64,000 nucleotides of DNA from Hypanus sabinus (GCF_030144855.1 NC_082728.1:33046001-33110000), one strand, 5' to 3'. Counted from the stretch's first letter, positions 1 to 64,000 are shown. Numbers and translations are program-made. Notes: generated by a model not told the origin, from the letters alone.

Positions 1-214
1 AATGCAAAGGTATTCTTTGTTTTTACAGATAAAACTCTCATACAATATTTATTTACCTACTGTAACCTTCTATCCTTTTTTTCATAAATGTCTATTTTTG
101 TAATAATAAACGCAAAACAAAGGTGTTTTGGGGAAGTAAAACTGCATTTTACGTCAGTTAGAATTAACCAGTTTTTGAAATGGAAAAAACCAAGGAAAGT
201 ATACTGTTACTCAC

Positions 215-541
215 CTTTAACCACTAAAACGATGTTAACGTCCTTAAATCCCAGATTTGTTTCCAAATAATAATTATATTTCCCACTATCTGAAAGTTGT
301 GTTTTTTGAAGTACCAACGATACATTTTGTTGATCCGGAGAAAGTAATTTAATTCGATCCTGAGCTTTCCTCGGATTATGACTTCCATCAAACTTAAAAA
401 CTAGAGTATCATCTCCATCATCTTTTCTCAATTCAATGTCCAGGAGTTTACTTGGCTTTGCCGTTGTCAGGTTGCATGGCAATATCGTGTCCTCGTTCAA
501 TATTCCCGTCACCGTCTCCTCGCACTTCAAAGTCACGAACT
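215..541 (-). CDS. IgV-set exon of B7-family-like gene, paralogue 1
   Basis: Acceptor tgttttgcag ends at 542 and donor gtgagt starts at 214. The exon is 327 nt, phase 1-1 and open: (E)FVTLKCEETVTGILNEDTILPCNL...NVSLVLQKTQLSDSGKYNYYLET...VLVVK. It has V-set B-strand (LPC), E-strand (NVSL) and D-x-G-x-Y motifs. Confidence 0.88.
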
Positions 542-625
542 CTGCAAAACAATACATCCCATCATCTTCCATTACTATCGTCAGTGTTGAATGAGCTAGT
601 GACTGAAAAACGATTTACTACTTAC

Positions 626-707
626 CTTTTACAGAGTAAACGTTTGCACACAGCACCAAGTAACAATATATTACTAGGTTTAAATCCATTTCCAGTATTC
701 CCTTCAT
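626..707 (-). CDS. Signal-peptide exon, paralogue 1
   Basis: ATG at 707 (a second in-frame ATG at 689) gives MKGILEMDLNLVIYCYLVLCANVYSVK. Phase-1 donor gtaagt at 625, then an 84-nt intron that splices in frame to the IgV exon. Hydrophobic core is present. Confidence 0.8.
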
Positions 708-899
708 CTGCCTACCGATTTAAACACAATATACAATAAATGTTTAAAGATCAGAAATCGGATGTTTGCCAGGAATTTCATATAATGTAAAGTCCAAGTA
801 GGTTACAAAAAGGTAAATTGCATCAACTACATTCGATTGCTATATATGTTTGATCAATCAGAAAACCTCGTATAAGTAACCCACTGGGTTTCTAGTTTG

Positions 900-1560
900 C
901 TCTACGTTTAGCAGACTCTCCGCGACTGCGGACATTCGCTGCCTGGATCAAAGTGTTAATGCAAACACAGAAAACCAGTAGAGCTAAAGCAACAACCAAG
1001 TGTTGGAATCTACAGCGGGCAACCGGATTTGCCATTTCGATCCACTTGAGAAAGCTGCAAGAGTCTGCAATCACCTGTGGAGGGACCGCGGAGCCGAGTT
1101 TACCAACGCGCCTCACGCTGTCCCCCCGACAGCCTGCGAAATTCGTATCGATTCGGCGGTCTGGGGACTTGTGTTTCCTGGACTTTCAACTTCCTTGCTT
1201 TCTGTTTCAATCTGAATGGCGAGGACGATGGTGGCGATACCGAGTTTCAATTCCAAAAATAACTACTGTACCGAAGATTTATGCCTGACATGCAACTTTT
1301 TAAAGTTGTACGGCTGTTAAACTTGCAGGTAACCCGCGGCCTCTTCACCAGCAGCTCACTCGGAAAAGTGTCTTACGAAATGGAGGTCAATGGTGTGCTG
1401 CGAAAACCGAAACTAATGCGGGAAATACCCGGGAATGTGATTTCAGCAAACCCAACCCTTTCTTGTAAGAAGTATACTGTCCCCAGCCGGACTTGCTCCT
1501 TATTACACCGCTCCGGTGACATTCCAGGGACATTGTCTAAAGTCCATCTTCCAGTTTTTA
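900..1560 (-). promoter_or_regulatory. CpG-rich putative promoter/5-prime region of paralogue 1 with IRF-type motifs
   Basis: Locally CpG-rich, non-repeat sequence just upstream of the signal exon. GAAAnnGAAA at 1199-1208 and GGAAnnGAAA at 1245-1254, both on the minus strand. Confidence 0.4.
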
Positions 1561-1702
1561 TTTTAGTTTTCTTCGTCAACGTCAATTAATATTGTGGACT
1601 GACATCGCAAATATTTGAATTCATAACGATCACAAAATCATCATTTCCACATTCTGAGCGTTGTTTTGGATTGCACCGATGATCTGTGCTGGCAAGGAAA
1701 CT

Positions 1703-4700
1703 TGTTTGAGAGGCCTGAAATAGGAAGATTGTGCAGCTAAATACGTGGCTAAGGAGTTGGTGCAGGAGGGAGGGCTTCATGTTGCTGGACAATTGGGCCT
1801 TATTCCAGGGAAGGTGGGACCTGTTCCGACAGGATGGGTTGCACCTGAACTGGAGGGGGACTAACAGCCTTACGGGAAGGTTTGCTAGTGCTGCTAGGGG
1901 GGTGGGGGGGTTAAACTAGATTTGCAGGGGGAGGGGAGCCAGAGTGTTAGAGCAGATAGTGAGGTGGAGGAGGATAAAGGTCATGCGAGATCTGCAAGTA
2001 TAGTGCATGGAATAAAGCCAGATCTGGCATATAAAGAGGCTTTGAGGAAAGAGAAACAGAATAAAGAGTGTAAAGGTTGTAAGGTAGAAGGGCTACACAC
2101 GCAAAATGCTGGTGGAACGCAGCAGGCCAGGCAGCATCTATAGGCACTGTCAATGTTTCAGGCTGAGACCCTTTGTCAGGACTAAGGTGCATGTACTTCA
2201 ATGCAAGAAGCATTAGGAACAAAGGTGATGAACTGAGAGCTTGGATACATACTTGAATTATGATGTAGTGGCCATTACAGAGACTTAGCTGGCACCAGGG
2301 CAGGAATGGATTCTCAATATTCCTGGATTTCAGTGCTTTTAAAGGGATAGAGGGGGGGAAATGGGAGGAGAGTGGGATTACTGGTCAGGGACACTATTAC
2401 AGCTACAAAAGGGTGAGTCAGTATGGGTGGAAGTCAGGAACAGGAAGGGAGCAGTTACTCTATTGGGAGTACTCTATAAGCCCCCTGGTAGCAGCAGGGA
2501 TACCAAGGAGCAGATTGGGAGGTAGATTTTGGAATGCTGCAAAAATAACAGGGTTGTTATCACGGGTGACTTTAACTTCCCTAATATTGATTGGCACCTG
2601 ATTAGTTCCAATGGTTTAGACGGGGCAGAGTTTGTCAAGTGCATCCAGGATGAATTCCTGTCACAGTATGTTGACAAGCCGACGAGGGGGAATGCCATAC
2701 TAGATCTAGTATTTAGGTAATGAACAAGTCACATATCTCTCAGTGGGTGAGCATTTGGGGGACAGTGACCGCCGCTCCCTGGCCTTGAACATTATCATGG
2801 AAAAGGATAGAATCAGAGAGGACAAGAAAATTTTTAAGTGGGGAAGAGCAAATTATGAGGCTATAAGGCTAGAAATTGTGGGTGTGAATTGGGATGATGT
2901 TTTTGCAGGGTAATGTACTATAGACATGTGGTTGATGTTTAGGGATCTCTTGCAGGATGTTAGGGATAAATTTGTCCCGGTGAGGAAGATTAAGTATGGT
3001 AGGGTGAAGGAACCATGGGTGACCAGTGAGGTGGAGAATCTAGTCAGATAGAAGAAGGCAGCATACATAAGGTTTAGGAAGCAAGGGTCAGATGAGTCTA
3101 TTGAGAAATATAGGGTAGCAAAAAAGGAGCTTAAGAAGGGACTGAGGAGAGCAAGAAGGGGGCATGAGAAAGCCTTGGCGAGTAGGGTAAAGGAAAACCC
3201 TACAAAAGGTTGACAGGAATGAAGATAGGACCTATTAGAGATAATGGTAGGAAGATGTGCCTGGAGGCTGTGGAAGTGAGCGAGGTCCTCAATGAATACA
3301 TCTCTTCAGTATTCACAAATGAGAGGGAACTTGATGACCATGAGGACAATATGAGTGAGGTTGATGTTCTGGAGCATGTTGACATTAAGGGAGAAGATGT
3401 GTTGGAGTTGTTAAAATACATTAGGATGGATAAGTCTACAGGGCCTGACGGAATATTCCCCAGGCTGCTCCATGAGGCAAGGGTAGAGATTGCTGAGCCT
3501 CTGGCTAGGATCTTTATGTCCTCATTGTCCACAGGAATGGTACCGGAGGATTGAACGGAGGTGAATGTTGTCTCCTTGTTCAAAAAGGTAGTAGAGATAG
3601 TCCGGGTAATCGTAGACCAATGAGCCTTACATCTGTGGTGGGAAAGCTGTTGGAAAAGATTCTTAGAGATAGAATCTGTGGGCATTTAGAAAACCATGAT
3701 CTGATCAGAGACAGTCAGTATGGCTTTGTGAAGGGAAGATCATGTCTAACAAGCCTGATCAAGTTCTTTGAGGAGGTGACCAGGCATATAGATGAGGGTA
3801 GTGCAGTGGATGTGATTTACATGGATTTTCATAAGGCATTTGACAAGGTACTACATGGTAGGCTTATTCAGAAAGTCAGAAGGCATGGGATCCAGGGAAT
3901 TTTGGCCAGGTGGGTTCAGAATTGGCCTGCCTGCAGAAAGCAGAGGGTTCTGATGGAGGGAGTACATTTGGATTGGAGGGTTATGACAAGTGGTATCCCA
4001 CAAGGATCGGTTCTGGACTTCTACTTTACGTGATTTTTATTAACGACCTGGATGTGGGAGTAGAAGGGTGGGTTGGCAAGTTTGCAGATGACACAAGAGT
4101 TGGTGGTGTTGTGGATAATGTTGAGGATTGTCGAAGATTGCAGAGAGACATTGATAGGATGCAGAAGTGGGCTGAGAAGTGGCAGATGGAGTTCAACCCA
4201 GAGAAGTGTGAAGTGGAACACTTTGGAAGAACAAACTCCAAGGCAGAGTACAAAGTAAATGGCAGGATACTTGGGAGTGTGGAGGAGCAGAGGGATCTGG
4301 GGTTACAAGTCCACAGATCCCTGAAGGTTGCCTCACAGGTAGATAGGGTAGTTAAGACAGCTTATGGAGTGTTAGCTTTCATAAGTTGAGGCATAGAGTT
4401 TAAGAGTCTCGGGGTAATGATGCAGCTCTATGAAACTCTGATTAGGTCATACTTGGAATACTGTGTCCAGTTCTGGACACCTCACTATAAGAAGGATGTG
4501 GAAGAATTGGAAAGGGTACAGAGAAGGCTTACCAGGATTCTACCTGGTTTAGAGAGTATGCAATATGATCAGAGATTTAAGAGACTTCTAGACAGGTATA
4601 TGGTGGAATTTAAGGTGGGGGGGTTATATGGGAGGCGGGCAAAGGGTCAGCAAAACATTGTGGGCTGAATGGCCTGTACTGTGCTGTATTGTTCCTTGTT

Positions 4701-4715
4701 CTTTGTTGTTCTTTG
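1703..4715 (+). mobile_element. CR1 LINE, 5-prime truncated and degenerate
   Basis: ORF1 esterase tail (QLNTWLRSWCRREGF...GLHLN), APE endonuclease (GDFNFPNIDW), RT (YMDFHKAFDKV, KFADDT) and a typical CR1 3-prime end, with many stops and frameshifts. Confidence 0.92.
2095..2184 (-). repeat. Penelope-like terminal fragment inserted in CR1
   Basis: Reverse complement closely matches the 3-prime end of the Penelope element at 8760-8858, and it interrupts otherwise continuous CR1 sequence. Confidence 0.75.
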
Positions 4716-4944
4716 GTTAAGTGAGCCACACACAAACAAACAAAGCTGTAGACTGAACAGGCCTTATATTCGCTTCCAGCAAACTTTAAGGGAGGGGGCT
4801 GGTGGGAGAATCTCTCAAAACTCAAAAGAATAAGATTTTAATTTTGAGTTAGTACAATGAAAGCAGTTGATCAATATCAACAATCAATATACAAGACTAA
4901 CTCCCCATTGCTTCTTTATAAGGTATCTCCGGTACCTGATGAAG

Positions 4945-5345
4945 TGACCACTGAGTGTATTTTTGTGGTCTTTTGCTGCTCCAGCCCATCAGCTTCAAGG
5001 TTTGATGTGTTGTGGGATCAGTAGTTCTGTAAACCACTGTTGGAACACATTGTTTATTTGAGTTACTGTCACCTTCCTGTCAGCTTGAACCAGTCTGGCC
5101 ATTCTCCTCTGACCTCTCTCATTAACAAAGCATTTTCACCCACTAAACTGCTGCTCACTGGATTTTTTATAAAGTTTTCTATTTTCTATAATGTTTTGAT
5201 GTGCATGCAAAGCCCAGGGGATCAGCGGTTTCTGAGATACCCAAAGCCACTCTGTCTAGCACCAACAATCATTCCACGCTCAAAGGCACCTAGATCACAT
5301 CTCTTCTCCATTTTAACGTTCGGTCTGAACAGGACTTTGCATTGC
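4945..5345 (-). mobile_element. Tc1/mariner-derived fragment
   Basis: Same family as the pieces at about 13930-14100 and 16390-16560 in the opposite orientation (gaaccagtctgg / ccagactggttc cores). Recognised from memory as a Tc1-type transposase remnant. Confidence 0.6.
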
Positions 5346-5869
5346 AGTTGCACAATTGACTGTGAAAATATTTACATTAATGAGCGGGTGTACTTAATAA
5401 AGGGGTCATTAAGTGTATGTCACTATATTGGGTGTGAACAGATAGTTCGGTATAGTTATATGTTTACACATCAAAATTGATATCTAGCCTTGAAAACTCA
5501 AACACCTTCATCAAGACAAAGTCAACTGCACCATGTGTGTACCCCTGCATTCTCACTTGCTGCTCTTCAGCAATGTATGGGATGGATGATGGGGACAGGT
5601 CAAGAGAAGTTCTGACCCTTCCTAAATGCTGACATGAACTGCATTTTTTTCTTCATTCATTTATTCATTCAGTGTTCAGGGTACTCCTCTGTTTTTGGGG
5701 TTGTTTGCAAACAAAAAATTTCAGGATGTATACTGTATACATTTCTCTGACATTATATGTACCTATTGAAACCTAATGAATGAATGTTTCTGTGCCCAGA
5801 CTTTAAGAGCATAGAAGCCTATCCCTCCCTAAATCCATCAATATAATATTGGGCACTCCCATGGTTAAC

Positions 5870-6250
5870 ATAGAAAAACATAGAAACATAGAAAACCAGC
5901 ACAATACAGGCTCTTCAGCCCACAAGGCTGTGCTGAACATGTACTTACTTTAGAAACTACCTACAGGTACCCATAGCCCTCTATTTTTCTAAGCTTCATG
6001 TACCTATCCAGGAGTCTCTTAAAAGACCCTATCGTATCCAACTCCACAACCGTTGCCGGCTGCCCATTCCACGCACTCACCACTCTCTGCGTAAAAAACT
6101 TACCAGACATCTCCTCTGCACCAACTGCCAAGCACCTTAAAATTGTGCCCTCTCATGCTAGTCATTTCAGCCTTGGGTAAAAGCCTCTGACTATCCACAT
6201 GATCAATGCCTCTCATCATCTCTATCAAGTCACTTCTCATACTCTCTCGC
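5870..6250 (-). mobile_element. CR1 LINE 3-prime fragment
   Basis: Reverse complement of a CR1 3-prime end with an (atagaaac)n tail; similar to 23017-23400. Confidence 0.8.
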
Positions 6251-6802
6251 TCCAAGGAGTAAAGCAAAACAGTGGCTTGCCCTAATCAATGATTAATTAA
6301 TTTTCTGACTGAAAAACCTGCCATTACAGTAAAATCATTCTGAATACTGTCTGGAATTTGGAGTTTTTTTTATTTTAAAAGTTAATTATTAAAGGCTTAT
6401 TACATTTCCACAAAGTTAAGTTAACAGAAAGGATTTATTTTAATAATTGACTTCAGCTGTTCTGTGCCTTGATCGTAATCTTCAGAAAGTCAGGTTTCAT
6501 CCTGTATGCTTCTCGGAAAATTCTCTTAAATTTTTCTGTTGATATCTTTCAGTTCAGATTTCAGTTCATTATTTGGATGCACAAAGAAAAGCATGAATAG
6601 CTGATTAAACAGTGAGTTATCAACACAGGAATCCGGTGAAAATATATTGACAATAGTGATTTTGCAAATTCACATGAATAATTATGTTGATTGACAAGAG
6701 CAGATTGATGACAGAATCTGGCTCTTTTTTTGAGAATTAACTTGATACAGATATTCTATTTTCTTCATCATCTGTTGATGAATTAAAGAGTATTCACTGT
6801 AA

Positions 6803-7185
6803 GGGGAAGTTGGACAAACTTGGATTGTTTTTGCCTAAGCACAAGAGGCTGAGGGCTGACCAGATAGAAGCATCGTACATTATGAGAGGCACAGACGTAG
6901 TTGACAGAATCTTGTTCCAGGTGGAAATATTAAATACGAAACAGCACAGCTTTAAGGTGAGACGGAAAAATTTAAAGGAGATTTACAAGGCATTTCTTAT
7001 ACAGAGTGTGTGGCAGGAACTTGGAACAAACAGAATGGTAATGTTCAAGAGGCGTTTATACAGTCACATAAACAGACAGGAACTGGAGGGGTATAGACCA
7101 GGTACAGGCAGATGGAAATATTTCATTTTCATTATGGCCATTGTAGGTCAAAGTGCCTGATCCCACACTATACTATTCTGTACTC
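6803..7185 (+). mobile_element. CR1 LINE 3-prime remnant
   Basis: LDKLGLF...RLRADQIEASYIMRG, the degenerate CR1 ORF2 C-terminus and 3-prime UTR. Confidence 0.7.
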
Positions 7186-7539
7186 TATTTACAGGTAAAA
7201 TAACCCTTCCTTTTAGGAATTGTAAAGATATTCTTGAAAGTTACATACCTACAAAATTTAGGTTGTTTCCTGATGCATGCTTTTGAGAAAATGACAACAT
7301 TAATATTTCAGGTAAAATTAGCATTATATTCAATCTGAAAAGATGTTTCTTGAAACAACATTATGTGATTTAATACTTAACCATGAACCATATCACACTT
7401 TGTTTGCTGCTGAACCTCTCTGCCATTTTTAACCTCAAAATGTGCTCAGTGGGCAAATTCAAAGCTAATGCACTTTGATGTGAATCAATGTGAAGGTATC
7501 TGTTTTGTTTCTGAAAACTGAAAGGCAGATTATTGCTCA

Positions 7540-8858
7540 TCTACTGATGTCTATTTCTGACACCTCCCTCCCCTTTCTTGATCTTTCTGTCTCTATCTCT
7601 GGAGACAGCTTATCTACTGATGTCTACTATAAGCTTACAGACTCTCACAAGTACCTGGACTATTCCTCTTTCCACCCTGTCACTTGCAAAAATGCCATCC
7701 CCTTCTCGTAATTCCTCTGTCTCCACCACACCTGCTCTCAGTATGAGGCTTTTCATTCCAGGACGAACCAGATGTTTTCCTTTTTTAAATAAATGGGATT
7801 CCCTTCCTCCACCATCAACTCTGCTCTCAAATGCATCTCTCCCATTTCACACACATCTGCTCTCACCCATCCTCCCACCACCCCACTAGGGATAGGGTTC
7901 CCCTTGTCCTCACCTACCACCCCAACAGCCTCCAGGTCCAACATATAATTCTCTGTAACTTCCACCATCTCCAACGAGATCCTACCACCAAGCACATCTT
8001 TCCTTCCCCCCTCTTTCTGCTTTCCACAGGGATCGCTCCCTACGTGACTCCCTTGTCCATTCGTCCCCATCCCTTCCCACTGATCTCCTTCCTGGCACTT
8101 ACCCTTGTAAGCAGAACAAGTGCTACACCTGTCCTTACACTTCCTCCCTCACCACCATACAGGGCCCCAGATAGTCCTTCCAGGTGAGATGACACTTCAC
8201 CTGTGAGTTGGCTGGTGTGTTATACTGCATCCAGTGCTCCCAGTGCGACCTTCTATATATCGGTGAGACCCGATGCAGAGAACACCTTTGCTCTGTCCAC
8301 CAGAGAAAGCACACATTTTAATTTCACGTCCCATTCCCATTCTGGTATATCTATCCATTGCCTCCTCTACTGTCAGGATGAAGCCACACTCAGGTTGGAG
8401 GAACAACACCTTATATTCTGTCTGGGTAGCCTTCAACCTAATGGTATGAACATTGATTTCTCTAACTTCCTCCTCCTCTTCTTACCCCATCCCTTATTTA
8501 TATATTTATTTTCCCCCCTTTCTTTTCTCTCTTTCCCTCTCACAATCACCCCTTGCCTGCTCTCCATCTCCCTCTGGTGCCCCCCTCCCCCTTTCTTTCT
8601 CCCTAGACCTCCCGTCCCATGATCCTCACCCTTCTCCAGCTGTGTATCCCTTTATTCAATCAACTTTCCAGCTCTTAGCTTTAGTTTTCCCCATCCTGCC
8701 TTCTCCTATCATTTCGGATCTCCCCCTCCCCCTTTCATATCTCTTACTATCTCTTCTTTCAGTTAGTCCTGATGAAGGGTCTTGGCACGAAATGTCGACT
8801 GTACTTCTTCCTATAGACGCTGCCTGGCCTGCTGCGCTCCACCAGCATTTAGTGTGTG
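7540..8858 (+). mobile_element. Penelope-like element (RT thumb, GIY-YIG endonuclease, terminal repeat)
   Basis: RVPLVLTYHP motif, CYTCPYTSS zinc motif and VLYCIQCSQCDLLYIGETR (GIY-YIG) across frameshifts, followed by a pyrimidine tract and terminal repeat. Confidence 0.88.
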
Positions 8859-8859
8859 A

Positions 8860-9560
8860 GGCAGATTATTATCTAAGCAATGATAAATTGGAAAAAGGAA
8901 ATGTGTTTCAATGGGTGCCTTTTGTACGTTGATAGTTGAAGCAAGCAAGTATTCAAATTAGATGATTGTCATTGCAAAAGCAATGTTGTCATCTTGGTGA
9001 AAGCCCAACTGGAGTTTTGGTCTCCTTATGTGAGAAAGAACCTGCTTGTCATGGGTGGAGTGAATAAGTGTTTAATAGAGAGATTCCTGAGATTAAATGA
9101 CTATTGTATGCAGGGAGATTGGGTCAGTTAGGTAAATATCAAATTTAATTCAGAAGAATGAAGTTGGATTTCCTAAAAGCCACACACACAAAAAAACTAA
9201 CAGGATTAAATAGAGGCTGAGGAGTGCAGAAGAAGGGGTCATGGCTCAAGATATGGTGTACACAATACCGAGATTGGGAAAATTATACACACAGGAGGGA
9301 GTAGAGGCCAAACCATTAAATATATTCAAGAGGGCAGGTAGATGTATAGAGCAGGGGTTCCCAACTCTTTTTATGCCAGGGAGATCTACCATTAACCAAG
9401 GAGTCTGTGGCTCCAGGTTGTGAACCCCTGGTTTAAAAGGATCAAGAGAAAAGGGAAGTCAGGATACTGAAGTGAATGATCATCCATGATCATGTTAAAT
9501 GGTGACACAAGCCCAAATGGCTGGATGGCATATTTGTACCCTATGTTCTATGTTTCAAAG
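8860..9560 (+). mobile_element. Old CR1 3-prime remnant
   Basis: Degenerate CR1 ORF2 C-terminus and 3-prime UTR-like sequence (EAKPLNIFK). Confidence 0.5.
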
Positions 9561-9884
9561 TTTTTATGTTAAGTGTGCCAAATCCCATTCAGTCATTACT
9601 CCTTGCTGATCTAAATAGTTCATTTTTAAGCAATGCCTTGCATTTGTTATCCATGCACTTAGGTAGTTTCCTGAACTTGTATTTCTCTCTTTTTAAGACC
9701 CTGCAACTTGCTGGAATCCTTTTGCTTCCTCCACCCTTGTCTTTTGGTACACATTTATTACAGATTTTATTCTTACCAGCTTCTTAACCCTCTCTCTTTC
9801 TTTCCTTCCAATACCTCTCAATATCCACCACTTTGGACCAGTTATTTCTTCGCATGGGATATTGTCTCCATCTTTAGATCAGTG

Positions 9885-9943
9885 TCAGATTTCATTATAA
9901 TTCTGTCCATGTTGAGATATTTTGCTGTTAAATTGCTTATATT
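9885..9943 (-). CDS. Candidate terminal (cytoplasmic tail) exon of paralogue 2
   Basis: Acceptor cacttattcactacag ends at 9944. Phase 1 continues the TM exon: (E)YKQFNSKISQHGQNYNEI-stop. Two AATAAA hexamers lie downstream at 9766-9771 and 9754-9759 (minus). No transcript support. Confidence 0.45.
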
Positions 9944-10214
9944 CTGTAGTGAATAAGTGATGGTATTGAGAGAGAACAGGACTGGGGTCAACAATGGCCA
10001 TTTTTACATTATGTTGCTTATGATTGATGCTCTTTAGACTCTTATGAAAAATGGTCACTCAGTTAAGTGTGGTGGGTGCTGCAGTCTAACCCTGGCTAAA
10101 GTTGGAATGGAGAAAGACAGATTGGTAAAAGTGTGAATGGGTCTTTATTGAATGGAATGGAGAACAGAACCTTCAATAACTGCTATGTAACACCAGTTTT
10201 AGTGCCTTTGAAGT

Positions 10215-11900
10215 AGCATAGTCTGACTTGGGACAATCAGTGTAGCTTTGTGAAGAGGAGGTCATGCCTCATGAACCTGAGTGACATTTTTGAGGAAGTG
10301 ACAAAACAAATTGATGAAGTTGGAGTGATGGATTTGGTGTTTATAGATTTAGTACGGCACCAAAAAAGGTTCCCCATGGTAGGCTCTTTCAGAAATGCAA
10401 GGAGAGAAGTGATCTAGGAAAACTTGCCTGTATGGATTCTGAATTGGCTTCCCTATAAAAGTCAGATGGTGGTTGTAGATGGAATGTCTTCTCCCTGAAG
10501 ATTGGTAACAAGTGGAATTCCGGGGACCTGTTATGGGACCCCTACTCTTTGTGATTTTCATCGATGACTTGGATAAGAAAATAGGTTGGGTTAGTAAATT
10601 TTCAAATTACATGATTGGTGGTGTTGTGGATAGGGTAGAAGGTTCTCGTAGATTACAATAGGACATTGACAGAATATTGGGCTTGACTGATGGACTGAGA
10701 AGTGGCAAATGGAAGTCAATTAGAAATGTGTCAAGTGATTCTCTTGGGAAGGTCAAACTTGAAGGCAAGGTACAATGCTAATGGCAGGACTTTTAACAGT
10801 ATTGATGAATAGAGGGATCTAGGGCTGCACATGCATAGACCCTTTAGAGTTATCATGCAAGTTGATAGGGTGGTCAAGGTGTATGTTGTGTTGGCCTTCA
10901 TTATTTGGAAGATTGATTTCATGAACCACAGGATAATGTTTCAGTTCCATAAAACACTGGTTAGACCGCACTTGGAGTATTGTGTTCAGTCTGGTTGTCT
11001 TGTCCCAGGAAGGAAATGGAAGCTTTAGAGAGGGTGCAGAGGAGAATTACCAGGATGCTGACTACACTAGAGTGCAGGTCTTATAAGGAAAAGTTGAGCA
11101 AGCTAGGACTTTTCACTTTGGAGCAAAGAAGAATGAGAGGTGACTTTATTCATGAGAATGAGTGTCAGCAAATCTAAATTCCTCAGTGTTATCATTTCAG
11201 AGGACCTGTCCTTCACCCAGCATGTAAATACAATTACAAAGAAAGCAGAGCAGTACCTCTATTTCCTTACAACTTCCCTGAACTGTTCCATAACCTATGG
11301 AGCCACTTTCAAGGACTCTTTATCTCTTGTTCTCGACTTTATGTAATTATTTATTTCATTTCTGTTTGCACAGTTTTTGTCTTTTACACGTTGGTTGTTT
11401 GTCCATGTTGTTATATGTGTTGTTTCATTGATTCTGTTTTGTTTCTTGGATTTACTGTGTATGCCCGGAAGAAAAGGATCTCAAGGTTGTACATAAGATA
11501 TATGTGTACTTCGATAATAAATTTACTTTGAACTTGGTAGAAGTATATAAGAGGTGTAGATCGAGTAGACAGCCAGCACCTTTTTCCCAGGGCAGCAATG
11601 GTTAATTTGAGACAAATACTTTTTAAGTGATTGTAGGAATTTGTAGGGGGTTTGTCTGTTGGTGGTAGGTTTTTACTTGCATACAAAGTGGTAAATATAT
11701 GGAACAAACACTCTGCCAGGGATGGTGGTAGAGGCAGATACATTATTGAAATTAGAGACTCTTAGATGTCCATTGCATGAAAGAAAAATAGAGAGCTATG
11801 TGGGAGGGAAGAGTTAGATTGATCTTGGGGTAGGCTGAAAAGTGAACACAACATCATGGGCCAAATGCCCAGACTGTGCTGTAGTGTTCGATGTTCTATG
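10215..11900 (+). mobile_element. CR1 LINE remnant with nested Rex1-like fragment (about 11150-11535)
   Basis: CR1 RT motifs (TLVRPHLEYCVQ, LERVQRRITRML) are interrupted by KFLSVIISEDLSF...KKAEQYLYFL (Rex1/Babar-like); the CR1 3-prime end follows. Confidence 0.75.
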
Positions 11901-11935
11901 TTCTTCCCTTTCACTGACCAGAATTAATAATCTAC

Positions 11936-12076
11936 CTTTAGAAAATTTCTTCCTGCAGTAAAAAGCTGCTGTGCACAGCAGTACGAAGATCACAAAGGAG
12001 AGAATAACACCAACTCGTGTTCTAAAATCATCCAATGGTTGCTGAGAAATTTCTTCAAATTTGTAACAATCCAATT
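11936..12076 (-). CDS. Stalk plus transmembrane exon of paralogue 2
   Basis: Acceptor ttttccattgcag ends at 12077 and donor gtagat starts at 11935. The exon is 141 nt, phase 1-1: (E)LDCYKFEEISQQPLDDFRTRVGVILSFVIFVLLCTAAFYCRKKFSK, a hydrophobic helix of about 20 aa followed by the basic stop-transfer RKK. Confidence 0.85.
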
Positions 12077-12429
12077 CTGCAATGGAAAATAAATAATTAA
12101 CTTTTCTCAAAACGTAGAATTTACATTCTGTAGCACAAAAATGTAAACTTAATATTTAATTTTGTAATTGAATATGTACAATATCAATTCATGAGATAAC
12201 TGCACTGAGACAAGTAAACTGTCTGTTAGTCTTAGGATACATAGGTTACACTGAATTGGGACTTTTAGACAAGCCAAATATGCTCATGCTCAGCTGCAAC
12301 TTGTGCACATTATTGCAAATGATTCTTTGAGGCACAGGAAACATGAACCATATTAATGGGAATTCAACTTGATGGGAATTTCAGCTTTGGAGGGTTTCAA
12401 GGTAATTATAAATTTAAAAAGAACTAAAT

Positions 12430-13545
12430 CATGGAACACTGCTATCAAAAAGGTCCTCACAAGTCCAGAGTATAGACAGGATAGGGACACCTGGAAGATG
12501 CGTCAGATCAGATCCACAACATTCTAAAGAGGGAAGGTGAGCAGCCAGAAGTCTTGGTACCTGTTTGCACCAATAACATAGGAAGGAAAAGAGAGGAAGT
12601 CCTTGAGATGATTTAGGGAACTGGGTAGAAAGCAGAAAACTGGCCAGGTTTTCACATGATAGCAAGATAGGTGGAGGGGCAGGTAGTGGTGTGGAAGCAG
12701 GGAGTCTGCAGTAGGATTTAGACAGATTAGGAGAATGATCAAAGATGTAATCAGAATACAGTCTCAGGAAGTGCAAGGTCATGCTCTTTGGTAAAAGGAA
12801 CAAAAGCCCCAACTATTTTCTAAACGGGGAGAAAATTCAAAAATCCAAGGTGCAAAGGGACTTGGGAGACCTCACGCAGGAGTCCCTAAAGATTAATTTG
12901 CAGGTTAATTTTGTGGTGAGGAAGGCAAATGCAATGTTAGCATTCATTTCCAGAGGACTAGAATAAAAGAGCAAGGATGTAATGCTGATCATTTATAAGG
13001 CACTGGTGAGGCCTCACTTGGAAAATTGAGAGCAGTTTTGGGCTCCTTATACAAGAGTCAATGTGTTGACATTGAAGAGGGTTCCGAGGAGGTTTATGAG
13101 AATGTTTCCAGGAATGATCAGGTTATCCTATGAGGAGTGTTTGTTGGCTCTGTGCTGTACTCACTGGAATTTAGAAGGATCAGGGGTGATCTCATTGAAA
13201 CCTATCGAATGTTGACAAGCCTAGATAGAGTGGCTGTGGAGTATATGCTTCCTATAGTGGTGAGTCTATGACCAGAGACCCAGTCTCAGAATAGTGGGAT
13301 GTCCATTTAGAATGGTTGTTGAATCTGGGCAATTTGTTGCCACAAGTGGCTGTGGAGGCCAGATCATTGTATGTATCTAAGGCAGAAGTTGATAAGCTCT
13401 CCATTAGTCGGGGCGTGAAAGATTGTGGGGGGAAGGTAGGAAAAGGAAATGGATCAGCCATGGTGAAATGGTGGAGCAGACTTGATGGACAGAATGGCTT
13501 AATTGTGCTCCTATGTCTTTTTGTCTCATGGTCTTATGGAATATT
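12430..13545 (+). mobile_element. CR1 LINE fragments
   Basis: ORF1 esterase piece (VRSDPQHS...LVPVCTNNIGRK) plus ORF2 3-prime part (VQRDLG, VVRKANAMLAFISRGLE) and 3-prime UTR. Confidence 0.75.
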
Positions 13546-14679
13546 CAAGATAGTGGATACTTAACAACCAATTTAAGATTAATAGCTAGGCAAGATTTTA
13601 GGTCAGCTCACTGCAGTAGTTTCTATTTTACCATTAAACTGAGGAGTGTTTCCTGGAACACAAGTGGAGCAGAAATAATGCAAACATTTTAAATATGATT
13701 ACAAAATAAGAACAAAAATCCTATTAAAATTATTCCACATTATAAGGAATACAAAATATTTATATGCAGTAAATCATGCAGATGTACACTCTGGCCATTT
13801 CACTAGAAACTGTACACCTGTTGTACACCAGACTGTAGAATGACTATTGGTGTCAGATGGGGTGGTTTGAATATCTCTGAAACAGTTGAAGGTGAAAAAC
13901 CCTTATTAATGAGAGAGGTTAGAGGAGAAAGTCCCTAAGGTGCCTAAATTCCAGACTGGTTCAACCTGACAGGAAGGCAGCTGGAACTCAAATAACCTTG
14001 TGTTACAACAGTAGGGTGCAGAAGAGCATCTCTGAATGTACAACACATCAAAACTTAAAGTGGATGGGGTATAGCTGATGAAGACCATAAACACTCATTG
14101 AATGTACATTATTTGGTAATTTGGGACAATGCAAAACTGAGAGGAGTTATAATTGTTGGGTTCACTATTTCTGCCCACTATAAATATGATTTTTGAAGTA
14201 TGATTCAAAAATCCATTACATTGAATCACACAAGGGAGCTTCATGATCTTTGACATTCTTGATCATATATTTAGTTCAAACTGATCATCAAGTTCCATTA
14301 AGCAACTGCATGCTTCCCACGTTCTTCCTCTTTCCAGCTTCAGATCTTGTCTTGCTATCCACAGTTTCTACACACCTCTAGTCACAGCCATTAGGGTCTT
14401 CTATTTCCTCTCCTCACCACATTATTTGATCATTATCAAATTGACGTGCAGATGTGCTTGCTTCACTCAAGATAACTGCCATATATTCCAAGCTGCAACG
14501 TTGACTAAATGTCAGTAGTGAACAGCAGTGAATAAATACATGTGTTTCCTTTCATTGAATCACCCATTGAAATTGCTACAGCATACATGGAGGCCTTGTA
14601 TTTTATAAACAGCCAATTCACAATAGAGGCTCAGAAGTTGCAGAGCTTGAATTTAATGATAAGTAAGATTCAAACTTAC

Positions 14680-14931
14680 CTTTAGATATGCAATCATTTC
14701 CAACGCAAGCAGAACAAGTATAGTTTATAGAGCACCAGTCTCCAACTACTGGAATGCAGCTGGTGGTGGTGTACAATTCACCTAGTCGTGCATTGTCAAC
14801 ACTATTACACAAGATGGTTTCATTTTCAGTCTTCCAATAAAGTTGTGCCAGTGGATATCCAACTGTTGTGCACACAAGAAATGTTTTGCCGTTTTCTTCT
14901 TTTTTGCTGATGGGTGGCCCAGTACATGGAG
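14680..14931 (-). CDS. IgC exon, distal copy, paralogue 2 (B7/PD-L-like C domain)
   Basis: Acceptor gcatgtttttcag ends at 14932 and donor gtaagt starts at 14679. The exon is 252 nt, phase 1-1 and open: (A)PCTGPPISKKEENGKTFLVCTTVGYPLAQLYWKTENETILCNSVDNARLGELYTTTSCIPVVGDWCSINYTCSACVGNDCISK. The C-x3-GYP-x-A-x3-W and LY-x-TS motifs resemble PD-L1/PD-L2 C domains. Confidence 0.85.
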
Positions 14932-15268
14932 CTGAAAAACATGCTTTATACCTTTAGCCATGTGACCATAGCATTGGATGCACAATGTCTAGCAGGTTAG
15001 CACTAATATCCATATTAACATTATGAATGTATTTTCCAGCTTTCTTTATAGAACAGCTTACATTCATATAACTCACTGCATAACTCAAATCTGAAACTAT
15101 TTGACTATTCAATCTATTAGGGTATTGACAGATGAAAGCTGGAACTTAGTGAGATATGAGGCAGCAGTTCTCCGTTACTTAGTCCCAGTGGTCTATAAAT
15201 AAATCCAGGAAAATAGTTGCAGATCTTCAACTAATAGAGCCTCAAAGTCAAAGATCCAACGTACATAC

Positions 15269-16129
15269 TGTTACGTATCCCGTAACTGGATTACTTACCA
15301 GCAAAGATAGAGAGGTCCGTTGATGTCTGATGTCACTATTTTCAAACGTTTTTATTTGTAAAGGGGCACAAAAGTAAGGTTAATACAAACATTCAGATAA
15401 TGCACGTCATCAATACTCAATCTAAAGCGTGGATATAGTAATAATCATCATTAAGAAATGAGCTCTACTGTTGTCTAGGGGATAATACATTGTCCGTTGG
15501 AAATATAAAAGTCACTCAGAAGTCTGCAGGCTTCAGCCTTTTGGGAATCGCTGGGTTTCACGTGGGGCGACCGAGAGAGAGAGAGAGATTGGGGAGAAGA
15601 GGAAAGACTTGCCGGGTCTTTATGAAGCTTCCATTGAATCGGGGGAGCGTTGGTTCCCCCTCCCCGATGTTAGTTAAAAGCGGTTTTCCATGATTGCAGC
15701 CACAAATTCCAATCCCGGAATCTAACGCACGTGGCTTCCTTCAAAATGGCTTCCCGCTATGGCGGGATCACTCTCGTGTCTTCTTGGTGCGTCTGAAGGG
15801 GCTGTCCCCCTTAGACCCTCCTTTATACTTCCTCACGGGGTCGCAGATTGGGGTCAATCATATTGGGATGATGCAATCTCTCTCTCAACCAGCCCACTTT
15901 GCCCGAGGGCTTTACATGTGGTCTCCATGAGACAATAGTCACTGTCGCCTTATTTGGCATCCCGGTGGAGCGTGCTATTCGGCACATTTCTCTCTCTCCC
16001 ATTTCCTGTGTCTATTCAGCATGTCTCTCTCTCTCCCACTTCCTGGCACTTCCTGGGTCTACTGACCCCCCCCCCCCCCCAATGGGTGCTCTTGCGATTC
16101 TCACAAAGGAGGGGGCTGGGATCATAACA
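15269..16129 (-). mobile_element. Solo LTR, 861 bp
   Basis: TGTTACG...CATAACA termini with a perfect 4-bp TSD ATAC (15265-15268 and 16130-16133). It is absent from the duplicate copy. TATAAA at 15822-15827 and AATAAA at 15351-15356 are on the minus strand. Confidence 0.9.
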
Positions 16130-17132
16130 ATACATTCAGTAATATGATTTCTTGCCAAATATATTCTGTAAGCATTACTGCCAATGGCAGATACTGTATA
16201 CAAATACACTATTAAACGTATGGAAATCTTCCTTTTCTGTCCCAATAACGTTAGGAGATTAGTAATGCACTGGGGCAGAAATTACAAGCGTTGTAGCTTG
16301 CACTTCTATGGCTATAATTTTAAATGACTAAATGAATATATTCCTATATCTTGCCTACCTACTCTGTATACTATTCAAAGAGGAGAAAGACCCGAAGTTC
16401 CCAAAATTCCAGACTGGTTCAACTTGACAGGAAGGTTGGAGGAACTCAAATAATCTTGCGTTATAACAGCAGGGTGCAGCAGAGCATTTCTGAATGTACA
16501 ACACATCAAACCTTAAAGTGGATGAGCTATGGTAGGTGAAGACCACAAACATACGCACATTGTATGTGCATAATTTGGTAATTTGGGACAATGCAGAACT
16601 GAGAGGAGTTACAATTGTTGGGTTCACTATTTCTGCCCACTGTAAATATGATTTTTGAAGTATGGTTCAAAAACAGATTACAATGAATCACACAAGGGAG
16701 CTTCATGATCTTTGACATTCTTGATCATTTATTTAATTCAAACTGATCATCAAGTTCCATCAAGCACCTGCATGCTTCCCAACTTTCTTCCTCTTTCCAG
16801 CTTCAGATCTTGTCTTGATATCTACAGTTTCTACACACCTCTAGTCACAGCCATTAGGATCTTCTATTTCCTCTCCTCACCACATTATTTGATCATTATC
16901 ATATGGACGTGCAGATGTGCTTGCTTTACTCAAGACAACTGCCACATACTCCAAGTTGCAATGTTGATTAAATGTCAGTAGTGAATAAATACATGTGTTT
17001 CTTTTCATCGAATCACTGATTGAAATTGCTACAGCATACATGGAAGCATTGTATTTTATAAACAGCCAATTCACAATAGAGGCTCAGAAGTTGCAGAGCT
17101 TACATTTAATGATAAATAAGATTCAAACTTAC

Positions 17133-17384
17133 CTTTAGATATGCAATCATTTCCAACGCAAGCAGAACAAGTATAGTTTATAGAGCACCAGTCACCAACT
17201 ACTGGAATGCAGCTGGTGGTGTTGTACAATTCACCTAGTCGTGCATTATCAACACTATTACACAAGATGGTTTCATTTTCAGTCTTCCAATAAAGTTGTG
17301 CCAGTGGATATCCAACTGTTGTGCACACAAGAAATGTTTTGCCGTTTTCTTCTTTTTTGCTGATGGGTGGCCCAGTACATGGAG
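17133..17384 (-). CDS. IgC exon, proximal copy, paralogue 2
   Basis: Same splice sites and phase as 14680-14931, 252 nt. I count 3 nucleotide differences, one of them non-synonymous (LYTTTS vs LYNTTS). Confidence 0.87.
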
Positions 17385-18387
17385 CTGAAAAACATGCTTT
17401 ACACCTTTAGCCATGTGACCATAGCATTGGATGCACAATGTCTAGCAGGTTAGCACTAATATCCATATTAACATTATGAATGTAATTTCCAGCTTTCTTT
17501 ATAGAACAGCTTACATTCATATAACTCACTGCATAACTCAAATCTGAAACTATTTGACTATTCAATCTATTAGGGTATTGACAGATGAAAGCTGGAACTT
17601 AGTGAGATATGAGGCAGCAGTTCTCCGTTACTTAGTCCCAGTGGTCTATAAATAAATCCAGGAAAATAGTTGCAGATCTTCAACTAATAGAGCCTCAAAG
17701 TCAAAGATCCAAAGTACATACGTGCAGTAATATGATTTTGTGCTAAATATATTTCGCAAGCATTACTGCCAATTGTGCATACTGTATACAAATACATCAT
17801 TAAAGGTAATAAATCTTCCTTTTATATCCCAATAACCTTAGGAGATTAGTAATGCACTGGGGCAGAAATTACAAGTGTTGTAGCTTGCACCTTTATTGCT
17901 ATTATTTTAAATGACTAAATGAATATATTACTATCTCTTACCTTCTTCAAATATCAGAAAACCTATCTACTTTGTATACTATTCACACAGGATTTTTTTT
18001 TGTAGACCACAATGGTCTACAATTTATGAATCTCTGATGTCTACATTCATTAGAAACTTCTATATTCTCAAATATAAATTACGCATTTAATCCACAAACT
18101 GAAAATCGTTTATTTTATTCATGCATATTTATTCAGTGTTTGATGAAACAGAGCCTCCTCAAGTTGGTAGAATTCAAAGCAATTTGTTGCAGTGATAAGA
18201 CTTCCAATGATGACATAAATTCAGCCATTCTTCCCTGTCAAAATATAACTATCAATATTGCATATGTCAGACTAACTCTCAAATCAAGATATTTTGAGAT
18301 ACAGTATTAACTGCAATTTTTTACCAAATAGATGTAACCAATATTCATAAAGAAAATTAAAAGCAGAGAAAATACGATATTACCCAC

Positions 18388-18711
18388 CTCTAACTACCAA
18401 ATGGATGGATTCAGTAGCATGTCCATGATCTGTTTCCACAATGAATTGATATGTTCCATTATCGGATGCTTCTATTTTCTGGATTATCAGTGACACATTT
18501 TGTGAATCTTGATGTAATTTAATTCGACCCTGAACTCCACTGTCATTTTCATTTGAGTTAAATTTATATACGATTTTATCACTCGATCCATTTGCATGTA
18601 GTTTTGCTAGAGTGAGTGTTTTCATCCCTGCTGCTTCCATATTGCATGGTAGTTCGGCATCCTCGTTAAATATTCCTATTACTGACTTCACACAATCCAG
18701 CTTCACAAACG
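18388..18711 (-). CDS. IgV-set exon, paralogue 2
   Basis: Acceptor aattttctag ends at 18712 and donor gtgggt starts at 18387. The exon is 324 nt, phase 1-1: (S)FVKLDCVKSVIGIFNEDAELPCNM...NVSLIIQKIEASDNGTYQFIVET...HLVVR, about 40% aa identical to the paralogue 1 IgV by hand alignment. Confidence 0.88.
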
Positions 18712-18798
18712 CTAGAAAATTAATTTCCAATAACTTCGGTCACAATTTTAACAATCAATGTTGAATGAGCTATTTATTGAAAGGCTTTCAGTACTTAC

Positions 18799-18859
18799 AT
18801 TCTACATAGTGCATGTTCAGGTACACAATCAAATAAAAAAAGTTCAAACATAATCCCAT
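18799..18859 (-). CDS. Signal-peptide exon (coding part), paralogue 2
   Basis: ATG at 18859 gives MGLCLNFFYLIVYLNMHYVE, then donor gtaagt at 18798. The 87-nt intron is homologous to the paralogue 1 intron (shared tgttgaatgagcta). Exon acceptor tctgcag ends at 18878. Confidence 0.8.
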
Positions 18860-19229
18860 TTCTGTCACTTCATTCACCTGCAGATAATACAGATAAACAA
18901 TTAAAATCACAGGAATCTTATAAAATCCATTCCACTTCTGTATCATAATGTCAGTATTGTCTTAAATTTACTTGTTCTTTGGTCATGAAAATGAAAGTGA
19001 ATAGAATTTCATGTTTCAAAAATATATTAAATAGATCATGTACAATAATTTAACAGTAAAATTACCACCTCTACGTAATCATAATGCCTCTTTTACATGA
19101 CTTTCCTTCTGCAGGTGTCTCTATGAGATGATCCCTTTGTGGCTTGGGAAGAATGCTTATTTTCAGAAGTGGACAGAGAACATATAATTGCAAATTTCAC
19201 CATCTCAGCCAGAGTAGCAACATTCATGG

Positions 19230-21450
19230 CTGGCTGAACTACAGGCAGCAGTGAGGTGGAGAAAAGTAGATGCGGCTAAGAACCATGGCTAAATTCCTGG
19301 AGTGTGAATACAGATGCCTCTACATAATAATTTAAAACTGATGATATGCTGATTTTTCTTCTGAAAAGCAGTGGAATACTAGGTTTGATCAGAAAAAAAG
19401 ATGGCAGGTATAGAAATCTACAATCAAAAGAAACATTTGAGGAAAATGGAAGATTTATGAGAGTATGTAAAAAGAACTTAAGAGGACAAAAATGAGGCTT
19501 TGAAATATTCTTAGCATATAAAATTAAACAGAATCTTAATGTCCTTCTATAAGTCAGGGTCCAAATGGTAATTAATGCATGCAACCAAGAGGGCAATATT
19601 ATAAATAAATACTTATAATCTTTGTTCACCAAGGACAAGGATGTGGAGCCTAGCAAGTTTGAGGAGAGATAAGTTGCTTGGGAGCATATAGGTATTAAAA
19701 ATGTGGGGGTGTTGAATTCCTTGAAACATGTAAGGGTGGATAAATCTCCGGGACCATATGAGATCTATCTTGGAATGCTTTCAGAAATAAAGGACAAGAT
19801 TGCTGGGGCACAGATGGAGATTTCTGCATCTCTATTAGCCATAGGCTCGATGTCAGAAGATTTATGTATAGCTAGCACTGTTCCTATGTTTAAGAAGTGC
19901 AGAGACAAGTCAGATAGCTACAAGCCAGTGGTAAGAAAATCACTGGAGAAAATATTGGCACAGCATTTATATACAGTTGGAGAAGCAGGGACTGGTTAGA
20001 AATATTCACCATGGCATCATGAGGGGGTAAACACTGTCCTAGTAATTTGATTGGGATTTTAGGAGGTAGCAAAGGAGGTCAATGAAGGTAGGGTGAGAGA
20101 TAATGTCTGTATCTACCTTAGCTGGATGCTTGACAAGATCCTGCTTAAGTAAACTGGTGTCGAGGTTAAGCTATTTCAGATTCAAGCCGAGCTGGCTAAT
20201 TGGATCCAAAATTGGTGAAATGGAACAACACAGAGTGGAGTGATGGGAGCATGTTTTTCTGACTGGATGTTTGTGGCCATAAAGATATCATGGGTATCTG
20301 TGTTGGAAGCTTTGCTTGTAGTCCATATCATTGACTTGTTTGTGAACATACGAGGTATGATTTGTAAGGTTGCAAATGACATTAAAATTGACAATGTTGT
20401 GTGTAGCAAGGAGGTCACCTAAGCCTACAGAAGGATATAGTTCAGGTGGAATGTTGGGGCAGAGCTTTGGAAAATGGAATTTAATCCCTCACAGTGCAAG
20501 TTGATACACTTTGGGACATGACATGTTGGTAGGATATATGCAGTAAATAATAGGACACTGAGTGAACAAAGAGAATTGGGGATACAAGAGGAGATAGATA
20601 ACAGGCATACATGAGATAGACAGACTCTTTTTTTCCCCAGGATAGCAATGTCAAGTACTGGAGAAAGTGCATTTAATATGAGAAAGGGAAGGTTTAAAGG
20701 AGATGTGCTAGCCATTTTTTAAAACAAAGATTATCTGAAGTGTCTGGACTGAGCTGCCTGGGTTCATAGCAGAAGCAGATATGGTAATTGTGTTTAAGAG
20801 TTCGTTAGATAGGCACATGGATATGTGGACAATGAAGAGATATGGGTTGTATACAGGCATGCTGGGAGGTTTGATTCATTTCCGCATCAGCAGATATCAT
20901 GTGCTGAAAGTCCTGCTCCCATGCTGTACTGTTCTATGCTTTGTGTAAGAGTGAATTCTTGATGTTGCAACTGGACAAAAGACTGGTTAAGCCACACTTG
21001 GAATATTGTGTGCAGTTATTTTCACCACAGTGCAGGAAAAATGTGACTACATTGGGAAGAGTGCAAAAGAGATTTATCAAAACGTTGTCTGGGTTGGAGG
21101 ACTTCAGTTTGGGGACAGACTCAATAGATTGGTCTTTTATCCCCAGAGGAAAGGAAGCTAAAGGATAAAGTCTTTTTTTGCATGAGAGCATAGAATTAAG
21201 ATAAGGAGAAAGATTTTAAAAGAAGAATCTGTGAGTTTCTCTTACATTCAGAGTGGTTGATATCTGGAAAGTGTCACTAGAAAATATGGTGCAATCAGAT
21301 ACAATTACTACGCTTAGCAGACATGTAAACAGACAAGGCAAAGAAGGATACAGTCATGATGCAGACAAATGGGATAAGTTTTTTGAATAAGTAGATGAAC
21401 ATCGACATGTTGGCTGAAAGGCAAGTTTCTGTACTGTACAATTCTATGAC
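19230..21450 (+). mobile_element. Old, highly degenerate CR1 remnants (two or more pieces)
   Basis: VRVDKSPGP, KVANDIKIDNVV and LVKPHLEYCVQ motifs with many stops. Confidence 0.7.
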
Positions 21451-22554
21451 TCCATGTCAACAGAACTGAAATTATCTTACAGTTATACAAATTTGTGCTC
21501 AGAATGAACAAATGATTGCATTCATTGCAGAATGCCACAATTTGGTAATCAAATATTGTCTTTGAAGTTGGGGTGGTGGGGTAGTGGGGTAAGTGGCTAT
21601 ATAACATGTGACACCAGTCTGTATCACCTTATTAAAATTCCTCTGAGTATTGATAATTAAGTGGAGATTTAATAGCAGTATTTAAAATGAGGAAAGCCTT
21701 TGACAGCATAGTCTGAAATGAATTTATTTGGTGGGAATTTTTGAAACACGAACTTTAATGTAAAACATGGGCCAGAGAGCATTCCTCATTCAAGCATGGA
21801 GATAATGTAGAATTCTCCATCCAGAGGATTTCTGAAGCTAGTTCAGATGGCCATTTCAAAATTCCAAGAAGCAGAGAATACAACAGCTAGAACTGCATAA
21901 AAGATCTGAAGGAGTGAGTGCAGTTCCAGAGACAGGAAGCGAGAAGGGTAAAATTAGTAAAAGGATTGTCAATAGCCCTGCAATAAACAAAGTGCCTTGA
22001 ATAGGAAATTGATAGCACAATATCTCGAGCATACTTATTTTTATTAATGAATTTCCTGACCCAGGTACCAGAGTGGTTGTTTCTCAGTTGAGAGATGCTA
22101 TCACACTATTTGCTCTCAAATCTCCAATGCTGACCTTCATTGCAGATCCAAATTGACTGCAGTCTGTCATGGGGAAATCATTTGGATGGGTGCTACCTTT
22201 ACTAGTCCCGAACAACTGACTCCTCACACTAATGGTGGTGATACCCAGTTTCCCATCCAGAGAAATCTTCACCTGCAATTATCATCCTCATCAAACTCCA
22301 TAGGGGATCTACAGTATATTTTCTATGACATTACCCATATTGCTTCTGTACTCTCAAACTGATCATTCCACCAAAACTCTCCAACAAAACCTACCTCCAG
22401 ATATCAACCCTGGTACCAATTCCTCTATCTGGGGTAGGGAGACCAGAATTATACATAATATTTCAGTGCACTTCCTCAGGGCCCTTGGTATTTCCAGTGA
22501 GATAGATGTATCCCTGAATTACAAAGAAACCACAGCTGTGCCTCTACTTCCTGA

Positions 22555-23015
22555 GGAGTTTTGTGGGAAGATTCAGCATGACATCTAAAACTTTGTCATC
22601 GATAGACGTGTGGTCGATGATATGTGGACTGGCTGCAGCACAGCCTATATGGAACATCAATGCCTTTGAATGGAAAATCCTATGAAGAATAATGGATGTA
22701 GCCCAGTATATCATGGGTAAAGCCCTCCCAACCACTCAGCACATCTACATGGAGCGTTGTTGCAGGAAAGTAGCATCCATTATCAGGGATCGCCACCACC
22801 CAGGTCATGCACCCTTCTCACTGCTGCCATAGGGAAGGAGTCACAGCAGCAAGTTGAGGAACAGTAATTACCATTGTTGTATCAAGCTCATGACCCAAAG
22901 AGGATAACTTAAATCAACTTCACTTGGTCCATCACTGAAATCTTCCAACAACCTATGGGTTCACCTTCAAGGACTCTCCATCTCAAGTTCTTGATATTTA
23001 TATATCATTAATTAT
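22555..23015 (+). mobile_element. Rex1/Babar-like LINE 3-prime fragment
   Basis: Degenerate RT C-terminus (AQYIMGKALP...IYMERCCRKVASII) and 3-prime UTR. Family recognised from memory. Confidence 0.55.
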
Positions 23016-23016
23016 T

Positions 23017-24745
23017 TAGAAACATAGAAAACCTACAGCACAATATAGGCCCTTCGCCCACAAAGTTGTGCTGAACATGTCCCTACCTTGGAAATTATTC
23101 GGCTTACCTATAGCCCTCTATTTTACTCAGCTCCATATAATTACCTAAAAGTCTCTTAAAAGACCCCATTGTATCCGCTTCCACCACTGTTGCTGGCAGC
23201 CCATTCCATTCACTCACCACTCTCCGAGTAAAAAACTTACCCCTGACATCATCTCTGTACCTACTCCCCAGCACCTTAAACCTGTGTCCTCTTGTGGCAA
23301 CCATTTCAGCTCTGGGAAAAAGCCTCTGACTATCCACACGATCAATGCCTCTCATCGTCTTGTACACCTGTCACTTCTCATCCTCCTTCACTCCAAGGAG
23401 AAAAGGCCGAGTTCACTTAACCTTTTCTCATAAGGCATGCTCCCCAATCCAGACAACATCCTTGTATATCTCCGCTGTACCATTTCTATGGCTTCCACAT
23501 CCTCCCTGTAGTGAGGCGACCAAAAATGAGCACAGTACTCCGAGTGGGGTCTGACCCGGGTCCTATATAGCTGCAACATTACCTCTCGACAACTAAATTC
23601 AATTACACGATTGATGAAGGCCAATCCACGATATGCCTTCGTAACCATAGATTTAACCTGTGCAGCTGCTTTGAGTGTCCTATCGACTCGGGCCCCAAGA
23701 TCCCTCTGATCCTCCACACACCGAGAGTCCTACCATTAATACTGTATTCTGCCATCATATTTGATCTACCAAAATGAACCACTTCACACTTATCTGGTTT
23801 GAGCTCTATCTGTTACTTTTCAGCCAAGTTTTGCATCCTATCAATGTACTGCTGTAACCTCTGACAGCCCTCAACACTATCCACAACACCTCCAACCTTT
23901 GTGTCATCAGCAAACTTACTAATCTATTCCTCCACTTCTTTATCCAGGTCATTTATAAAAATCATGACGAGTAAGGGTCCCAGAACAGATCCCTGAGGCG
24001 CACCACTGGTGACCGACCTCCATGCAGAATATGACCAGTCTACAACCACTGATTGTCTTTTGTGGACAAGCCAGTTCTGGATCCACAAAACAATGTCCCC
24101 TTCAATCCAATGCCTCCTCACTTTCTCATTAAGCCTTTCATGGGGTACCTTATCAAATGCCTTGTTGAAATTCATGCACACTACATCTATGGCTCTCCTT
24201 CATCAGTGTGTTTAGTCAAATCCTCAAAAATATTCAATTAGGCACATAAGGCACGACCTGCCCTTGACAAAGCCATGCTGAGTATTCCTAATTATATTAT
24301 ACCTCTCCAAATGTTCATAAATCCTGTCTCTCAGGATCTTCTCCAAAAACTTACCGACCACTGAGGTTAGAATTACTGGTTTATATTTTCCTGGGCTATC
24401 TCTACTCCTTTTCTTGAATAAAGGAACAGCATCTGCAATCCTCCAGAACCTCTCCCGTCCCCATTGTTGATGCAAAGATCATCGCCTGAGGCTCAGCAAT
24501 CTCCTCCCTCGCCACCCAAAGTAATCTGGAGTACATCTTGTCCAGTCCCAGCGACTTATCCAACTTGATGCTTTCCAAAAGCTCCAGCACACCCTCTTTC
24601 TTAATATCTACATGCTCAGGCTTTTCAGTCTGCTGCAAGTCATCACTACAACCACTAAGATCCTTTTCCATAGTGAATACTGAAGTAAGGTATTCATTAG
24701 TATCCTCTGCTATTTCCTCCGGTTCCATACACACTTTCACACTTA
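23017..24745 (-). mobile_element. CR1 LINE, 5-prime truncated
   Basis: Minus-strand ORFs carry CR1 RT motifs ([34 protein letters not shown]) and an atagaaac-type tail. Confidence 0.9.
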
Positions 24746-25079
24746 ATTTTTGTATTTGCACGGTTTGTTGTATTCTGCACATCAGCTGACTCTCAGTTGG
24801 TGCTGTCTTTCATTGATTCTATTATGGTTATTATTCTATTACGGAGTTATTGAGATTGCCCTCAAAAGGGTTGTATGGGGACATATTTGTGGATAATCAG
24901 ATTCCTCCAAACATCAACAGCTTTCCATTTTCCTCAATTTACAAAATGTTTCGCTTTCAACTTCTTGTTCTACCTGTGGATGCCACCCCACCGTTAATTT
25001 CTACCTCGCATTCCTCTTGTCCTTTCATTCCCAGTTCAGTGAGCACGTTTCTCCTTGAAGTTCCTATGCCTTTCTTATT

Positions 25080-25900
25080 GCTCACACACAAACAATGTGG
25101 TGAAATTGGATAAGCGGCGTGAGAGAGGAGTCCCTTTAAATCACACACCCGGACTGAAAGTACACACAGCAGCCGGGATCTTGCCTGAAAAGGAAAGCTC
25201 GGCAGAGTAGCGATAAAGAATAGAAAGAAAGCGTCACTTTTCTGTTGCGCTCTCCGTTCCCCTGAGCGCTGGGTCACCTGGAGAGGGGTCCCAAAAGCTG
25301 ACGAAAGGGCTGATTTCAGAGAGGGCACCAAGCGCCATTAGGTGTATTGCAGCTGCTACGCGCTTCATTTAAGTTTGTTATGAATTCTGTCCCAAGTCCA
25401 ACAAGTTAGTCTCGATCCGACACGTTGATAATTCCTTCCCCTCCGAACCGACCCCCGAAGTTCCTCCAGCAGTTCGCTTGTTGCTTAAGCGCCCAGCATT
25501 AACCCTTTCTTGTGCCTGAAACAAGCAGTTTATTTTGTCGAAGCGTTGCCGAGAGAGAAATGACCACTAACCGTCAACAAGGAGATGGTGTGTCCCGTAG
25601 TCCTGCAGACTTCACGCTGTTAATGCTCGTAGACAATATCCATTCTGACTGATGCCGATGGGACTTCACATTCCCATTAAAACCGGGGCGGGGGAAGACC
25701 GCTTCAACTCTTCTGCACCACTCGCTAAACTAGCGTCCTGGTAGTTTCTCTTTCACTCCAGAGAATCCGGAACAGTTTGCAATTATAAACTCTTGCAAAG
25801 GAAAACAAATCACCCTCGGCGCAATCTAATCCGTCGCTCAGAGACTTGATAATCTATCTTGTCGAAAGTACAAGTTTTAACAAACCAAGTTATTGAAATA
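25080..25900. promoter_or_regulatory. CpG-rich unique region, candidate promoter/first exon of paralogue 2
   Basis: The only non-repeat CpG-rich block upstream of the paralogue 2 signal exon, which starts with an acceptor and so needs a 5-prime exon. GAAAnnGAAA at 25187-25196. Confidence 0.35.
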
Positions 25901-26409
25901 GTATTAAATGAGAATAATTTCAAAGATGCATACCTACATCTAACTTGTTAAATATGAAGTAATCTAATCAAACACAAAGTTCTCAGCAGCCTATTAATCA
26001 CATTGCATTAGGGCTCAGCAATCATTTATTGGGTTGGGGAGCTTGGGTAACCCCCGCTACGCCAGCTACTTCACACAGTGCGGACCAGCACAGCTCAGCA
26101 GTCCTAACGCCTGTAGTTAAACAGGAGAAAGATGTGTCTCTGCTCTCAGAAATAGCGCAATATTCCTTTCACATGAACTGCTCAGACAGATGGTATGGCC
26201 ACATTAATGGGACTTTATTATAGAACACTCAACAGTCCGCGGGATTTCGAGGAAGGAGTTTGTAGAGAGGTCGCAGACAGTTGCAAATAACAAGGTTGTG
26301 ATAATAGGTAATTTAAACTTTCCACATATTTAATCGGTACATCAAAGTCCCAACTGTGCGTTACTACATCACCTATTAGGGAGTGAGCAGTGCAGGTGAC
26401 AGAAATTTG

Positions 26410-26836
26410 TGCAGGGAGACACATATTTAGTGTTCATAGTGACATCAGTTTCAAGGTAATTAGTGGAAAAGGATCGGGCTGAGATTACAAACTGGAGAAA
26501 GGCCAATTTAGATGGTATCAGAAAGAATCTGGCAAGTGTGGATAGGGACAGGCTGTTTTCTGACAAATTGTATACTTGGTAAGTGAGTGGCCTTCAAAAG
26601 TGAAATTTTGAGAGTAGAGAGTTTGTATGTTCCTGTCAGAATAAAAGGCAAGGATAACAGTTTTAGTGAACCTTGATTTTCTTGAGATACTGAGCCCCTG
26701 GTAAAGAAAAACAAGGAGGTACATAACAGACATAGGCAGGCAGGAACAAGGGAGATACTTGAGGAATAAAAGAAATGTAGGAGAACACAAGGAGGAAATC
26801 GGAGGGCTAAAAAGGACATGAGATTGCTCTAACATA
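26410..26836 (+). mobile_element. CR1 LINE, left part (host of the nested insertions)
   Basis: CR1 ORF2 endonuclease-linker sequence (NWRKANLDGIRKNLASVD). Its reading continues at 42742 (YKVKENPKGVYRYIKSKR). Confidence 0.82.
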
Positions 26837-27211
26837 TGTTACACGGGGACGACGGAGGAGAATCCAAGTGCAGGACACCGACATGTCCACTCAGTTGGGG
26901 AGGCTGGCGTAGACCAGAACGTAGAGGAGGAAACCAGAGCGATCTTGACAAGGAGACGGGATTCACAGGGACTATCTAGAAACTAGAGCAGAACTTGGAA
27001 CTAACTGTTCTAAACGGAACAGGGAACAAAGTATCACACGAAAATTAACCAACGAATTGGCAACCTGTGATAGAGTCGTCCTCGTATTTATTCCCAGTCT
27101 CTGATGAAAGCCAGGTGTACGATTATTGGGTAACTAGCAGCAATTGACTGAAATTGGGGCATGATCAGGGAGAAGAGTGTTAAAGGGAAACGGCCAACGG
27201 GAACCATGACA
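26837..27211 (-). repeat. 3-prime LTR of the sushi-type element
   Basis: Preceded on the minus strand by the polypurine tract ggggggaggggggtat; matches 42378-42741. Confidence 0.9.
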
Positions 27212-29122
27212 ATACCCCCCTCCCCCCAATGGGAGCCTACCAGCATTCCTCCAGGCCTGTCCGGATGGTCCTGATGAAAGTCCTGAATGAGGAAAGGGTC
27301 TAGGATAAAGGAGCGGGGGAACCAGGAACGTTCTTCAGGACCGTACCCCTCCCAGTCCACCAGGTATTGGAGGCCCCTGCCCTGACGGCACACATCTAAC
27401 AGTCGTCGGACAGTGTATGCCGGATGGTTGGCGATGAGCCGGGCAGGGGGAGGAGTCTCAGCTGGGGGACACAAAGGGCTGACGAAGACTGGTTTTATCT
27501 GGGACACATGAAAGGTTGGGTAAATACGCATGGACTTGTGCAGCGTGAGGAGAACCGTTTCGATCTTGAGTGGTCCCAGGAAGTGGGGGGCGGGTTTCCT
27601 AAGTACTAGGGCGTATTTGAGCGGGCTGTCCTTGGCGGAAAGCCACATCATCCACCCCGGTTGGTACTCTGGTGCTGCAGTCCGGTGTCGGTCGGCCGTT
27701 TTTGTCGATCTGAGTAGGGCCGTGCGGGTCTCCTCCCAAAACTTCCGGCACCGATCAACATGGTCCCGAACCGACGGTACCGCGATCTCTTCTTCCTGAC
27801 CGGGGAACAGCAGCGGTTGATACCCAAGGGAGCACTCGAACGGGGACCTCCCAATGGTAGAGTTCACCAGGGAGTTGTGGGAGTACTCAATCCAGGGAGA
27901 TGGTCGCTCCAGGTTGACGGGCGGTTTGCTGTTACGCAGCGTAACGTTGCCTCCAGGTCCTGGTTGACCCGTTCCGTCTGCCCGTTTGTCTGGGGGTGGA
28001 AGCCGGATGACAGTCTGGCCGTTGCTCCTGGGGCTCGACAGAAGGCTCTCCATACCTGCGAGATGAACTGGGGACCCCGATCGGAGAGGATGTCCGCGGG
28101 GATTCCGTGGAGGCGGGAGATGTGATGGACTAGAAGATCTGTCGTTTCTTGCAAGGGTGGGAGCTTAGGGAGGGCCACAAAATGCACCGTCTTGGAGAAT
28201 CAGTCTACCACGGTGAGGACAGTTGTGTTTCCGCGGGAAGGGGATAGACCGGTGACGAAGTCTAGAGCGACGTGGGACCAGGGACGACCAGGTACAGGTA
28301 GGGAACGGAGTAATCCCGCAGGTAGCCGATGGGAGGCTTTTCCACGGGCGCAGACGGAACATGCGGAAACATAGGAACGGGTGTCAGGGTCCATGGAGGG
28401 CCACCAGAAATGCCTCTTCAGGAGGGTCAGGGTCCGATCAATTCCGGGATGGCAGGCGAAGCGAGAAGTGTGCCCCCACTGTAGGACCTGTGATCGAACA
28501 GCATCGGGTACAAAGAGGCGATTGCGAGGTCCGGTGCCTGGGTCGGGATGCGTCCTTTGGGCCCCTGACTTTGGACCCGATCTCCCAGGTGAGGGCAACC
28601 ATTACACAGAAATCCGGAAGAATGGTTTCGGAGTTGGGAAGATCCTCCTCGGCAACGTATTGGCGGGAGAGGGCATCGGGCTTCCCGTTCTTGGACCCCG
28701 GACGATAGGTGAGGGAGAACCTGAACCGGCCAAAAAATAATGCCCAACGGGCCTGGCGGGAATTCAGGCGTTTGGCGGTCTGGATATATTCATGGTTCTT
28801 GTGGTCTGTCCAGACGATAAATGGGTGTTCTGCCCCCCTCCAACCAATGCCTCCACTCTTCCAACGCCAGTTTGACCGCTAGTAGCTCCCGGTTCCCCAC
28901 TTCGTAGTTTCGTTCGGGGAGAGAAGGCGGCACGGGGATGTAGTCTCTGATCCGGGCCCGAACGTTGGGACAGTACCGCTCCCGCCCCGGAGTCAGAGGC
29001 GTCAAACTCCGCAATGAACTGACAGGAGGGGTTCGGTTGAATCAGAACAGGGGCAGACGTGAAACGCCTCTTCAGTTCGGCGAATGCGGAGTCCGCCCCG
29101 GAGTTCTAAAGGAAAGGGGTGG

Positions 29123-29471
29123 TATTGGAGTTTAAAAATATTACGGAGTATAAAACTTGTATCATTTGCTGTGTAACTAGTCAGTTTGCTATGTATGTAC
29201 TCAATTTAGTAGAATGAAATCTTAGGAATGTAAAAGACAAATGGTGTGTTAATGGAAGGTAGCTGAAGAGATGTAGATTAGAACTGTACATGTGGTAAGT
29301 GTGAAACTGGACCAGGATTTTGCTATAAAAAATGCCGTGTCCGAGGATCGGTGGGCAATCAGCGACTAGCTCAATGACTGTCTCAGCTTTGATTTGCAAA
29401 TTAAAGTTTAACCCTTCTTGAAGAATCTTCTGCGTCTCTTGGTCATTTGTGAGGCACGAAAAACCACGACA
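29123..29471 (+). repeat. ERV 5-prime LTR (U3 shortened)
   Basis: About 96% identical by eye to the 3-prime part of 39448-40151; ends ACGACA. Confidence 0.85.
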
Positions 29472-29475
29472 TAAT

Positions 29476-29493
29476 TGGCGACCGCTGCAGGAC
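29476..29493 (+). promoter_or_regulatory. ERV primer-binding site
   Basis: TGGCGACCGCTGCAGGAC begins 4 nt after the 5-prime LTR; the TGG is complementary to tRNA CCA. Confidence 0.7.
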
Positions 29494-30374
29494 CGGATAG
29501 AGACCCGCGGAAAGGAAACGGCAGACTGGGGGCACTTCCCAGTCCTCTAGGGACCCCCACAAGGCTAACAGAATTAAGGGTGCACCCAAACAAAAAGTAA
29601 GCGCTTTTTGCGACAATTTGGACTAAGAATTCTGTTGGCTTTCGGGAGGTCTTGGAGTCTCAGAAGTGTGGAACCACTGCCGAAGGGTCTCTCCGGTCCA
29701 CAGAATCTGGCAGAATTGGGGGTTAACAGAGGAGGCTCAGAGGATTGATCAAGAACACTGCAGTGAAGGTAAGTACAAAAAAGTTAATAAGAAGTTAAGA
29801 AAAAGTCCACGTGGTGTTGGTCAATCCCTGTGGGTACCGCTTCGTATGAAACGAAGGGCTGAACGGGCAGGGAAAGTAGAATAGAAAATCCTCGTGGATA
29901 CCGCCTTAAGAGATAAGGGTCTGAACGGCCGAGGTGTTTAGAGTAGAAAATCCTCGTGGATACCTCCTTAAGAGATAAGGGTCTGAACGGGCGAGGTGCA
30001 AAGAGCAAGTTCTGTAGGTACCGCTCTGATTAGAGGTCTGCACGGGCAGGACAGAATAGGAAACAAGTTCAGTCCAATATATAGTTAAAAGCGCTGGTAG
30101 ATAGACAATAGACTAGGCATAGAATTAGAGTAAGTTAAGAAAAAGTCCATGTGGTGTTAACCTAGGAAGAAAAAGTCCACATGGTGTGTAGAATTAGAGT
30201 GAATTTAGTGTAGAAAAAGTCCACGTGGTGTTAGACTAGGCGCAGAATTAGAGTAAGTAATATTATCCAGTAAACAAACTGTGAATCTCTGAAATACCTT
30301 AAAAAGATAGAATACATGACAGGTAAAGGAACGGCAGTAGAGATTCTGAGCAAAAAAATTCCCGTTAATTAATA

Positions 30375-32451
30375 ATGAGATCACAAAAACTTCAGAAAAA
30401 TGGGGAAAAAAGAACCAATAACCTGGTCACAAAGTGGCCAAGAGAAGGAACGTTTGATGTAAGTTTGTGCGAAGAAATGGGGGGACTAATTAAAAATTAC
30501 AAACCTAAAGATAAATCTAAGAAAAGAGAGCAAAAAAGAGAACGAGAAATGGAAGTGCTAAAACTCTTCAGAACGGAGGGGGAAAGGCTGAGGAGGACAG
30601 GTAGAATATTGATTACAAGCGAGGAAGACACTAAGGTGCTGGAGAAACAGCCTGTTAAAGAGAGAGAAGGGTGCGGTGAGAAGCTGGCTTCGGCTCCGTA
30701 CCCGGATGCGAAAGAAACAGAAAAACCCCCTCCCTATAATGAGGAAGGAACCCCTAAGCAGTGCCCCCTGCTGACAGTGACAGTAACCATGCAGGGAGAA
30801 GTCCAAGTTTGGGATAATGAGGAGGAGAAAAAACAATACGAGAAGGAAAAAGCGGCGATATGGAAGGAGATACAGGCAGAAAAGATGAAGATAGAACAGG
30901 TACAGAGAGAAATGGGAGAAGAGATTGAACGGATGAAATACTTAAAAGAGGAAAAGGAGTATGAGGAGTATTGGTTATACTATAGAAATAAACAGAGAAG
31001 GTGACTCATTGGAGGAACAAGAGTTAAGTGGAGAGAGAGAGGATGTGAGAATTTGTGGGGAAGAGATAGGAGGCAGTAGGGGAGCGACTTGTGGAAGTAG
31101 AGAGAGAGCCAGATAAGTTACTGAGAGTGGATTGCCAGATGTGAAAAATACTCCAGGGGCCAACCAAGTATTGAATCAGGACAGAAAGGAAGGACTCCAC
31201 AGGGAGACCGACGGAAGAAGAGAACCGCGGAGACATTTGTGTGGGAGGCAGTAAAGATATACCCTGAGACAGATGGGGAGTCAGGTGAGGAGGTGAGCCA
31301 GGGCAGTTGGGAAGAAGGAGGAAGAATGATGCCATTGTTAGTAAAAGGATCAGGACAAGTGCAGTACATCCCTTGGGGATCCCAGGACCTAGAAGGGCTG
31401 AAAAACACTCTGCCGATCTACATGAAGGAGCAGGGAAAATGGATTAGAGCCTTTGAAGAAGAAACAGCGGGACGATTATTGGCTATGGGAGATTTGAAGG
31501 CACTGTTGATAAGGTTGATGGGAACCTCCAAATTTAACGAACTAATGGAAATGGCTGGCATAGTAAACTCAAACGACCCGAGCACCGATGTAGACGGGTT
31601 TGACAGAGTGAGGCAGAGGGTATGGCAGGCCCTCAGAAAGTTTTATCCACCCAAAGTGGACCCCAAAGCCTTAAAAGGGGATCCACTGGGAGACACTGAA
31701 AACCCAGCAGCCTACGTAGAAAACCAGTTGAAAAGGTGGAGACTGGAGACTGAGCAAGAGGTGGAAAATAGCTTATTTATGACACTGTTCCGACATAGCA
31801 TTTTGGATGCAATGCTTCCACAAGTAAAATCCAAACTGAAGGAAGTGGTTGGGCTAACGTCAAAGACCCCACAAGAATTTAGAGACCACGTAGTCCATGC
31901 GGTTGAGAAATACCAGAAAGACAAACGAAGGTTGGCTGAGCAGCAGGAAGAGGTGCAAAGAAAGTTAATACAAATGCAGCTTGAAGAACTCAAAAAGAAG
32001 GAAAAAGAGAAAAGCAAAAAGATGCTGCCAGCAACCACTGGTCCGAGTACAGCCATTGAACTGGACAAAGCACTGCTATATGGGGGAACTGATCATACTG
32101 TAAGACAAGGGCTGGAAAACCCCATGCCAATAATCGTCTTTGGCGGAGCATTCCCACAAATGCCCTATCAGGAACAGACTAAATTCAAACAGCCCAGACA
32201 GGACTGGAAGTTCCAAGGAGGGGGACAGAGAAGCTATGGGGTAAAGGGGACCAGTGAGGAAACAGGGGGAAAGAGAAGTAGAGAGATTGTGCTGGGAATG
32301 TAATCAGCCAGGTCACATGAAAAGAGATTGTCCGTTTATACTATGGCCTGTCACACACCAGCAGGAACCGATAAGAAGGGAACTAAAGTTTAGCCAAGGA
32401 CCAGCCCCCACAGGCCCAAGCGGACCTGTGAACCCCTATGCGAGGTATTAG
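30375..32451 (+). pseudogene. gag: ERV gag (MA, CA, NC) with frameshifts and stops
   Basis: ORFs 30375-31004 (KWPREGTFD), 31239-32303 (capsid-like) and 32254-32451 with the knuckle CWECNQPGHMKRDC, ending in TAG. Confidence 0.85.
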
Positions 32452-35400
32452 GGGTGCCCAGAGAACTTGAGTGGGAAGGGACATTACCCAATGATAACAA
32501 GGGAGGCAGATGAGGAACCCATTGTTCAGGTTATGTTAGAAGGACAACTGACACCAATGCTGATAGATACTGGAGCCATGTACACTTGTGTACAGCCACA
32601 GTATGCCCTTCACCTTCCCATGTCAAGAAAGTTTATTAAGACGGTATGGTCTCGGGGAAAACACAGTTGACACAGTGCACGGCTCCACTGCGGTTGAGAA
32701 TGGGAAATAAAATTGTTTTGCCGGTGCTAGTATTTAAAGGAACTCCAATTAATTTGTTAGGCAGAGATGCCTTATTGAATTGGAATTAAAATTAGAATGC
32801 ACCAGAAATGGGCTGAGTGTGGGAAGAGCAGGGGCTCAATTGATAGTGCGAGAAGACAAGAAGGCTAATGTCTTTTGGATAGGAGACATCGCAGATCAGA
32901 TTCAGGAATCCTGGGAAAAATGGAAAAAGGGCGTGCAGGCTATATTACCCCCGGCTGTAATGCCCAAATCTGAGCTACATTGTACAGTGATCGTTGACGA
33001 GACTCAGAACGGGGAGTTAGAGGAGAAATGGCACCTAGAGGCGTGTACCCAGCAGCGCCTGGAAGGGGAGGCTGTGATAATTGGAAAGCAAGGGGCAGCT
33101 TTACAAGTTAAGTGGAACACCTTTTTAGAAAAATGGTACAGGATACCGGAGGCTGCGCCCCACGTAACGTTGTTGGTAAACATGGGATATCAGTCTAAAG
33201 ACTTAGGACCCTTAGTTAAGAGTGCTGAAACCGTAACAGTGTGGAGGAAAATCACGCCAGAGGTGTGGATATCAGAAGACAACAATTGTATTAAAATAAT
33301 GGTAAGTGTAGATATGGTAGGGACAGTGAGAGAGGTCGAAACAACTCCCCAACCACACCTGCCCTTGCTGGGAAAGGAAAGAGGCCAGCAGAAAGATAAA
33401 AGGTTAGATGAGTTGCCATCTATTCTGTGGCCACAGCATGACACGGACGTAGGGAAAATAAAAACAGCGAGTCCGGTGGAAGTAAGGCTGAAAAGGGGAG
33501 CAATTCCACCCCGGAGACCACAATACCCTCTAAGTCCAGAAGCAGAAGAGGGAATAGCATCGACAGTGCAGGGGTTGCTTGAAATAGGAGTGCTTAAAAG
33601 AAGCACTCCATGCAATAAAAAGTCCATGGAATACCCCGTTGCTGCTGGTTTTAAAAGCAGATAAATCTAAGTGGAGATTGGTGCATGATTTGCGAGCGGT
33701 AAATGATGTGGTAGAGGACTGGCCAGCGGTAGTCCCCAACCCACACACGCTTTTGACTAATGTTCCACCAGAAGCAAGTTACTTTTCAGTGATTGATTTG
33801 TGTTCGGCTTTCTTCAGCATTCCTGTAGCCCACCAGTGTCAGTATTTGTTTGCATTTACTTACAGAGGTGCTCAGTATACCTATACCAGAATGCCGCAAG
33901 GATTTAAACATTCACCACACGTTTTTAATCAGGTATTGAAGGCAGACCTGGAGGGTATGCCATTGGAAAGTACATTGTTACAGTATGTTGATGACCTGTT
34001 GATTTGCTCCCACAGTAAGGAACAGTGTGAGCAGGACACTATAACTCTGTTAGAGAAGCTAGCGCACGGAGGACATAAAGTATCCAGAAAGAAACTGCAA
34101 TTTTGCACACAGCAAGTGGAATACTTAGGCAGGGTAATATCCAAGGGAGTGAAGGCGATAGCACCAGATCAGATTGAGGCAATAACTAAGGCCGCCAAAC
34201 CCCAGACTGTAGGGCAGATGATGACGTTTTTGGGAATGGCAGGGTACAGCTCAGATTGGATAGGAGAATATACCGAGATTGTGGCACCTTTAAGAAAGAT
34301 AATGAAAGAAGCAGGACATACAAATTTGAAGAATGGCTTACAGTGGAATGGAGAGGCAGAGACAGCTTTCAATACTATTAAGCAGGAATTGCAGTCAGCA
34401 CCAGCATTAGCTTTGCCTGACTACGAGAAGGTTTTTTATTTGTATGTATCCAACCGACAGGAGGGTTATGTTACAGCAGTTCTAACACAAGAGACAGGCA
34501 CAGGAAAAGCAAAGCAGCCGATAGCATACTACATACAGTACGATACTAGATGAGGTGGCTCAGGGGTATCCACCCTGTTATCAGGGATTGGCGTCGCTGT
34601 ACTATGCATATGAAAAGGCATCATCTGTAACCCTGGGCTAGCCTGTGACTCTGTACACACACCACAAAGTAGCAGAATTACTAGAAAGAGGGAAATTTGT
34701 GTTAACGCCAGCTAGGATAGCAGTGTATCAGATGCTATTGACATTTCCAGATATAACTATACAGAGATGCACTACCAGTAATATAGCCGATTTTGTCCCT
34801 TTAGACTATGAAGGAGAACCCCATGATTGTGTAGGGAAGACGATGGCATTTGCCAAATTAAGAGCAGATTTACGATCAGAACCAGTAGAGGATGCAGATA
34901 AAAAGGTTCTTTTCGTAGATGGCTCTTGTTATAGGGATTATGATGGAAATCACGCAGGGTTCTCAGTCGTGCAGCAGGATCAGTCGAGCTATAAGATTAT
35001 TAGGATGGAGTCCTGTCCCCAACCGTGTTCCGCCCAACTAGCGGAAATCAAAGCCCTGATAGCTGCGTGTGAAATGATGGAAGGTGAGAAAGTAGACACC
35101 TATACTGATTCGGCATATGCTCATAAAGTATGCCATTTGTTCGGGGCAGTGTGGAAGCAGAGAGGTTTTAAAAAAAAGTAGCGGAGATCCCATACAACAT
35201 TGTCCGCAAATTCTAGACTTAATAAAAGCCATAATGAAACCTAAAGCATTGGCTATAGTAAAATGCCAGGCACATTAAAAGGGAAACGATGTAATAACAA
35301 AGGGAAATCAAGCTGTGAAGCCTAACTCCAGAACCTGAGGTAGAGGACCTGATTGAAATACAAGGTAAGGCAACTTTGGCAGAACAGACAATGTGGAGAA

Positions 35401-35872
35401 AAAGGGGGGCCAAGCAGAACCCGGAAGGCTTGTGGAGCACGGAAGATGGTTTGTTGGTAGCGCCCACCCCGCTCCTGACGATTCTGATTTCAGAGGCGCA
35501 TGGGATGGACCATTGTGCAAGGGAGGGAAGTGATAAAGAAAATAAAGAAGGATGGTTTTTGGTCACCTTATTTACAGGCTTCAGTGGACTTTTTCTTGTC
35601 ACAGTGTGAGGTATGCGCACAGAATAATGTTCGAAAGGGAATTACAACCCCAATAGGCCACATTCCTGTACCTGAAGGACCATTTAAACATCTAGTGGTC
35701 GATTACGTAGACATGATAAAGACAGTGAGAGGGAAAAGATACATGCTGGTAGTAATTGATTGATTTAGCAGATGGGTGGAGGCGGTACCTTCAAAAGATC
35801 AAGGGGCAAAGACGGTGGTAAGATTTCTGACAAATGAAGTGATCCCAAGGTTTGGAATACCTACAGAAGTTA
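32452..35872 (+). pseudogene. pol: ERV pro-pol: protease, 2H phosphoesterase-like domain, RT, RNase H, integrase N-half
   Basis: MLIDTGA (PR), LHCT and PHVTL (2H), DLRAVN / IDLCSAFF / QYVDDLL (RT), LFVDGS (RH), CEVC and HLVVDYVD (IN), with several frameshifts. Confidence 0.92.
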
Positions 35873-35880
35873 GCTTAAAC

Positions 35881-38568
35881 AAACTATAATGTGTTGCATT
35901 TATGAAATCGATGAACTCCTGCAGAGAAAACGAATTACATTTCTGCATGCAACAAAAACATTTTGAACTCCGAAAAAAAGACAGGTTGAAGTTTACTTTT
36001 AAGTAAAATAATCAATGTCTATTTGAGTCCTTCTTGTATTTATGAAAAACACTGAACCTACATTGTCCACCAGCAGCAAACCAAAAATAACGACAGCCAG
36101 CTGTCAACCTGAAAAATAAAAGGACTATTTCACTGAACAATGAAAAAATATGAATATATGTAAAATAATAGGCAATTAAAATATTTATCATACTTGGTTA
36201 ATGGGATTTCTGCTCCTGGACCTCAGCACACAGTGTCTGCACATCAGGGCTGTATGACGTCACCTTCATCTTTACACAGGATCGCAAGCTGTCATCTGTG
36301 AGGCGTGCGCGATGTTTGTTTTTAATACAGTTCATGTTGGAGAACACCTGCTCATACACATATGTTGATCCAAAGATCGACAGGACGCCAAGCGCATACT
36401 TTTTAATGTTTACATAAATGTCGGGGATAGCATTCCATGTTTCGAACACAAGTTTGTCCGGTTTGGGGAGGTTTTCAATATCACTCCATTTGTGATTCTG
36501 AGCAAGAACGGCCTTCTGACGGGCAACATCTTCAAGGTCTGCTGTCAAGCGTCTAAACTTGGACACCCATATGTCTTTGTCGGCTATGTCGGCCAGTTCC
36601 ATCTCAAGATCAGGTTGACTCACACCTGCCAATGCAGTCGTATTCAGTGGGATGGATTGATGCTTAGGGGAGTGACCAGGAAGGATAATGTGTTTTTTAC
36701 CTCTCTGAACTCACAGAAGCGTTTCCCAAACGATGTTTGCATTGCGATGATTGCAGAATGTAAATACCCCGAATTTATCATGTCGTGAGCTTGTTTGAAC
36801 TCTCTCAAATTGGGGAAGTGAGACAATGTGCCTTTCTGTAAATCTCTGGCAAGCACTGTCAACTTGTGCTGGAATGCCAAAACATCCTCCAACATGTGCA
36901 GGGCTGTGCATCCTTTCCCCTGAAGAGCTGTGTTCAGTGTGTTCAGGTGCGCTGTCATGTCTACCATGAAGTATAGCTTTTACAGGCACTCTGGCTGTTC
37001 CAGCTCAGGAAAGGTGAGACCTTTACTGCCCAGCAAAGTTTTCACTTCTTCCAGACACACGACAAAGCGTTTCAGCACCTCCCCTCTTGACAGCCACCGG
37101 ACTTTGTTGTGCAGCAGGAGATCAGAATATGCGCTTTCCAGCTCGTCCAGTAACAAACGGAATTAACGGTGATTTAAACTTCTTGCCATTATTTTATTGA
37201 CAATCTGAATGACAAGATCCATTACTTCCATGCATTCCGTAGGAAATGTTTGAGCGCACAGTGCCTCTTGGTGCAAGATGCAGTGAAAAGTCAGCAGCTT
37301 TCTGTCCAGCGACTTCTGCAGTAAAGCCACAAATCCCTTGTGCGCTCCTGTCATACTTGGTGCCCCATCAGTAGCTACTGACACCAGGTGGGTGGTCTTT
37401 ATTACTTTGGCTCTTAAACAATTCAAGACAGCCTCACAGATGTCCTCCCCCCGTGTCTGGCCTTTTAGAGGTATCAACTCAATCATTTCTTCCTGTGGCC
37501 CGGCAGAGTTTACATACCGGTGGAACAGCGCTAATTGTTCAATATCACCTTTGTCTTTAGACTCGTTACAGGCAACCGAGTAGGCCACAGCTGAATTGAT
37601 GTCTTTAATTTACTGTCTTCTGATGTCATCTGCCATTTTTATGGTTCTGTCTTTGACAGTCTTTGCAGAGAGGGGCATATCCCTGATTTTCTGCACTATT
37701 TCACTCTTGTTTTTAAAGTCCGTGAATAGATGTTCTGAAATCTTAATGAAAGATTCTTTTATATATTCACCATCTGTAAACTGCTTCCCGTGCCTGACTA
37801 TTTCCTGAGCGGCAACAAAACTAGCATATGTCGTTGATTTTCCAGACATCATCCACTTCTTGAAATGATTTTTGCTGAGATCAACCTTCCGCATCAGTTC
37901 CGAAACGGCTTTTTTTCTCTCATCTCCATCCGGATATTTTTGAGCAAAGGCTGCGTGTTTATTCTGGAAATGTCTTGCGAATTTGACTTTTTGTTGTTTG
38001 CTAGTTTCTCATTGCATATTAAGCATACCGGTAAACCAGTCTCGTCAGCAGTGAAAGCAAATGAATCTGCCCACGTATCATTAAATGTTCTGTTTTCTTC
38101 AGTCACTTTTCTTTTTTTTTAAGAATTCTCCATAGTTAGCCTACCTTGGATCGAAAAATTAAAGAAATCGCGCACTGGCGGGTGTCAGGCATTGGCCGTG
38201 GTGACGTATATTAATAGCGACAAACAACGCGTTTTATTTAGATTGTACAAGATCACCATAATCTTCAAATTTAGAATTACATTTCAAAAACTAACAAACT
38301 AACATAAAATACATTTTAATTAAATACTCATCATTTATTTTCCAAAGCCATAGGGAGCCGCAGCACAGAGATGAAAGAATCGGATGCGGCTCCGGAGCCG
38401 CGGGTTGCCGACCCCTGGTTTATACATAGCATAAAGGCAAAAAAAAAATGTTGTATGCAGTGTTATTTCATTTTAAATGTCAAACGGGTTTTGTGGCTCC
38501 CAGTGTTTTCTTTTCTGTGAGAGACGGGTCCAAATGGCTCTTTCAGTGGTAAAGGTTGCCGACCCCTG
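35881..38568 (-). mobile_element. hAT DNA transposon (SPIN/Charlie-like, GTF2IRD2-type transposase), rearranged
   Basis: Transposase fragments 38106 to 36198: BED-like CLIC, SVATDGAPSM, FHCILHQEAL and the hATC motif SIFGSTYVYEQVFS. TIR gttgccgacccctg occurs at 38404-38417 and 38555-38568. 8-bp TSD GCTTAAAC/GCTTAGAC. Confidence 0.92.
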
Positions 38569-38822
38569 GCTTAGACAATGGTTCAGCTTTTATCCAGAAA
38601 GTGGTCAAACTGCTACTACAGGCGCTGAGGACAAAGCAAAGATTTGGATGTGTATACCACCCTCAGTCGCAGGGCATGGTAGAGAGAATTAATGGAACCC
38701 TGAAAGCCAAACTAAACAAAATTTGTGCAGACACTAAACTTAATTGGGTCGATGCTTTACCGTTAGCATTGATGAGTTACCACATGCAAACTAATCGAAT
38801 GACATGCCTGACACCGCATGAG
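38569..38822 (+). pseudogene. pol: ERV integrase, C-half of catalytic core
   Basis: Resumes exactly after the hAT: LDNGSAF...YHPQSQGMVERINGTLK...LTPHE, then an abrupt junction to env. Confidence 0.9.
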
Positions 38823-39416
38823 ATTGCTGCAGGCTGGGAAGCTGTCATACCTGTGATAGGGGTAAGCAAAAATGTTTAATGGATAAACTACATATACTAT
38901 AATCAACAGAGATTCATCAACTACACCGATGATGCACTGGAGGCCTTAGGGCAACAGCTAGATGCAACTAGCAGGATGGCGTGGCAAAACAGACAGGTAC
39001 TGGATTGGCTTTTGGCAGGAAAAGGGGGTGTGTGTGTAATGTTTGGAGAACAATGCTGCACTTTCATACTGAACAATACTAGCCCAGAAAGGTCTTTCAC
39101 CAGAGCAATGAATAAATTAAAGAATCTGCGGACGGAGGTCAAACAGAATGCAGGGTTCGGACATCAGTTTTTTGATTGGTTAGAAAGTAGACTCAGAGGA
39201 TGGGGAGCATGGCTGACTAAAATGGCAATAACTGTCAGTATTGTAATGTTGAGCTGTGCGTTTGTGCTGTGCTGTTTTCTTCCTTGTCTCAAATCTCTTA
39301 TAGTGCGTGCTGCAACCAAACAATTTCCGATGCTCGTGGCAATTACCGAAGCAAGCTTAGTGAAGAAAGAAACACCGAAAATGTTATCGTTACAGCCTAC
39401 AACACCTGCAGGATGA
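38823..39416 (+). pseudogene. env: ERV env TM subunit remnant
   Basis: WINYIYYNQQRFINYT heptad, QNRQVLDWLL immunosuppressive-domain-like motif, CVMFGEQCC (CX6CC) and a hydrophobic anchor. Open from 38880 to 39416; SU is absent. Confidence 0.88.
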
Positions 39417-39447
39417 ACAAGAGCAAAACGACAGTGTGGGAGTAGAT

Positions 39448-40151
39448 TGTAAGGGCTTATGAGTCTTTTTCCCTGTCTCAGGTACAAAGGGACAGGTTTT
39501 TTTGGCTCAGCGGCCCAGGGTAACAGGGAGAGAATACTTTTGAGGACTTGGTGCAGAAAATTATAGTTTAACCTGAGATTTGGGAATAAATGTTTGAGTT
39601 TATTGAGGCTTTTGTGCGCGGACTCTTAGTCTTCTTTCTCTGTGTGAGTCCCTCTGGGTCTCAAAGGGCGTTTATATATATTTTGGAGTATAAAAATATT
39701 ATGGAGTATAAAACTTGTATCATTTGCTGTGTAACTAGTCAGTTTGCTATGTATGTACTCAATTTAGTAGAATGAAATCTTAGGAATGTAGAAGACAAAT
39801 GGTGTGTTAATATATGGTAATGAGAGGTAGCAGGGAGATGTAGTCAGCTTTGAAACTTGCTATTTGCTATGCATGTACCCAATTTAGCAAGAGAACGAAA
39901 TCTTAGGAATGTAAAAGACAATGGTGTGTTAATGGAAGTTAGCTAAAGAGATGTAGATTAGAACTGTACATGTGGTACATGTGAAACTAGACCAGGATTT
40001 TGCTATAAAAAATGCCGTGTCTGAGGATCGGTGGGCAATCAGCGACTAGTTCAATGACTGTCTCAGCTTTGATTTGCAAATTAAAGTTCAACCCTTCTTG
40101 AAGAATCTGCTGCGTCTCCTGGTCATTTGTGAGGCACGAAAAACCATGACA
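39448..40151 (+). repeat. ERV 3-prime LTR
   Basis: TGTAAGGG...ATGACA after a purine-rich tract, with an internal tandem unit of about 120 bp. The 5-prime boundary is inferred from TG and the PPT only. Confidence 0.75.
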
Positions 40152-42377
40152 GTAGCAGGTGAGTTAAGTCGGGTAAGGGGGCCGCCACCTGACTGTAGTT
40201 TCTGATGAACCGGCGGTAGAAGTTCGGCGGTAGAACACCGTTGGTGTCGCTTGCGGTCCGTGGGTTTGGGCCACCCTGCCACAGCCTGGATCTTCTCAGG
40301 ATCAGCTCTCACCTGTCCACGCTCGATGATATACCCTAGGAAGCTGACCGAGGGGACGAGGAATTCGCATTTCTCTGCCTTTATGAATAATTTATTCTCC
40401 CCCAGCCTCTGCAGGACTTGATGGACGTGTTGGACGTGTTGCTGGGGACTGCTGGAAAAGATCGGGGTATCATCCAGGTAGACAAACACACAGCGGTTAA
40501 GGAAGTCTTTTAGACATCATTAATCAAGGCTTGAAAAACTGTGGGGGTATTGGTGAGGCCGAAAGGCATGACTAATTACTTGAAGTGGCCTAACGGGGTA
40601 TTGAAAGCCGTCTTCCACTCGTCCCCCTCCCTTATCCGGACCAAATGGTAGGCATTTCGGAGATCCAACTTCAAGAAGATGGTGGCTCCATGAAATGGCT
40701 CGAACGCAGAACATAAGAGGCAGTGGGTACTTGTTCTTAATGGTGATATGATTTAGGCCTCGGTAACCGATGCAGGGATGGAGAGAGCCGTCCTTCCCCA
40801 CAAAGAATCCAGCACCCACCGAGGAGGATGAGGGTCGAATAATAGGGCCGCGAGAGACACACTAATGTATTTCTCCATGGCTTCTTTCTGAGGCCGGGAC
40901 AAGTTATACAGGTGACTGGTGGGTAACGAGGACCCGGGAAGAAGGTGGATAACACAGTCATACGGGCGGTGTGGAGGCAGGGAAAGAGCATGTTGCTTGC
41001 TGAATACCTGTCCCAGGTCATGATATTCTGTGGGAACTCTGGACAAGTCGAGAGTTTCAAAGACGGGCGAGGTCACTGTATCCTCCCTAGGGGATAGGGT
41101 TGACTTCAGACGGGTGGCGTGGCAAAATGGGCTCCAGCTGGCTATCCTCCCGGTAGACCGATAAATGTCAGGGTTTTGGCGGCGTAGCCAGGGGTATCCA
41201 AGTACTATCGGGGCTTGAGGAGAGGAGATTAGGTTAAATTGTACCTGCTCCCGATGATTCCCAGAGAGGATCAAAGACAGTGGAGTAGTAGGGTGAGTGA
41301 CTCGAGCCAGTACCCGCCCTTCCAGAGGGGTAGACAGCGGCTCCCGAGGAATTCCGGCCTGGACAGCTATGTCTTCATCCAACAGATTCCCCTCAGTACT
41401 GGAGTCTATCAAGGTAGACAAGGACAAGGACTGTCGATTGTAGGTTACAGAAGCTTGGATCTGCATCCAGGCTTGGGGAACCGAAGGGAGATTCACCAGA
41501 ACAGTTGGAGTGGGGGCTACACTAGGAGCGGACGGGGAAGAGAGGCTGGCTGAAGATGTTAAGGTGGGCTGTAGGATGACCCGCGGAGCGGGGTGACTGG
41601 TCTTTTCTCTCAGATGTTCTCGAAGTCGATTATCTAGCCTGGTGGCTAGAGAGACCAGAGTCCAGGCTGTTCGCATCATCCCTGGCCGCTAATTCAATTT
41701 TTGTCAGAGAGACCCGGTCGAAACACTTCATGTAGTGCTTCGTCATTCCACCCAGAATCAGCCGCTAATGTTCGGAACTCTACAGAGTATTTCGCTACGC
41801 TTCGCGAGCCCTGACCGAGAGTCAGAAGGCGCCTAGTGGCGCCCTTCCCGCGAATGGGATGTTCCAAAACTTTCCTCATCTCCGAGATGAAGGTGGAGAA
41901 GGAGGAACAGACCTCTGGCCGGTTGTCTCAGATCGCGGTGGCCCATGATAAGGCATCCCTTCCTAACAGCCCCATGATGTACGCAATTTTGATCTGTCCG
42001 AACTGTACGTACGTGGCTGTTGCTCAAAAACCAGAGAGCACTGCTGTAAGAAAGCCCAGCACCTTCCTAGGTCCCCAGTGTAGGGTTCTGGTTCAGGTAC
42101 GTAAGGCTCTCGAGGTGATTGTGTTACCGAGCCCAGGGGTGTAGCCATCCCAGGCTGTGCGGTTTGGTCAGACTGGGTTCTTGGAAAGGACAGAGTAAGG
42201 GGAGCGGATACCCGAACAACCTGCTCACTGACCTTCTTTACATCCTCAGGTAGGGCATGAAGATCTTTCATGACTTCTCTGAGTAGTTGATCATGTATGC
42301 CCAGTAGGGAGCCCTGGCTAAGGAGGGCCTGTTGCACCAGGTCCATGTCCACTGGGTGCATTCTGGCTAGTTCGTTC

Positions 42378-42741
42378 TGTTACACGGGGGCAACAGAGGA
42401 GAACCCAAGTGCAGGACACTGGCACGTCAACTCATTTGGGGAGGCTGGTGTAGACCTGAACATAGAGCAGGAAACCAGAGGAATCTTGACAAGGAGACGG
42501 GATTCACATGGACTCTCTAGAAACTAGAGCAGAACTTAGAACTACTGGTTCTAATCAGAACCAGGAAGAAAGTATCCAACAAACTAGCAACCTGTGATAG
42601 AGTCATCCTTGTATTTATTTACCAGTCTCTGTTGAAAGCCAGGTGTACGATTATTGGGTAACTAGCAGCAATTGACTGAAATTGGGGCATGATCAGGGAG
42701 AAAGAAGTGTTAAGAGGGAACTGCCAACCAGAACCATTACA
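42378..42741 (-). repeat. 5-prime LTR of the sushi-type element
   Basis: Matches 26837-27211; the gag ATG follows 17 nt downstream on the minus strand. Confidence 0.9.
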
Positions 42742-44550
42742 GCATATAAGGTGAAGGAGAATCCTAAGGGTGTCTATAGATATATTAAGAGCAAAAGGAT
42801 CGCAAGGAACAACATTGGACTTCTGGAAGATCAGAGTGGTAATCTATGTATGGAGCTGAATGAGACGGGGGAGAATGTAAATGGAGTTTTTGCGTCTGTA
42901 TTTACTCAGGAGAGGGTTACAAGGTCTATATAAGTTCATCAATGCAGCTGCGAGGCTATGCACTCTTTACAGATAACAGAGGAGGAGGTGTCATGACGCA
43001 AATTTAGGTGGATGAGTTCCCAGGGCCTGACAAGGGAGGCCAGTGCAGAAACTGCAAGGGCCCTAGCTGAGACATTTAAACATCCTTAGTCTCAGGTGAG
43101 GGGCCATAGGATTGGATAATAGCTAATGACTTTTCTCTAAGAATAATCTCTTAGAATAAGATAGGAAATTGGAGGCTGGCGAACCTTATGTCAGTAGTAG
43201 GAAAGTTATTGGAAGGTATTCTGACGGATACCCTCAATATAACTATTTGGATAGACAAGGACCAATTAGGGATAGTCAGCATGGCTTTGTGCATGGCAGG
43301 TCATGTCTAACCAATCTTACTTAAAGAGTTTTTTTGAGGAAGTTACCAGGAAAGTTGATGAAGGCAAAGCAGTGGATGTTGGCTGCATGGACTTTAGCAA
43401 ACCCTTTGACAAGGTCCTACATGGGAGGTTGGTCAAGAAGCTTGAATCACTTGCCATTCAACATGAGGCAGTAAATTGGATTCAACATTGTCTTTGCAGG
43501 AGAAGTCAGAGAGAGGTGGTAGATGGTTGCCTCTCCGACTCGAGGCCTGTGACCAGTGGACTGCCTTTGGGACTGGTGCTGGGTCCTTTGTTTGTCATCT
43601 ATATCAATGAACTGAATGATACTGTGGCAAATTGGATCATAAAATTTATGGTGGCACCAAAATTGCAGGTGTAGTGGAAAGCAAGGAATACTATCAAAGT
43701 TTGGAGTGGGACCAGGACCAGCTGGAAAAGTGAGTTGCAAAATGGCAGATGGAATTTAATGCAGACAAGTGTGAGGTGTTGCACTTTGGGAAGTTCAAGC
43801 AGTGTTGGTCTTACACAGTGAGTGGCAGGACAGTGAGGAGTATAATAAAGCAGTGAGATTTGGGAATACAGTTTCATAATTCCTTGAATTCCTTTTCAAA
43901 GGTTGATAAGGTCATAAATAAACATTTTGGAATGTTGCCCTTCATAAATCAACATAGTAGTGCAGGAGTTGAGATGTAATGTTGAAATTGTATAAGATGT
44001 TGGTGACACCTAATTTGGTGTAATGTGTGTTGATTTGGTCACCTACCCAAAGGAAATCTGCAAACAAGATTGAAAGAGTACAGAGAAGATTTACATAGAT
44101 GTTGAGGGGACATGAGGACCTGAGTTATATGGAAAGGTTGAATAGGTTAGGATGATATTCCTTAGAACACAGAAGGTTGAGAGGAGATTTGATAGAGGTG
44201 TACAAATTTATGAGGTGTATCGCTGGGGGAAATGCAAGCAGGCTTTTTCAGCTGAGGTTGGGTGAGATGGGAACTAAAGAACATGGGCTAAGGGTGAAAG
44301 GTGAAATGTTTAAACGGAACATGAGAGGGAGCTGCTTCACTCAGAGGGTGGTGAGATTGTGGAGTGAGCTGCCAGTGCAAGTGATGGATGGGGAGTTGAT
44401 TACACCATTTTACATAAATTTGGATAAGTACATGAATGAAAGGGGTATGGAGGACTGTTGGTCAACGGGACTAGGAAGACTGATGCTTCAGCATGGACTA
44501 GATGGGCCGAAGGGCCTGTTTCTGTGCTGTAGTGTTTTTTGTCTCTATGC
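42742..44550 (+). mobile_element. CR1 LINE, right part
   Basis: Continues the CR1 ORF2 interrupted at 26836 (MDFSKPFDKVLHG, LVLGPLF, MRGDLIEVYK) through to the 3-prime UTR. Confidence 0.88.
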
Positions 44551-44769
44551 TCCATGTAGATCACAGGAAATGAAATGCATCAGTCAAGGCTGTGTTGTGG
44601 AAGACGTTGGGATGTCATAAATTCATCTGTGATCTTACTGACTAAGGGCGCACACTGGAGGGACATCTGGCCAGTTATTTTCTGTAAGCTTTTCCCGTGT
44701 TCGCGCTAGTTCATGTGTTTGTTAGTGAGGACTCCTAAAAGGAGATCAAAAATTCATTTAAAAATAATT

Positions 44770-45330
44770 TTTAAAAAATAGTTCAAGTTTCAAAATAAAT
44801 TTATTATGAAATTACTTTATGTCGCCATATACTGCCTTGAGATTCATTTTCTTGAAGGCATTTACTTTAAAACATAAACTGCTGTATAATAGAATCAATG
44901 AAAAACTACACATAAAGATTTACAAACAATGAATGTACAAAAGAAGACAAATGGCAAAAATAAAATCAGATATAGTGAATAAATAATACTGAGAACAGGA
45001 ATTGGAGAGTTCTTGAAAGTGTGCCCATAGGTTGAGAGAGGTCATCCACACAGATTCAGGAGCCTGATGGTTGTCGGGTAATCACTATTCCTGAACCTGT
45101 TGCTGCTGGACCTATAGCTCTTGTACCTCCTTCCCATTGTCAACATAAAGAAGTGAGCATAGGCTGGACGGTGCAGATGATTAATGTTGATTGTGGCTTT
45201 TTTGTGGCAGTGCTACTTGTCGATGTGCTCAGTGGTGGGGAGAGCTTAGCCTGTGATGGATTAAGTTGTATCCAACACTTTTTGCAGACTTCTCCATTCT
45301 TGTAAGTGATCTTATCATCCTTGTTTCTTT
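44770..45330 (-). mobile_element. Rex1-like LINE remnants
   Basis: Inverted 3-prime-tail pattern (aagttcaagtttcaaaataaatttatt) and degenerate coding sequence. Family assigned from memory. Confidence 0.45.
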
Positions 45331-46189
45331 GTCAATAGGGTCTGAGATAATATCAGCACCCAGGATGAAAAGCCAAATGTGACATTTGCACCACATAACC
45401 TCCCGCAGAGATCCTTTCAATAATTCCAAGTGCTCTACTGTCAACACTGATCAGAACATCAGAGATTTAAGACATAGCAAGTGTTGGAATCTTAAGCAAA
45501 AACAAACCTCTGGAGGAAGTCAGTGAGTGAAGCTGCTTGACCCCATGAGTTCATCGGCAGATTATATTCTGATCAGCACCTCGTCTGGATCAATCACTGG
45601 AGAGATGACGATCAAAGCAGGTCAAAGAACAGAGGGCTTATTATTTTCTGTAAAGTTGGTAAATTTTTGAGAGCAGTAATTGGGAACAGATGTACTCTGG
45701 GAAATTTATATTGGAAATATGGAGCTTGCTTAGGTAGTATTTGCATGGGGTTCTGGATTAGTTCTCTTGTTGAGACAGGGAAAGATTGGAAGGGAGAAGG
45801 AACTATAATTGACATGAGAGGTGGAGCACCTAGTCAAGAATTTTAGCAAGGAACAATCAGATTTGGACACTCTTTATTTGGACAAGAGACTTGAGAGTTG
45901 CAAGGTAGCAAGAAAAAAAACATAATAAACATAAGAGAGTTAAAAAGGGATGTGATAAAGCTTTGATGAATAGGATTAAGAAAAACCCCAAGGCTTCTAC
46001 ACATATATGAAGAACAGGAAGGTGAATACTTTGTTATAGGTCTTCAGAGATCTGTAGCTCCTCCCTGATGTTCATGAGGAGAAAATGACATGCCCTGATG
46101 GTGAATGATGGATGCCTAGTTCTTAAATAACCGCCTTTTGAAGATGTCCTTGATAGCTGGGAGGGTTGTGCCTCTATCTGGAAATTTAT

Positions 46190-46380
46190 TCAAGAGGGAG
46201 CAGTGTACATGAGAACAGTTTCTGTGGTGCCACAGAGAACAAGTGGCAGCTGTGAAAAGAGAGAATGAACAGCCGAAATACCTAACCACAAACCACAGCT
46301 ACCATTTATTTTTGCCCACATTGCACCAGAATATGTGGTTCCTTTATCAGCCTCTACAGCCATCTGAGGACCCAACAATA
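46190..46380 (+). mobile_element. RTE-clade LINE 3-prime end
   Basis: One frame reads YFCPHCTRICGSFISLYSHLRTQ, the C2H2-like C-terminal motif of RTE ORFs. Confidence 0.6.
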
Positions 46381-47757
46381 GGCAACCCCTTAGAGAACAT
46401 CATATTCAACTCAAGTGATTGCACTACTACTATGGCTATTGATGACAATAAACTCAACTTTGACTTGACTTTAGTGTAGGTAACAGGAGACAAATGATTG
46501 GAAATAAATTAGATTTGGACCCCCTTTATCCATAGATTTAAAACAAATTGAGAATGTGTTACCTGTAGTTTTTGATGGGAATAAATGGAGAACTTATTGC
46601 TAAATTCTTTACCAGCATGTCAACTGTTTGACCTGTTTACTTGTTATACATTCTATGTTTTTTCTGTTTTTAGTGTTTGTAGATTTACTTTCAGATCAGT
46701 TTCATTCAACAATATCTGCCATTCCTTTCTGAAATTGTGAACATATATATGCTTAAGATACTACTGCTAAAAAAGTCTAGGCACTTAGCTTATGGAAATT
46801 CCATCCTTCTTTCCATAGATGTGATCTGATGTATCCTCTAATACTCCTCTAACACTCCTCTAATAAATTCATGTAATGCTGGTTACAAAATATTGCTATC
46901 ATTCTCTGAGTGGGTATGAATATCAAAATGAATTTACTGATAGTCATTTCTATTGATCGTAAATACAGATTGCAAGTACAAATTCAGTTTTGCCACATGG
47001 CGAATAAAAACGCTTATCGAAAAGGCATAACATTTTCGAGTTTTACTCCACTTCATGGAACAACAGAACTTCAGACAAAATATGTTAATTTCTTTGAAAT
47101 CCATTAATGTTAGGAAAATTATTATTTAACAATAGTCAATGCATACATAAGCAAACTATCACTACAGAAATGAACAGATTAAATAACTTAAAAATGAGTT
47201 TTGTTTTCATGACATTTTGAACCAGATTGTTCATAGCCTTTCATCACATTTAATTCTGCATGTTGCAGATCAAATGTTAACTGCATCATTACCTTCACCT
47301 CCTTTGCCATGCCTGCTTCTGGTCTGCTTAAACCACGTGTTGAAATTTCCAACTTTATTACTTTTACACTGAGTTTCTTGGTTGATATTCCTAATGCCAC
47401 CTAATAGGCAAACATGTCTTTGTCTCAAATACTGCCAACATATTTTAAAATCTCTACTCAGTCTGGACTTAATTAAATTCTATAAATCCTTCAGTACAAT
47501 GACCTTTTAAGATTCTCCAATTCCAGATTATTACACACACCACTTTTAATTGCCTCAGTAGTTCTTGAATTCCCTCCTTTAACATCTTTCCTTTTTTGTC
47601 TTCATGAAAAGTCTGTTGCAAACCTGCATATTTGCAAAACATTTTAGTCTGCTGCTGTAAAATGTTTTTGTATGTAAGGGTGTTAATTTTTGTTGTGGGG
47701 GAAGTTAGAGTCACTTAAATATGTTAAAAGATGAAGATAGTTAAAAGTAACAGAGTC

Positions 47758-47931
47758 AAATGCTGGACGAACTCAGCAAGTCAGGCAGCATCTATGGAGG
47801 GAAATAAACTGTTGATGTTTCAATTTAAAAGACACTTTATCAGGAGTCCTGATGAACGGTCTTTGCCCAAAACGTTGACTATTTATGTCCCTCTATAGAT
47901 GCTGCTTGACTTGCTGAGTTCCTCCAGCATA
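47758..47931. repeat. Imperfect palindrome formed by two head-to-head Penelope terminal fragments
   Basis: The left arm tgctggacgaactcagcaagtcaggcagcatctatggaggg matches the reverse complement of the right arm at 38 of 41 positions; the centre is tcaggagtcctga. Confidence 0.8.
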
Positions 47932-48214
47932 TTATGCATGTTGCTCAAAATTTCCACCATCTGAAGTATCTCTTGTGTCTATACTATACTGTGCATCTTA
48001 TTGAATGGCGGAGCAGGCTCGATGGGCCAGATGGCCTACTCCTGCTCCTATTTCTTATGTTCCTATGTCCTTATGACACAGTGGTCACTCCTGGACCATT
48101 TTGGGACTCTGTGGTTAGATTATTAATATTCTGTGTGTTATTTGCTTGTTTTTTTGCTGTTTGCGTAATTTGTTGTTTCTTTGGAAGTTAAGAACAGGGA
48201 CTTCATACATAAGA

Positions 48215-49215
48215 GCATAAGAAATAGGAGCAGGAGTAGTCCATCTGGTCCAATGAGCCATGATTCAATGGCTCCACCATTAAATCAGATGATGGCTGAT
48301 CTGGCTGTGGACTCAGATTTCCCGCATAACCATTAATTCCCCTGCTATGCAAACATCTAGCTAACTCTGTCTTAAGTATATTTAATAAGGTAATTTCTGC
48401 TGCTTCCCTGGGCAGGGAATCCACAGAATCACAACTCTCAGGTAAAGCAGTTTTTCCTCATCTCTGTCCTAAGTCTATTCCCCTAAATCTTGAGCCTATG
48501 TCTCCTAGTTCTAGTCTCACTTACTTCTATCCTAACACTATCCATTTCATACCTACATGTTTCTATCAGGCCCTCTCTCATTCTTCTGAATTCCAGCAAA
48601 TGTAGTCCCAAACAACTCAATTTCTCCACACTGGCTAACCCCTTTATCTCCGGAACAAAGCTTGTGAAACTTCTCTTCACCAGCTCCAAAGTCAGTACAC
48701 CTTTCTTCATAGAAGGTCAGAACTGCACACAGTACTCCAAGTGCGGCCTCACCAGAACACTGTATGTTTGCAGCGTAAACTCACTGCTCTTAAATTTAGT
48801 CCCTCTAGCACTGAATGCCAACATTCCATTTGACTTCTTGAAACCTGTTGCTCCTGCAAACAAACTTTTTGTGATTCATTCACAAGCACACCCAAGTCCC
48901 TCTGCACAACAGAATTGGAAAACCTTTTAGCATTTAAATAATAATCTAATTATATTCATGGATTCATAGAAAAGAACACCTCAGAAACAGGCCCGTCAGC
49001 TCATCTAGTCCATGCTGAAACATTTAAACTGCCAACGCCCATTGACCGTCCAAACTCCTGATATTCCAGTTGAAATTGAGCTGGCATGCACCACGTCAAA
49101 AACCTCTGAGTGAAGAAGTTTCCCTTTATATTCCCCTTAAACTTTTCACCTTACACCCTTAACCCATGACCTCTGGGTGTAGTTCCACCTAATCTCAGTG
49201 GAAGAAGTTCCAGGA
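48215..49215 (-). mobile_element. CR1 3-prime fragments (two)
   Basis: LEFRRMREGLIET and LVRPHLEYC motifs on the minus strand, plus CR1 3-prime UTRs. Confidence 0.8.
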
Positions 49216-49248
49216 GTCTCCTGCATACCCACATATTGATAGCAGCTT

Positions 49249-50535
49249 TGTCATGTACCTCTAGGGTTTATTTTTTCTGAGGACTGTCACTTTGAAATGC
49301 TGAGAGAAAGAGACTGACTTTTGGACAGTCGGATTCCTACTGACTGCAGAGTTGCTTCGTTACTGTGGTGGAGAGAGGTGGAGTTATTTGATGGACAATC
49401 AATGTTATGGTTTTTCTGCAGCTTGTTTACTTTTTACAAGGATAGTCACAGACACGTACAGTTAGAGTCAAGATGGATTCCATCAATGGAAGACACCAGT
49501 GAGTCGGTCGCTGGTTTAATCTTTCAGTAGCCCAAAAAGGGATGAGTTGAGATCAATCCAGAGTATCAATAAATGACTCTCACAATTTTGCTGCAACTAG
49601 AAGAAGTTTGCAGAGAGAGAGGAGTGGAGAGGAAGGTTTGAAACAGAAGATACTTAGTGACAAAGAGATCACTATTTGGACTCTCTCCAAGTAGACCGTG
49701 AGGGTGAGTTTTTTTCCATTCGGCTACCAAAGTGTTATTGTCACTCAGTTAATCCACAGGAATGGTTCTCTGGTGAGGGGAGAACCTTTGTGAATACTGC
49801 GTGTGTGTTTATCCTTTGTCTGGGCATGGTAGTTCACTGAAGATAGTTACCCCTGTGGCAAATCACTATTAGAGTTATTTCGTATGCCGTGCAACGGGAT
49901 AAGTGACTATTATATTGTGTGTGATTGGGGTAACATTGTGGAATCTACCAGTGTGTGGACCCTTGCCTGAGTGGTGGTTCCCTTAAAGATGGTCCCTGTT
50001 GTGATAAGCTACTGTTGGTGATAACCCATATGTGGATTCGGTTTGAGTATCGTGTGGCCACCACTTTGATTGTCCCGTAGCTGAACTCGGGTGTGATACC
50101 ACTCGTGTTGAAAGGATATTCGTTGAAGATCACTGTCGGTGATACTTTGTGTGTGGAATGGAACAACTGCGGAGGTAAAACCTATGGCTGTTGTTGTTTT
50201 GTATTGCTGTTGTGGAATCTGTGGAATATCGATGTAATTGACTTCTCACAACAGTTGTCTTTGGATTACAAATTATCTCGCATTAATTAACCTGCGCATT
50301 TGAACTGAACTTCTCTTATACACCATCATAAGACTGTATCACTTACCACCTACGCTTGAAGAAGTTTGGGGATTTATCTATTTACACCTATATATGCATA
50401 ACAACATGAACTCTTGATTTACCCAGTTTAAGCTACTAAATGATGTTGTTACTAATAAAGTAGTGTTTTGTTAACAGCAAAACCAGACTCCAGGTGTGTT
50501 CTATCGCTGCAGATACTTCTACAGGGTTACGTAAA
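49249..50535 (+). mobile_element. LTR-like non-coding element (solo LTR or non-autonomous)
   Basis: Starts TGTCATG. About 250 bp of its interior (about 49490-49800) matches 54250-54560 in inverted orientation. No TSD found. Confidence 0.5.
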
Positions 50536-50547
50536 AGTATAGATTAC

Positions 50548-51281
50548 AGGCTCCCTGACGCCCGCAAATATTATCCAATATCCTGGAAATCAATTTTTTT
50601 TGAGTGGGTGAGGGAGGGGGGAGGAGGAGCGAGAGCGAGAGGAAGCATCCTGATTGGTCTCTAAGTAGACCTATCAGTTTCCTGTGGGCGGGCTTTACAG
50701 TTGACCTCCCTCTCTCATTGCCCATCAGTTCAGTTTAATGTCCTGCTGCGCCATGGCAGAGTGTTCCAAAAAAAGAAAATATAAAACGTAGTTCACCCCA
50801 GACACCACTAAAGTGCACTCCTGCTTAATCCGGGTCAAAAGTAATGACAGTGTTGCTCACTGCACTGTTTGCAACAGTGACCTCTCTATTGCCCATGGTG
50901 GTGTAAATGACTGTAAAAGACATGTTGAAGTGAGTTTATGAGATGTCACTCGTTCATTAGCATAGCTAACGGTATTTAAACTAGCTGGCTAGCGACTGAG
51001 GAGTTACTCTATTGACGTCCTACGTGATAAAGCTAAACTCCCTGTAGACTTGCTTATAGTTGTAATAGAACAAAAAAATGACTCCATGATAATATAATAC
51101 AAATACATATTTTAATGTCACATTTTCTGCATATACCCAACTTGGTTTACAGATTAGACAAAATCACTAAACAAAGTATTACATACACTCTTGGAGGTCG
51201 ACTGGAGGTGGGGGGATATGGAGTTGTGGGGGGCTGGGGTGTTACCTCCATGAAATCAGTTTTTGCGGGATGGGATGTCTG
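50548..51281 (+). mobile_element. Non-autonomous hAT-like element with BED-finger remnant
   Basis: AHCTVCNSDLSIAHGGVNDCKRHV (BED zinc finger). Imperfect terminal repeats cag...cccgcaaa / tttgcggg...ctg. Confidence 0.55.
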
Positions 51282-51549
51282 CTTTCATATCTCCCCTCAA
51301 TCCTATATTCGAAGGAATAAAGTCTATCCTATTCAAGCAACACACATCAGATGTTGGAGGAAATCAGCATCGATGGAAAAAAGGACAGTTGACGTTTCGG
51401 GCCGAGACCCTTCGGCAGAACATTCACCTTTTCCGACCTATTCAACCTTTCCTCATACTCAGATCCTCCAGTCCCATCAACATCCTTGTGAATATTTTGG
51501 AACTCTTTCAACCTTATTTACGTCTTTCCAGTAGGTAGGTGATCAAATC

Positions 51550-52140
51550 TGCACATGACACTCAAGGTTCAAATTCATCCTCTTGACAGAAGTCCACGAA
51601 ACAAGGAAACCCCAGAGAACAACAGAAACATCGAAGCCCCCCTCCCTTCACACAAACAGCAGCAAAAGCACTGATCCCCTCACCCCTCCACCTGCGCAAG
51701 CAGAAATACCGACTCCCCCACCCCACCACCATGCGGACAGCAGCAGAAGTAGCAAGGAGCCCATTGATCCAGAGTCCATCAGGCTACAGTTCACAAAGCT
51801 GCAATTCGGTATCTCTCTCTTCACCAAAGGAGCGAGAGGTCTCTCTTGCAACAAGAGCGGAGAAGCGCGACTTGCTGTTCCGGTGTCACTTTCTTCTGCG
51901 TCGTTACCAAGGCTTCCGTCTTATGGACCAACAGGCTGTGTCTCCATCGAGAGACAGAAAGGGACGGATCACTCTAGTACAGGGGTTTCCTTCGACAGCA
52001 GCCAGCAGTTAGCAAACATGGCACCTGCTGTCTCGGTGTCCCAGTCTTGCTGTTTCCGTCTCCAATGATGCCTGGCCGGCAAAATCGGCGACCAGCTGGC
52101 TGCTCCCCGACTTCTGACCTCCCAGCCCCGAGGGCGCGAG
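51550..52140 (-). mobile_element. LINE-derived non-coding fragment (Rex1-like)
   Basis: Composition and motifs resemble recurrent elasmobranch LINE-derived repeats; no clear protein motif. Confidence 0.35.
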
Positions 52141-52265
52141 AAAATGAACATATCTGGAGGTAATGAAGCTCTCGGACTAACAGTAGAGATAGCGGAGATA
52201 TCGCGAGATAACGAAGCACTGGGACTCACAGTTCGTCTGAAAACCCACTGCTTCTGAAGAACTAG

Positions 52266-53468
52266 ACTCCCTGTCCTCGTTAGATGCATCTTCATACTAT
52301 GCGGATTCAGTTATGCGAGGAACCGGGTTCTACCACGTCTCATTATATGCGTCAAAAACTCTCAGTTATGCGAGGAGCCCCGCTTTCCCGTCAATATAAG
52401 TCAGCTGCGCGCGCCTCACAATCTCACTCCCGCCAGATGAGCATTGGTTTTGGCAAGCTATGGATGTGGGATCTTGTGCTCTTAAACTTTTGTTGGGTTT
52501 ACCTGTGGGGTAATGATTTTGTGCTTGAAATATTTAACCGTGCTTCCTAAGCGTCCAAAGTCATTTCCTTGGCCATCAGAACTGCTTTAACATTTTGAAA
52601 AAAAGTTGGAAATTATAAGCAGCGCGGCATCAGGTAAAGGTTACACGGCTCTAGGACGCTCCTGCCGGGAACAGAACCTTGCCTGTAAAGTTCTTCTGTT
52701 GCTTGAGAATGCGCCAGCCCAGCCTAAACATTTGGGCAGCATTCATCGTAATATAACAGTGCGTTTCCTGCCGCCTAACACAACATCGCTGATTCAACCA
52801 CTCGACCAAGGTGTGATCCACATTCAAGTTTTTTTTTACGGCGAAATATCTCTCAGATGCTGCAAGCAACAGACGACTTTGAAAATCCCGGGAGGTTACC
52901 AACGGTGAGGGAATGGTGGAAGTTGGAACATTTGGCACAAATGGCGATGACATGGACCCAAGTTTAGAACGGAGTCTCATTTCAGTTGTTCCCTGCCATC
53001 AACCCTTCTCCCCACAAGCAAATTTATGCTGAAAAACAAAATGCTGCCAAGCAAACAACCCACACTACATTCTTCAATCTGGTGTCGTCACCTGCCGTTC
53101 TGTGAGTCTCCTTCACCCCTTGCTGTGCTCGATGTCCACCTTTTCCATGTAATGCTGCCCGACACCACAACAACCACTCATCTCCCGGAGCGAACACACC
53201 TGCCACTGTTGGTGAGTACTGTACACCCAAGTATGTTAACTTTCAATGATTTTTTACATTGAATATTACCTTAAATTGATGAAATATAATATAAATGTTG
53301 CCTTGTGATACTGATTTTGTGTCATATTGGTATGAAAATGTGAATAAATTACAGATTTATTAATAAATTTATAATAAATTACAGGAAGCCCTCTGGAACG
53401 CATCCCTGTTTTCTCCATTTAAATAATTAGACTGCAATGAAGTCATCCCCCGCATATAACGACGATGG
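52266..53468 (+). mobile_element. Tigger/pogo-like DNA transposon, internally deleted
   Basis: DDE_1 motif LLLLENAPAQP...FLPPNTTSLIQPLDQGVI. Imperfect TIRs tcctcgttagatgc / gcatataacgacga. Confidence 0.8.
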
Positions 53469-53517
53469 AAATTTTCACTACGCTATGGACAGAAGAATAT
53501 GAATTCTGGTTTTACTT

Positions 53518-54905
53518 ACAATGCCTATAGAAGATATTCACTCCCTTGGAAGTTTTCATATTTTATTGTTTTACAACATTGAATCACAAAGGTTTTAATT
53601 TGACTTTTTTGACACTGATCAACAGAAAAATTCTGGTGTCAAAGAGAAAACTGATTTTTACAAAGTGATTTAAATTAATCACAAATATAAAATACTAATA
53701 TTTGAGTGCAGAAGTATTCACCCCTTTAATGTGATATGTGGAACCAGCAATAATAAATGTGGAACGGAGCCAGGATATTATCAGCATGCCACAGAATTTA
53801 TTATCACTGAAGTAGAAACATAGAAAATTAAAGTTCAGTCAAGAATGTCAGTTCAGAAAGTTTCAGGTATTCATAAGGGTCATTGAGAGGAGAGACTTTT
53901 AGATTTGAGGTGTAGCGAAGAGACTATCTTGAAGACTGAGATTCAAAATGCAGTGAAGGAGCGAGTCTCACAGAGGTATGTCAGAAACAGCCACCGTACC
54001 TTTCTGAAGGTGATTTGGCAGACACCCAGTAGACAAAAAGTGAGAATTTCTCCACATAACTGACAGGAGAAGTCCCTTTTCCAGAACTGGTCACCACACA
54101 CCTGAGACTTTGCAGGGGTCACCAAAGTGAGGGCCAAAAATCCACATTTGGATTACCCAGTTCCACAGCATATGAAGTAACTCCAACAATGATTTGCCAC
54201 AGGGTTGCCTTCTTCAGTAAACTACCACACCAAGTCAAGGGTTAACACACACGTGGTATTCACAAAGGTTTTCCCTCACCAGAGAACCCACACCTGTGGA
54301 TTAACTGTGTGACAACCACACTTTTGTATCCAAATAGAATTAGACTCATCCCTACAGGTTCTTGGAGAGAGTCCAAATAGTGATCTCTTTATCTCTAGGT
54401 TTCTTCTGTTTCAAACCTTTTCTCTCCCCTCTTCTCTGCAACTGCCTTCAGCTGCAGCAACTGTGAGAGTCATTTATCAATACTCTGGATTGATCTCAAC
54501 TCACCCCTTTGGGTCACTGTAAATTTAAACCAACGACCCACTCACTGGTGTCTTTCCTTGACAGAAACCACACTCGACACTGTGGAGCACCCTGTGCTGC
54601 TCCTTTTATACTTTTGGGGTAGGTCATCGCGTGACACTCACAGAAACAAAGTCACAGATTTCCACTACATCATGTACTGTCCCAAGAATTGAGACTGGGG
54701 TACATAACACACAGATTCCCAGTACATCACGTACCATCCTAGATGTTGAAACGGGTTCATAACAAATGTGAAACACTAAATCATCTGTCGTGCAGTCAAT
54801 TGGTTTTAGAAGTCACATAATTGGCTGAATGGAGATCACCTGTGTGCAGTCAAGGTGTTTCAATCGATTGTAGTAAAAATACACCTGTATCTGGATGGTC
54901 CAAAT
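53518..54905 (+). mobile_element. Tc1-like element end, interrupted by an LTR-like insert
   Basis: Tc1-type terminal sequence with repeated gtattcacccc motifs; it continues at 54765. Confidence 0.6.
53737..54764 (-). mobile_element. LTR-like element inserted in Tc1
   Basis: Termini TGTGG / ATAACA; homologous to 49249-50535 in inverted orientation. Confidence 0.55.
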
Positions 54906-56494
54906 GATGTTTGAGTTTTGAGGGACTGCAACCACTGGAGAGGGCTGGGTAGATAGTGGTACTGGCCATGAATGGTGTGGGGATGTTGGGAAATGGTGTA
55001 GCTTCAGGTGGAGGGGAGGATCTGGAAAAGGAACTGGAAATGAAGGGCTCGGGTGAGGGTGGGTTGGTGGGAGGAGGTTGGAAGGAAGTTGAATTCAGAT
55101 CTGGAAAACAGAAAGAGAAACATAATATTGGAATGAATTCAAGTGATGGAGAGGAAGGGATGGATATTTTGGAAAAAAAAAGGAAAGAAGACTTGAAGGT
55201 ATTGTTTAAATTTCAACCAGGACAGCTGCTCTCCATCAATCCCATTAAATTAACTAGAGAGCTAAAAGTGGCCATAGGGAAAATAGATTGTGCTGGTACT
55301 TTAAGTGGAGGGAAGGTGTTAATTTTTTGTAAGGATAAAAAGCAGTCTGGGAAAGCATTATGATTGAAGACTTGGTAAAAAGATATTATTTATTTTGCCT
55401 GTGGAAAATAGAGATGTTAGGGATGTTGCAATAGGTGTTCCATTGGAGATTTTGACAGAAGAGGTTAAATCTCATTTATTGGGAGGCAAGTTTAAGGAGT
55501 TAAAGAGATTGCAAGTAGTCAGAAATGGGGAAAGGATAGATAGGTTGTCTATATCGATATGTATTGATGAAGTGAAGCTCCCTGATAAAGTTAGTTTGGG
55601 GCCTGTTAGTTATAATGTTTGAGCTTATATTACTCCCCTGCTTAGATGTTCCAAATGTCAGAGGTTTGGGCATGTTGCAGCAGTATGTCATGGGAAACCA
55701 AGATGATGTAACATAAATATGAAAATTGTAAACATGTAAAATTTAATTGTTGTAATAGCAGAGGAGAACATTATGCAGCTTATAGAGGTTGTGAAATGCT
55801 TAAGGCAGCTGAAGTCAAAAGGTTAAAGTATAGTTTGGTGTGTCTTATGCAGAGGCTGTGCAAAAAGTAAAAGCAAACATTGATAAATTATTCCTGGTCA
55901 GAGAACAGACTGTGAAGTCAAAGGCTATATGTTGGCATCATGCTTCACCCACTAAAGATAATTTACTAGCTGATAAACTTAAGTTTGTGATGTTCATAAT
56001 GAGGGTGGTGAATTATACTGCGCAGACATCTACTCGTAGAGAAGGTTAAAATTATTGTAAAAGCAGCAAGAAAAATATCTGAATATAACAGGTGTTATGT
56101 GGGAAGCTGTAAATGAAGCTCTAATGGGTGGGGTATCTGTATTTCAGTCTCCTTCTGAAATACCTAATGGTCATAATATTACAGTGGAATGCAAAAACCT
56201 TGATTTCTAATTGTCAAGACTTTAAGAAGTTTGTTTCTGATTTATCAACTCCACCTGATATTATATGTATTCAGAAAACCTGGTTGTTACCACATTTAAG
56301 TTTTTCCTTGCAGGATTATATTATAATTGGGTGTGATAGATTAGTTGGTAGACGGGGTGGTGTTGCAAGTTTTGTAAGGAAAGGGATAGGACATAGAGTT
56401 GTGGATGTAAATGAAGTATGTGAGGCACTTGTAATGGAAGTATTTGATCCAACAGGTAGTGATGTTAAAGTGGTAAATTTTTACAACTCCGGTG
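54906..56494 (+). mobile_element. Nimb/I-group LINE, ORF1 and start of ORF2
   Basis: ORF1 has the CCHC knuckle LRCSKCQRFGHVAAVC; ORF2 APE starts ILQWNAKTL...PDIICIQKTWL. Confidence 0.8.
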
Positions 56495-56809
56495 CAATGT
56501 TCCCTCTAATTTTTAGCAGTCAGTGTGTGCAAAAATCTTATGTTGTGCAAATTTTTTTCCTGTAATAGAAGTATGTGCGCACTGAATGCTCATGTGGCAC
56601 AATTTATTTAGGTTTGCAAAATATTTGACATAAAACTGCACATGATAACAACAAAATAATATACAGATTTAAGTCACTTAGTTATTTTTTCTCTCTCCTC
56701 TCTTTGGCATTTACCCATTCTTTGTAAACTTTATCTAGACTAATGGAACTTCCATTCAATTGATTGTTTTTGATTCTCATTATCATATCCAAATGACATT
56801 CACCTAAAC

Positions 56810-58003
56810 TAGTGGTCACCAACCTTTTTAAGGCCAAGATCCCCTACCTGGGCCTTAGTAAAAGGCAAGATAAACCCCAGAGCAATTAGTTACACGCATG
56901 CGCACCGGGGCAGAAAAGACCGGAAGTAAAACCCTGCAACCCAGATGTAGAAATAATGTATAAACACCAGGGGTACCCACACTTCTTTTGCAATGCGGAC
57001 CAATTTAATATTGACAATATTCCTGCAGGCTGGCCGACGGGTGAGGGGGGTGTTAAACACGATGGGAATACAGCGATACTAAAAGCAGGTTCCTTATGTC
57101 CAGTCTATTCCGCAATTTAGTTTTCGCAGCTCTCGTCACTGAGTTTCTGTCCCATGCTGCTCACGTTTTTTTCCGCTGAATAATCTCAACGTGTTTGTCA
57201 TTAAGTGCTGGGTGCTTAGACTCAGGGTACTGAAGCAGCCTTGAGGGCTTCATTGCCTCATTGGACAGCTCCCCGGGTCTGAGCTCCAGCCCCTCACCCA
57301 CCCGCTGCCAGATGCCTTGGCCATTTGCAGCTGGTTATGGATCGGGTGAGAGGACAAGGTTAGGGCTGGAGGTCCCCGTGCCAGGGCCATGCCACTCGCA
57401 GTCCGGGGAGAGCGTCCGACCGAGCGAGGAGTGCGACAGGACGCACGCCCGCCCCCCTTGTAGGATCTAACGGCCGATAAAAGTTTGCTTCAGTAGAGCG
57501 CAGCAAAGTAGTTGCATGATACTTAAGAAACGATGAGCCTGAATTAGGTCATTTGCAAATATTTTCGCACCGGATTCCCCATGAACGTACGGTGTGGTAA
57601 ACAGGTTCAGAGACAGTGCTCCAGGCCAGTAGCGATGGCACTTCCCGCCGGCCGGCCAAGGCCAGCCAGTGATCCCTGGTGCGAGGGTACCACTGTGTTT
57701 AGGCAACTGATGCCCTTGCGTCGATTCAACTTCAACAGTGGATGTTACAGGGAATGAGGTAAGGTGCAGCTGAATCCTATCACTTCCTCACGTCCCACTG
57801 GTTGGGGAACACTGAAGTACACTGTGTAATGTGGAGGAGCTACACGCTTGCGCACTGGGCAGAAAGAACAGAACTAAAACCCCGCAACCCAGAAACAATC
57901 TCTCAACAGTATTTGTGTGTGTATTTTTCATTTTTTTCGGGATCTACTCAGAAAGTCTCAAAGATAAACTAGTGGATCGCGATCAATGGCTTGGCGAACA
58001 CTA
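56810..58003. mobile_element. Non-autonomous hAT (MITE-like) nested in the ZNF862-like hAT
   Basis: Perfect 8-bp TSD ACCTAAAC (56802-56809 and 58004-58011). TIRs tagtggtcaccaa / ttggcgaacacta match at 11 of 13. A subterminal direct repeat lies at about 56893 and 57843. Confidence 0.88.
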
Positions 58004-58910
58004 ACCTAAACAGTTTCTCAGCTTGCCTTTGTGTTGATTCATTAGGCTAGAACCTCGCTCACAGTCTGCACTAGATGCAAGAAAGGTTTCCCCATCAACT
58101 GTGCAAGATTGCAAAACTCTTCATTTTGAAGTACAAATGCCAGCATTTGGGCAAAGTTTGAAATCATTTTGAATTTAATTTTTTCTTGCATGGAAAATTT
58201 GATATCATTAAACTGTCTAACTATTACAGTATTTTCAGCTAGAAAATCATGATACTTTGGACATAAGGCATTAACCTGTTCATCGTCATGTGAAGGAACA
58301 ATCTGCAATTGCTCAGAAATCAGAAGCTGACCATTCTTGTACCTCAACTTCAGGAAACCTTTCTTCTAAATGAACACAAAGAATATTTATAAAGTCAACA
58401 GCGAACTTGTATCTACAGTGACATTTTCTTCAAGTTGTTGGCTTAGCAAAACTTTAACTTTGTCACTCCAGGAAACATTGTCTCCCAGGTACTGCTTTCT
58501 TACCTTGTTAATTTTGTCTGGTGCAAAATGAAGTGAATGAATCGGTGTCAGGCCACTCTTTGCAGAATCTTGCACGGTGCAGCCAGTTCATCAAAGACAT
58601 CACTTAAAAGCTGTAAATCTACTTTGCATGTGATGTTTATCAATTTCTTGTGACAGTATTTGGCCACAGGGTCATTTGACTGATCTTCAAAGTATGTGAT
58701 CAGTGCCTCATAATTTTTAACTATTGCCTGCAATGCAAAGTGTCTGGATAACCATCTGACTTCATAAAGTGATCTGAAAGCAACAGCTTCATTTTCATAG
58801 GCCTCTGCAATTTCTTTAAATTCACATCTTTTTTGTGTTCATCCATCGTTGACGTCGATGAGACTAGCATGTGATTTGGATTTAAGTGAGGGAGAGTTGC
58901 ACAGCATCAG

Positions 58911-59350
58911 CCTCACTCTCTCCTCCCAATTCCCATCTGGATCCAGTGGCAAGACAAGAGTCGAGACGGGTCTAGGCACAGTGGATGACTAGGACGTCTT
59001 CTGTGTCTTGTCCTGTTGTACACGATCCACGATGCTTGCAGCGACTGCCATCTTGACCGTTGGACCTTCCAATGGTCTCATCTATTCAATCTGCCAGAGT
59101 CTGTCTTCACATGCTGGGATAGACAACTCCCTATCTCACCGAGGGTTTGAGACCTGTCAGCTACCCTCACCTGGTTAGCCGGCTTGTCAAAGCTGTTGCC
59201 CGGGGTGTGGCCACTGTCGCATGCAAACAGCTACGGGGAGCCACAGGTGAGAGCTGAGTGCCAGGTCGGACCAAAGGTGGACAAACCACCTTGAAAAGGA
59301 CGCGACATGTTCCCCCACCAGAGGTGCTACCCCACCCTGACACCCCATAC
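58911..59350 (-). repeat. GC-richer insert within the hAT transposase, possibly RTE 5-prime-derived
   Basis: Interrupts the transposase reading with an abrupt compositional shift; family assignment is from memory only. Confidence 0.35.
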
Positions 59351-59828
59351 ACCTTTTAACTGCAGATCGAGAAAACACTGTATAGACTGTTCTCATCAAG
59401 GTTTCAATGTCTCCAACTTGACTTCTTTCCAAGCATCACAAATCCCCAGATCTTCACGGGGTGCTAGACAGTGTTGCTCAACTAAATGTGGAATGTCCTG
59501 TTTAAGTCTTGCTGCAACACCATTAACTCTGCCCAACATTACTGATGCTCCATCAGACGTAAACATCACCATTTTATGGAGGTCAAGTCTCTGCTCTTCA
59601 TAAAACAGCTTGATCACTGAAACAAACAAAAAAGCATCACACGCCTGCAGCTGAACGATTCCGTCAAAAAACGTTTTATAAACAGTACAATCTTCAGATC
59701 TGAATTTGAAGTACAGAATGAGACATTTGTTGACAGAATGGCCTGTGTTTTCATCAATTGCTAATGTGTAAAAATCTGCTGATGCTATTTCTTCAAACAT
59801 GTCTTTCTGAATTTTTAGATATTTCACA

Positions 59829-60630
59829 TCTTCTGTGTCTTAATGATGGGAAGGGCAAAAGACTTAATGTTCATTATAATTCTGAAACTGCTACAGATTT
59901 AACCTTAGTTTCGAACATTCTGGCTGGAGTAAGTGAGTGGGATGTCATGGGAGATGAAACATTGGGCAGTGATTATTTTCTGATATTCATAAGGTTGGAT
60001 GTAGATTTCTATAGGGGACAGGAGGCCACTTTTAGGAAGTGGAATTTTGGTAAAGCAAATTGGGAGAGGTTTAAGGTTTTATGTGATGAACATCTGTCAG
60101 GGCTGAATGTTGTAGATTATGTGGATTTCTGCAATGAAAGGTTATGTCACATTATTCATCAAACTGCTGTGGAAGTGATGCCTATTAAAAAGGGCATTAA
60201 TAGTAGAAAAGCTGTACCACGGTGGACTTGGGAGTGTGCAGAGGCAATGAGGGAGAGAAATGAGGCATTTAGGAAAATTAAGTGTCACTCTTCGAGTGAT
60301 GTTATTAAATATAAAAGGGCACAGGCTGTGGTAAGCCAAGTAGTGAAGGTGCTAAAAAGGTTTACTGCAGGTCATACTGTGATAGTATTGGAAGGGATAT
60401 TAAACTTGGAGATATTTGGAGAATATTTGTAACAAATGTGGGAGGCGGGGATTCATAGTTCTAATAACATTCCAGTATAGATTAAAGAAGGTAATATGGT
60501 TATTACTGAAACAGAGAAGGTTGAGTTACTGGCTAGGTCATTTATTGTAATTCATAATCAAAATAATTTAGATTAAGAGGCTAAACGATGTAGGAATAAG
60601 GCTCTAAGTGACTACCCTGATGTGTTTTAG
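59829..60630 (+). mobile_element. Nimb/I-group LINE ORF2 endonuclease C-part and linker
   Basis: LCLNDG...TDLTLVS...LGSDYFLI...WNFGKANWE...AVPRWTWEC; RT is missing. Confidence 0.78.
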
Positions 60631-60634
60631 ACCA

Positions 60635-63600
60635 GTGAGTCTTACTTCAGTGGTGGGCAAGTTGTTAAAGAAGATCCTGAGAGGCAGGATTTATAAGTAT
60701 TTGGAGAGACAATCTGACTAGGGATAAGCGGCATGGCTTTGTCAAGGGCAGGTCATGCCTCAGGAACCTGATTGAATTATTTGAGGATGTAATAAGACAC
60801 ATTGATGAAGGTAGAGCAGCGGATGGAGTGAATATTGATTTCAATAAGGCATTTAATAATGTTCCCCATGTGATGCTCATTCAGAAAGTAATGAGGCATG
60901 GGATACAAGGAGACATTGCTTTCTTGATCCAGAGCTGGCTTAACCACAGAAGGCGAAGTGTGGTCGTCGATGGTTCATGTTCTGCATGGAGGACGGTGAC
61001 CAGTAGTGTTCTGCAGAGATCTGTTCTGGGTTGACTCCTTTGATTTTTGTATTATCTTTCTTTTTACAATATTTTTATTCAGAAGAAAAAAAAAGATTTA
61101 CAGAGTGCAACACATAGATACATCTCAACATAACTTGTGTACATTCATATATTGTAAAAAAATTGATCAAAATGTTACAGCATAACACATAAAGGTATAC
61201 CACTCTGTAATCAAAAATTTAAAGATAGGTCATACATCATAAAAGAAATTTTTTATATATATTAAAACAGTCAACCCCTACCAACTACCAAAGAAAAAAG
61301 CTGATGGATGACAATGGATAATTAGAAAAAAACATATTCACTTAAGAAGAGAAGATAAAAATATACATAAAAGTCTGTGCACTGTTAAACATTATAAATT
61401 GGAAAAGGAATTTAGGAAAGGTCCCCAAATTTCATAAAAAGATTGTTTCGAATTTAAGACTGAGCAGCGGATCTTTTCTAAATTTAAATATGACATAATA
61501 TCACGTAGCCATTGAAGATGTGTAGGAGGGGTAGGCTCCTTCCATTTAAGCAAGATTGCTCTTCTTGCTAAAAGAGAGGTAAAAACTAAAACCTGTAGGT
61601 TAGGAGTATTTAAAGTTATATCTTCATTTGCAATACTACCAAACAAGACAGTAAAGATATTTGGGTCAAATTGGACCGTAAAAAGTTGTGAAAAGTTATG
61701 GAATACTTCCCGCCAAAACTTTTCAATTGTAGGGCAAAACCAAAACATATGAATTAAGGAGGCATCAACAGAGTTGCATTTATTACAAAGTGGAGAAACG
61801 TTCGGGTAAAAACTGGAGAGCTTCTGTTTAGAAATGTAAGCTCTATGAACCACTTTAAATTGTAGAAGAGAATGACGAGCACAGAAAGTTGATTTATTAA
61901 CCCGTTTAAGAATTTTATTCCATCTATCATCAGAAATCTGACAATTTAGGTCATCCTCCCAAGCTTTTTTTTATTTTATCTAAAAAGTCTTGTCCAGAAT
62001 CAATCAACAAGTTATAGATACCGGTAATAGAACCATTAACAAAAGGTTTTAAATTTAAAAGATCATCCAGTAAATTTTTATCAGGACCTATAGGAAAAGT
62101 AGCTAATTGGAAAAATAGAAAATTTCTAATTTGAAGATATCTGTAAAAATGTGATTTTGGGAGTGCAAATTTATTTGACAATTGGTCAAATGAAGCAAGA
62201 GATCCTGAGATAAACAGGTCCAAAAAAAAAACACTTAATACCTAATTCATCCCAATCTTTAAAGACTATATCAGTCATGGAAGGGATACAAAAATAATTA
62301 AGGAGAATGGGAGATGATAATGAAAAATTTACTAAACCAAAAAATGTTCTAAATTGAGACCAGATCCTTAAAGTTTGCTTAACAATTATGTTATCTGTTG
62401 TTTTATTTGCTGAAAAAGAAGAGTATGATCCATGAAGAGAGACAATAGAGGAATTTTTTTACAGAATTAACTTCTAAGGAGACCCATGATGGGCAATCTT
62501 TACGATAAATATATTAGGACCACAAAGTAATATTCCTTATATTGACAGCCCAATAATAAAACCTAAAATTCGGTAGGTCTAGTCCATCCATCTCTTTATT
62601 GCTTTGTAAGTAAACTTTACTTAAATGAGCTTGTTTATTATTCCAAATATAAGAGGTTAAAATTGAATCTAAAGAATCAAAGTATGTCTTAGGAATAAAA
62701 ATAGGTAAGGCCTGAAAAAGATATAAAAATTTAGGAAGAATCTTGATTTTAATCGAATTAATTCGGCCAATTAGGGATAAGGAAAGAGGGGACCATTTAG
62801 AAAGCGTCTTTTTCACATAATACAATAAGGGCTTTAAGTTTTCTTTGAATAAATTCTTGAAGTTTTTAGTAATTGTTACACCTAGATATGTAAATTGACT
62901 TGTAACAACTTTGAACGGAAATTTGGCATTTGATGATATTAGGTCATTTAAAGGAAATAACTCACTTTTATGTAGGTTCAGCTTATATCCCGAAAAAGAA
63001 CCAAACTGGGAGATTAAAGAAAGAACCAAAGGTAAAGAAGTTTCAGTGTTAGAGATAAAATGTAAAATATCATCAGAGTATAATGAAATCTTATGAGACA
63101 TACCTTCGGTTAGTATACCAGAAATGTCCTTAGATTCTCGAAGTGCTATTGCTAAGGGTACTATAGCTAAAGCAAAAAGTAAAGGACTAAGAGGACACCC
63201 TTGTCTAGTTCCCTGCTGTAATTTAAAGGGCTTAGAAATTTGGGAGTTAGTAATAACTTGAGCGGTAGGAGACAAGTAGATTAATTTAACTCATCAAATA
63301 AAATTAGGCCCAAAATTAAACTTTTCTATGTCTTAAATGATCTGTATTATAAATGATCTGGATGAGGAAGTAGAAGGGTGGGTTAGTACATTTCCTGATG
63401 ATGCCAAAGTTGGAGGTGTTGTGAATAGTCTGGAGAGTTGTCAGAGATTACAGTTGGACATCGATAGGATGTAGAAATGGGCTGAAAAGTGGCAGACAGA
63501 ATTCAACCCAAGTAAGTGTGAAGTGGTTCATTTTGGTAGGTCAAATTTGAAGACAGAATATAATATTAATGGTAAGACTCTTGGCAGTGTGGAGGATCTG

Positions 63601-64000
63601 GGGGATTTTGAGCTCCATGTCTGTAGGACACTCAAAGCTGCTGCATAGTGTACAGATTGACAGTGTTGATAAGAAGGCATATGGTGTGTTGGCATTCATC
63701 AACCATCAGATTTAGTTCAAGAGCTGGGAGGTAATGTTACAACTATGTAAAACCTTAGTTACACCCCACTTGGGTACTGTGTTCAGTTCTGGTCACCTCA
63801 CTACAGGAAGGATATGGATGCTATAGAGAGAGTGCAGAGGAGATTTACAAGGATGTTGCCTAGATTGGAGAGTATACCTTATGAAAATAGGTTGAGTGAA
63901 CCTGGCCTTTTCTCCTTGGAGCAGTGGAAGATGAGAGGTGACCTGCTTGAGGTGTATAAGTTGATGAGAGGCATTAATCATGTGGAAAGCCAGAGGGATT
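60635..64000 (+). mobile_element. CR1 LINE RT region split by an L1/Tx1 insertion (CR1 parts about 60635-61035 and 63336-64000)
   Basis: IDFNKAFNNVPH...QRSVLG on the left continues as INDLDEEVEGWVSTFPDDAK on the right. Confidence 0.85.
61050..63335 (-). mobile_element. L1/Tx1-clade LINE, 5-prime truncated, antisense inside CR1
   Basis: GTRQGCPLSPLLF and SLYSDD (RT), C-terminal CNKC...HMFWFC zinc motif, AATAAA at 61074-61079 (minus) and an A-rich tail. Confidence 0.9.

What the first reader, a model, noticed from the sequence alone, without database searches (positions are those of the whole stretch)
32860..33280. Endogenous retrovirus Pol carries a 2H phosphoesterase (CNPase-like) domain between protease and RT, with both catalytic motifs intact
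Seen: the uninterrupted 294-aa frame 32780-33664 runs from just after the protease into the RT N-terminus (WPQHDTDVGKI...QYPLS). It contains about 190 extra residues with two H-x-T-hydrophobic motifs, LHCTV (His at 32978) and PHVTL (His at 33161), 61 aa apart. Established: paired HxT/S motifs define the 2H superfamily; vertebrate CNPase uses HCTT and H(I/V)TL; and 2H enzymes of coronaviruses (ns2) and rotavirus (VP3) degrade 2-5A to block RNase L. To my recollection 2H domains have been noted in some fish retroviral polyproteins, so the domain class may not be new. Inference: a retrovirus-encoded nucleotide phosphodiesterase, either an innate-immunity antagonist (2-5A or cyclic dinucleotides) or an RNA/tRNA-end processing enzyme. 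Its substrate is unknown.
Basis: partly seen in the sequence, partly recalled or inferred. Interest (0 to 1): 0.78.

Follow-up and report, generated by a model that had tools for sequence, protein, structure and literature searches.

The report
CNPase-like enzyme inside ray retrovirus polymerase
A dead retrovirus fossil in what is likely a stingray genome carries, between its protease and reverse transcriptase, a conserved domain predicted to fold like the enzyme CNPase; such domains are already reported from bony-fish retroviruses, and this one likely opens cyclic-phosphate RNA ends rather than destroying the immune signal 2-5A.

Summary
Window 32849-33340 encodes a 164-aa domain with two HxT motifs between protease and RT of a decayed, high-copy class I endogenous retrovirus (closest named proteins: stingray). 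AlphaFold with 99 sequences gives pLDDT 96.6. The best folds are CNPase (Z 15.6-17) and fungal Trl1 CPD (12.9); ns2 (8.0), AKAP7 (7.6) and Acb1 (7.6) rank far lower. The model has the helix after motif 2 that is described as CNPase-specific. Both motifs are kept in 81 of 99 relatives that cover them, most 23-58% identical. The domain class is in print for fish retroviruses, and this scan has noted it twice before on other genomes. This copy is broken on both sides of the domain. Added here: the spacing to RT is almost fixed (86-89 aa in 51 of 53) while the protease side varies, so the domain likely stays on RT; and the same fold lies in walleye virus Env. Most likely it is a virion-borne 2',3'-cyclic phosphodiesterase, not a 2-5A antagonist. 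I found no functional test. New member of a known kind.

The parts
32849..33340 (+). CNPase-type 2H phosphoesterase domain (164 aa) in Pol
   Evidence: AlphaFold pLDDT 96.6; CNPase Z 15.6 over 163 of 164 residues, up to 17.0
32975..32989 (+). first 2H motif LHCTV (His at 32978)
   Evidence: H-x-T/S in 98 of 114 proteins covering it
33158..33172 (+). second 2H motif PHVTL (His at 33161)
   Evidence: H-x-T/S in 120 of 137 proteins covering it
33194..33229 (+). predicted helix after motif 2 (residues 116-127), matching CNPase helix alpha7, with Gly at His+15
   Evidence: Gly in 41 of 42 long relatives with both motifs
33341..33610 (+). linker and RT N-terminal arm (first conserved RT Trp at 33428, 89 aa after His2)
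32491..32848 (+). retroviral protease (in three frames) and protease-2H linker; follows the gag TAG in frame
   Evidence: RVP match; frames
33597..35335 (+). RT core, connection and RNase H, in several frames
   Evidence: RVT_1 E 3.8e-29, RNase_H E 1.6e-12
35322..38879 (+). integrase, split at about 35880/38575 by an inserted element of about 2.7 kb
38880..39416 (+). env remnant, transmembrane part only (gamma-type, TLV_coat)
   Evidence: TLV_coat E 2.7e-11; follows integrase directly, so SU is missing
30369..32452 (+). gag, in pieces; zinc knuckle near the end
   Evidence: gag identity read from position and the knuckle, no Pfam gag match
29125..29471 (+). 5' LTR
   Evidence: 14 mismatches in 347 aligned columns against the 3' LTR
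29476..29493 (+). primer binding site, 17 of 18 bases complementary to the 3' end (with CCA) of a host tRNA-Arg(TCG)
39683..40151 (+). 3' LTR (122 bases longer than the 5' LTR)

Best explanation
The stretch is a conserved two-histidine domain inside the Pol of a decayed fish-type endogenous retrovirus, predicted to fold like CNPase and likely to work as a virion-borne 2',3'-cyclic phosphodiesterase that stays attached to the reverse transcriptase. Shown: its place between protease and RT, conservation of both motifs, purifying selection while the family was replicating, and decay of this copy. Predicted: the CNPase-type fold with the helix after motif 2. Inferred: in the active virus it was made with Gag-Pol by read-through of the gag TAG and packaged; the protease cut in the variable linker on its N-terminal side and left a 2H-RT protein; the two histidines open 2',3'-cyclic phosphates to 2'-phosphate/3'-OH ends on RNA nicked by host nucleases (tRNA primer, viral RNA or their fragments), which heals ends for reverse transcription or removes cyclic-phosphate ends that innate sensors see. 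My odds: 2H fold 0.97; CNPase-type chemistry 0.7; kept on RT 0.55; acts on RNA ends in or near the core 0.45. In this genome the copy is a fossil.
For: Fold: pLDDT 96.6, pTM 0.90. Every listed Foldseek PDB row (to rank 50) is CNPase or RICH. VIA: CNPase Z 15.6 (rmsd 3.7, 163 aligned) against 9.4 for the next family; CNPase up to 17.0, RICH 13.4, fungal Trl1 chain 6u05 12.9. ESM Atlas first hits 0.96, tRNA_lig_CPD on 18-63% of members. A domain profile finds CNPase/RICH in 16 of 18 weak PDB hits (E 0.4-1.6). CNPase determinants: helix alpha7 is matched by model helix 116-127; Gly at His2+15 as in the host's CNPase; aromatic at His1+5, as Phe235, in 34 of 41. Conservation: both motifs in 81 of 99. 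Selection: pN/pS 0.48, 0.36 for shared differences, in 23 copies chosen by RT. Link to RT: His2 to RT Trp 86-89 aa in 51 of 53, against 77-103 aa from protease to His1 in 39; 2H and RT distances correlate (rho 0.93, 45 rows). Delivery: the same fold is in walleye virus Env (TM 0.83-0.84), which has a cytoplasmic loop of about 170 aa.
Against: No activity, substrate or cleavage site was tested. Identity to CNPase is only 9-16% and rmsd 2.6-3.9; a shared fold shows no function. The Arg307 position is basic in 0 of 41 and the Val321 position is Lys/Arg in 32 of 41 (positions matched by offset from the His, not by superposition), so the pocket differs from CNPase. A fixed spacing to RT may only reflect a fixed-length RT arm, and a place in Env shows that RT attachment is not required in every virus. 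A 2'-phosphate end may be a poor primer (my inference). The host has an OAS cluster, so 2-5A may exist here. The domain is less constrained than RT in the unbiased samples (shared pN/pS 0.36 against 0.13-0.22). Most retroviruses lack the domain (own knowledge), so it is not essential to reverse transcription as such.
Confidence: 0.5

Rival explanations
1. It is a 2',5'-phosphodiesterase that destroys 2-5A, like coronavirus ns2/NS4b, rotavirus VP3 or AKAP7.
For: Same superfamily (ns2 Z 8.0, AKAP7 7.6, VP3 7.0-7.4). The host has a tandem OAS cluster on C31. Viral 2H enzymes of this kind are established.
Against: Z is about half that for CNPase. The model carries the helix described as absent from other 2H enzymes. 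All named long relatives are from ray-finned fishes, where OAS is reported missing in some genomes. Only two KEN exons were found in the host, both IRE1-like by my reading (weak, 17 candidates scored).
Confidence: 0.12
2. It degrades cyclic dinucleotides (cGAMP), shielding the reverse-transcribing virus from cGAS-STING, like phage Acb1 or the avipox cGAMP PDE.
For: Acb1 Z 7.6 and penguinpox cGAMP PDE Z 6.8; Acb1 among weak BFVD hits (E 0.014 and above). A DNA-making virus would gain from it, and 2H folds change substrate easily (own knowledge).
Against: These matches rank far below CNPase and Trl1 CPD. Four tested 2',5'-PEs do not cut cGAMP, so the activity is not general in the fold.
Confidence: 0.15
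3. It is a CNPase-type enzyme released as a free protein that clears small 2',3'-cyclic nucleotides or cyclic-phosphate RNA fragments in the cytoplasm, with no tie to RT.
For: The closest fold, CNPase, acts on 2',3'-cNMP. RNA with cyclic-phosphate ends stimulates RIG-I/MDA5, NLRP3 and TLR8. The Env location in walleye viruses fits a cytoplasmic job.
Against: Nearly fixed spacing to RT and fewer cleavage-like motifs on the RT side (10 of 53 against 26 of 39 on the protease side; the motif is my recalled approximation). Pol is made in small amounts (own knowledge).
Confidence: 0.18
4. It has a structural or decoy role (RNA binding, or countering host CNP, which blocks lentivirus assembly) and catalysis is incidental.
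For: Host CNP binds HIV-1 Gag and blocks assembly; the host has a CNP gene.
Against: His and Thr/Ser of both motifs are among the best-kept residues (37 of 38 and 41 of 41 in A2). CNP's antiviral determinants lie in its N-terminal domain and prenylated tail, which this domain lacks.
Confidence: 0.05

Closest known systems
2H ('CNPase') domains of fish retroviruses: epsilon-like ERVs of ray-finned fishes (Basta et al. 2009, as cited in PMC4977317) and fish retroviruses including WDSV (Mazumder et al. 2002, as cited in PMC9503650)
   Same: Same class of domain in the same class of virus; relatives with protease-2H-RT order come from pipefish, tilapia, Danio, catfish and other ray-finned fishes. 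Best viral folds: Q2VF30_1 (TM 0.87; unnamed in the tool, recalled as salmon swim bladder sarcoma virus Gag-Pol), WEHV1 Env and WDSV Env.
   Different: Host is likely a ray (cartilaginous fish). I could not read the two primary papers, so I cannot say whether they give the position, the link to RT or the alpha7 helix. In walleye viruses the fold lies in Env, not Pol.
Vertebrate CNPase catalytic domain (mouse 2xmi/9eru, human 1woj, goldfish RICH 2i3e; Pfam PF05881)
   Same: Whole-domain fold (159-163 of 164 residues aligned, Z 13-17), both motifs, helix after motif 2, Gly at His+15, aromatic at His1+5 in most relatives.
   Different: 9-16% identity; about 50 aa shorter, with 61 rather than 79 aa between the histidines; no N-terminal PNK-like domain or prenylated tail; Arg307 and Val321 positions differ; no Pfam match in this copy. 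About 15% identical to the host's own CNPase over 55 columns, so not a recent capture.
Fungal tRNA ligase Trl1 CPD domain (6u05; Pfam PF08302)
   Same: Z 12.9 over 152 residues; top ESM Atlas clusters; also a module of a multi-domain enzyme acting on RNA ends.
   Different: 9% identity; no kinase or ligase partner is encoded by the virus.
2',5'-phosphodiesterases (MHV ns2, MERS NS4b, rotavirus VP3, AKAP7) and cGAMP-cleaving 2H enzymes (Acb1, avipox PDE)
   Same: 2H fold and motifs; virus-encoded.
   Different: Z 6.8-8.0 over 110-132 residues; CNPase's alpha7 helix is described as absent from other 2H enzymes.

Membership tests
2H phosphoesterase superfamily | two H-x-T/S-hydrophobic motifs | tested here: met
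   LHCTV and PHVTL; both in 81 of 99 relatives covering them
2H phosphoesterase superfamily | bilobed 2H fold | tested here: met
   predicted model pLDDT 96.6; the 21 chains with Z of 5 or more are, by title or my recall, 2H proteins
2H phosphoesterase superfamily | His-dependent phosphoesterase activity | not testable with these tools
   needs an enzyme assay
CNPase/Trl1 CPD clade | closest fold is CNPase, with a helix (alpha7) directly after motif 2 | tested here: met
   Z 15.6-17.0; model helix 116-127; Gly at His+15 in 41 of 42; alpha7 described in PMC4643303. Predicted, not solved.
CNPase/Trl1 CPD clade | substrate-binding residues Tyr168, Phe235, Arg307, Val321 | tested here: inconclusive
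   aromatic in first strand 19 of 21, aromatic at His1+5 34 of 41 (not in this copy), basic at His2-2 0 of 41, Lys/Arg at His2+12 32 of 41; matched by offset only
Vertebrate CNPase (PF05881) | Pfam match above cut-off; N-terminal PNK-like domain and prenylated tail | tested here: not met
   no Pfam family at E up to 1; 1 of 41 relatives at E 0.011; flanks are protease and RT. It works like CNPase at most; it is not a CNPase orthologue.
CNPase/Trl1 CPD clade | hydrolyses 2',3'-cyclic phosphate to 2'-phosphate | not testable with these tools
   needs an enzyme assay
2',5'-phosphodiesterases (ns2, NS4b, VP3, AKAP7) | fold nearest to this group, without the CNPase helix | tested here: not met
   ns2 Z 8.0, AKAP7 7.6, VP3 7.0-7.4 against CNPase 15.6 in the same run; helix present in the model
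2',5'-phosphodiesterases (ns2, NS4b, VP3, AKAP7) | host has an OAS-RNase L pathway | tested here: inconclusive
   OAS cluster present; two KEN exons only, IRE1-like by my reading; exon-wise search is weak
2',5'-phosphodiesterases (ns2, NS4b, VP3, AKAP7) | cleaves 2-5A | not testable with these tools
   needs an enzyme assay
Fish retroviral 2H domains | 2H domain in the polyprotein of a class I fish retrovirus, homologous to those of ray-finned fish elements | tested here: met
   48 long proteins at E up to 0.001 with the domain profile, all named ones from ray-finned fishes; window groups with P0011, P0052 and pipefish P0029 in both RT and 2H trees; TM 0.83-0.87 to three retroviral models
Class I (gamma/epsilon-like) endogenous retrovirus | LTR-PBS-gag-TAG-pro-pol-env-LTR, MLV-like RT, gamma-type TM | tested here: met
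   profile A1 matches MLV RT best among solved structures

The most novel reading that the evidence does not exclude
A whole lineage of fish retroviruses, from rays to teleosts, matures a reverse transcriptase with a CNPase-type RNA end-healing enzyme fixed to its N-terminus, which repairs nuclease-cut tRNA primers or genome ends inside the core; walleye epsilonretroviruses deliver the same enzyme from the inner loop of Env. This would be a retroviral counter-defence at the level of RNA ends and a natural RT fusion of a kind I did not find described.
Probability: 0.25. Interest if true: 0.75.

Novelty: new member of a known kind. Interest (0 to 1): 0.4.

Why it matters
The domain has been noted in fish retroviruses since 2002 (as cited in PMC9503650), yet my searches found no test of it. 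The structural ranking narrows the question: CNPase-type cyclic-phosphate chemistry should be assayed first, 2-5A and cGAMP second. A 164-aa soluble domain makes this cheap. If the domain stays on RT and heals RNA ends, it would show that host nucleases which leave cyclic phosphates are a pressure on retroviruses. It would also offer a clue to the old question of what CNPase's own substrate is. This particular copy matters little: it is one decayed member of a family with hundreds of copies.

Tried and rejected
Pfam and PDB sequence search found nothing for the single sequence. A single-sequence AlphaFold run failed (pLDDT 36.6). A PDB search with alignment A1 was swamped by RT and redone with the domain-only A2. 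A viral-contig scan with A2 could not run, so the position of the fold inside walleye virus Env was not read from sequence. Host co-option of this copy: rejected; it is broken on both sides, has no Met ahead of the domain, and among 30 copies chosen by RT only 21 keep both motifs. Recent capture of the host's CNP gene: rejected (15% identity, probability 12%). Chance motifs: rejected. Transcription: contigs of four runs (two guessed to be RNA, two recorded as RNA) cover the family, in 30, 30, 27 and 7 of 30 bins; these are contigs, no silent control stretch was laid, so this is no evidence of expression. RNase L was not found in the host; this is a weak negative. Papers not held: Basta 2009, Mazumder 2002, Paul 2006, Holzschu 1995. 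Paper searches for a functional study of the retroviral domain listed none; the library lacks most subscription journals. No supplements were read; those of the unread papers may describe the domain in more detail.

Full report
OBSERVATION. The frame and motifs are as described. The stop-to-stop frame is 32753-33664, and 32780-33664 gives 294 aa. His codons are at 32978 (LHCTV) and 33161 (PHVTL), 61 aa apart. Two such motifs arose in 0.097% of 100,000 shuffles, and at 55-110 aa spacing in 0.032% (pattern chosen after the fact). The folded part is about 164 aa, 32849-33340.

SETTING. The domain lies in a provirus with LTRs at 29125-29471 and 39683-40151 (14 mismatches in 347 aligned columns). 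The primer site matches a host tRNA-Arg(TCG) at 17 of 18 bases. Gag is in pieces and ends in a TAG in frame with the protease. RT, RNase H, integrase and a gamma-type TM remnant match Pfam. The copy is dead: the protease lies in three frames, the 2H frame is cut from the RT core near 33600, later pol changes frame several times, integrase is split by an element of about 2.7 kb, and SU is missing. The first Met in the 2H frame lies inside the domain. The genome is 4.04 Gb and gave 973 candidates for the domain; the 150 scored are 88-100% identical. The three closest named proteins (87-89%) are from the stingray Hypanus sabinus, so the host is likely a ray.

FOLD. Sequence searches with the single protein fail: 0 Pfam families and 0 PDB chains; a single-sequence model is poor. 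With an alignment of 99 sequences (the window plus 98 of the stored hits) AlphaFold gives pLDDT 96.6 and pTM 0.90. Foldseek's listed PDB rows are all CNPase or RICH. Against 48,161 representatives CNPase scores Z 15.6 (rmsd 3.7, 163 aligned), then drCPDase 9.4, a LigT-type ligase 9.0, MHV ns2 8.0, Usb1 7.8, Acb1 7.6, AKAP18/AKAP7 7.6, VP3 7.0-7.4 and penguinpox cGAMP PDE 6.8. A second look gives CNPase up to 17.0, RICH 13.4 and the fungal chain 6u05 (Trl1 by my recall) 12.9. The ESM Atlas gives tRNA-ligase CPD clusters at 0.96, with a recognition value slightly under its threshold. A domain-only profile (A2, 41 rows) finds CNPase or RICH in 16 of 18 weak PDB hits. PMC4643303 (passages) describes helix alpha7 after motif 2 as conserved in CNPases and absent from other 2H enzymes, and names Tyr168 and Phe235 as binding residues. 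The model has a helix at 116-127, starting 11 residues after His105. A Gly lies at His+15 here, in the host's CNPase and in 41 of the 42 long relatives that show both motifs, out of 48 examined. In A2 an aromatic residue lies at His1+5 in 34 of 41 rows, though not in this copy; the Arg307 position is basic in 0 of 41 and the Val321 position is Lys/Arg in 32 of 41 (matched by offset). So the pocket is CNPase-like but not the same.

CONSERVATION. A search of 1.84 billion representatives gave 168 proteins at E up to 0.001; of the 150 listed, all but one are 23-58% identical. Among 153 stored proteins (including two repeat-rich false hits that I left in), motif 1 is intact in 98 of 114 that cover it, motif 2 in 120 of 137, and both in 81 of 99. 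Of 32 proteins scanned with Pfam, those with protease or RT matches place the domain after the protease and before RT; P0076 has a further RT match upstream. The profile search found 48 long proteins; every named one is from a ray-finned fish. 2H and RT distances correlate (rho 0.93, permutation p 0.001, 45 of 54 rows), and the window groups with the same relatives (P0011, P0052, pipefish P0029) in both trees (24 of 54 rows plus the window, quick trees, midpoint root). The domain has thus travelled with RT as one unit; I did not test a donor. Within the genome, the 30 copies chosen by 2H similarity keep motif 1 in 29 and motif 2 in 28 (biased). Among 30 chosen by RT, 26, 23 and 21 keep motif 1, motif 2 and both. 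After leaving out 6 near-duplicates, 23 of 24 cover the domain: pN/pS is 0.48 (private 0.63, shared 0.36), 5 have stops and 8 have frameshifts relative to the window. RT parts in unbiased samples have shared pN/pS of 0.13-0.22. This is purifying selection during replication, weaker than on RT, followed by decay.

HOW IT IS DELIVERED. From the protease's GRD Gly to His1 the distance is 77-103 aa (39 rows, SD 5.3). From His2 to the first conserved RT Trp it is 86-89 aa in 51 of 53 rows (SD 1.9). A Gln-hydrophobic-hydrophobic motif, my recalled approximation of a protease site, occurs in 26 of 39 protease-side linkers and 10 of 53 RT-side linkers. I infer that the domain is cut from the protease and likely stays on RT. 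In BFVD the best matches are Q2VF30_1 (TM 0.87; unnamed in the tool, recalled as salmon swim bladder sarcoma virus Gag-Pol) and the Env proteins of WEHV1 and WDSV (TM 0.84 and 0.83). PMC3185748 (passages) puts a cytoplasmic loop between residues 874 and 1045 of WDSV Env, the size of the domain; that the match lies there is my inference. Both places face the cytoplasm and the virion interior.

MECHANISM. Best reading (0.5): a virion-borne CNPase-type cyclic phosphodiesterase that turns RNA 2',3'-cyclic phosphate ends into 2'-phosphate/3'-OH ends, healing primer or genome ends or removing ends that sensors see. PMC8406329 (passages) notes that such ends stimulate RIG-I/MDA5, NLRP3 and TLR8, and that four 2',5'-PEs do not cut cGAMP. 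Against 2-5A antagonism (0.12): the fold ranking, the alpha7-like helix, the spread in ray-finned fishes, some of which lack OAS (PMC2852836, passage), and only two KEN exons in the host, IRE1-like by my recall. For it: the host has an OAS cluster, and PMC6307210 (passages) lists an elephant shark OAS. cGAMP degradation (0.15), a free cNMP-clearing enzyme (0.18) and a non-catalytic role (0.05) remain open.

WHAT IS KNOWN. PMC4977317 (passages) says that epsilon-like ERVs of ray-finned fishes occasionally encode a CNPase or macro domain, citing Basta 2009. PMC9503650 (passages) lists 2H domains in fish retroviruses and WDSV, citing Mazumder 2002. Neither primary paper was held, nor Paul 2006 or Holzschu 1995. 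PMC4422223 on shark ERVs has no occurrence of 'phosphodiesterase' or 'CNPase' in its main text. I also saw passages of PMC5434554, PMC9967133 and PMC10761555. Eight searches (listings only) showed no functional study. Two earlier notes of this scan describe the same domain on other genomes, one in a shark; they are AI notes and add no support. A look-up by sequence showed none.

VERDICT. Real, conserved and of a known kind: a new member, in a dead copy. Interest 0.4; the RT-fused end-healing case has probability 0.25 and would deserve 0.75.

Noticed in passing
window 26837-42710: Three nested insertions: a chromodomain LTR retrotransposon on the minus strand (LTRs about 26837-27180 and 42378-42710; Chromo E 1.9e-8) holds the retrovirus, which holds a hAT-like DNA element.
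   Followed up: partly
window 35880-38575: Element of about 2.7 kb on the minus strand inside integrase, with a weak hAT dimerisation match (E 0.004, below cut-off); no terminal inverted repeats found.
   Followed up: partly
L001 (G000:C42:32990877-32994368) and L003 (G000:C42:32906340-32909831): Near-identical copies of this stretch lie about 86 kb and 171 kb upstream on the same contig (7 mismatches in 3481 and 44 in 3470 columns): likely a tandem segmental duplication of the region, or an assembly repeat.
   Followed up: no
G000:C31:79654985-79853208 (L031-L034): Tandem cluster of about eight OAS-like genes, while no RNase L-like KEN exon was found. What ray OAS signals to is open.
   Followed up: partly
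BFVD entries Q9WHI8 and A4GTG3: The same fold lies in the Env of walleye epidermal hyperplasia virus 1 and WDSV; WDSV Env has a cytoplasmic loop of about 170 aa between two membrane helices, the size of the domain.
   Followed up: partly
window 29476-29493 and L070:1448-1521: The primer binding site matches a host tRNA-Arg(TCG).
   Followed up: yes
window 29845-30260: Short direct repeats in the leader between PBS and gag (62-nt pair, and repeated AAAAAGTCCAC-like units seen).
   Followed up: no
proteins P0073, P0082, P0102, P0124: Relatives that keep the 2H domain with RNase H or integrase matches but show no RVT_1 match: likely internally deleted elements or spliced gene models.
   Followed up: no
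window 3509-4389, 61392-63290 and 13921-17943: LINE-like RT fragments and a duplicated block of about 2.46 kb spacing; no host gene was recognised among the long frames scanned.
   Followed up: no
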